Assembly (NCBI GenBank): GCA_027028545.1
Contig: JALVIT010000028.1
Location: forward strand, 1 to 42,213
Direction of reading: 5' to 3'
Source of the DNA: Desulfurococcales archaeon
GTDB lineage: Archaea > Thermoproteota > Thermoprotei_A > Sulfolobales > Desulfurococcaceae
DNA length: 42,213 bases
In this document: piece by piece, positions 1 to 42,213 of the stretch
How the letters are laid out: each line of letters starts with the position of its first letter
Numbering within the stretch: position 1 is the stretch's first letter
Made by a program: the position numbers and the translations under genes
Notes under the pieces: generated by a model
What the model saw: only the letters and a program-made list of their open reading frames with translations
Databases searched by the model: none
Told to the model about the DNA's origin: nothing

Positions 1-38
1 TATAAGGAGAGTTCCTCTCAAAAAGAGGGTTTAGAAAA

Positions 39-458
39 ATGGTCGATGAATTATTAATTCAAATTATGAAAGATGAGCTACATAAGGCTAAATCAGCGAA
101 TATTCTTAGAGAAGAAATGGAGAAATCTAACATGAAAATTATGAGAGATATACTTACAGCTTTTATTGATGACGATCACGACGTTGAACAAATAATTCAA
201 GCCTTGAGGGAGAATAATATAAGTTTAATACTATCAATACTACGCAAATATAATTTAACCACAGAACAAATTACCACAATACTACATGGACTACACATCA
301 GGATCGAAATAGGCGAAATTGAAATAGACCGCGAGAAAAAAAGAGGATTATCTTTATCACCTAGACCCGATGAGAAAACTAGAATGCTTCCTACAATGAC
401 CAACGTATCTATCGGTGGTGAACACGAATACAAAACTCAGAGCTTAATCTATATATAA
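39..458 (+). CDS. hypothetical protein (AT-rich island)
   Basis: ORF only. The sequence is markedly AT-rich compared with the housekeeping genes to the right, and I recognise no motif. Confidence 0.35.
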   Translation: MVDELLIQIMKDELHKAKSANILREEMEKSNMKIMRDILTAFIDDDHDVEQIIQALRENNISLILSILRKYNLTTEQITTILHGLHIRIEIGEIEIDREKKRGLSLSPRPDEKTRMLPTMTNVSIGGEHEYKTQSLIYI

Positions 459-522
459 ATTTATAATCCATTCATGAAATAATCTCTATACAATTATATT
501 ATCAACATTATATGGTGAAATT

Positions 523-972
523 ATGAGCCAGAAACCTGTGCTCAAGATTATTAGAAGCATACTTATAACACTTCAATCAAATAGAATATATCCTCATAGA
601 CTTCTCACGCCACCTATAACGGTAAAAACAAGAATAATACCCCAAATTATGTCCCCCATTTCTCATAGGCAGATATTCCTCGAAGATGTTTACATATCTG
701 AAGTATTACTAAATGTTACAATGGATCTACGAGGAGAAAATACTGATAGACCATTACGTGTACTTGATATAATGATGAAGTTTCTGATCTTAATCAAAAA
801 AGATGAAGAAATTAAAAAATACATAGATATTGAACCAGAAAATCTTCCAGAGGAACTAAAAAGACAGATAATATCTTACACTGTGAACGATGCTATTCCT
901 TTGATAGTTAATCTTACAGATAAACATATGCTCCCTATTCCAATTCCAATAGAAATAGTTGAACAACAATAA
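523..972 (+). CDS. hypothetical protein (AT-rich island)
   Basis: 149-aa ORF with ATG preceded by GGTGA (tatGGTGAaattATG). No recognisable motif. Confidence 0.4.
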   Translation: MSQKPVLKIIRSILITLQSNRIYPHRLLTPPITVKTRIIPQIMSPISHRQIFLEDVYISEVLLNVTMDLRGENTDRPLRVLDIMMKFLILIKKDEEIKKYIDIEPENLPEELKRQIISYTVNDAIPLIVNLTDKHMLPIPIPIEIVEQQ

Positions 973-990
973 ACATTATTTGGTGAGATA

Positions 991-1305
991 TTGAGGAAGA
1001 AGTTTTTTGTAATCGATACAAGCGTATTAATAGATTTATTCTACGTATTTGAGTATTTAAGGAACAAATATTATTGGGATTACAGATCACTAAATAGAAT
1101 ACTTAGGATCTTTAAAGTATTAAATAAGAAAATTGGAGTTACTATCATAATAAGCGATTTCGTGGTTAATGAACTTAAAAATGTAAGGGTTGAACCATTC
1201 AAGAGTCTTTTGAATAGGTTTATAGAAATCCTAGATAAAGAAAAGTATTTTAACATAATTAGTATAATTGATGATATTGATAATGAAGTAATAGAATTTG
1301 CCTAA
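991..1305 (+). CDS. PIN-domain-like protein, N-terminal part (possibly a pseudogene fragment)
   Basis: TTG start preceded by GGTGA. The N-terminus KKFFVIDTSVLIDLF resembles the first acidic motif of PIN nucleases. The ORF ends at TAA 1303-1305, and a second in-frame TAA lies at 1309-1311. Confidence 0.45.
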   Translation: MRKKFFVIDTSVLIDLFYVFEYLRNKYYWDYRSLNRILRIFKVLNKKIGVTIIISDFVVNELKNVRVEPFKSLLNRFIEILDKEKYFNIISIIDDIDNEVIEFA

Positions 1306-1329
1306 AATTAAGATAAAGATGATGCACAT

Positions 1330-1710
1330 TTGTATGCATTAATAAGAAAAATCATAAATGAAAATACTAGACATAAATTTACTATATCCGTTGTAATTGA
1401 TGACTATATGACTTTTAAAGGATTAAAAGAATTTGTCGATAAAAATAATTATTCAAATATAGTTACGATATATGACTTTCCGGAATTTATGAACCTTCTA
1501 TCTAGACTAGAAATTCCGTGGAGAAATAAAATGATCTATAAATACATTTTATATCTAGTCTACAAAACACAAAAACTACCATATACATTCAAAAAACTAG
1601 GTATTAAATGTGGATGTGAGGACCATAAAGTTGAAAGATATAAAAATTTAAATGTAAAATACTTGGAAAAATTTGTAGAAAAACCTATAATTCTCCCAAT
1701 GATAGAGTAA
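1330..1710 (+). CDS. PIN-domain-like protein, C-terminal part (same frame as 991..1305)
   Basis: Same reading frame as the upstream ORF. Reading across the stops gives ...EVIEFA*N*DKDDAHLYALIRKI...SVVIDDYMTF, which resembles the distal acidic PIN motifs. Confidence 0.4.
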   Translation: MYALIRKIINENTRHKFTISVVIDDYMTFKGLKEFVDKNNYSNIVTIYDFPEFMNLLSRLEIPWRNKMIYKYILYLVYKTQKLPYTFKKLGIKCGCEDHKVERYKNLNVKYLEKFVEKPIILPMIE

Positions 1711-1829
1711 AGAATACATCTAATTATTCTAGTTATCCAGATTAATCGTTCTATAGGGTTTTAATGGAAAGTCAGAAAGGGCGTTTCTCGACATCCATTC
1801 CATTCGGTAGATTGGTCGTTCATCATCCA

Positions 1830-2093
1830 TTAATATCTTTGATGTAGTATCTTCCCTAAATAAGGTGATGGCTTGATGATCTTTTTCTTAGCTAGTTGTT
1901 CAACCACTACATATCCCCTGAGTTCTAGACGTAGTAGTGCTTCGTAGAATTCTCCACGTGATACATCGTATCTATAATCCTTACGTATGATCTCGAGTAG
2001 TTCATCCTCACTAACACCTCTGGGGGTCTTTAATGCCTCCTCAAGTATTATTCTAAATAATGGATAGTTTCTCCAAACAACTTGTTCGGGCAT
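1830..2093 (-). CDS. small conserved hypothetical protein, winged-helix-like
   Basis: 87-aa ORF whose composition matches the neighbouring genes. It has a helix-rich pattern (EDELLEIIRKDY...EALLRLELRGYVV) and sits immediately upstream of cdc48 on the same strand. Confidence 0.5.
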   Translation of the reverse strand: MPEQVVWRNYPLFRIILEEALKTPRGVSEDELLEIIRKDYRYDVSRGEFYEALLRLELRGYVVVEQLAKKKIIKPSPYLGKILHQRY

Positions 2094-2115
2094 AATGTAT
2101 CAGCCTCTCAATGAT

Positions 2116-4338
<2,223 letters not shown>

Positions 4339-4444
4339 CTAAGGATAATGAAATCTTCTATTTCCAATTTCTATATATAACCCCTTAAATAATATGTATT
4401 TGTAGAAAATATTTTACACGCTAGATTATAAAAACTTATTCTTA

Positions 4445-4717
4445 CTAGGACATCCTATGTACAGCTTCAACCTCCACCTGACTAACTCCTTCAACACCCA
4501 TGATCATCTTCTCTAGGGGATCGGTTCCCCCCTCGGTATACTCAGGTATTAGTATGGCTAGTCTTAAAGCCTTTAACCCGAAGGCTATAGGCTCTATATC
4601 GTGTGCTTTGATTTCATAGTTCTCGGGTAGAGCCTTCCTAATCTTCTCCTTCAACTCCTCAAGATCAATATTTATGTCTTCCGGTAGAACCTTTACAAGT
4701 ACGAGGACCTTAGCCAT
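4445..4717 (-). CDS. ef1b: translation elongation factor aEF-1 beta
   Basis: The 90-aa size and sequence pattern (MAKVLVLVKVLPED...IAFGLKAL...VEAVHRMS) are typical of archaeal EF-1beta. It shows the classical pairing with a Zn-ribbon gene. Confidence 0.85.
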   Translation of the reverse strand: MAKVLVLVKVLPEDINIDLEELKEKIRKALPENYEIKAHDIEPIAFGLKALRLAILIPEYTEGGTDPLEKMIMGVEGVSQVEVEAVHRMS

Positions 4718-4735
4718 AACACATACACCTCCCAG

Positions 4736-4999
4736 TTATGGACCTTTAAAGCCACAGTTTGGACATATGTATGGAACACCTAGTTTACGACACTTCTTAC
4801 ACCTAATAATTACGACCTGTCCACAATTGGGGCATGGGAAGCTTGTCCCATGCTCGTGGGGTGGTATCAGTCTATGGCAGCTGGAACATACTGGTGGTGA
4901 TGAAGCCTCCTCAATAGCTATGCTGGCAGATGCTAGACTATACTTCGAAGCCAAACCATCCACACCCCTATTAAACCACGTGTCTATCTCTAGATACAA
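4736..4999 (-). CDS. Zn-ribbon RNA-binding protein (COG2888-like, translation-associated)
   Basis: Four CxxC pairs (CSSC, CPNC, CKKC, CPNC) and the conserved position next to aEF-1beta. The true start may be internal, since the family is usually about 60 aa. Confidence 0.7.
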
Positions 5000-5079
5000 T
5001 TCTTAACCCTATTATACCGGATACGGATTTAATAAAATTACCTCCCAATTGAATATATTCTACCCGGTGGTGTATCATC

Positions 5080-5442
5080 GTGGACGAGTATAAACAGGTA
5101 ATAGCTGTGAGGACGGATATAAGGATGGGTAAGGGTAAGCTAGCTGTACAGGTAGCCCATGCAGCTGTATCTGCAGCCTTTAAAGCCTATAATAGTAGGC
5201 GTTGGAGGAGATGGTTTGATCTATGGTGGGAGACTGGGCAGAAGAAGATCGTTGTTAAGGGTGGAAGTGAGAAGGATCTACTGGATCTAGCATATAGGGC
5301 TGAAAAACTAGACCTACCAGTATCCATAGTTAGAGATGCTGGCCGGACACAGCTTGAACCGGGAACGTTGACGGCTATAGGTATAGGCCCCGCTCCCTCC
5401 GAAGTAATCGATAAGGTTACCGGCGGGTTGAAGCTGTTATGA
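5080..5442 (+). CDS. pth2: peptidyl-tRNA hydrolase, archaeal PTH2 type
   Basis: KQVIAVRTDIRMGKGKLAVQVAHAAV and the C-terminal TAIGIGPAP pattern at 120 aa are typical of Pth2. Confidence 0.9.
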   Translation: MDEYKQVIAVRTDIRMGKGKLAVQVAHAAVSAAFKAYNSRRWRRWFDLWWETGQKKIVVKGGSEKDLLDLAYRAEKLDLPVSIVRDAGRTQLEPGTLTAIGIGPAPSEVIDKVTGGLKLL

Positions 5443-6545
5443 AGAATATTTATCGACACCCTCTAGACTATGCATTGGGTCTTAAACACTATCTCACAGA
5501 CAAACGTATATCAGTGAGATATTCCCCAAACCCACACAACTTCCACGTTACAGAGATAATCGATCTTAAGAGGCTAGGGTATGATATGGGTCTAGATGGG
5601 GAATACCTAGTATATAGGATCGTTAAGAGAGGGGTTGATACATGGAGGGTTTTAAGGGAGTTTTCACAGATGATCAGAGTCCCTGAGCAGAACATAGTTT
5701 TCCTAGGCTTAAAGGATAGGGGTTCTACAAGTGTTCAACATTTCTTCGTTAAGAAGAGTATTGTGAGGGATGTATCATGGGAATACTTTACCTCGATATG
5801 GAAGGCTACCTTAACTGGTAGTGTGAAACGTAAGCCTTCAAGAAACGATCTAGTAGGTAATAGATTCGAGATAATAGTAGAGAATGCTGATAGGGATGTA
5901 TTCAAAACTATAAGTGAGGTAATCGGGGTTATCCGGAGGAGGGGTTTACCGTCATACTATGGGTATCAGAGGTTTGGAGTTAAGAGATTTAATACCCATT
6001 TACTCGGTAAGTATCTACTCGCTGGTAGGGTTGATCTATTTATGGATGAACTACTATACAGGCTCTACCCCGGTGAACCCGTAGATCTAACTATTCGTAG
6101 AATTATGGGAGTGTTCGATCGGAGGCTATACTATGAGTATAAATTGATAAACAATATTCAGAAGCACGGTTTTAGAGGACTGAGGAAACTCCTCACGAGT
6201 ATGCTTAAGGGTTTATTCATTGATGCATATCAATCCTACCTCTACAACCTCATGATCTCGAATATGATCGATATGTATGGCTGGAGTGCATTGGATAAAG
6301 AATATCCTATGCCCTCATGTAGTGGATCCGAGGATTACTACATGGATATATGTAGATCCGAAGGCGTAGATCCCAGTATATTCGAGGATCTGGATAGATG
6401 CTGGTATAGGAGGGGATTATTCTACCCTAGGGAGGTATCCATAGAGGGGGTCGATGATAAGGTTATTATTAGGTTCATGCTCGAAAAAGGATATTATGCA
6501 ACCATATTGCTAAGGGAGTTGTTTAAGGAAAATCTACACATATGA
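5439..6545 (+). CDS. truD: tRNA pseudouridine synthase TruD/Pus7 family
   Basis: FHVTEI near the N-terminus and the catalytic-Asp motif GLKDRGSTSVQHF. The start overlaps the pth2 stop (ATGA). Confidence 0.8.
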   Translation: MKNIYRHPLDYALGLKHYLTDKRISVRYSPNPHNFHVTEIIDLKRLGYDMGLDGEYLVYRIVKRGVDTWRVLREFSQMIRVPEQNIVFLGLKDRGSTSVQHFFVKKSIVRDVSWEYFTSIWKATLTGSVKRKPSRNDLVGNRFEIIVENADRDVFKTISEVIGVIRRRGLPSYYGYQRFGVKRFNTHLLGKYLLAGRVDLFMDELLYRLYPGEPVDLTIRRIMGVFDRRLYYEYKLINNIQKHGFRGLRKLLTSMLKGLFIDAYQSYLYNLMISNMIDMYGWSALDKEYPMPSCSGSEDYYMDICRSEGVDPSIFEDLDRCWYRRGLFYPREVSIEGVDDKVIIRFMLEKGYYATILLRELFKENLHI

Positions 6546-6609
6546 CCTATTATATAGCTCCTAAACCTAGGATAGACTAGGATTGCCGATATTTTGCCGA
6601 ATTTAAGGG

Positions 6610-7152
6610 TTAGAATACTGCTTCAAATCTAAACCTTACTGGTTTGTCGAATATTTTTGAGAGTAGCTCTTCTAATCTACCCAGTCTATCCCTCAGGTAT
6701 CTCTTATCCCTACGCGGTATTCTAACTATTACCTGTTCCGTCCCGTCGGGTAGCCATAGAGTGTTTAGTCCTAGTAGTGTTGCCGGCGATATTATTTGTT
6801 CTACGACCTGTTTCTTATCTGGTGTATAGTTTACTATCTTAACCCTTCTATGCAGTCTCGATGAGAGCCTCCTACCGATCCTATCCCTCTCGACCGGGTT
6901 ATCTATACCCTTAACCAGTATTATCACCTGGTCTCCTAGATCATATGCTTTAATGTATTCACCCTTACGTAGCTCCTTCATCTCCTCTTCAAGCTCCATC
7001 ATAGCCTTCATCACTGGTATCTCATACTCTCCAACGATGCCCATGTTAACCTTCCTCTGACAATTCGGACATAGTATACCGCTCTTAACACATATCCTAT
7101 CCAGTGGATACTTCAACCCCCCAGACTCACCGCCTACACTATATCTAACCAT
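6610..7152 (-). CDS. Zn-ribbon plus NusA-like KH-domain RNA-binding protein
   Basis: CPNC zinc-ribbon element at the N-terminus. The C-terminal segment VVEQIISPATLLGLNTLWLPDGTEQVIVRIP resembles the NusA KH region. A TTTAAA box lies about 20-28 nt upstream of the ATG, so the transcript is probably leaderless. Confidence 0.5.
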   Translation of the reverse strand: MVRYSVGGESGGLKYPLDRICVKSGILCPNCQRKVNMGIVGEYEIPVMKAMMELEEEMKELRKGEYIKAYDLGDQVIILVKGIDNPVERDRIGRRLSSRLHRRVKIVNYTPDKKQVVEQIISPATLLGLNTLWLPDGTEQVIVRIPRRDKRYLRDRLGRLEELLSKIFDKPVRFRFEAVF

Positions 7153-7199
7153 TAAACATGTATAATCAAGCCTTTAAAACATTATCATCCCACGGAGAA

Positions 7200-7485
7200 A
7201 CACTATGGTTAACCATGTGGAGGGGGATGGGCCTCGGAAACCGGTGCAGTAATCATCCATATCATCGAGGGAATAGGCTCCTCATCGGCGCCTCTCTCAG
7301 CTACCGTGAGGTGCTTCATCGCATCCCTCCGGCTCCTGGGGGTGAGAGGAGGATTCATCACCGGGGATACTGGATTGTTTAGAGGGGGTTTAAATAATTA
7401 TGATGTATGGTTGGGTTGAAGGCCGGGAACCTTCGGCTCATTCCCTAGCCTTTACGGCTGCGTCGCCGAAGGGCGGGGGACATTT
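7200..7485 (+). ncRNA. candidate structured non-coding RNA (about 290 nt, class unresolved)
   Basis: A locally GC-rich block in an AT-richer context. The only ORFs (7158..7382, 7400..7627) have non-protein-like composition. A TTTAAAA box lies at about 7172-7181 and T-runs follow on the + strand (cattttat..., gttttt at 7506-7511). Several complementary segments are visible, e.g. GGAGGGGGATG (7219-7229) with CATCCCTCC (7321-7329), GAAGG/CCTTC around 7419-7435, and GGTGA/TCACC around 7340-7362. I could not find the SRP helix-8 consensus or the RNase P GGAAAGTCC motif. Confidence 0.45.
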
Positions 7486-7530
7486 TATATCTATGTCTAT
7501 TCCGTGTTTTTACCTTTTCCTCTATGTTTT

Positions 7531-7800
7531 CTATATTTTCTTCTCGATGGGGGTGCCTAGTTTTTTCAGTGTTTTTACTGCTTTTTCTACAGCTTCCTCT
7601 TTATCCATGCCTATTCCCTTACCATAGATTAGGTTGAATTTGAGCCTCTTACCGTCGACTGTATGTATTGTGAAGCCTACGACTCCTATTCCGGAGAATC
7701 TACGTTTAAACTCTATCCTCCTTATCAGCTCCCTCTTAGCGAAGCCTATTATTTTAAAGCCTTCACCTTCACCCTTTAGCTTCTCGACTAACTCGTCCAC
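7531..7800 (-). CDS. hypothetical protein
   Basis: 89-aa ORF with a GTG start. The composition is plausible for an alpha/beta protein. It overlaps the upstream ORF by 32 nt in a different frame. Confidence 0.5.
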   Translation of the reverse strand: MDELVEKLKGEGEGFKIIGFAKRELIRRIEFKRRFSGIGVVGFTIHTVDGKRLKFNLIYGKGIGMDKEEAVEKAVKTLKKLGTPIEKKI

Positions 7801-8011
7801 GCATCTTGGATAGTTTAACCAGAGCTCTCACCCATAACAGCTTAGACACTCCAATGGCTGAGGCTATTACTGATTTCAAAAACTCACGCTTCGGACTAGT
7901 AATCAATATACCGTTCTCAGCGACGAGCATTAGGAACGGTAGTGTACCCATTTTAATGGGTATTGCACCTATAATCTCGCCCATCTCGACCCATTTACCC
8001 TTACCACTCAT
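7769..8011 (-). CDS. hypothetical protein (weakly Roadblock/LC7-like)
   Basis: 80-aa ORF. GTLPFLMLVAENGILITSP is vaguely reminiscent of Roadblock/LC7 folds. This may be the 5' part of a frameshifted gene together with 7531..7800. Confidence 0.4.
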   Translation of the reverse strand: MSGKGKWVEMGEIIGAIPIKMGTLPFLMLVAENGILITSPKREFLKSVIASAIGVSKLLWVRALVKLSKMRGRVSREAKG

Positions 8012-8106
8012 AAATGCCCCCTGATATTTTTAGTATTATTATAGTTGAGGATAAAGATTGTTTACTGAGTAAAGATATGATTTGAGAGGATGCACCATAG
8101 ATATAG

Positions 8107-8184
8107 TGGTGGGCCCGCGGGGATTTGAACCCCGGACCTCCGCCTCGTCAGGGCGGCGTCCTAACCAGGCTAGACGACGGGCCC
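8107..8184 (-). tRNA. tRNA-Val (anticodon GAC), CCA encoded
   Basis: Manual cloverleaf: acceptor GGGCCCG/CGGGCCC, D arm GUCU/GGAC, anticodon stem CCGCC/GGCGG with loop CUGACGA, T arm CGGGG-UUCAAAU-CCCCG, discriminator A followed by CCA. Confidence 0.9.
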
Positions 8185-8211
8185 TTATCCCCACTATTTC
8201 TCCCATGTATT

Positions 8212-8220
8212 CATTATAGG
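8212..8220 (-). promoter_or_regulatory. TATA-like box upstream of tRNA-Val
   Basis: cctataatg on the minus strand, about 28-36 nt upstream of the tRNA 5' end. Confidence 0.35.
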
Positions 8221-8355
8221 AATATACTAGGAGTAATAAATCCTTTGCCGTCAACTAGTTTGAGGCTTCGTTAGGAGGATTATCGTTTTAGAGAATAGTG
8301 ATTTATCCTCGATCTTAAAAATATTGTTCTCCCCTTAATATAGTGGAGAGAAAAA

Positions 8356-8553
8356 ATGCCTAATGGTTATGAATTGTATCTTAAATATAAGCTTGAGACT
8401 AGGGAGATAGAGCTTAGATTTTACAAGCTAATACTTAGACTAATAAAGAGGGATAGGGAGAAGGCTGAAGAAATACTAAACAGGATCACGGATCCAGACG
8501 ATCCATTAACAGTTGAGGAAGCGATAAAGATAATTAGGGAAATGCTTGAGTAA
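8356..8553 (+). CDS. small hypothetical protein (helical)
   Basis: 65-aa ORF with A/T-rich boxes (cttaaaaatatt, ttaatatag) within 40 nt upstream. Confidence 0.4.
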   Translation: MPNGYELYLKYKLETREIELRFYKLILRLIKRDREKAEEILNRITDPDDPLTVEEAIKIIREMLE

Positions 8554-8643
8554 ATGTATTTTCGAGAAAATACTCCACTATGCTGATACAGCTATTATCC
8601 TAATTATCCCGGCGGTAACTATATATTATAATGGTGGATAGAC

Positions 8644-9060
8644 GTGTTTAGGATTGGTAGGGTGTTTATGATCCGTGTACCGGAGGGTAGCGAATTACTC
8701 GATTATCTAAACATGTTCGCTGCTAGGGAGAATATCGTTAATGGATACATCAACCTGATCGGCTCCCTGAAAAACCCGGTGATAGGATACTATAATACAG
8801 CTAAGGGAGTATATGAGGAGATAGAGCTTAAAGGATTCTACGAACTAGCCAGCGGGATCGGGAACATAAGCCTAAAAGATGATAAACCCTACACACACCT
8901 ACACGTAGTCCTAGGAGGACCAAAGGGAGAAACATACGCTGGGCACCTCATACGCGGAGAAGTATACATAGTAGAAGCAACAATAACCGAAACAATCGGA
9001 GAAAAACCACTCGAAAGAACAAAACACGGAAACCTACAGCCATGGCCAACAAAGAAATAA
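8644..9060 (+). CDS. PPC (DUF296) domain protein
   Basis: The pattern GSELLDYLNMFAARENI...GSLKNPVIGYY...HLHVVLGGPKGETYAGHLIRGEV is typical of PPC/DUF296 (PCC1-like AT-hook-less) proteins. Confidence 0.7.
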   Translation: MFRIGRVFMIRVPEGSELLDYLNMFAARENIVNGYINLIGSLKNPVIGYYNTAKGVYEEIELKGFYELASGIGNISLKDDKPYTHLHVVLGGPKGETYAGHLIRGEVYIVEATITETIGEKPLERTKHGNLQPWPTKK

Positions 9061-9208
9061 AAGAAGAATAGTAGACTCGGGGGTCCTAATCTAAATCTTC
9101 ACCTCATTAAGATAATGTCCTATTTTGAGAGTAATGAATTCCTTATTATGAGTATTAATAGTGTGTTCTTTAATAATACTATTGTATAAGTTTTCATGTT
9201 TTCTGTAG

Positions 9209-10126
9209 TTATTGGGTAATATCAAGCAGTGCTTCAGCATATATTCTATAACCTATTCTCTTACAACTATTAGTCGAGAGAATAAGATCAACATGATTTA
9301 GGGACTTCATATAATTTTTATCACGAATAAGTTTAATCACAAACCTTTTATATTTACCATGTGAACCCAATGCTAATGCAGCTTTAATACGCTTTATAGG
9401 ATGATATATGTATGGTTCTAATTCTTCTATTACCTTTATTTTCCTAGATGTAATCCTATAGATATTCTTTTTATTATCTCTCATAATTACATCATAATCT
9501 GCATCAGGATCGAGTTCTTGAACAAATCGTTTGTATATCAAATCAGCAAACCATTTATCTGCTGTAGCGAGAGATACTTCTCTCCTTACTCTGCCATTTT
9601 TACTCCAGTAAACACTAATACTACCATCACCATCGATAAATCCCCCGAGCATTGCTAGAAAATCTTCCCTATTGCTGAGACATTCCCTATATACTTCCGG
9701 GTTTCGTTTAGGATATGGAATTACTGTTTTCGGAACAGAAATTACAAATACTACATTAGGTGCTTTTCTGATACTCTTATTACTACCTATAAAACAAGAT
9801 ATAGAGCCCATACCTCTAGTCCTAAGAGGCCATAACCATCGGACACCAGCGTATAGTGTCGAATAACGTGTAGTACTAAGCGATACCTTCACATTTCTTC
9901 CTTTAATAATTTCTCTAAGTCTAGCCCTACTCTCCGTTTTTGATACTATACAGTCTGCGAATATGAACCCTCTGGAACCGCATATTCCTATAGAGTTGTG
10001 TAATTCGCCATATCTTATCATGGGTAGATCAGCATATTCAAATATCTCAGCATGTAGCTCTAGTAACCTATGAATACTAAAATTAGTACCTATAAGCTCA
10101 TTTATATCATGATTCATCAAAACCAA
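9209..10126 (-). CDS. LAGLIDADG homing-endonuclease-like protein (free-standing)
   Basis: Clear LAGLIDADG motif LAMLGGFIDGDGSI (aa 157-170) plus a degenerate upstream copy GSRGFIFADCI (aa 50-60). The spacing of about 110 aa matches two-motif monomeric enzymes. The likely real start is the ATG at 10117. The ORF is AT-rich relative to its neighbours. Confidence 0.75.
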   Translation of the reverse strand: MVLMNHDINELIGTNFSIHRLLELHAEIFEYADLPMIRYGELHNSIGICGSRGFIFADCIVSKTESRARLREIIKGRNVKVSLSTTRYSTLYAGVRWLWPLRTRGMGSISCFIGSNKSIRKAPNVVFVISVPKTVIPYPKRNPEVYRECLSNREDFLAMLGGFIDGDGSISVYWSKNGRVRREVSLATADKWFADLIYKRFVQELDPDADYDVIMRDNKKNIYRITSRKIKVIEELEPYIYHPIKRIKAALALGSHGKYKRFVIKLIRDKNYMKSLNHVDLILSTNSCKRIGYRIYAEALLDITQ

Positions 10127-10249
10127 CTCACTATTATCTTTTCACATACATTATATAAGGAGTATTTAAAGAGCTATCGAGGCACACGAATTATGAAATA
10201 CAAGGGAATAATGGATAATAGATGATTAAAATGGGGCCCATCGTGGTGA

Positions 10250-10389
10250 TGGGCCCGGGGGGATTTGAACCCCCGACCACTGGGTTTCCCCTGCCTCGCT
10301 CCAGATCTCTTTCATCCCCACTAAATAGGTCAACAAACCCAGTGAAAAGACCTGGAGCCCAGCGCTCTGCCTGGCTGAGCTACGGGCCC
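10250..10389 (-). tRNA. tRNA-Trp (anticodon CCA) with a 66-nt intron at canonical position 37/38
   Basis: Manual fold: acceptor GGGCCCG/CGGGCCC, D arm GCUC-AGCCAGGCA-GAGC, anticodon stem CUGGG/CCCAG, spliced loop CUCCAGA, T arm GGGGG-UUCAAAU-CCCCC, discriminator A. A BHB is readable: central helix CUCC/GGGG flanked by 3-nt bulges AG|G and AA|A. Confidence 0.88.
10286..10351 (-). other. tRNA-Trp intron (BHB-type)
   Basis: The boundaries follow from the cloverleaf and the symmetric 3-nt bulges. The intron contains two 10-nt segments complementary to the exons (see findings). Confidence 0.75.
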
Positions 10390-10413
10390 ATCAGAGGTCA
10401 TCCTTTGTTGTCG

Positions 10414-10423
10414 TTTTATTATG
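10414..10423 (-). promoter_or_regulatory. TATA-like box upstream of tRNA-Trp
   Basis: acataataaaac on the minus strand, about 25-34 nt upstream of the tRNA 5' end. Confidence 0.35.
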
Positions 10424-10457
10424 TTTATTGTTTTGGGTTTTATAGTTTTCGGGGTTT

Positions 10458-11516
10458 TTATTGTGGTAGTTTTTTGATTCCCCATATTTTTATGTTCATT
10501 ATTTGTTGTTTTTTCTCGAATAGTTTCTTTAGTGCTTCGTCTCCTTTATAGTCTAGTATTCCCCCTATGGTTGTTTTAGCGGCTTTTATATCGTGTGTTT
10601 TTGGATCGTATATTATGTGCGAGTCTATATCTTCTCCACGTATACTTATCATTATTAACGGGTATTCTTCCCCACCTATAGCTTCACTAGCCATATCTAT
10701 AAGCTCCTTCGGAGATGATGGTAGGGGCATGGTCTTCCTAGATATTAGTGAGCAATGCATGAGTAGTTGGGCAATCCATAATGGGTCAAGCAGTTTATTC
10801 TCCAACTCCTCCCTAGGGGGAAGAGATATCTCAGGCTTAACAGGTCTTGAGGGTTTCGGAGGAGGTGTGGGAGGCTTAGCCGGTGGAGCCGCCGGTTTTC
10901 CGGCCGGAGGCTTCTCAACACCGGCTGGTCTAGAAATTATACCCTCCCTCTTAAACTCCGTCAGTGGGAGAACGGCGGGCTTCTCCTCCCCAACCTCCCG
11001 TTTAGCCTCTACGGGTCTAGCCGGTTTAGCAGCGGCAGGCTTTTTGACATTCTCCTTCACAAACTCCTCGATCCTAGAAGCTATATCGGACAACATGTGC
11101 TTAACCAAACCGGACTTCTCAGCTCTAGCTGTAGCATTAATATCTATACGTGTATTAACGTTCTCACCCACAGCTCTAATATAGATAGCCATCTCAACCC
11201 TAGAACCAATAATAGTTATCGAGAAGGTATTTCCAGACTCCCTCTTAACAGTTAAAAGGATCTTATCAGTCAGCTTCGAAAACCTCCTCCTATACGAAAC
11301 CTCATATATAAAACCCTTCTCAGTCTCCCCCCTAAGCTTGAAGTAAGGTAAATCCTTAAACACATCACCGATCCCGCTCAAAACCTCCAATACACGATCA
11401 ACATCTGCAGAAACAATAAACGATCTCCTATAAGGTATCAACGACACACTAAACACCCACACATCTAAGTCTACGATAGTATTAAGGGTAATAGAAGTAT
11501 TAAAATAATCCCTCAA
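10458..11516 (-). CDS. hypothetical two-domain protein with a proline-rich linker (N-terminal SRPBCC/CoxG-like)
   Basis: 352-aa ORF with a TTG start (uncertain). The N-terminal half has an SRPBCC-like beta/alpha pattern. The central linker reads PPAGKPAAPPAKPPTPPPKPSRPVKP. The C-terminal domain is unknown. Confidence 0.6.
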   Translation of the reverse strand: MRDYFNTSITLNTIVDLDVWVFSVSLIPYRRSFIVSADVDRVLEVLSGIGDVFKDLPYFKLRGETEKGFIYEVSYRRRFSKLTDKILLTVKRESGNTFSITIIGSRVEMAIYIRAVGENVNTRIDINATARAEKSGLVKHMLSDIASRIEEFVKENVKKPAAAKPARPVEAKREVGEEKPAVLPLTEFKREGIISRPAGVEKPPAGKPAAPPAKPPTPPPKPSRPVKPEISLPPREELENKLLDPLWIAQLLMHCSLISRKTMPLPSSPKELIDMASEAIGGEEYPLIMISIRGEDIDSHIIYDPKTHDIKAAKTTIGGILDYKGDEALKKLFEKKQQIMNIKIWGIKKLPQ

Positions 11517-11630
11517 AACATACAGTGATAATAGAGTATTCCCCGATGAAGAGGGAACCCGGGTATAAACCCGTAGGCTGAAACCGATCTAGGAGATGTA
11601 GACTAGGCCCGCATTAGAGGGGATAGAAGC

Positions 11631-12233
11631 CTAGTATGGTTTACGCCACAACTCCCTCATCTTCCTCCTCTTCTCCAGGAATGTCTCCCTCTCAATGTAT
11701 CGATAAACCGTTCCATGCCTCCTACCCTCGATCAACAGCTCTACAGCTCTCTTAGCAATATTTGCCGATTCGAAATCGCCTATAATCGCAACATAGTGTT
11801 TATATACCGATATATACGTACCAGTCATCTCCTCTATAATCCTCCTAGCCTTACCACCCTCACCGATAATCCTCCCCTTAACCCTCTGAATATGGTTCGG
11901 TTTATCACCAACATACTGCTTCAAATCAATAACTATGAGGACCTGATCCTCATCTAACAGCCTAAAAGCCCTCTCAGGGCTGAATCCATAGGCTATAGCT
12001 CTAACAACATCTCTAGCCTTCATAAGCTCCAACGCCGTAGTATTTGGCGATGCAGGCTCGATCATAACCATACCGGTTGTAGAATCTACAGTTATCAATG
12101 TATTAGTCCTCTTCATAAGCTCCTCCTTAACCCTACCACCCTCACCGATCAAAACCCCTAATCTATCCGGTGGAACCCTCTCATATAGACGGGTAACACC
12201 CATACTCAGCCTTCCCTTCTCATCCCTAAGCAT
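11631..12233 (-). CDS. KH-domain RNA-binding protein, Dim2/Pno1-like
   Basis: Two KH-type GxxG motifs (IGEGGRV, IGEGGKARR) and the conserved position downstream of rio1 and aIF-1A. The start may be the internal MGVTRL. Confidence 0.8.
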   Translation of the reverse strand: MLRDEKGRLSMGVTRLYERVPPDRLGVLIGEGGRVKEELMKRTNTLITVDSTTGMVMIEPASPNTTALELMKARDVVRAIAYGFSPERAFRLLDEDQVLIVIDLKQYVGDKPNHIQRVKGRIIGEGGKARRIIEEMTGTYISVYKHYVAIIGDFESANIAKRAVELLIEGRRHGTVYRYIERETFLEKRRKMRELWRKPY

Positions 12234-13024
12234 TCCCCCATCTCCTCCAACAACTCCTCTAGACTATAAATATCCTCTAATCCTACCTCTCTATAGAAAA
12301 ACCTATTAATATTAACTATATCCCTCTCAAGGAATAAGTGGGCATTAGGATGCTCGGGAGGTACTGCCTGTCCAACATCTATAACCACTATATCTAGATC
12401 CGGTTTAACCATTATATTGTATTCAGAGTAGTCTCCATGGACTAATCCAGCGCTACAAACGATCTTCTTAAGCTCCTCAACTACGAGCTCATAAATATGT
12501 TTAACCTCATCATAGGATAGATCATTATAAACCTCAACCAGTAGCGGATACCTCCTATTATCCTCACCCATAAACTCCATAACCAACACATTATTCCTAT
12601 AAGCTATAGGTCTTGGAACCTTAACACCCGATTCATACATCCTCTTAAGATTTCTAAACTCCTTACGCGTCCACGTATATATTAGACTCCTCGTATCCCT
12701 CGGACGAAAGCCTTCAAACCTTGGATCGCCTATGATGTATTTAAGGATCCCCTTCTTAAACATAGCTGTGCTCGTAAAGTATATTTTAACCGCATACCTC
12801 TCCCCTCGAGGCCCATAACCTAGATATACTCTAGCCTCCTTACCGGCACTGATTACACCATTCATCCTCTTAATTATCCTTCTACGTATTAGTTCGTATA
12901 GTGTTAGAACTGTTTTTGTATCGAAGACCTCCTCAACCGTTTCATATAGATCCTTATCCTTAATCCTCTTAAGCTCCCTCTTACTCGTATAATCTATTAT
13001 GTCGGGTAGCTCGTCTCGACTCAT
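12206..13024 (-). CDS. rio1: RIO-type serine/threonine protein kinase Rio1
   Basis: Motifs ISAGKEARVY, LVHGDYSEYNIMV and VVIDVGQAV. There is no N-terminal wHTH, so this is Rio1-like. The start overlaps the aIF-1A stop (ATGA). Confidence 0.9.
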   Translation of the reverse strand: MSRDELPDIIDYTSKRELKRIKDKDLYETVEEVFDTKTVLTLYELIRRRIIKRMNGVISAGKEARVYLGYGPRGERYAVKIYFTSTAMFKKGILKYIIGDPRFEGFRPRDTRSLIYTWTRKEFRNLKRMYESGVKVPRPIAYRNNVLVMEFMGEDNRRYPLLVEVYNDLSYDEVKHIYELVVEELKKIVCSAGLVHGDYSEYNIMVKPDLDIVVIDVGQAVPPEHPNAHLFLERDIVNINRFFYREVGLEDIYSLEELLEEMGECLGMRREG

Positions 13025-13359
13025 ATAAACTCACTCAAAGCCTCTAAGAACTCCCTAGGTAATACACCCTTCTCGACGAGCTTAGCAACCTCGCCACGGG
13101 TATATCTATGTAGAACCTCACCCCGGTTTGGTGAAAAGTCCCATATACCAACTAGGACTATATCACCCTCATTCATCCAAACCCTTCGACGCATCTTACC
13201 GGGTATACGCACCTTTCTATCAACACCGTCTAGGCATTTAACAACTAGATAATCCCCTCCAAGGAGCCTGATCACTCCGCATAGCACTGTACCCTCGGTT
13301 GGTAGTGGTGGTTCCTTACTTGTCTCCTCCCTTCCCCTCCTCTTTTTCTTCTTAGGCAT
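13021..13359 (-). CDS. eif1a: translation initiation factor aIF-1A
   Basis: 112 aa with a basic N-terminus and an S1/OB pattern (VIRLLGGDYLVVKCLDGVDRKVRIPGKMRRRVWMNEGDIVLV). Confidence 0.9.
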   Translation of the reverse strand: MPKKKKRRGREETSKEPPLPTEGTVLCGVIRLLGGDYLVVKCLDGVDRKVRIPGKMRRRVWMNEGDIVLVGIWDFSPNRGEVLHRYTRGEVAKLVEKGVLPREFLEALSEFI

Positions 13360-13373
13360 GTATTCTCACCATG

Positions 13374-14447
13374 TTAATCAGATTGTTCTTTAACCATATA
13401 GGTTTTATCTTTCACTCTAACCCTACTCACATGATCGCCTACCTTGACGTTCTTCAACCCCTCAGTCCTAGGATACTCTACCATCTCACCAGTCTCCTCG
13501 TCTAGTAGGTATATACTAGACTTATCTACAGCTATAACCTCATACTCCCTCTCATAAACCATGTAGCCAGGCTTCTTGATCCTCCCTCTCCAGTAGTCTT
13601 CATGCCTATAATGCTCCCTCTCACCGGATCCAAGCTTCTCAACATATATACCATGTCTATCAACCCTTCGGACAACCGCCGGCTCACCTTCGACCTCCAC
13701 GAGATCCCTCTCATGTATATCCGGTAGCCTAACTGAGAGAGTTGTTATACCCTTCCAAGACCCCTTATCCGGCTGGTATTTTGTGGGCTTGAAGGACTCT
13801 GTAACCTTAGCACCAGTCTCACGGCTTATAATGGTCGATAACCTACGGGCTGCAACGCTTGAAAGCATCTTAATATCTAATCCATGCTTATCCTCCTTAA
13901 CCTCTACAACCTCCTCGGCAATACCCGGCTCCCCGAGAACCTTCTCAACAAGTCTCTTCTCATCCTCCTCCAGATACCCCCTACTACTCCTAATCTGGAC
14001 CAATGCCTTATGTGTCTTCCCAGCTATTGATAGGCATCTGGGACATAGCTTATGTTCCAGTACTAGTTTTACCTCCTCTTCAACCTCCGCCGGATATGTC
14101 TCCGCTAGTAGTATGTGCAGTTTAACCTTAACGGCGTGTTGCGACTCGTTGATCTTATATATTGGCGATATAGCTTCTACATCCAATAATGTTACATCCC
14201 TATATAGTAGTCTATGGGATTCGCCTAGGATGACTCTACGTATAACCTCCTCGATCGGCAGTGGATCGTTCCACACCCCCCTATAGAGCCATGAACCACA
14301 TCGCGGACAAATAGTTATCCTTAGGAGGGGTGTTGTCGAGAATATTCCATGATATCTTATATAGCAGTCGGGGCATAAGCCATTGATTAACGGCTCATCC
14401 TCCCCAACGATCCTCCCACAACGTATACAGTATCTCTCCCTAGGCAT
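13374..14447 (-). CDS. nmd3: NMD3-family 60S subunit biogenesis/export factor homolog
   Basis: N-terminal CxxC clusters (CIRCGR...CPDC...CPRCGS) followed by the NMD3 body, with a conserved archaeal neighbourhood. Confidence 0.8.
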   Translation of the reverse strand: MPRERYCIRCGRIVGEDEPLINGLCPDCYIRYHGIFSTTPLLRITICPRCGSWLYRGVWNDPLPIEEVIRRVILGESHRLLYRDVTLLDVEAISPIYKINESQHAVKVKLHILLAETYPAEVEEEVKLVLEHKLCPRCLSIAGKTHKALVQIRSSRGYLEEDEKRLVEKVLGEPGIAEEVVEVKEDKHGLDIKMLSSVAARRLSTIISRETGAKVTESFKPTKYQPDKGSWKGITTLSVRLPDIHERDLVEVEGEPAVVRRVDRHGIYVEKLGSGEREHYRHEDYWRGRIKKPGYMVYEREYEVIAVDKSSIYLLDEETGEMVEYPRTEGLKNVKVGDHVSRVRVKDKTYMVKEQSD

Positions 14448-14451
14448 CCCC

Positions 14452-14787
14452 TCACCTCCTCAGGACTAGGAGTTGTGCATGGGGTACGCCGTTTATCTCT
14501 ATAATTGCATCCCTATGTATAAGCCCCTCCTCCAAGGCTCTACCAACAATCCTCCTCCCAACAAGGTTTGCTATGTCGGCCTTGGATAATTCACGTATCG
14601 CTCTATCAACGGATAATAGATCACCCTTATAGAAGTTGGGGTCGATATAAAACTTTATCCCCCTCCCCTCATCGATAAGGGTTTCACCGAGGAGTTCAGC
14701 ATCACATATAGCTACAACTAGGTATCCCTCAGCATAGTGCTTCTTAACATAGACCATTCCAAGCCCTAGTCTAAGCTTATCGATCAT
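14452..14787 (-). CDS. DUF424 family protein
   Basis: 111 aa. VVAICDAELLGETL...GIKFYIDPNFYKG is typical of archaeal DUF424. Confidence 0.7.
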   Translation of the reverse strand: MIDKLRLGLGMVYVKKHYAEGYLVVAICDAELLGETLIDEGRGIKFYIDPNFYKGDLLSVDRAIRELSKADIANLVGRRIVGRALEEGLIHRDAIIEINGVPHAQLLVLRR

Positions 14788-14887
14788 ACCTATCCCGATA
14801 CACCATATAATTATAAATACGTCCTATGTAGAATTCTCCTAAAACCCCCTCTTAAATAATAGTTTCAAAACGATCTAGACATGGTGT

Positions 14888-15325
14888 TTAGAAGGCTTCT
14901 AGGGTTGTTTCAGCACCGCATGCTTGGCACTTCAATATGAATACTTTACCAACTTTCTTCAACACTGTAAATCTACTACCACATGTTGGGCATATCACGT
15001 ATTTCTTGACGAACATTTCGAGCAACCTATTAATTATGTGTGGTCCAAACCTACCCTGAATGATCAGCTGTCCAGACTCCCCTAAGAATGCTGGTGCTCC
15101 AAGCTCCTTCATATAATATCTCTGAAGGATCTTTGGGTCACGGTTCAATATGTCAGCGATCTTTGCGAAGTTCAGTATTATCGTTTTACCACCCACGATC
15201 ATAACCTCAGCCTTAGGCGGTTCAAAGGTTTCTCCATCAACAGGTTTTGATGGTAGTTTACTATAAGCTCTATCCAGTAACTCCTCATAACTATACTCTC
15301 TAACCCTCCTAGCCATATAGATCAT
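14888..15325 (-). CDS. eif2b: translation initiation factor aIF-2 beta subunit
   Basis: YEELLDRAYSKLP near the N-terminus and a C-terminal zinc ribbon CPTCGS...CQACGA at 145 aa. Confidence 0.9.
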   Translation of the reverse strand: MIYMARRVREYSYEELLDRAYSKLPSKPVDGETFEPPKAEVMIVGGKTIILNFAKIADILNRDPKILQRYYMKELGAPAFLGESGQLIIQGRFGPHIINRLLEMFVKKYVICPTCGSRFTVLKKVGKVFILKCQACGAETTLEAF

Positions 15326-15462
15326 CCTCCGTTATCTTTAAAGACATATTATTAATCAACTACTATAGATTGGGGTAATATAGTTATTCTAATAGTCTGA
15401 GAGATCATGGCTGGTTATAAGGGGATATTTTTCTAGGGTTATATAGAGGGTATCAAGGGGGG

Positions 15463-16755
15463 ATGGATATGGCTAGAGTATACATAGAGACCTATGGCTG
15501 TGCATTAAACAGAGGAGATGAGGCTATAATGAAGACAGTGTTGAGCAGTAGAGGGCATAATATAGTTGATTCACCGATGGACGCAGATGTGTTAGTAGTT
15601 AATACATGCACTGTGAGATATGATACAGAGCTTAAAATGATTAAGAGGATCAAAGAGTTGAGAAGATATGCCTTGGAGAATGATAAGAAGCTTATAGTAG
15701 CCGGGTGTATGGCTAAAGCACAACCATACCAGGTAGCACGTATAGCTCCAGAGGCTAGCCTAGTATCACCACAGAACTCATCGAGAATATGGATGGCTGT
15801 AGAAAACCCCGGCAGGATCATACTGCTCGACGGAGAGAGGGATCGGAGAAGTATTAAGGCATGGGTTGAGAAACATATAGCATACATACCCATACAGGAG
15901 GGATGCCTAGGAAACTGTAGCTTCTGCATCACAAAGCTAGCTAGGAGGAGGCTTACAAGCTACCCAATAAAATACCTCGTCGAAGCAATTAGAGAAGCTG
16001 TTGATAAGGGAGCTGTAGAGATCGAGCTCTCCGGCCAGGATACAGCATCCTATGGATTAGATATATATGGCAGACAAAAACTACCGGAACTGATCAATGA
16101 AATTAAAGAGGTTGAGGGGAACTATATGGTTAGAATAGGTATGATGAATCCGGATACCATGATTAATATACTGGACGAGCTGTTGGAGGCTATAAGGGAT
16201 AATCCAAGAATATACAGGTTCCTACACATACCCCTCCAGAGCGGCAGCGATAAAGTGTTGAAGATCATGCGTAGGAAATACACCGTAGACATGTATAGAG
16301 AACTAATAAGGGAGATTAGAAGGAAGATACCCGGTATAAGCATTGCTACAGACATAATAGTCGGTCATCCGGGTGAGGACGAAGAGGATTTCCAAGAGAC
16401 AATCAATATTATCAGAGAACTTGAATTTGAAAGAGTTCATGTAGCAGCGTATAGCCTCAGACCAAACACGTATTCAGCATCACTACCACAGATCCCGACC
16501 AGGGTTAAGAAGGATCGAATGCTTAGGATCCTTAGAGTGGTTGAAGAAGTGGGTGGGAAGATCCATAGGAGATATATGGGTATGGGTGTAGACGTATTCA
16601 TAACAGAGTATGATCGGAGATGGATCGGTAGGATGGATAACTACATCCCGGTAGTGATATATGGAGATAATGGATTAAACTATGGCAGAAGGGTTAGGGT
16701 TAAGATAACGGATTATACATTCTTCGACTTGAGAGGTGTATTATCCGTAAATTAG
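15463..16755 (+). CDS. radical-SAM tRNA methylthiotransferase (MiaB/MtaB/CDKAL1 family)
   Basis: N-terminal UPF0004 cysteines (YGCALN, NTCTV, AGCMA), radical-SAM CLGNCSFC, and a C-terminal TRAM-like region. Confidence 0.85.
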
Positions 16756-16765
16756 CCAATATATC

Positions 16766-17590
16766 CTAGTATTGTTCTAAGAACTGTATTACCGGATTAT
16801 ATTTTGCCAGAGACTTATTTATCTTCTCAACTAGTCTAAGTAGATCGCTTAGTCTTACAGGTAGGCTTGTTGGAAATGCCCTTATGATTATAGATACCTC
16901 TCCGCCGCCGATCCTTCTAATAACTATCTTTTTCTCATCGATCCTAAACACACTTAATTCTAGCCTCTTAATTGAGTCTATAACATCGTTGACAACCGTC
17001 ATAGGATCTCCTTCTGCATGGCTTAGCTTGATCAGTAGCTGTATTGATGGTATGTACTCCGTCATTATACTATTAACTAGGAGGGTGTTTGATACATATA
17101 TCCTCCTACCATATATATCCTCTATCGTCGAGTTTAACGGCTCTATACTTATGATCCTACCATAGACTGGTTTATCGTGGTGGGGTAGTTTAAACTCATA
17201 TGTTCTACCATGGATGTGCCTGAGTAGTTGTAGGTTTATATATGCTAGGAACTCCCTCAATTCGTAGAAGAATAGTATTATCGATGCGATTATTAATAAT
17301 GCAACCGTTACAACAAGCATATACGCCGTAACAACTAGCTCTAAGAAGGCTACAAGTATTATGAATATCGAGATGACATCTATTAATCTTATAAGTGTTG
17401 ATTTAGTCCCAGCAGATATCCTACCCCTATTCATTAAGGCTGTTATGAATCTAGCTAAGATTATCCGGATGACAACTACTAGGAGGGTTATCGCTATAGC
17501 AGTCCACATTTTAAAGATTATTGATTCTACGGGTCCATAAACCACTGTAGTTGTAGTATTATTCGCTGCATCGAATACTATATCGTTCAT
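16766..17590 (-). CDS. MscS-like mechanosensitive channel family protein
   Basis: Three N-terminal TM helices followed by a beta-domain pattern (VYGRIISIEPLNSTIEDIYGRRIYVSNTLLVNSIM) like the MscS core. Confidence 0.5.
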   Translation of the reverse strand: MNDIVFDAANNTTTTVVYGPVESIIFKMWTAIAITLLVVVIRIILARFITALMNRGRISAGTKSTLIRLIDVISIFIILVAFLELVVTAYMLVVTVALLIIASIILFFYELREFLAYINLQLLRHIHGRTYEFKLPHHDKPVYGRIISIEPLNSTIEDIYGRRIYVSNTLLVNSIMTEYIPSIQLLIKLSHAEGDPMTVVNDVIDSIKRLELSVFRIDEKKIVIRRIGGGEVSIIIRAFPTSLPVRLSDLLRLVEKINKSLAKYNPVIQFLEQY

Positions 17591-17593
17591 ACC

Positions 17594-18238
17594 TCATCCC
17601 TTAAAATACTTCTCCACATCCTTCTCCCTAGATAATACTATTAACTGGTATCCGGGCAGTAGCTTATCGGTTAGTCTTGGGGGTCTATAATGTTTGCCGT
17701 CGAATAATAATATTATCCTAGTATCCTCCGGAAGCTTTAAATCCTTAATCATGGTTCCAACAATGGGATCGGTTTCGACAACAGATATAGTATATAACAC
17801 GTATTCACCAAACATTAATAATGGTTTCGGCGTTACAACGCTCTCCATATAGTTACTGATCACAGATGCTACTAGTGATGGCTGAGATACCGGGATACCC
17901 AGTCCAAGCTCATATAGTAGATCGGCTAATCCGGGATTAATTATCTTCGCTATACGATATGGTACATTATAGATCTTAGCTATTGCTAGGACGAATAGAT
18001 TTATCACGTCGGAACCCGTTAATGCTATAACCATATCTATGGTATCCATCTCTAGATCGCTCGTGTATAGTGTTACATCTGTAGCGTCCTTACCTATTAC
18101 AAATATATCGTATTTACTCGATAATTCAACCCTTCGATCGGGATCCCTCTCTACAACGTATACTTGATGCTTCTTCAAATCAATATAGTTGAGTAGTTGC
18201 TCAGCTACCCTACCCCCACCAATCACTAGGATCTTCAA
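17594..18238 (-). CDS. trkA: K+ transport NAD-binding subunit TrkA
   Basis: Rossmann MKILVIGGGRVAEQL plus a C-terminal RCK_C-like domain, adjacent to trkH. Confidence 0.85.
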   Translation of the reverse strand: MKILVIGGGRVAEQLLNYIDLKKHQVYVVERDPDRRVELSSKYDIFVIGKDATDVTLYTSDLEMDTIDMVIALTGSDVINLFVLAIAKIYNVPYRIAKIINPGLADLLYELGLGIPVSQPSLVASVISNYMESVVTPKPLLMFGEYVLYTISVVETDPIVGTMIKDLKLPEDTRIILLFDGKHYRPPRLTDKLLPGYQLIVLSREKDVEKYFKG

Positions 18239-18274
18239 CTATATATTCACCTATTAACAACTAATACATCACGG

Positions 18275-19711
18275 TTATTTAATAACCTTCACTATCTCCC
18301 TACCAGCAATATATCCTATGAGTAGATATAGGTGAACATACTCTATACGTCCTAGAAGCATTAGAGCCATAATAGTCCCCTTAACCCCTAGAGGGGCCGA
18401 TGGCGATACAACTCCAACGCTTAAACCAACGCATCCAGCAGCTGATGTCGCCTCGAATAATGTATCTACGAAGCTGAAACCATATATCGTCATATAGACT
18501 GCACCAATGAATATTGCTGCCGCATGTATTATCGTGAATAGGAGGGCTTGGGAGATCTCCTGCTCGCTGAGGGGGCTTCCATCAACCCTTAAAGCCTTCT
18601 CAACCCTCCCACTAATTATACTCGATAAAGCCGAATACTTGATCTTTTTAACTATTACTAGTAGGCGGAAGCTCTTAATACCTCCAGCCGTTGAGAAAAC
18701 CATTCCACCGAAAAACATTGATGAGATGAGTATGAGCTTTGTAGTTGTTGATAAACCGGCTATAGTTCCAATGTTGAAACCGGTAGTAGTCATACCTGAT
18801 ACTAGGTTGAAGGGTCCGGCTACTAGGCTATACCATATATTGTATCCATCCACAAAGGTATATGATAGAATCGTTAATCCGGATAAGATGAGCATTGTGT
18901 ATAGATATGTTCTAAACTCTTCACTCCTCCAAACCCTCCTCAAATCACCTTGTAGGAGCCTATCTAGTAGTACGAAGTTCATACCTCCGAGGAACATCAA
19001 GACCATGATGGGTATGTATGTTAGTGGAGCCCTCTGAAAGATCACTGGATAACCTTTATCATATGTAGACATACCGCCAGTTGCAACGGTTGTTAATACG
19101 TGGTTGAAGGCTTCATAAAAGTTCATACCGGCGTAGACATATGCTATTATGCCAGAGATCGTTAGGATCAGGTAGATCCTTATAAGCCTCCAAGCCGTGC
19201 GGTAAAATGTAGCCTCGATCTTTAACGGTCTCTCAACACCATATGCTGAAGCACCTAACTGGTGGAAGTAAGGGAATAGAACCATGGCAAATACAACTAC
19301 TCCAAGCTCACCTGTCCACTGCATAAGGCTCCTCCATGTAACTATTGAGGGCTTCATATAGTCTAAACCAGTTAGGACTGTGAATCCTGTCCCCGTGAAT
19401 CCCGATATTGATTCAAACCATGCATCGACTAGGTCTATCCTTAGGGATAACATTAGGGGGAAGGATGCCTCGAATGTTATTAGAGGCCATGCGATCGCTG
19501 TCACAAGTATCCCTTCGAATAGTGTTAGTGGTTTAGCCTCAACCCTTTGAAACATGTAGCCTATACCTATGAGGAGGAGGGCTGTTAGTAGGAATGGCAT
19601 AGTTATACTCCTATACGTCAATATGTCTATGAGGGGGACGAGGAGCATAAGTATACCTATAACGATCTCGAGGGCTCCGACAACCTTAACGATATTCCTC
19701 CAATACACCAT
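18275..19711 (-). CDS. trkH: K+ transporter membrane subunit TrkH
   Basis: Polytopic protein with four pore-loop-like glycine motifs (GFTGTGFT, VATGGMST, MTTTGFNIG, STAGGIKS). Confidence 0.85.
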   Translation of the reverse strand: MVYWRNIVKVVGALEIVIGILMLLVPLIDILTYRSITMPFLLTALLLIGIGYMFQRVEAKPLTLFEGILVTAIAWPLITFEASFPLMLSLRIDLVDAWFESISGFTGTGFTVLTGLDYMKPSIVTWRSLMQWTGELGVVVFAMVLFPYFHQLGASAYGVERPLKIEATFYRTAWRLIRIYLILTISGIIAYVYAGMNFYEAFNHVLTTVATGGMSTYDKGYPVIFQRAPLTYIPIMVLMFLGGMNFVLLDRLLQGDLRRVWRSEEFRTYLYTMLILSGLTILSYTFVDGYNIWYSLVAGPFNLVSGMTTTGFNIGTIAGLSTTTKLILISSMFFGGMVFSTAGGIKSFRLLVIVKKIKYSALSSIISGRVEKALRVDGSPLSEQEISQALLFTIIHAAAIFIGAVYMTIYGFSFVDTLFEATSAAGCVGLSVGVVSPSAPLGVKGTIMALMLLGRIEYVHLYLLIGYIAGREIVKVIK

Positions 19712-19842
19712 CCTACACCGTAGTAGTTGGGGATCTAAGACATTAGCCCGTTCATCATCCCAATTACTCAGACCCGTGACTCCTTCAGCACCGAGTCTAT
19801 ATTTTCAATAATGGAGAGAATAAAAACTATTCCCCATATACG

Positions 19843-21789
19843 CTAGTATACTAGGAGCCATAGGCTCTTCTGTATCAATCCTATAGCCACAGCTATAGCG
19901 ATCATCAATCCCTCTCCAAGCCCTAATCCCGCAGCTATTACAGCTATGTATTCCCTGAACCATTCCGGGCCCTTACGCCTCTCGAGTATCCTGGCGAATA
20001 TTCCTCCGATGAACATCGTCATGGTGTATGCTATCGGCTGGCTCATACCGATCGTGAACCCGATGAGCTCGAAGGGTATTGCGAAGACCTTAACAGCTGC
20101 AACAACTCCAACACCTATTATGAATGGCAGTAGTATACGGGTTGGCCAGTTTGAGAAGTTCTGTAGTAGTGCTGAAGCTATCCGGCTCTCACCAGTCTTC
20201 AATGCACCGCTACTCCATGCGGGCCATAGTAGAGCCCATAGTGCCGCTATACGCCAGAATATAGCTGTAGCTGGATATGTTGAGCTGGGCATTGGGGCTA
20301 TGCGCCAGAATAGATCCGCATAGATCATGCCCATCAAGTATGTTAATGGGAATGCTATGAAGTATGCTTTAAGATAATCGCTCTTCTTAGTCCCCGTCCA
20401 ATCACATGCTACATATACAGCTGTCCAACCACTAGCACCACCATAGACATATATCGGTGTGAACCATGCAGCCACACCGCGGTAGCCGCTGGCTAGTAGT
20501 GCACCCTCCTTAATATATGGTAAGCTTATACCAGTTGCAGCCTCACCAATAGCACGGGTGTTTGCTAGCTGGAATAGTGTTGAGAATCCAACTATTAATC
20601 CTAAGAATAATAGGAGGAATTGCGGTGTAGCCCATTCAGGCTCTACGAGGTATATGAGGTAGTATACGAATAGGCTTAAACCAGTAGCCGATAATAGATA
20701 GATCAACAATGCGAACCTAGTCAGAGACATACCCCAGAACGTTGGCTCCGGATGGGCTGGTTTCTCACCCCTCTTAAGCTTCGGAGGCTTAAACACCCTT
20801 ACAACACTTCTCCAGTTTAGAAACATGGGTGTCAAACCGGCTGCAAAGCTTAGACCGATCAGTGGTCCCACAAACAGCTGTAGCAGTCCATACTGGAATA
20901 TATCTCCAAGATTCATACCGGGCCTCCAGAGTGTGAACCAGCCGGTGTTTACAGCGTATGGTGCTAGTATTAGGTATGAGAATATACCACCTATGAATAT
21001 CGATACGTTAACCCTCCAAGGCATGATCATACCGACACTGATCAGTAGTAGGTCTAGGCTGAATCCAAGGGAACCGCCCTTCAAACCCATTGATTCGACA
21101 GCGCCAGTTACATCAGCCCATGGAACTGGTAGGAGCTGGACACCGAATATAAACCATACACCATATAGTAGGAAGCTGTATAGTAGGCTGAATATAGCAA
21201 TGTTAACTAAGAGCCTAGCCTTATCCTTCCAAATATGCTTCTCAGCCAATACAATGCTTGACTCAGCCCATACACGTGCACCTGGGAAGGGTAGTTTCTC
21301 CTCAACAGCATATATTCTATATAATACGTATGCGAGGCTTAGATCCATACCCTTAGTGAGTAGTGCTGAACCAATAGCTACTAGGAGTGGAGGTATGAAT
21401 ACAACCTGGAAGAGAGTTCTCGGGAGCTCTGGCACTGATGGTGCATACCAGAAGGGTATCTTACCATAGAGTCCGAAGCTTTTAGCATATTCGCTTGTAG
21501 CAATATACCATGCCAGTATAAGGTTTACACCGAATAGGCTCTCGGAGATCGTTGTGCCTACATTGCTGAACATTATGAATGCTTCCTGTCTAGTAAGTTT
21601 AGCACCCATAATCGTTGCTATGGTTGTGAATAGTAGTAGTGTTGTGTATTCAGCGGAGTTTATTATCTGCCATGGATTCAAACCAGCTACTAGGTTAAGC
21701 CATATAGCTGCAGGTTCGAAAACCAGTGCGCCGTAAAGTATGGCTAATATAACTCTCCACGTAAGACCGGAAACCTCTTTTTCACCCAA
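19843..21789 (-). CDS. OPT-superfamily-like polytopic membrane transporter
   Basis: 648 aa with many TM helices. OPT-like landmarks: N-terminal LTWRVILAILYGALV, EEKLPFPGARVWAES (cf. the OPT L-x-[FY]-P-S-G motif), SLDLLLISVGMIMPWRVNVSIFIGG, and C-terminal AAGLGLGEGLMIAI. Confidence 0.55.
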   Translation of the reverse strand: MGEKEVSGLTWRVILAILYGALVFEPAAIWLNLVAGLNPWQIINSAEYTTLLLFTTIATIMGAKLTRQEAFIMFSNVGTTISESLFGVNLILAWYIATSEYAKSFGLYGKIPFWYAPSVPELPRTLFQVVFIPPLLVAIGSALLTKGMDLSLAYVLYRIYAVEEKLPFPGARVWAESSIVLAEKHIWKDKARLLVNIAIFSLLYSFLLYGVWFIFGVQLLPVPWADVTGAVESMGLKGGSLGFSLDLLLISVGMIMPWRVNVSIFIGGIFSYLILAPYAVNTGWFTLWRPGMNLGDIFQYGLLQLFVGPLIGLSFAAGLTPMFLNWRSVVRVFKPPKLKRGEKPAHPEPTFWGMSLTRFALLIYLLSATGLSLFVYYLIYLVEPEWATPQFLLLFLGLIVGFSTLFQLANTRAIGEAATGISLPYIKEGALLASGYRGVAAWFTPIYVYGGASGWTAVYVACDWTGTKKSDYLKAYFIAFPLTYLMGMIYADLFWRIAPMPSSTYPATAIFWRIAALWALLWPAWSSGALKTGESRIASALLQNFSNWPTRILLPFIIGVGVVAAVKVFAIPFELIGFTIGMSQPIAYTMTMFIGGIFARILERRKGPEWFREYIAVIAAGLGLGEGLMIAIAVAIGLIQKSLWLLVY

Positions 21790-21910
21790 TGTTTAAACAC
21801 CCTCGAAAGCAGGCATGCTGAATATACTACGAGTATTTAACATACTAGATTTAATTTTATAGAGACTATAAAGATTTAGCCCTTCGAGGAAAAAATCTTA
21901 ATGATTTGTT

Positions 21911-23956
21911 CTAACCGGTTGATAGGATTATTGAGAGCCACATCGTTATGAAGCTTAGTATAGCCATGCCAGCCATGAAGGGCACTATGATCTTCTCATA
22001 ACTCTCTACTCCTAGAACCCTAATGATCAACGGCTTAATGATCAATGCTATAAGGTTCGGTATGAACATTAACACCCCGGTTACAGGCATGTCACCGATC
22101 AATATACCCAACGGATTGAAGGGTATTCCGGGTAGTAGTACGCGCACCCATACCAGTAGTGCTCCAAGAACTATACCGGATATGAACTGTGGTAGCCATA
22201 GCATTGGGTCATTACTCATATGTGTTATCTGGTTGTTATGTATCATGCTGTTAATCCATGCAGGCTCTAAGTTAGTGTCAGCACCACCGAGCCATTGGCC
22301 AAGACCCCATCCATAAGCGTATCCTCCCAATAGATTCGTCACGAAGCTTATGATCACGCCAAGTATTACAGCAATCAACCCCACTTCAACGATCCTCCTA
22401 ACCCTCAAACCACTAATCTTAGCCAGTCTAAAGCCCTCCATAATTGCTGGTCCAGGGGTTGTAGCTAATGTACGATCAGTTACTAGTGGGTAGAAGGATG
22501 CTGCAGCGGCGAAGGCTGCCTTACTATTCCATCCACCACTATAACGGTATGGTAGCCATGGTAGGACCAGCATTTCATGCCACCATGGACCATAGGTGTA
22601 GATCGCTGTTGTCCATGTCGATTCTGCACGGATCCTCATCCATGTAACGTATAGTAATAGTGTGACGACTACAACTAGTAGTGCTATGTGTGCTTCAACA
22701 CCGCTGATCGCTAATAGTATCCATGTGAAGACAAGCCCTCCCCATGCGAATATATGTCCCCATTTAACCTCTCTACTAGATAGGTTCTTCAAATGCCTCC
22801 ATACTAGTAGGAACCACATGATCGGGAACCCTATAGCTATTCCACGGGTGATCATGTGTGGCATTAACCCATACCAGTGTCCAACCGTGAAGTAGTTGGT
22901 GTGTGCATCCTGTGTCTCGGTTAATGGTAGTATTCCAGCCATAACTTCTATAGGCGGTAGCACTATATACATTAAAATATACCATATAACAGCTGTAACC
23001 AGTATATCTATGGGCATTAGGAAGGCTAATGCTATGAATAATGGAGATACAGTGATCATCAACGCTATATCGTTACCTATAGATGGTGATACATCGTAGC
23101 CTCCAAACTGGGATACTAGTAGCTGACCATACATCGGTGGTAGTGCTTCACCGGGTATAACACCTATAGATGCTAGCAGTGCTGGAAGCTCTATGACGAA
23201 TCCAACAATAGCACCTATTAGGAACATTATCTTGGCAATCCCCCTATGCTCCCATACACCGCGGAACCCTCCAATCCTCATAACCTCTACAGCCATCTGG
23301 GCATATGGGAATGGCAGCATCTCCTCCTCGATCCATGGCTTCCTTAGTAAGAGGGCGAACCCTATCTGTGAGAAGGCTAGTCCTAGGAATACGAGTATCC
23401 ATAATGCTAGTGATGGAGCCCATGCTCCAAGTATTGTCCAGTACCAGCCTCCTTGTGATAGTAGGAGGGAGTGAGCATCTGGATCAAATAGTGGTGCTAG
23501 AACATGTAATGACCTGCCAGCGATGGTTATATTGTGGTTTGGAACCCATAAACTGGGCATTAGTTTACCGTAGTCTGAAACATATGCTCCATCACCATAT
23601 GTCATGTATATGTAGTGGAATAGTAGGAAGTTTGTTGAGAAGGCGTAGCCTGCACTAGCACTTATAGCTAGGTATATCAGTATGGAGTCTCCAACCGTTA
23701 AAGCCTTGTCTAGCCCTACAAGTTTTAGTAGAGCCTTTAATCCAAGATGTATAACTGCTATTACTAGGAGGAATATTAACCCTGCCCATGCCCATACTAG
23801 CTCCATGAATGTATACGGGTATACTAGTCCATAGATCAGTGTTGTCACTATTGGTGATACTATAGCCATTATAACCGCTAATACTATGCCCCAAATCGTT
23901 ACACCGCTAGGAGACACACCCCATACCAGCTTCTTCATACCCTCACTCATACCCAT
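21911..23956 (-). CDS. polytopic membrane protein, divergent paralog of 19843..21789 (OPT-like)
   Basis: 681 aa. It shares EEEMLPFPYAQMAVEVM and the LMPIDILVTAVIWYIL segment with its neighbour at equivalent relative positions. Confidence 0.45.
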   Translation of the reverse strand: MGMSEGMKKLVWGVSPSGVTIWGIVLAVIMAIVSPIVTTLIYGLVYPYTFMELVWAWAGLIFLLVIAVIHLGLKALLKLVGLDKALTVGDSILIYLAISASAGYAFSTNFLLFHYIYMTYGDGAYVSDYGKLMPSLWVPNHNITIAGRSLHVLAPLFDPDAHSLLLSQGGWYWTILGAWAPSLALWILVFLGLAFSQIGFALLLRKPWIEEEMLPFPYAQMAVEVMRIGGFRGVWEHRGIAKIMFLIGAIVGFVIELPALLASIGVIPGEALPPMYGQLLVSQFGGYDVSPSIGNDIALMITVSPLFIALAFLMPIDILVTAVIWYILMYIVLPPIEVMAGILPLTETQDAHTNYFTVGHWYGLMPHMITRGIAIGFPIMWFLLVWRHLKNLSSREVKWGHIFAWGGLVFTWILLAISGVEAHIALLVVVVTLLLYVTWMRIRAESTWTTAIYTYGPWWHEMLVLPWLPYRYSGGWNSKAAFAAAASFYPLVTDRTLATTPGPAIMEGFRLAKISGLRVRRIVEVGLIAVILGVIISFVTNLLGGYAYGWGLGQWLGGADTNLEPAWINSMIHNNQITHMSNDPMLWLPQFISGIVLGALLVWVRVLLPGIPFNPLGILIGDMPVTGVLMFIPNLIALIIKPLIIRVLGVESYEKIIVPFMAGMAILSFITMWLSIILSTG

Positions 23957-24055
23957 CCACCGAGGAAACCATTTTTAATTAAACCAGTCAATACCCTACA
24001 TCATCTTATAGGGTGGAGGAGAAATATATTGTTTACGTAGCTGATTTAAATGCGA

Positions 24056-27000
24056 TCACTCCTCTGTTTTGAATAATTGTCTTCCCTCCTCGATATACTT
24101 CTTCTTATCATCCGGGGGTAGAGTCCTCCATAGTAGTAGCTGCTTCCTTAGAGCATCTATGAATGCCTTATTGGATTTAACCCAGATCTTCGGGTTTCCG
24201 CTCATCCTCTTCAAATATATAGTTATTTCCCATTCATCCGGTTTAACCTCTATAGACCTGATCGCGAACTCCTGTTTAACTCCTGCATGCCATGGCTTTA
24301 AGCGGACCTCACCGCCAAATACTATAACGTTCCTACCCTCCTCTGTTTTGCTTAGGGCTATCCCTGTTTTCTCTACAACGAAGCTTCCTATATCGGGGCT
24401 TGTAAACTCCTTTATATACTCATAGACATATGCTAGTGCTCCATATAACTCCCTCCTACTAGTTATCTTGAAGGGTAGTGGTATTATCCATTCATCACCC
24501 TTAGGCTTTGTGGGATACTCCCACTTCCTACGTAGACTTGGTAGTGCCATCTTACTAGCCTTTATTATCGGGTAGACCGTTGCAGATAATACAGCTATGA
24601 TCGTAGCTCCTATTGCGAATACAACGTATTTACTACTATAGTTCGGTCTGAATACTCCGGGTAGTATTGAAGCCATGAAGGCTGTAGATATAACACCTAT
24701 AACATATCCTATAACAGTTGCTACCAGAGCGTAGGCTAGTGCTTCGGCTATAAACATTAGACCGATCTGTGATGGTGATAGACCGAGTGCTGCATATATG
24801 AATATCTCCCTCCTACGCTCATAGATGCTTCCTAGGAGTACTCCAAGTATTGATACGCTAGCGATAACTATTGGTGCTAATACATAGTTGAAACCACTAC
24901 CTCCCAATGCGATCATTCTTGAATACTTCGATACACCATATGTCTTAGATGCTAGGTATGTGTCCACTGATGGTAGTGTGAATATTATCTTGGAGCCGAT
25001 CACGTATGGATCCTTCTCCGTAATTATAGATATCTGGGCTAGTATGAATGACAACCCCTTATCGAGCCATGGGTTTATCCTTACAAGTTTTGCCGGTAGT
25101 ATGAGTGTTCCAGATAGATCATGTGCTCTTGGGAAGTGTATTACTGGTGTTATCGTTGCTCCATCAGCTTCTATGATTAATGGTATCTTGTTAGTATCAT
25201 ATACTCCAATAACCCTGAGCTTTAATCCGCCGACAACTATTGTTGATCCAACATCTATCTTACCATTGGATGCTTCAACTATTCTAGATGGAACTATGAC
25301 CGTATATGTATCATTATCTGTGAACCATCTACCCCTAACGATTATACTAGATATATTTGTAACACGATCCTCTTCGGGCTCTAGAGCTGTTATAGAGTAT
25401 ACTATTGATTTAACACTTAGATCATCGTATAGATATAGGTTCAGTGTTGCAGACGACCAGTATCTAGCGACGGTTGTCCCCGAAAATACTTCTTTAACAG
25501 TTAATTCAGCGATAGAACCTATTGGTAGATTCCGGTCAATACTCTCCCTCTGGAGGAGGATCCCCTGCCCCCTAGAGGGTGTTACTCCGGGCATATATAC
25601 TGGTCTCGGAGCTATATATGATGTAACGCTTGTAAATATGACTATGCTTATAACGACAACTATTAGCGTTGTCAGTGTTAATGCTGTTCTAAGCCTCCTC
25701 TTCTTCATATATTCTACGCCATAGCTAAACGATATATAGCTGGCTACAAGCTTACTCCTCTCAGCCTTATGGACACCAACCTTCTTCCTCCTAATCTCCT
25801 TCAGTGCAGCGTTGAAGTCTCCTAGGAGCACTAGTAGGGCTGGTATAACCAGTATTATCATTATGAAGCCTACAATCGTCATTATAGCATTAGCCGTCAA
25901 CTTCATAGCTGGATGAATATAGAAGAATAATGCTGCAGGGACAACTGCTGCAGCAATGGTTTTACCTAGTAGTGAGAAGGGGCTTCCACCGGGCTTCTTA
26001 AAGTATAACCCCATGATGAATGCGAAGAATACTAGTAGTACCGAGAATAGTGTTGCTGTATTCTCAACATCTAGGAAGTCGCTCTTCATCAATTGGTAGG
26101 CGTTATATGCTATGGTTAAGCCCGTGATCGTGTAGGCTATGTACTTAGTATAATCCATACCTCGGAGGGCTTTGGTGGCGTTCTCCAATGCACTTCTACC
26201 CTGGACTAGGAATTCCTCAGTCGCCGGATCCCTTATCTTGTTCTCAGCTAGTCTAGCCAGCCTACGATCAACAATCCTTATCGTAGAGTTTAATGCATCG
26301 TATAGACTATAACTACCACCGGGCTCCACATTCTCAATAACATAGGCTACAGGTTCCGGTCCGAATACTAGGCTATACTTCATGTATTTATCAACATATA
26401 CTACCAGGAATCCATTTTCATCCAGTCCTATATAGTATGATGCAGGCATAGCCATCGTATCCATTCTAACAATCTTAAGACCTATCTTACCCCCCTCACG
26501 TGGTGTTTGATAGGTTAATGGATCTATAACCATGTTAACAGTTAGTGATCCATTAAACTCTATGGTCCAAATCTCCCATGGATGCTCCTTAGAACCTACT
26601 ACACCCTGTGATATAGCTATCGATCCACCCCTACTCGCTTCACCCATATCGTTTAACGCTAGAACACGTCCCTTCTCATCCATTATCACGGCTAGTATGT
26701 TTAGAGTTGTTGATTTAGATGTTGGTAATCCATCAACCTCGAAATATCCTTTATCATCAGTTATCTTATATATCCGGAGATTCCATGGACTGGTGGATAT
26801 TAATCTTGAACCAGCACTAATTATCACTAGAGCCCTTGGAAGACCCGCTTTATCGAGGCTGATCTGTTGTCCAAGCTGTGGTTTAAACACCATAACCTGA
26901 CCGATCAAGTCTGCAAACATTTCTCCACGATCACTCTTAGGTGTTCTAACGGGTGCTCCACCGGTCAGACCCATTTTTATCGCTTTACTCAACTGTCTAG

Positions 27001-28471
27001 AATTCATACTAAACACTATGTTTAGCATACTATCCAGGATCACGAACTGTGTCTTTAGGTTAGTTATATTAACGAATTCATACAGGTCTAATGGCGTTCC
27101 ACGATAACCCTTATCAGCCATAGATGTCTTCAATGTAAATGCAGGAAGCCCCGAGAACCAGAAGGGTTCCGACTCGAGCCAGTAGGGTCCTGGGAATAAG
27201 GTCCACCAGCTGTCAAGTGTTGTCGTATAGAACATGATCCTCCTCATAGATGTAACGATATTATCTGGAACCCTACCGCTTAAAGCCTTACCAACATTAT
27301 CCGGTGTATATATTTGTGATATGAAGCTACTGAAAACATTTAATGGTCCACGCGTTATTGCTCCAGCCTGGGCTGAGTAGAAGTATCCTATACTTACCGG
27401 TGCTATATAGATCGAGTTATAGTTTAGATCTATCCCGATATACAAAGTCTTATCCGGTTCAAGCGCTATGCTCATATTGCCAAACTTTATGGGTTGTTTA
27501 TCGAATATATACTTCTCTACAAAGAATCTATGACCCTCCAAACCCTCATAATATCCGGATAGGAATAGCATCAATACATCGTACTCCGGCGTATTATTCG
27601 TGAAATACCTAGCTAGTTCTAATAGATAGCTGGGAGCTATAGAATCCATAGCACCCGGTGCATATCCCACTACGGGGCTCCATGAATCGTAATGAGCTAT
27701 TAGTACTATCTTGTATTCACGGCTTCTACCGGGTATGTATGCGTATATATTTGTTGTATTAACCTCTCTCCATATCGAGTGGATACTCACACTTATCAAT
27801 GCATCATTTAGATCATCAAGGCTCAAACCCTTCTCAGCTAGATCCCTCGTGGATACATATCCTATCGGTAGATTGACCGGTACGTCTAGGTATTTATTAT
27901 ACATTAAACTATTCACAGCCCCTCTATCATCGTAGAATATTATGGCTTTAACACCTAGATGGGGATCTAACAGTATCTCCCACTTGTAGTCGATACTTAG
28001 TGGTAGGAATAGGATCCTACCGTTGAGATCAACTCCATTAATATCCCTTAAACTATGGATAACCAGCCCCCTACCCTCAGCTTCGAAGTTAACGGGAACA
28101 CCACCACTGGGCCATATGGGGTATGCTTTAACCTCTCTGCCATTAACATACATAACGCTATCCTTATCGAATGGTACTGCTATTGGATAGTTCTCTTCAG
28201 TGACTTGTACACCGTAGTTCTTTAATGTTCTATAAATATATCTAGCCGCAGCGATCGATCCATCGTGCCCGGACAGTTTATCCTTCATTGATGATAGCGT
28301 TTTTATATAGTTTATAATATTTGTATTATTTACAAATAGATCTGTTAACATGTATTTATGAACATAATGGTTATCAGATGCAACTGATACATTTACTGAT
28401 AAGGATAGAGTGAGAATTATTAATACTAATAGCAATAATGCCAAAACCCTACCAAATACACGTTTAACCAT
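24056..28471 (-). CDS. giant envelope protein: M28/PA peptidase-like ectodomain fused to a MacB/FtsX-type permease module
   Basis: 1471 aa. Signal/anchor at aa 8-30. M28 motifs IAHYDSW, APGAMDS, IGIDLN (aa about 255-350). TM helices at aa about 806-884. The FtsX unit spans aa about 926-1305 (KKRRLRTALTLTTLIVVV..., ERRREIFIYAALGLSPSQIGLMFIAEAL). The cytoplasmic tail (aa 1306-1471) has no Walker motifs. Confidence 0.75.
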   Translation of the reverse strand: MVKRVFGRVLALLLLVLIILTLSLSVNVSVASDNHYVHKYMLTDLFVNNTNIINYIKTLSSMKDKLSGHDGSIAAARYIYRTLKNYGVQVTEENYPIAVPFDKDSVMYVNGREVKAYPIWPSGGVPVNFEAEGRGLVIHSLRDINGVDLNGRILFLPLSIDYKWEILLDPHLGVKAIIFYDDRGAVNSLMYNKYLDVPVNLPIGYVSTRDLAEKGLSLDDLNDALISVSIHSIWREVNTTNIYAYIPGRSREYKIVLIAHYDSWSPVVGYAPGAMDSIAPSYLLELARYFTNNTPEYDVLMLFLSGYYEGLEGHRFFVEKYIFDKQPIKFGNMSIALEPDKTLYIGIDLNYNSIYIAPVSIGYFYSAQAGAITRGPLNVFSSFISQIYTPDNVGKALSGRVPDNIVTSMRRIMFYTTTLDSWWTLFPGPYWLESEPFWFSGLPAFTLKTSMADKGYRGTPLDLYEFVNITNLKTQFVILDSMLNIVFSMNSRQLSKAIKMGLTGGAPVRTPKSDRGEMFADLIGQVMVFKPQLGQQISLDKAGLPRALVIISAGSRLISTSPWNLRIYKITDDKGYFEVDGLPTSKSTTLNILAVIMDEKGRVLALNDMGEASRGGSIAISQGVVGSKEHPWEIWTIEFNGSLTVNMVIDPLTYQTPREGGKIGLKIVRMDTMAMPASYYIGLDENGFLVVYVDKYMKYSLVFGPEPVAYVIENVEPGGSYSLYDALNSTIRIVDRRLARLAENKIRDPATEEFLVQGRSALENATKALRGMDYTKYIAYTITGLTIAYNAYQLMKSDFLDVENTATLFSVLLVFFAFIMGLYFKKPGGSPFSLLGKTIAAAVVPAALFFYIHPAMKLTANAIMTIVGFIMIILVIPALLVLLGDFNAALKEIRRKKVGVHKAERSKLVASYISFSYGVEYMKKRRLRTALTLTTLIVVVISIVIFTSVTSYIAPRPVYMPGVTPSRGQGILLQRESIDRNLPIGSIAELTVKEVFSGTTVARYWSSATLNLYLYDDLSVKSIVYSITALEPEEDRVTNISSIIVRGRWFTDNDTYTVIVPSRIVEASNGKIDVGSTIVVGGLKLRVIGVYDTNKIPLIIEADGATITPVIHFPRAHDLSGTLILPAKLVRINPWLDKGLSFILAQISIITEKDPYVIGSKIIFTLPSVDTYLASKTYGVSKYSRMIALGGSGFNYVLAPIVIASVSILGVLLGSIYERRREIFIYAALGLSPSQIGLMFIAEALAYALVATVIGYVIGVISTAFMASILPGVFRPNYSSKYVVFAIGATIIAVLSATVYPIIKASKMALPSLRRKWEYPTKPKGDEWIIPLPFKITSRRELYGALAYVYEYIKEFTSPDIGSFVVEKTGIALSKTEEGRNVIVFGGEVRLKPWHAGVKQEFAIRSIEVKPDEWEITIYLKRMSGNPKIWVKSNKAFIDALRKQLLLWRTLPPDDKKKYIEEGRQLFKTEE

Positions 28472-28592
28472 TTATTATCGCCCTATGATAATTCTCCGAG
28501 ATTCACTTAAATGCTAAGTATCCCTTAAAAAATAATTTCAAAAGATTATATGTGTAAAAAATCCTAGTTGGTATATTCTACTTTTCTCTCTA

Positions 28593-30413
28593 CTACTTCT
28601 TTTTCTTTAATAGTATCAATGCTACTATGAAGATTACTAGTGCTATTATTACACCGATCCATACGATTAGGCTTACTCCTCCACCACCACTGGTTAATCC
28701 GGGGGAGTAGGATAGTTTTATCGTATAGTTCCCTTTATCGTTAAGGTTTAACGGTATATATGCATAGTCTCCCTGAACGTTAAAGCTTACCTCCTTTCCA
28801 TTAACTATAGCCTTGGATAGGGAGAATCCACCCGTTGATTTAGCAGATACGATCAATGTATATGTTCCGGGTACTTCCACCTCTCCAAGATCGATCTCTC
28901 TTATATTCGTCGAAGACGCTCCAGCGACATATCCTACAGATATACCACGCTTTATAACCTTACCACCTGGCCCTGTCAACGAGTATGTTATGTTTCCAGC
29001 CTGCGGGTCGAGTATAGCCTGCAGATCGGATCCTACAAACACTAGTTTTAACATCGCTATATATGTGATCGTGAACTCTAGTGTTAGCGTATCTCCCTTA
29101 TTGAGTTCAACGATTACTGTGGAATCCTCAACCTTTGTCCCATTAGGGAGTATCCAGTCTATGAATCTGAATTTACCTAGCTTATCCGTTGTTAACCCCT
29201 CTATATCTGATAGGATAACCTTATATGTTCCCTTCTCGAAGGGTAGTTTGACCTGCATCTGTGTACTGGTGAGGCTTACCTGTGTGTATAGTTCGCCTGT
29301 TATTGCATCGTAGAAGTATATAACTGTATCTGGTATTCCCTCACCCTTCAACGTGTTTAGTTTTAGGTTTATCGGGTATTTCAGCTCATAGGATACCTTT
29401 ATACATGGTACCTTCTTAGATACACCTCTGGATATTGCTTCGATGAAGTTGTTTGGAAGACCTAGATCCTTCATAAAGTATGGATGTATAGGGCCGGAGT
29501 ATAGCTTCATATGATACTCCTCACTGGCACCCGGATCTAGTGTTAATGGTTTGAACTCCGGCCTGATCAGTGTGGCTGGTTTACCTCCGGGCCCTGTCTC
29601 GAGCCATGCATACGACGTCTTACTGATCGTATCTTGATCGGCCATTATCAGCATCGTGATCCATCCCCATGGTGATGGATCAGTGGAGTTATCTAGTAGT
29701 CCTATCGCTAATAGTTTTCCATCAACATTTACTGGTCCACCAGGTAGTCCACCGCTCCAGCTTGATCCCTGAACATATGCTTCGAATGAACCATCGGTGT
29801 ATACTAGAAATTGCGTATCTTCATCAGGCTTCTGCCCTAAGAGTCCAACGATCTCTATACCATATCCTATCGGTCTACCCCATTGTTCTGATAAGTCTAT
29901 TGTTATGGTTTGCGCGCCTGTATTCTTGAGGGTTACGTTGAAGTCTGCTATGAAGCTGTTCTTGTATAGTTTAAATGTTTTTATGACTTGTAGTCCGTTG
30001 AACGGATCCTCTGTGATCGTGTATGTGATCTGTATAACCGTATAGTTATCCGTTTTCTCGACTATTTGTGCTTGTGCTGGCGTTGTCACCGCTTTACCAT
30101 ACCATGGGTTATTATCGCTTATCAGATCCCACATAACAGTAGTTAAAGCACCAAGATCGCCCATACCACCCCTCTGACCTGAGACGCCCTTCTGCCCAAC
30201 CGGGTATCTCAATAGATCGCTACATATACCGCGTATATTGGCTATAGCGCCTCCATGGTCTAGGTCGAATGTTATCTCAATATAACCGTTATCGATCTTC
30301 TCCTCTCCCCCTTGAGCCCATACATTGTTTGATGGCATTAGGGTGACCATCGAAATGATCATTAATCCTATTAATAATAGTGATAAGTATATCCTACCGG
30401 ATGCTAGGCTCAT
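28593..30413 (-). CDS. secreted, C-terminally membrane-anchored surface protein (beta-rich, unknown function)
   Basis: N-terminal signal-like helix (LSLLLIGLMIISMVTL...AQG), C-terminal GGGG-TM-KKKK anchor (VSLIVWIGVIIALVIFIVALILLKKKK), many N-x-S/T sequons, and a beta-strand-rich repeat-like C-terminal half. Confidence 0.65.
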   Translation of the reverse strand: MSLASGRIYLSLLLIGLMIISMVTLMPSNNVWAQGGEEKIDNGYIEITFDLDHGGAIANIRGICSDLLRYPVGQKGVSGQRGGMGDLGALTTVMWDLISDNNPWYGKAVTTPAQAQIVEKTDNYTVIQITYTITEDPFNGLQVIKTFKLYKNSFIADFNVTLKNTGAQTITIDLSEQWGRPIGYGIEIVGLLGQKPDEDTQFLVYTDGSFEAYVQGSSWSGGLPGGPVNVDGKLLAIGLLDNSTDPSPWGWITMLIMADQDTISKTSYAWLETGPGGKPATLIRPEFKPLTLDPGASEEYHMKLYSGPIHPYFMKDLGLPNNFIEAISRGVSKKVPCIKVSYELKYPINLKLNTLKGEGIPDTVIYFYDAITGELYTQVSLTSTQMQVKLPFEKGTYKVILSDIEGLTTDKLGKFRFIDWILPNGTKVEDSTVIVELNKGDTLTLEFTITYIAMLKLVFVGSDLQAILDPQAGNITYSLTGPGGKVIKRGISVGYVAGASSTNIREIDLGEVEVPGTYTLIVSAKSTGGFSLSKAIVNGKEVSFNVQGDYAYIPLNLNDKGNYTIKLSYSPGLTSGGGGVSLIVWIGVIIALVIFIVALILLKKKK

Positions 30414-30508
30414 CTATATCACCAATATTTATGGATTTTTAGATTGAGCTATTAAAAACTATTTATTTTACTAGTATAAATTCTTCTATGAAGGTTTTCC
30501 TCCAGTGT

Positions 30509-30853
30509 TTAAATTGTTTGGTTTAAATACTTGATTAAATAGACTAGGCCCTGCGGCTTAACCTTATTTCCGGAAACTATTGCTTCCCTCGGCGGGTCAA
30601 GGAGATATCCTTTATATTGTCCGGGTATGTTGATTATATAGAATGCTTGTATTATGAATAATAGTATACATGCCTTCCTCCACGGCAACGAGTATATGAT
30701 CGATACTATGTCTTTAGACTTGATCGTCAGCCTATCTATTAGTTCACGATAAACATCTATGTTTTCCTCCTCCATAGCCTTAACTAGATCGTTAACCGTT
30801 ATACCGTATTCCCTCAATAGATCATAGAAGGCTTTTAGAACGTTGAGCTTCAC
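30509..30853 (-). CDS. hypothetical protein with one hydrophobic helix
   Basis: 114-aa ORF and the last gene of the same-strand array. It has one TM-like segment (ACILLFIIQAFYIINI). Confidence 0.45.
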   Translation of the reverse strand: MKLNVLKAFYDLLREYGITVNDLVKAMEEENIDVYRELIDRLTIKSKDIVSIIYSLPWRKACILLFIIQAFYIINIPGQYKGYLLDPPREAIVSGNKVKPQGLVYLIKYLNQTI

Positions 30854-30859
30854 ACTTAT

Positions 30860-31702
30860 TCACCACTCCGTGCAGAATACATTATTTACTAGGTTTATAG
30901 CGTCGCTAAGCCTCCTCTTAGAGGATTTTATCAGTGTATACTGTATATACTTCGACTTCACACAATTATTCAGATGCTCTACTAGGTATCCATAACTTAT
31001 TATGCCTATTAGTCTATGTTTAATCTCGTAAACCCTAAATCCATCCCTTCTAACCTGGTGTAGTCTAGTCATTTGTGGCTTCAATCTTTTTAGGATACGT
31101 GTCCTAGCCTCTGTAAACGGCTTACCCTGTTCATATACGTATAGGGGCATAGCGATCTGTATAACATGTATCTTCTTATCCCTCGACATGAAGTATGCAT
31201 AGCTGAATCCAACCTTAAATACCCGATCATATACGTAGAAGTCCTCGTATAGTTTTAATCCGAGTCCAGCCAGCCTCCACTCAACAATATCCCCCCGGAC
31301 AGGGTGGCAGTTTATACCGTTTAATATGTTTGAGAATAGTTGCAGGGATGTATTCTCCCCATCTAGTTGTGCTATGAATAGTCTCCCGGTCTCTTCACAG
31401 TACCATGATGATACATATACTCTAACATTACCCTTTAGAACATCTATATATCCTCGATGACCCCTTATCGTCTCCGATAACCTACTCTTCCTCTCATAAC
31501 CCTTCTTAACCAGTTTATTTATGTATGATTCATATGTTTTTAGTGCATTTTTACTCTTAGTAGTCCTCCAATATACTTCAAGCTTAGCCTTTTCCGGTGG
31601 TGCTGCTACTAATACTCCATTAAGCCTTGAACCCCCCTCATTCGTGATCTCCCAATCATTTGGAAGATTTAGCTCTACATGATTCCACACGATCCTCTTC
31701 AC
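30860..31702 (-). CDS. hypothetical protein
   Basis: 280-aa ORF whose start overlaps the stop of the PqqD-like gene by 4 nt. No motif recognised. Confidence 0.55.
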   Translation of the reverse strand: MKRIVWNHVELNLPNDWEITNEGGSRLNGVLVAAPPEKAKLEVYWRTTKSKNALKTYESYINKLVKKGYERKSRLSETIRGHRGYIDVLKGNVRVYVSSWYCEETGRLFIAQLDGENTSLQLFSNILNGINCHPVRGDIVEWRLAGLGLKLYEDFYVYDRVFKVGFSYAYFMSRDKKIHVIQIAMPLYVYEQGKPFTEARTRILKRLKPQMTRLHQVRRDGFRVYEIKHRLIGIISYGYLVEHLNNCVKSKYIQYTLIKSSKRRLSDAINLVNNVFCTEW

Positions 31703-32091
31703 TCACCACCACCGGGAGGGGTTGGTATTATTAGTTCTATCAGCCCCTTCTCAACGAGTTGTCTAATGTACGTGTATGTCGCTAGTTCAGCATTCCTCCT
31801 AGACAGACCGGTTATCTTCATAACCCTTTTAATAATGTCTTCTATGGTGTGTTTTCCATCGCATAGCTTCCATATTTCCGATCCAACCTTATCTAGTATA
31901 TATTTCTTATATTTCGGTGGAGGGGTTATTGAGAAGATCTTTAATAGTTTACCCATTATGCCATGATATTCCAGTTGGACTACTATAACTATGTTTCCAT
32001 CTTCATTCCTATAGTATTCCTCAGTAACCCTATGAGGTCTTGATTTGAGCCATACCTCCCTAGGTATTCTTATACCCTTCCTCCTAGGCAA
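31699..32091 (-). CDS. PqqD-family (RRE-like winged-helix) protein
   Basis: ILDKVGSEIWKLCDGKHTIEDIIKRVMKITGLSRRNAELATYTYIRQLVEKGLIELI matches the PqqD/PF05402 pattern (x-iW-x-l-DG-x-t-x-eI ... fl-x-L-x-x-gli). Confidence 0.6.
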   Translation of the reverse strand: MPRRKGIRIPREVWLKSRPHRVTEEYYRNEDGNIVIVVQLEYHGIMGKLLKIFSITPPPKYKKYILDKVGSEIWKLCDGKHTIEDIIKRVMKITGLSRRNAELATYTYIRQLVEKGLIELIIPTPPGGGE

Positions 32092-32094
32092 ATC

Positions 32095-33696
32095 CTATCC
32101 CATATAGATCCTTAATGCCTTCTCAGCAGATTTATCCCATGTATACTCCATAGCCCTCCTATGTGAAGACCTCCTAATAATCCATGGTGCTCTCGGATTC
32201 GAGATTAATAGGTCGTATAGCCTTCTATCCCCGATCCTCGATACTATCCTCCACCAGCCACTACTCCATGGTTCATGATAGCCGGACTCCATGAATAATA
32301 CCATATCCGTTAATGCATCTACCAAGCTCCACGGATCACCTGGTTCGATGTGTAGTCCAGTACCCTTTACACCATACCTTCTAATATCGAGAACTGTCTC
32401 AGCTAATCCACCAGTTTTTGAAGCTACGATGGCGTTTCCCGTAATCATACCCTCTAACGCTACTAGTCCGAAGGGCTCATAGGTGCTTGGAATCATCATA
32501 ACATCCCCCGCTAGATGTGTTAGATGAAATAGTGTCTTCGATACCCCAAATACAACCCTTAGGTTCTCGTGGTGTAGTATACTATTGTTTATGAGTTCTT
32601 CAGCCATCCTCCTCTCACCCCAGACAGGTAGGAGGAGCAGTAGTATTCTAACTTCCGGCGTGTTAGCTATGATCTCACCTATCACTTTAAGGAGTACATG
32701 AATACCCTTCTGTCTAGATAGTCTTCCAGTCATAAATACTAGTGGGCCTTCGCGTGTGAATGGCTGTATCTTACCGCCATTATGGAATGGGTATTCATCT
32801 ATTCCCTCTATAAACTTCTTAAACTCTCGATCATAGATTAATGGTTCTTCACTACCCATATGCCTAGGTGCTTCGATCTCTAGGTATCTTCTAAGGAACT
32901 CCCTATCACTACCCATGATCATTCTAGCATCAATGTTTAGATCGGGGTGGAGTTTTCTAGCTCTACTACACACTTCATCCAGGGTCCATGTGATCGCGTT
33001 TGGAATGTAGTCTACGTGTTCCTCGAGATCGAATCCGAGCCTACGGATCAGTGTTTTAGAATAGTCTTTGCTAACGGTTAATAGTTTATTCGATATCAAC
33101 GCTCCGAGTCTATCCGCCAACCCCCATGAGTATTCATAGTATTCCCTCAGAGTCCTCCTACCCTGAATCCCAGTTATCAATGTATGAGGGTCTAAGCCTA
33201 AACCATATGTTAGATCCTCCAATCTAAACCTAGTCTTACTGAGTAGATGAATCTGGTAATAGTATTTTGCGGATTCCTTTAATAAAGAGTTTAAAGCTAG
33301 TAGTGCTGGAACACTATGCCAATCGTTACCATGTATAATATCTGGTTCTTTCCCAGAATTCTCCTCGGTAAATATCTTTATAGCCTGAGCGAAGCTTAGA
33401 GCCTTATCCAGTAGTTTATCTGGGGAGTAAACCTCAGGGTCGTCTAGTAGTCCGCCGGAGAAAACTATATGCGGTACTGGTGGTTTATCGTAGAGATATA
33501 CTCTATATTTTCTATCATTAACTCTAAACTCTCCCAGAAGCTTATAATCCTCGGACACCGACCCATGGCTAGGTGTTAGGATGTAGACCTCATGACCCCT
33601 ATCCATAACAGCCTTTCCGAGTCTTGGGGGAACCTCTGCTAACCCACCGACTTTACGGGTATATATTGATTCGAAGCTTATATACCAGATCCTCAA
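32095..33696 (-). CDS. glgA: archaeal glycogen (alpha-glucan) synthase
   Basis: N-terminal KVGGLAEV motif and C-terminal YEPFGLVALEGMITG...KTGGLAETV at 533 aa. TTG start. Confidence 0.85.
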   Translation of the reverse strand: MRIWYISFESIYTRKVGGLAEVPPRLGKAVMDRGHEVYILTPSHGSVSEDYKLLGEFRVNDRKYRVYLYDKPPVPHIVFSGGLLDDPEVYSPDKLLDKALSFAQAIKIFTEENSGKEPDIIHGNDWHSVPALLALNSLLKESAKYYYQIHLLSKTRFRLEDLTYGLGLDPHTLITGIQGRRTLREYYEYSWGLADRLGALISNKLLTVSKDYSKTLIRRLGFDLEEHVDYIPNAITWTLDEVCSRARKLHPDLNIDARMIMGSDREFLRRYLEIEAPRHMGSEEPLIYDREFKKFIEGIDEYPFHNGGKIQPFTREGPLVFMTGRLSRQKGIHVLLKVIGEIIANTPEVRILLLLLPVWGERRMAEELINNSILHHENLRVVFGVSKTLFHLTHLAGDVMMIPSTYEPFGLVALEGMITGNAIVASKTGGLAETVLDIRRYGVKGTGLHIEPGDPWSLVDALTDMVLFMESGYHEPWSSGWWRIVSRIGDRRLYDLLISNPRAPWIIRRSSHRRAMEYTWDKSAEKALRIYMG

Positions 33697-33730
33697 GCTT
33701 AAACGCTAACCCCCTATCCCTCTTCTATCT

Positions 33731-35671
33731 TTACCTAGCTATTGATAGATTGATTCTCGACTCCACGGCTTCACCCGGTTCAAGCTTTACGGGTTTAACA
33801 AACATTATAGCTACGCCCTGAAACACCCTTCTAATACCCTTCTCGGTTCTAGCCAGCATCTCCAATGGTGATATCCATAGATGTGTCTCCCCATGACTAC
33901 TACCCTCCTCCTCTAACACTATATCCGGATACTTGGGGCTCTTCAATACAACCCTACGGTTCTCACCAGCATATACCTCGTTTACCGGGTGGAAGACGTT
34001 ATCGATCATGTATCCCATAACCTCACCCTTAGTCTCACGATTGATCTTTGGTGCTAGGTGATACTCTATACCTAGTAGTGTTTCAACGCTTCTACCACCC
34101 CTATTCTCAACCCTATAGATCGTCTTTACGGTATTGTCTAGAAAGACAATCTTCTTCTCAGCATATATCCTTGAGGGCTCCAATCCATATACGTAGTGGC
34201 CTCCAAGTGTTCGGAGTATTATTTCGTTTTCGGGGGTTATTGTTATACTATACTTGTTTAGTGCTAGATCGCTTTGGTCCTTGAATGGCGTATTATTTAT
34301 CCAGTCGTATAGGCTTGTATCCCTAGACCATAGGTGTAGCCTCATGCTAACCCTACGATACCAGTCTGGGTTTAGACCTGTACCCTCGATGTATGGCTCG
34401 TAGTATCTTGTCATAGTATCCTGTAGGTTATGCTCCAGATCTTTCTCCTTGATATCTAGTTCGAATAGTGTCCCCCCGTCATTTGGCTTAAGGTAGGCGT
34501 TCAGCTTTTTAGACTCGTATAATATCTCCTTAGATCCGTCGTGGTCGAAATCGTATAGTCTTATTATTGGCTCCCTTTCATCATAGTATCCCATAGACTC
34601 CTCGGCAATTTTTTCAGCTATTATGTATTTCTCATATATGGCTTGTCTTAGGTGGGATAGGTATATTCCACCGAATAATCCATGCCAGTATGCATCATTA
34701 CACTGTGCTAGATAGTATTCTCTCCAAGCATCTAATGGTAGACTAGGTGCTTGGGATAGTTTCCACCGGACATATAGCATCTTCTTATGCATATTATTAC
34801 TCTCCCTATACTTCAATAGGAAGTTCCTGAAGAATCCATTACTCCATTCAAGCATTTTATCATAGCTTCCAGCTGGTAGATATATTAGTCCGCGAACACC
34901 ATACTCTCTAAGATAATCCATTGGATGAAACATAACTATATCCCTTCTACTCCTAAGCTTCGATAGGAAGTCGTTAAGCCACCATCTAGCCCATCCCGGA
35001 TCACGCCATTCACCGAATTTCTCAGCATCACTACCCCATACGAGTACTCGATCACCCTCCTCGGTAGCTTTGGATAGCATGTAGTTGAATACGTTCTCAC
35101 TACTCTCCCATGGCAATACGTATCTTAGGGGTGAGTCTATGACGAATATCTTAACCCTATAACCGCCCTCCTCAGTTATCCATGCATAATATACGTCTTC
35201 ATTACCATGTCCTGCACGGTATAGTGTTGAATCATCAACCAATACATACTCTATACCATTAACAGCTAACGGGTAGGGTAGGCTGGGCTCCCAAACCCTC
35301 TCGGGGAGCCATAGACCCCTAGGCTTAAAGCCGAAAAACCTCTCAAACAATTTCACGTATTCTCTGATCTGTTTTATCCTATCCTCTAATGGTAGTAGGG
35401 GTAGTATGGCTTCTCCGAGGCTACCAGCTAGAAACTCTATTGTCCCATAATCTCCGAGCTTAGCTAGTTCATCGAGCCAATCCCTATGATATTCCAACAT
35501 GTAGTGGAGTAATGGTCCACTTACATGTACTGTGAACTTCATGTCCGCATACTTCTTGAATATCTCTAGTAGCAGCTTGTAGCTGTTCTCATAGATCTTT
35601 TCATTAACCCATTTCAACTGACCAGTTGGCTGATGGAAGTGTATTGTAAATATAAAGTTTATCTTGGGCAT
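33731..35671 (-). CDS. GH57 4-alpha-glucanotransferase / alpha-amylase
   Basis: As far as I recall, it is colinear over the N-terminal catalytic domain with the Thermococcus litoralis/Pyrococcus GH57 enzyme: INFIFTIHFHQP, GLWLPERVWEP (nucleophile Glu), GSDAEKFGEW (acid/base Asp), AQCNDAYWHGLFGGIYL. Confidence 0.85.
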   Translation of the reverse strand: MPKINFIFTIHFHQPTGQLKWVNEKIYENSYKLLLEIFKKYADMKFTVHVSGPLLHYMLEYHRDWLDELAKLGDYGTIEFLAGSLGEAILPLLPLEDRIKQIREYVKLFERFFGFKPRGLWLPERVWEPSLPYPLAVNGIEYVLVDDSTLYRAGHGNEDVYYAWITEEGGYRVKIFVIDSPLRYVLPWESSENVFNYMLSKATEEGDRVLVWGSDAEKFGEWRDPGWARWWLNDFLSKLRSRRDIVMFHPMDYLREYGVRGLIYLPAGSYDKMLEWSNGFFRNFLLKYRESNNMHKKMLYVRWKLSQAPSLPLDAWREYYLAQCNDAYWHGLFGGIYLSHLRQAIYEKYIIAEKIAEESMGYYDEREPIIRLYDFDHDGSKEILYESKKLNAYLKPNDGGTLFELDIKEKDLEHNLQDTMTRYYEPYIEGTGLNPDWYRRVSMRLHLWSRDTSLYDWINNTPFKDQSDLALNKYSITITPENEIILRTLGGHYVYGLEPSRIYAEKKIVFLDNTVKTIYRVENRGGRSVETLLGIEYHLAPKINRETKGEVMGYMIDNVFHPVNEVYAGENRRVVLKSPKYPDIVLEEEGSSHGETHLWISPLEMLARTEKGIRRVFQGVAIMFVKPVKLEPGEAVESRINLSIAR

Positions 35672-35737
35672 AATCCATCCTCCAGATAGATGTTTAATCC
35701 ATTGATTAAAAATAAGGATTTCCCTGGGAGGACCATA

Positions 35738-37312
35738 TTATGTGGACGTAAAGTATTTCTTTAAAACCTCTCTAACCCTATTTATAGCTGTTTCAGATCC
35801 ATGCTCCTCCTCAACGATCCTATCGATTTCTCCAGCCAGATCTTCTAATCCATATATGTATCTAAGCCATGACTGCAGGTCTCCACGGTTTAGATGATAC
35901 ATTATTGATTCCGGTGGAACCTTATCGAGTAGTTCTACGAGTTCTTTAATGCTTGTAGCGAAGTATCCAGTGTATTCTCCGCTCGGCTTGTTGAAGTAGA
36001 AGGCTTTATTCATTGGTAGTTCAAGCCTATATATAACCCTCCTCCTATTCTCCACGATCTTCTCAGCTATTAAGCCGGTTAACATGCTTAACGCCTGAAC
36101 ATATATGGCGTATGCATCAGGTGCGTTTTTATATGGCGAGAAATAGCTGTGAACCTGCTCAATGCTACCAAACTTTGTCGCTATATAGTATAGGTGGTCG
36201 CTTATAGTTAATAGCTTCCATATCCTAGTGATCTCCGGTATATCCAGCGCCTTAACATATGGTCTTAGATCAACCAGCATCTGGAAGGCATTCCTCTGCA
36301 TATGGTTTCCAAGCCATGCTGATAAATCCCTCTCATCAGCCCAGCTAATACTAGACCATGGTGGAACATCTATAATGTCTCGTGCAGGGTATTTCTCGAT
36401 AACCTCGCGGGGGGTCGATGTATATAAGTGATCCCACTTCAAGATCTCCCCAGGAAGCCATCTGAGGAACTCATGTATACCGGATTCAGGCCAATGGTGT
36501 TCTCCGAATGTCTCATAATCCATAGCTAGGAAAACTACATCACCGGGTGTTGCAGCTAGCCATGCAGCATATTTATCCGCTGTCAATGGGTATTGATCCC
36601 AGCTTCGATCGCTGAATCTATAACCCACGTCATCGCTCAGCCTATAGTTCCTCGTTAAAACCCTGATATCGCTACCATAGGCTTTATAGACATAGTTCGG
36701 GCTCCTCCATCCGAGAACCCAGTCAACACCCTCAGTCAATACAACTTTATATCCCAGTTTTGAGAAGAACCATGCAATATCGTTATTATATGTGAACTCC
36801 GTATTCTCTATACTTACAGGGCTGTATCCGAATAATTCCTTAATCACCCTATTATGCTCCATTATCTGTTCATGAAGCTCGGCCCAGTCCTTGAAGGGCA
36901 TGAAGGCTGCCATACTGTGATAATATGTCTGCTCGATGAACTCGACCATACCCGTCTCAGCTATCTTTGTGAATACATCTATCACCTGTGGAGCCCATCT
37001 TTGAGCCTGTTCTAGGAATACTCCACTGATCGAGTAGCTTACCTTAAACTTCTTGTCACTATCCTTGTATCTAAGGATGTTTTCGAGAATTATATTTGTG
37101 GCTGGAATATAGCATTTACGGGAAGCCCTCTCCATTACGAGTTTGTTCAATCCGTTATCGAATATAGCCTCCTCGAGATCCTTTGGTTCAAGCCTCCCCC
37201 TCAATGCATGGGATAGGAGCTTCTCATAGGCGTTTCGATCAAGCCTATATGGTTGATGAACCTCGAACATGAAAACTATATCTGCCAATTCACTGCACCA
37301 TCTACGGGACAT
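35738..37312 (-). CDS. GH57 family glycoside hydrolase (COG1449-like alpha-amylase/branching-type)
   Basis: FMFEVHQPYRL near the N-terminus, IENTEF and AMDYETFGEHHW catalytic-region motifs, 524 aa. Confidence 0.75.
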   Translation of the reverse strand: MSRRWCSELADIVFMFEVHQPYRLDRNAYEKLLSHALRGRLEPKDLEEAIFDNGLNKLVMERASRKCYIPATNIILENILRYKDSDKKFKVSYSISGVFLEQAQRWAPQVIDVFTKIAETGMVEFIEQTYYHSMAAFMPFKDWAELHEQIMEHNRVIKELFGYSPVSIENTEFTYNNDIAWFFSKLGYKVVLTEGVDWVLGWRSPNYVYKAYGSDIRVLTRNYRLSDDVGYRFSDRSWDQYPLTADKYAAWLAATPGDVVFLAMDYETFGEHHWPESGIHEFLRWLPGEILKWDHLYTSTPREVIEKYPARDIIDVPPWSSISWADERDLSAWLGNHMQRNAFQMLVDLRPYVKALDIPEITRIWKLLTISDHLYYIATKFGSIEQVHSYFSPYKNAPDAYAIYVQALSMLTGLIAEKIVENRRRVIYRLELPMNKAFYFNKPSGEYTGYFATSIKELVELLDKVPPESIMYHLNRGDLQSWLRYIYGLEDLAGEIDRIVEEEHGSETAINRVREVLKKYFTST

Positions 37313-37373
37313 CTACTGGATGTTGATATGCATATCAAATTATATATTGATGACCCATAGAGGTGATCAAAAA

Positions 37374-38834
37374 CTATACTTGTTTATATGCTGGTATTGA
37401 TGGATTTATGAACCCTATTATCGGGATCGGTATCCATTCTGGACGGTATTTCGACTCATAGTAGATCTCGTATAACGCCCTCTCAATAAGCCATGGTAGC
37501 AGGTAATCGTTAAACCTCTCCATGAGATCACTCCATTCAATACCGTGTAGATATGTTGTCCCCGTTGCAGCTATGTATGATATGCTCATACTGAGGCTAT
37601 GACGCATCCTCCAATTCCACGTTGCATCGTTTCTGACCAGGTGTCTAGCGGCTGTATGTATGTTTAGCCTTCTAACCTCCATATATGTCATAAATGATAG
37701 GTATTGTAGGCTTCTGATCATTGTTGCTAGATCCCTTAATGGAGGCTCCTTCATAACCCTCTCTTCATCGCTTCTACCAGGTTCCCCCTCGAAGTCTGTT
37801 ATTATGAATTTATCTCTATCTTCTACATAGATCATCTGTGCTAGGTGTAGGTCTTGATGTATTCTAGCCTTATTTCTCCCACGGTATAGCTCCATGTATT
37901 TTATAGCGTATTCAAGTATTTTACCTCCTTTCTCCTCCATCAGTTGTCTCCAGTAGTCGGTTTTCATATATTCCCTCTTCTTATCGGTCTCCGATAGTAG
38001 TTTGTCTAGCCTTTTCATAACGATATCATATCTATTCATGATCCTCTTAATCCACAATTCTACGTCTTTACCGGTTATAGGCTCTATACCGAAGAATCCT
38101 CTATCGGTGGGCTTATTGAGCCTGAAGTGGAGATCAGCTATGATCGCTCCAAGCTTACTGGCTAATCCAAGCCTTAAACCACTAGATCTATCGCCGGTGA
38201 AGTATTTCTTACATGCTAGATAGAATGGATAACCCCCATCACCTATGCCGTGAATATACCCGGTTATAATAGATACAGTTCTGTCCCTAAGCTTTGCTAT
38301 AAAGTATAGCTTAGGAATATGTTTAAACCTCTCCCTAGTCAGCTTACTAAGCATTAGAGGCTCCATATTCACAGCTGGTATAAGCCTATAACCCTTAACA
38401 ACTATAGAGTCGCCCCCCTCAAGATAATGTCTGGCTAGTACATTAGTTGTTTCAAGGGATAATGGTTCAACCTTCACTGGTCTACCCATTAGCCGATAGT
38501 AGTCCTCTAATACAATATCTGGATTATCATGTAGCATTTGCAGATATTCCTGATCGAACTCTGCCTCATAGATATATCTGCCATCTAAGGTGATGATCCT
38601 CTCATCGGGTAAATACTGTGGTTTATCACCCCTGATCACGAGAGGTAGGTAAAAAAGATTATTGTCAACACCCAGTATGGTGAAAACATTATTGTCAACA
38701 CTTCTAAAATACTCTAAACTAATCTCCCTCCTCTCCCCCGACCAGGGCCACCATCTAAAGCCCGGTAGTTTATCCTCTAATATCGTTTTAAGGGTTTCCA
38801 GATCTATGCCTTCCAGTCTTAAACACCTATCCAT
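37374..38834 (-). CDS. maltokinase-like (Mak/Pep2 family) phosphotransferase
   Basis: Kinase core IHQDLHLAQMIYV...FIITDFEGEPGRSDEER...PPLRDLATMIRSLQY and N-terminal RWWPWSGER, matching the Mak signatures HGDLHLGQ / DFEGEP / RWFxxK as I recall them. Confidence 0.65.
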   Translation of the reverse strand: MDRCLRLEGIDLETLKTILEDKLPGFRWWPWSGERREISLEYFRSVDNNVFTILGVDNNLFYLPLVIRGDKPQYLPDERIITLDGRYIYEAEFDQEYLQMLHDNPDIVLEDYYRLMGRPVKVEPLSLETTNVLARHYLEGGDSIVVKGYRLIPAVNMEPLMLSKLTRERFKHIPKLYFIAKLRDRTVSIITGYIHGIGDGGYPFYLACKKYFTGDRSSGLRLGLASKLGAIIADLHFRLNKPTDRGFFGIEPITGKDVELWIKRIMNRYDIVMKRLDKLLSETDKKREYMKTDYWRQLMEEKGGKILEYAIKYMELYRGRNKARIHQDLHLAQMIYVEDRDKFIITDFEGEPGRSDEERVMKEPPLRDLATMIRSLQYLSFMTYMEVRRLNIHTAARHLVRNDATWNWRMRHSLSMSISYIAATGTTYLHGIEWSDLMERFNDYLLPWLIERALYEIYYESKYRPEWIPIPIIGFINPSIPAYKQV

Positions 38835-38835
38835 C

Positions 38836-39348
38836 CTACACTTTCTCGAGTATCTTAACTATTTTCTCAACCTCATTTATGAATTCGTCTATGGTTTTTA
38901 TCTCTCCACTCTCTATTAGTGCTGAGAGATACTTATCCCCTAGGCTTGATCTAAGCCATTCGACGAGATATTTCCTCTTAACATGCTCCATGAATACCTC
39001 TGGCTCTACGAGCCCGTATTTAAGTATTGCTAGTAGTTGTTTATGGTTTCTAACCCTCAATGGAACTGGTGTACCGGTGTTTGGATCTGTTATTATGTAT
39101 TCTGGGATCTTCTCGGGGGGTAGTGATCTTAGGGATATTATTGTCTCCTTCAGTAGACGCCCCTTATTAGTTAATATAAATATGTTTGATGGATATCCAG
39201 CCCTCTTAACAAATCCCCTAGCTTCTAATACGTTTAGATACTTCTTTATAGATGATGACGCCAGCCCTGTGCTCTCCTTTAATTCTTCTAGGGTTGCTTT
39301 ATCATCGTGAAAATGTATGAGTAGCTTATAGTATGCGGGTTTATCCAA
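38836..39348 (-). CDS. winged-helix transcription regulator (N-terminal wHTH plus unknown C-terminal domain)
   Basis: ATLEELKESTGLASSSIKKYLNVLEARGFVKR is an HTH pattern. The stop lies 1 nt before the start of the maltokinase-like gene. Confidence 0.6.
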   Translation of the reverse strand: MDKPAYYKLLIHFHDDKATLEELKESTGLASSSIKKYLNVLEARGFVKRAGYPSNIFILTNKGRLLKETIISLRSLPPEKIPEYIITDPNTGTPVPLRVRNHKQLLAILKYGLVEPEVFMEHVKRKYLVEWLRSSLGDKYLSALIESGEIKTIDEFINEVEKIVKILEKV

Positions 39349-39480
39349 TACTTGTTCACCGTTGACCTAGTTCTACATTATTTTATCTGGTAGTTGATGT
39401 AGTATTAAAACATTATGATACCCATATGTTTTCCATATCAAAAATACTTATTATTTGTCTATCATAATTATATGTTTAGA

Positions 39481-40740
39481 TCAGGATTGTGCAGTCAGTA
39501 TTTTCTCAGTGTTAACCGTTCTAGATGCTATATATAGTATGACTATACTAGCTATAGCCAATACTAGTATGTGTAGGAATGATCTAAGGGTATATCCCAG
39601 AATATACGCTTGTATGACGAGTATACTATGTGTATATGGTATAAGGTATAGGGGTGTTAAGACATCGCCGGGAAGCTTAATATAGTCCACATAGAACCCT
39701 GTAAAGAAGAATATTAGGGCTACAATAGTCACTATACCAACAATATTAGATGCACTACGAATACCCCTAGTCCTAGTTATAAAGGGCAAAGCTATACTGA
39801 TCGTTACAAGTATGGTGAAGAAGGCTGTTATAGCGTGAAGCCCTATTAGGAGGGGGTCAACTATCAATGTAAAGGATACGCCTAGGGCTAGGCTGAAGGA
39901 TGCCATGTAGACTAGGAGACCGGCTATATCTGCTAAAGCAGTTATCAATCCGAGGATGGTTGCAGCGATGAGTTTAGCCCATATAACCGTTTGGGGGGAT
40001 ACTGGTGCTGCTAGTAGTAGCTCGATAGTCTTCCTCTCCCTCTCACCAATAATACCATCAATGACGAAGCTGGCTGCAGGTGTTACTACGAAGCTGAATC
40101 CGAGGACTAGTATCCGTGCAAACATGTTCCTATAGACTATTTCGGGGCTAACCTTCTGCCCAAATGTTCCAACGATCCTCGTATAGGCTGAAACCGGTTT
40201 TCTGAGGGCTTCAGGCTTTATCGTGGTGTTGAGGAGTCTAGATAATGCGTTTATCTTCGCATCCGATATGTTCTGGGAGAAGTAATCTATTATACTATAG
40301 ATCGTGGCCTCCGCTCTAGCAGCTGCCTGAACGCCAGCCTTCCTAAGAACTATGATCTTAGCTGTGCTATTTAAACTTGAAGCGTTGACTGTAAATCCCT
40401 CCGGAACTATAACAGCTAGATCTATGCGTGGATTCTCAACAACATCCCTATTCTCGGCTATCGTTACATTATAGCCGTATCTCTCCAGATACCTTGTCAG
40501 GTTTTCAACGATCCATTTAGATGATAGAGTTATATTTAGAAGGTTATTGGTGTACGTCTCCCTGTCGAGATCCACTATCGCTATATTAACTGTTTGCTGC
40601 TCGATCAATGCCAGACCCATTAATCCTATTAATGGTAGACTTATTAATGGTAGCAGTATGCTTGTAAACAAGGTCTTCCGGTCACGGTATAGGTCTAGAA
40701 GCTCCTTCCATAGGAGGGTTTTCATCTCGCCGGTGATCAT
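39481..40740 (-). CDS. ABC-2 type transporter permease
   Basis: 419 aa: N-terminal TM, a large extracytoplasmic loop, then five C-terminal TM helices. The start overlaps the stop of the ATPase gene. Confidence 0.75.
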   Translation of the reverse strand: MITGEMKTLLWKELLDLYRDRKTLFTSILLPLISLPLIGLMGLALIEQQTVNIAIVDLDRETYTNNLLNITLSSKWIVENLTRYLERYGYNVTIAENRDVVENPRIDLAVIVPEGFTVNASSLNSTAKIIVLRKAGVQAAARAEATIYSIIDYFSQNISDAKINALSRLLNTTIKPEALRKPVSAYTRIVGTFGQKVSPEIVYRNMFARILVLGFSFVVTPAASFVIDGIIGERERKTIELLLAAPVSPQTVIWAKLIAATILGLITALADIAGLLVYMASFSLALGVSFTLIVDPLLIGLHAITAFFTILVTISIALPFITRTRGIRSASNIVGIVTIVALIFFFTGFYVDYIKLPGDVLTPLYLIPYTHSILVIQAYILGYTLRSFLHILVLAIASIVILYIASRTVNTEKILTAQS

Positions 40741-41480
40741 TTCCTTCCACCAACCCTCTCTATAGCGGATACAAATGCCTCTTCGAGGTTTAATACATTA
40801 TATCTCTCCTTAACCTCTTCAACACTTCCAGAATCTATGATCCTACCATTATGTATGAATGCTATCCTATCACAAAGGTATTCAACCTCAAGCATGTTGT
40901 GACTACTCAATACAACTGATGAACCTGTCTCCGATACATATTTCTTGATCATCCTCCTAACCCTCACGGAAGCATATACATCCAGACCACTTGTTGGTTC
41001 GTCGAGTATTGCTAGATGAGGTTTCCTCATCAATACTAGTGCTAGTAGTAGTCTCCTCTTCATACCCTTACTATATTCTCCAGCCCTCCTCTCAAGATCA
41101 TCTCCTAGACCGCTAAGTTTTGCTCCGAATCTAACAGTCTCTTCAACGTTTTCAATGTCGTATAGTCTAGCGTAGAATAATAGGTGTTCGTAGCCTGTTA
41201 GACGGGTGTACACATCAGCCTCTTCTGGTAGGTATCCGATGTATTTCCTAGCATTGATGGGATCCTTAACAACATCTACCCCATTAACAAAGATCGAACC
41301 CCTGGTTGGTTTAAGTAGTGTTGCTATCATTCTTAGGGTTGTTGTCTTACCAGCACCATTTGGACCGATCAATCCAAAGATCTCCCCGCTGTGAACCCTA
41401 AACGATACCCCTTTAACAGCATGCACCTTACCATCATAGATCTTATGTATATCCTCTACGATGAGAACCTCTCTAACCAT
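40737..41480 (-). CDS. ABC transporter ATP-binding protein
   Basis: Walker A GPNGAGKTT, signature-like YSKGMKRRL, Walker B LAILDEPTSGLD, H-loop SSHNM. Confidence 0.92.
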   Translation of the reverse strand: MVREVLIVEDIHKIYDGKVHAVKGVSFRVHSGEIFGLIGPNGAGKTTTLRMIATLLKPTRGSIFVNGVDVVKDPINARKYIGYLPEEADVYTRLTGYEHLLFYARLYDIENVEETVRFGAKLSGLGDDLERRAGEYSKGMKRRLLLALVLMRKPHLAILDEPTSGLDVYASVRVRRMIKKYVSETGSSVVLSSHNMLEVEYLCDRIAFIHNGRIIDSGSVEEVKERYNVLNLEEAFVSAIERVGGRK

Positions 41481-41623
41481 TCTACCAGCCTACACCCATA
41501 TCCCTTAATACTATGGTGTTATCGTGGTCTTATCTATTGTATTACCGGGTTATTATCCTAAAACCCTATCTGCATAGAGTATATATATTTGATCGCGTCG
41601 TTAAATATTGTTAGGGATGTCTA

Positions 41624-42213
41624 TTGGATAACCTAGTTAGATTGAGGGTTTTCGATTTCCTTAGGAATTATGGAGATAAGGGTTTTCTCGTGCTAAAAAC
41701 AATTACTGATCTAGCATTTGACCCATCAATAGATCATAGGCTTGGAGACTTCAACTATAGGCTCCTAGTTATGAGGCTTAGAAGGCAGGGTATAGACTAT
41801 AACCCAGCAAATATTCTAAGGATACTCGAGAAGGATTATGGACTGATAGAGAAGAGCTATGATACGAGGAGGCATAAGTGGTGGAGGCTAATAGATCCCG
41901 AGACTACCCGTAGAGCATTATACGAATACACCGGTTCAGCATCTATAAACGATCCACGGATGAGGATACTATTACTAAAATATAAGAGTATGGAGCCGGG
42001 AAGAATCCTTACAACGCTCAGAAAACTATCAGTTAAACCAATGCTGAATAGTGTCGATAAAGAGGTTTACCGCAGCATAGTGTTCAAGAAACTTGATAGG
42101 CTAGCCGTTATTATGGAGGAGATGATGAAGTATAGTGAAGTCTTCGTAAATGAGCTGAATATACTAGAGGAAATATTTACACTAGCTGAGAGGATCGCGG
42201 AGAAGATCGAGGG
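41624..42213 (+). CDS. hypothetical protein, partial (runs off the window end)
   Basis: My own translation gives a frame open from 41615 to the window end, with the first candidate start TTG at 41624 (LDNLVRLRVFDFLRNYGDKGF...). It is absent from the ORF track because no stop is reached. The N-terminus is wHTH-like. Confidence 0.45.
   Translation, partial: MDNLVRLRVFDFLRNYGDKGFLVLKTITDLAFDPSIDHRLGDFNYRLLVMRLRRQGIDYNPANILRILEKDYGLIEKSYDTRRHKWWRLIDPETTRRALYEYTGSASINDPRMRILLLKYKSMEPGRILTTLRKLSVKPMLNSVDKEVYRSIVFKKLDRLAVIMEEMMKYSEVFVNELNILEEIFTLAERIAEKIE

Follow-up and report, generated by a model that had tools for sequence, protein, structure and literature searches.

In MacB the major coupling helix lies between TM2 and TM3, and MacB-type systems use two permease units (PMC5985334). 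BceB has a single periplasmic domain, and YbbAP works with the hydrolase TesA (PMC5985334; PMC12646458). FtsEX, together with EnvC-amidases, PcsB, RipC and CwlO, illustrates the concept of an ATP-driven FtsX-type transmitter controlling an extracytoplasmic hydrolase-fold module. The same concept recurs in a 1471-aa protein (hereafter the giant protein) encoded in the window, i.e. the whole 42,213-nucleotide stretch of Desulfurococcales DNA analysed here, whereas in this case the module is an M28-family domain, joined covalently to the transmitter and without catalytic residues.

With MacB, LolCDE and FtsEX the giant protein shares a four-TM unit in which a large extracytoplasmic domain separates TM1 from TM2 and the stretch joining TM2 to TM3 carries a coupling-helix motif, and the ATPases of its relatives score best against the LolD, MacB and FtsE models. 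It differs from them by a signal anchor, a PA/pseudo-M28 head of ~770 aa and three TM helices before the unit, by a 165-aa, predicted helix-grip-like tail after it, by a proposed partner unit without any extracytoplasmic domain, and by its genomic ties to OPT-superfamily permeases and to Mog1/PsbP-fold and PqqD-like proteins. It is also encountered in archaea without peptidoglycan or outer membrane and, since its hosts include such wall-less organisms, control of a peptidoglycan hydrolase is not its function.

The reading frame extends over 1471 codons of the minus strand with no interruption. Full-length homologues share 47–62% identity in Desulfurococcales and 24–28% in many bacterial and archaeal phyla, and the family comprises 1,636 clusters at 50% identity, from at least 579 species genomes. 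A preliminary description of the DNA had reported, giving no strand, a 1471-aa fusion with its signal anchor and motif positions, all confirmed by the ORF list, the translation and a motif search, and had known of no characterised protein with such an architecture; literature and database searches likewise returned neither a characterised member nor a paper describing the family. The features of the protein are as follows.

24056–28471, minus strand: whole reading frame, 1471 aa (ORF list and translation)
28382–28450, minus strand: signal anchor or signal peptide, aa 8–30 (hydropathy scan, basic N-terminus MVKRVFGR)
27002–28324, minus strand: PA and M28-like putative pseudo-aminopeptidase ectodomain, aa ~50–490 (Pfam, phmmer against 2ek8, family profile against PDB, family columns)
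26072–27001, minus strand: ectodomain without fold assignment, aa 491–800, first beta-rich, then forming a helical stalk into the membrane
25799–26071, minus strand: three extra TM helices, TMa-c, aa 801–891 (hydropathy scan)
25697–25798, minus strand: cytoplasmic basic/amphipathic stretch, aa 892–925 (sequence), ending in the pre-TM1 motif MKKRRLRT
24557–25696, minus strand: complete MacB/FtsX-type permease unit, aa 926–1305, with TM1, an extracytoplasmic domain of ~235 aa and TM2-4 (Pfam, profile against PDB)
24743–24832, minus strand: TM2-TM3 cytoplasmic loop with the coupling-helix motif SIYERRREIFIYAALGLSP, aa 1214–1243
24059–24556, minus strand: family-specific tail, aa 1306–1471, a conserved linker LPSLRRKWEYPTKPKGDEW followed by a predicted helix-grip-like alpha/beta domain

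Head, membrane segments and permease unit

The hydropathy scan placed TM0 at aa 8–30, an ectodomain at 31–800, three TMs within 801–891, a cytoplasmic segment at 892–925, TM1 at 926–956, an extracytoplasmic domain at 957–1190, TM2-4 within 1191–1305 and the tail at 1306–1471. The landmark motifs start at aa 259 (AHYDSW), 271 (APGAMDS), 306 (GYYEGLEGH), 345 (IGIDLN), 456 (YRGTPLD) and 1218 (ERRREI).

The Pfam Peptidase_M28 model matched aa 241–329 with 39.1 bits (cut-off 21.3), over the first half of the profile only. When the N-terminal family profile was compared with the PDB, PA-containing M28 aminopeptidases came on top (2ek8, 8.8e-23; 6hc6, 4.2e-21), followed by the transferrin receptor (3e-12), GCPII (6e-8) and Nicalin (9e-6). 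In the phmmer alignment to 2ek8, the Glu-Glu pair of M28 enzymes falls on Y307-Y308, with Y307 at the general base and Y308 at the ligand glutamate, and in the profile alignment to PDB entries the HTPxD histidine, the last His ligand, corresponds to G458. The metal ligands H260 and D276 are kept, and D348 is probably a further retained ligand. None of the 24 members in the family alignment conserves the Glu-Glu pair, and the His and Asp ligand positions vary among them. Judged from these alignments, the catalytic glutamates and one zinc ligand have disappeared from the M28 domain, making it a pseudo-enzyme, and because of these losses we propose that the head is a binding or clamping module and not a hydrolase. 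Both the fusion of an M28/PA head to a MacB/FtsX-type unit and the non-catalytic nature of this head, as first described, are thereby upheld. Reuse of the PA and M28 fold as a membrane-anchored binding module, with catalytic residues lost, is also found in the transferrin receptor and nicalin (GCPII being an active cousin); the giant protein differs in being prokaryotic, in its fusion to an ABC-type permease unit and in the ligand positions lost, and the helical dimerisation domain of the transferrin receptor and GCPII was not detected in it.

The ectodomain of unassigned fold is shorter than the ~450 residues initially described, amounting to ~310 aa (491–800), since the M28 fold reaches ~aa 490. 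This region gave neither a Pfam match nor, with the family profile, a PDB sequence match; it is conserved across the family, and its C-terminal part is common to short relatives too. The cytoplasmic stretch 892–925 aligns with the pre-TM1 region of MacB in the comparison with PDB entries, and H901, R925, R928 and T929, in and around it, are invariant in the family.

The permease unit was recognised by the Pfam models MacB_PCD (aa 933–1093, 27.9 bits, cut-off 27) and FtsX (aa 1201–1308, 51.4 bits, cut-off 25.5). A profile of aa 895–1312 matched MacB in the PDB (5lil, 2.1e-22), as well as YtrF, LolF and LolC, and aligned over the full length with the MacB-like permease 5xu1_M. Eight of the unit's 28 invariant positions are located in the TM2-TM3 loop (G1214, R1219, E1222, G1230, L1231, P1233, F1240, E1243), and the NBD-coupling motif ERRREI is itself invariant in the family. 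The possibility that TMa-c are a degenerate FtsX repeat was rejected (HHalign against the FtsX domain, probability 3%), so the giant protein has a single FtsX unit. It resembles the duplicated FtsX permeases of the BceB, YbbP and ADOP types in its size and in the type VII membrane domain, asymmetric or pseudo-dimeric, that it would provide, and has a weak NCBIfam ADOP match, but it carries one FtsX repeat, the second unit apparently being supplied in trans by a small FtsX, and its hydrolase-like domain is fused and apparently catalytically dead.

Small FtsX, ATPase and cytoplasmic tail

In relatives, a conserved cluster associates the giant gene with OPT-superfamily permeases, a protein named P300, a PqqD-like protein, a small FtsX and one or two LolD/MacB-type ATPases. 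The window contains the following neighbours.

19843–21789, minus strand: OPT-superfamily permease, 648 aa (Pfam OPT 1.1e-11, NCBIfam OPT_sfam)
21911–23956, minus strand: DUF6785 polytopic membrane protein, 681 aa (Pfam DUF6785 7.9e-23)
28593–30413, minus strand: 606-aa surface protein with an N-terminal signal and a C-terminal TM anchor (hydropathy scan)
30509–30853, minus strand: 114-aa small membrane protein, hydrophobic segment at aa 49–79
30860–31702, minus strand: P300, 280-aa cytoplasmic partner with a predicted tandem Mog1/PsbP-like fold (AF2 and Foldseek)
31699–32091, minus strand: PqqD-like (peptide-chaperone/RRE-type) protein, 130 aa (Pfam PqqD, 40.6 bits, cut-off 23.4)

The small FtsX of relatives, homologous to the FtsX domain of the giant protein (HHalign 98.8%), has four TMs and no ectodomain, and the LolD/MacB/FtsE-type ATPase linked to the giant gene always comes with it. 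Our survey covered 88 giant loci, 38 of which have full flanks; the pair lies within 10 kb of the giant gene in 13 of these 38, four Desulfurococcales lineages included, and not within this distance in about two thirds, the chance of finding a specific family there being estimated at <1%. Operons of the form GIANT / OPT-like / P300 / PqqD / small FtsX / ABC are found repeatedly in bacteria, Armatimonadota among them (L004, L011, L012, L023, L027, L050, L052, L058, L062, L064, L070, L079), Desantisbacteria (L048) and Asgard archaea (L030, L054) have permuted versions, and in Desulfurococcales (L001 from S. marinus, L008, L009, L089) the ABC and small-FtsX genes are found 5–8 kb downstream. In bacteria and archaea alike the ATPases belong to one orthologous group, with 52–87% identity to the S. 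marinus reference, their best NCBIfam models being LolD, MacB, YbbA, DevA and FtsE. A reciprocal scan from small FtsX found the orthologous ABC gene adjacent in 66 of 76 loci, and a large FtsX relative, giant-type or short-type, in 9 of the 19 loci flanked on each side by 6 kb or more.

The absence of a partner ATPase, as initially described, stands for the 42-kb window, where no MacB-type ATPase was found, and does not extend to relatives, in which the ATPase and small FtsX are linked. A dedicated FtsE-like ATPase consistently adjacent in related genomes, which the preliminary description had named as evidence against its own reading, was largely found: many of these genomes have one adjacent or in the same operon, in four Desulfurococcales lineages, Armatimonadota, Desantisbacteria and Asgard archaea. 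The only ABC ATPase of the window (40737–41480) is of the DrrA/GldA type and paired with an ABC-2 permease. The related MAG JALWZC01 has such an unlinked arrangement: it carries the giant gene on contig 53 (L010) and a small-FtsX/ABC/ABC block, with no OPT-like or giant gene nearby, on contig 48 (L098). Of the two options offered earlier, a partner encoded elsewhere or one replaced by the tail, we favour the former, the energising ATPase of the window protein being a separate protein encoded outside the window. The listed small-FtsX clusters did not yield the small FtsX and MacB-type ATPase of the window organism itself, the two candidates from the same metagenome being those of co-resident relatives.

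Replacement of the ATPase by the tail is not supported. The 165-aa tail is devoid of Walker motifs or a P-loop, as already noted from its sequence, and its AF2 model (pLDDT 86) has a beta-alpha-beta4-alpha2 succession, for which the best Foldseek matches were START/Bet v 1/SRPBCC proteins (E 2e-4, probability 0.87–1.0, TM only 0.24–0.41); this tentatively suggests a helix-grip-like fold and not a P-loop or other NTPase. The tail is carried by 1,636 library clusters, at the extreme C-terminus in every match listed. An autonomous fusion, working with no ABC ATPase and with the novel tail supplying or replacing the energy input, would fit the content of the 42-kb window and the strong, family-specific conservation of the tail, but we regard it as very improbable, given the predicted fold, the invariant coupling-helix motif and the dedicated orthologous ATPase linked in many lineages, closest cultured relative included.

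We consider it likely that the giant protein belongs to a multi-component ABC mechanotransducer of type VII (MacB/FtsX-like), as its large permease subunit and the one that carries the ectodomain, and that it is not self-energising. This mechanotransducer is probably heteromeric, recalling LolC/LolE; we infer a heterodimer rather than a homodimer purely from gene order and domain logic. By analogy with LolCE and BceB, the giant protein and the small FtsX, as separate polypeptides, may form an asymmetric two-unit membrane domain, with the ATPase dimer docked on both coupling helices. ATP binding would then push on TM1/TM2 and the stalk, setting in motion the extracytoplasmic domain and, with it, the ~770-aa head, which could bind or clamp as the transferrin receptor or nicalin do.

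Alternatively, a homodimer of the giant protein could bind the ATPase dimer directly, as in MacB and FtsX, which function as homodimers (PMC5985334), and the small FtsX would belong to a separate complex with that ATPase or have a regulatory or alternative role as partner. In keeping with this arrangement, a large FtsX relative is missing within 10 kb in about half of the small-FtsX/ABC loci that are well flanked, and most bacterial operons contain one ATPase gene. We nevertheless hold it to be unlikely: the small FtsX sits inside the giant operon, between the PqqD-like and ABC genes, in over 20 loci spread across several phyla, small-FtsX/ABC pairs also adjoin short relatives of the giant protein, and an FtsX dimer without ectodomain would have no obvious output. 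The two diverged ATPase paralogues of some archaeal lineages suggest asymmetry and fit the asymmetric membrane pair.

Neighbouring genes and candidate adaptors

The OPT-superfamily permease is the most constant neighbour (59 of 88 loci), and the DUF6785 gene, conserved in 47 of 88, encodes its full-length homologue (HHalign 99.8%); one or the other is near the giant gene in 74 of 88 loci. The giant protein most likely works with these adjacent permeases. Downstream of the giant gene, S. marinus has the order OPT-like, GH57, a gene of ~180 aa, ABC, ABC and small FtsX; in the window this synteny is broken and TrkH/TrkA come after the OPT-like gene. The window lineage might accordingly have lost the small-FtsX/ATPase pair and kept the giant protein as a scaffold or receptor that serves the OPT-superfamily permeases without ATP, a reading in line with the broken synteny, with the pair not being located in this organism and with an OPT-like/DUF6785 adjacency far more constant than that of the ATPase (35 versus 13 of the 38 well-flanked loci). 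Such a loss seems quite improbable, however, as the window protein follows the family consensus in its coupling motif and tail and gives no hint that constraint has relaxed, the pair is present though unlinked in the related MAG, and absence is not inferable from a metagenome contig.

For the preferred ATPase-driven system, the predicted helix-grip-like tail, P300 and the PqqD-like peptide chaperone may serve as cytoplasmic adaptors for cargo or regulation. P300 has no Pfam match and no PDB sequence match; its AF2 model (pLDDT 94) resembles PsbP, EagT6, PA94, DcrB, LpqN and Mog1 in Foldseek (probability 1.0, TM about 0.5 per half). Its gene is near the giant gene in 22 of 88 loci, in nearly all of which it adjoins the PqqD-like gene, the two being conserved together in 20 loci. 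The PqqD-like protein has weak NCBIfam matches to the lasso, ScmD and GeoRSP PqqD-family models. As in RiPP and lasso-peptide systems that combine a PqqD-like RRE with an ABC exporter, a PqqD-family gene is found immediately upstream of ABC transporter genes; unlike them, the giant cluster has no cyclase, leader peptidase, radical-SAM enzyme or recognisable precursor peptide, the neighbouring protein has a Mog1/PsbP and not a protease fold, and the transporter is of the MacB type. No conserved precursor-peptide ORF was found. We can only speculate that a peptide or other small amphipathic ligand is the cargo, and that the system carries it across the membrane or extracts it from there. The 606-aa surface protein (L001, L008–L010), which has a weak YidC_periplas match below cut-off, and the 114-aa membrane protein (L001, L009, L010) were found in Desulfurococcales only.

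Domain layout and peptidase-like head of the giant protein

The preliminary description had placed a 1471-amino-acid protein, hereafter the giant protein, at 24056–28471; the ORF lies exactly there, on the minus strand, and all the sequence landmarks quoted for it were found where claimed. Pfam backs the proposed homology to M28, MacB_PCD and FtsX in all three cases. Residues 241–329 match Peptidase_M28 (PF04389, 39.1 bits for a cut-off of 21.3, the match covering profile positions 1–87 of 193 only), residues 933–1093 give a borderline match to MacB_PCD (27.9 bits for a cut-off of 27) and residues 1201–1308 match FtsX (51.4 bits). A hydropathy scan yielded the following layout.

Segments of the giant protein from the hydropathy scan (amino-acid positions)
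8–30: N-terminal anchor (TM0)
31–800: ectodomain
801–891: three transmembrane helices (TMa–c)
892–925: basic cytoplasmic stretch
926–1305: TM1, an extracytoplasmic domain of ~235 residues, and TM2–4
1306–1471: cytoplasmic tail

Full-length homologs share 47–62% identity within Desulfurococcales, for example in Staphylothermus marinus F1 (annotated "DUF214"), and 24–28% identity in many other phyla. A scan of species-representative genomes returned at least 579 relatives, in bacteria (Armatimonadota, Latescibacterota, Gemmatimonadota, Omnitrophota, Desantisbacteria) as well as in archaea (Bathyarchaeia, other Thermoproteota, Brockarchaeota, Heimdall- and Hodarchaeota). In every source the family is annotated as hypothetical or "FtsX-like permease", nothing more. 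A shorter class of relatives, of ~930–1000 residues, retains the three-helix block, the MacB-type FtsX unit and the proximal tail and is devoid of the PA/M28 head (loci L104, L117, L119, L125, L132, L161, L163, L171, L150 and L177).

Searching the PDB with the family profile of the N-terminal region retrieved the PA-domain M28 aminopeptidases 2ek8 (8.8e-23) and 6hc6/YwaD (4.2e-21), followed by the transferrin receptor (3e-12), a non-catalytic protein, GCPII (6e-8) and nicalin (9e-6). Homology to active M28 enzymes in sequence and fold is thus clear, while the catalytic Glu-Glu pair and the full set of zinc ligands are not there. The Glu-Glu pair of 2ek8 aligns with Y307-Y308, and the histidine of the HTPxD motif of 2ek8 and 6hc6 with G458 of RGTPLD, in a C-terminal motif region that aligns weakly with the family profile. 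The five co-catalytic zinc ligands of active M28 enzymes (His, Asp, Glu, Asp/Glu, His) are therefore incomplete: H260 and D276 are kept, the ligand Glu is replaced by Y308 and the last His by G458. D348 is probably retained as a ligand, as judged from its motif (YIGID, compared with YINAD in GCPII). Among 24 family members, the column of the Glu-Glu pair holds YY, HY, FY, HW, HF, HL, HH, RS or DA and in no case EE; H260 is replaced by Tyr or Phe in six of them, and D276 by E, N, Q, P or G in nine distant ones. As EE is absent from all 24 members and ligands are lost, the earlier reading of a non-catalytic M28 domain is correct and holds for the whole family, and proteins of this type should not be named peptidases. 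The M28 fold reaches residue ~490, so that the unassigned part of the ectodomain is reduced from the ~450 residues first estimated to ~310 (491–800). For this segment, a profile search against the PDB gave no match, nothing falling below E = 0.06.

Gene neighbourhood and the ATPase of the system

To describe the neighbourhood of the gene, ORFs were called in 88 loci encoding giant homologs, 38 of them with full flanks, and classed with iterated HMMs.

Gene classes neighbouring the giant gene (all loci; loci with full flanks)
OPT-like permease: 59/88; 28/38
DUF6785: 47/88; 23/38
OPT-like permease or DUF6785: 74/88; 35/38
P300 (family of ~300-residue proteins): 22/88; 16/38
PqqD-like protein: 20/88; 15/38
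Small FtsX (~180–250 residues) with ABC ATPase: 18/88; 13/38

The OPT-like and DUF6785 proteins are full-length homologs of each other (HHalign 99.8%). The bacterial gene order is giant, OPT-like, P300, PqqD-like, small FtsX, ABC; in Desantisbacteria the block from P300 through PqqD-like and small FtsX to ABC leads, and in Asgard archaea a small FtsX gene and two ABC genes lie upstream of DUF6785, giant and OPT-like. Desulfurococcales, as seen in S. marinus, ex4484_58, the GMQP bin and scaffold_114 of the metagenome of the window, have the order PqqD-like, P300, P114, P606 (neighbours of 114 and 606 residues), giant, DUF6785, OPT-like, GH57 and a gene for a protein of ~180 residues, then one or two ABC genes and small FtsX on the other strand. 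Tandem giant paralogs (n = 2), with a DUF6785 gene ahead of each, occur on a Latescibacterota chromosome (L047, OZ244937.1, 7481–20950).

The preliminary description had considered the protein to be without a partner ATPase. This does not apply to the family: an ATPase of the MacB/LolD/FtsE type adjoins the orthologous gene in 13 of the 38 well-flanked loci, including four Desulfurococcales lineages. The linked ATPases form a single orthologous group, 52–87% identical to the S. marinus reference in bacteria and archaea, and their best NCBIfam models are LolD, MacB, YbbA, DevA and FtsE. A giant-type protein with no adjacent ATPase gene is thus not an orphan for that reason. A reciprocal scan of metagenomes from the small FtsX gave 76 loci, and the ABC ortholog adjoins it in 66. 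Of the 19 small-FtsX loci flanked by 6 kb or more on both sides, 9 contain a large FtsX relative, some of these relatives being of the shorter class; the shorter relatives adjoin pairs of small FtsX and ABC genes, mostly on the opposite strand.

No MacB-type ATPase is encoded within the 42-kb window. The only ABC ATPase encoded there, at 40737–41480, was rejected as a partner: it is of the DrrA/GldA type, 29% identical to the ATPases of the system, and its gene is translationally coupled to that of an ABC-2 permease. Synteny with S. marinus extends from the glycogen genes through PqqD-like, P300, P114, P606, giant, DUF6785 and OPT-like and breaks after the latter, where TrkH/TrkA follow in the window. 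The window is the left end of a metagenome contig of 120.5 kb, and none of the small-FtsX clusters was reported from a contig of that length. The organism's own pair of small FtsX and ATPase was not located; the two candidates from the same metagenome (ERZ23491094 scaffold_114 and scaffold_593) belong to co-resident relatives, as one has its own giant gene and the other matches a protein from another MAG exactly. One of these relatives, MAG JALWZC01, provides a precedent: its giant gene, whose product is 61% identical to that of the window, lies on contig L010, whereas a block of small FtsX, two ABC genes, the ~180-residue protein and GH57, followed by unrelated genes, lies on a different contig (L098). 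Given this unlinked pair, it is plausible, by analogy, that the ATPase of the window organism is encoded elsewhere in its genome, the first of two explanations offered earlier.

Three further observations concern this neighbourhood. A protein of ~175–183 residues, with no Pfam or NCBIfam match, is kept between GH57 and the ABC-ABC-small FtsX genes in Desulfurococcales (L001, 21315–21866; L089, 12042–12566; L093, 12013–12555) and could belong to the system as an additional component. In both the window (31699–33696) and S. marinus (L001, 4723–6751), the PqqD-like gene runs into the end of a GT5 glycogen-synthase gene, and other glycogen genes (two GH57, one maltokinase-like) lie upstream; this arrangement is absent from the bacterial operons and therefore probably reflects synteny, not a functional link. 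Just past TrkA/TrkH at the synteny break, 16766–17590 (minus strand) encodes a 274-residue membrane protein with no family match.

Permease unit, cytoplasmic modules and possible role

Residues 895–1312, used as a family profile against the PDB, matched MacB (5lil, 2.1e-22) in two segments that include the helix preceding TM1, aligned with MacB residues 270–458 and spanned the MacB-like permease 5xu1_M over its whole length; LolF, YtrF and LolC were also matched. The unit thus has the features of a type VII permease, namely TM1 with an extracytoplasmic core domain, and FtsX TM2–4 with the coupling-helix motif. Of the 28 positions that are invariant in this unit, 8 fall in the coupling loop (1214–1243), among them R1219, E1222, G1230 and L1231.

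MacB-type systems have two permease units, with the major coupling helix located between TM2 and TM3 (PMC5985334). Pfam finds one FtsX domain in the giant protein, unlike BceB, YbbP and ADOP, which carry two FtsX repeats in one polypeptide, and the hypothesis that TM0, the ectodomain and TMa–c represent a degenerate first unit was rejected, as TMa–c aligned with the FtsX domain at an HHalign probability of 3%. Homology (HHalign 98.8%) links this FtsX domain to the small FtsX, which has four transmembrane helices, ~20 residues from TM1 to TM2 and the same ER..EIG motif. For these reasons, and from the gene order, we favour an asymmetric membrane pair of giant protein and small FtsX, which a dimer of the ATPase would drive; a homodimer of the giant protein is a possible alternative. 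With the asymmetric pair, the ATPase dimer would be a heterodimer in archaea that have two ATPase paralogs.

The second explanation offered earlier, that the tail replaces the energising partner, fails: the tail is modeled with confidence as beta-alpha-beta4-alpha2 (AlphaFold2, pLDDT 86), not an NTPase, and its Foldseek matches are all helix-grip folds of the START/Bet v 1/SRPBCC type (E 2e-4, probability 0.87–1.0, TM-scores only 0.24–0.41). The tail profile matched 1,636 clusters of a library at 50% identity, at a C-terminal position in every match listed. A conserved linker directly after TM4, LPSLRRKWEYPTKPKGDEW, is disordered when modeled alone; as it stands at the place of the minor coupling helix of MacB, it may act as an interface.

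P300, a 280-residue protein in the window, is hypothetical in every source and has no match in Pfam or among PDB sequences. Its model contains two Mog1/PsbP-like domains (AlphaFold2, pLDDT 94), with fold matches to PsbP, EagT6, PA94, DcrB, LpqN and Mog1. EagT6 is a chaperone of T6SS effectors, and the predicted fold of P300 is of the adaptor or chaperone type. Conserved CxxC, DH and CxCH positions might point to a protease of the Cys/His type or to a zinc enzyme, but this tandem fold does not support either; the second Cys is missing from archaeal members. The PqqD-like partner is a homolog of peptide chaperones. Taken together, the cytoplasmic face of the system is made of binding modules (tail, P300 and PqqD-like protein), not of enzymes. 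A RiPP-type system, with a precursor and a modifying enzyme beside the RRE, is not supported either: a conserved precursor ORF was not found outside the large genes, the "conserved" small ORFs being all shadow frames of these, and P300, which adjoins the PqqD-like gene, has no enzyme fold.

What is known of type VII ABC systems comes from a few bacterial machines, namely MacAB-TolC, LolCDE, FtsEX, BceAB and YbbAP-TesA. FtsEX cell-wall systems control an active peptidoglycan hydrolase or activator, whereas the hydrolase-fold domain of the giant protein has no catalytic residues. A control of peptidoglycan hydrolases is excluded, as the head has lost its catalytic function and the family is common among archaea, which have no murein. 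The constant link to the OPT superfamily, the peptidase-derived head and the PqqD-like partner make the trafficking of a peptide or amphipathic ligand our best guess, which stays speculation as a precursor ORF was not found.

All parts of the system belong to known superfamilies, and, with the subunits seen to be split, nothing about its energy logic is unusual. No description of such an architecture came up in the literature searched, in line with the initial statement that no characterised protein is known to have it: no paper named DUF6785 or DUF6784, and FtsX combined with M28, PqqD, OPT or archaea led to none describing it. What appears to be new is one assembly, shared by bacteria and archaea, that unites a pseudo-M28 head and an extra three-helix block with a helix-grip-like tail, a partner FtsX of minimal size, further partners of the OPT-like kind, and adaptors that are Mog1/PsbP-like or PqqD-like. 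To the type VII picture this adds a transmitter fused to a pseudo-enzyme head of aminopeptidase origin, a probable partner unit of minimal size with no ectodomain, a cytoplasmic tail specific to the family, a close genomic tie to OPT-superfamily permeases and a spread over many uncultured bacterial phyla and archaea that have no murein or outer membrane. We tentatively raise the idea, rather doubtful as a whole, of an envelope machine not described so far in bacteria and archaea, Asgard archaea included, of which the giant protein would be the hallmark subunit. Its motor, an asymmetric type VII assembly of giant unit, small FtsX with no ectodomain and LolD-like ATPases, would be coupled mechanically to secondary permeases of the OPT superfamily, with the pseudo-aminopeptidase head as the connecting receptor, and chaperone-like cytoplasmic adaptors (helix-grip-like tail, Eag/PsbP fold, PqqD-like) would be added to it. 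If true, this would be a system of a new class, in which ATP drives the capture, hand-off or extraction of peptides or other amphipathic cargo. Knowing the cargo would extend mechanotransmission to archaea and could show in what way primary (ABC) transport modules work together with secondary (OPT) ones.

Other features of the window

The first 2,000 nucleotides (1–2000), with which the source contig begins, have a GC content of 0.30, compared with ~0.43 elsewhere in the window, and four plus-strand ORFs at 39–1710 have no Pfam match; this segment may be foreign or mobile DNA. Within the window, GC skew reaches its most negative value (-0.39) at 12001–14000, in the eIF-1A/NMD3/RIO1 block. A normal tRNA-Val(GAC) gene is present at 8107–8184 (minus strand), and a 140-nt Rfam tRNA match (56.6 bits) at 10250–10389 (minus strand), not called by ARAGORN, is probably an intron-containing archaeal tRNA. 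Between these two tRNA genes, a 305-residue ORF (9209–10126, minus strand) shows weak matches to LAGLIDADG endonucleases, below the Pfam cut-off.
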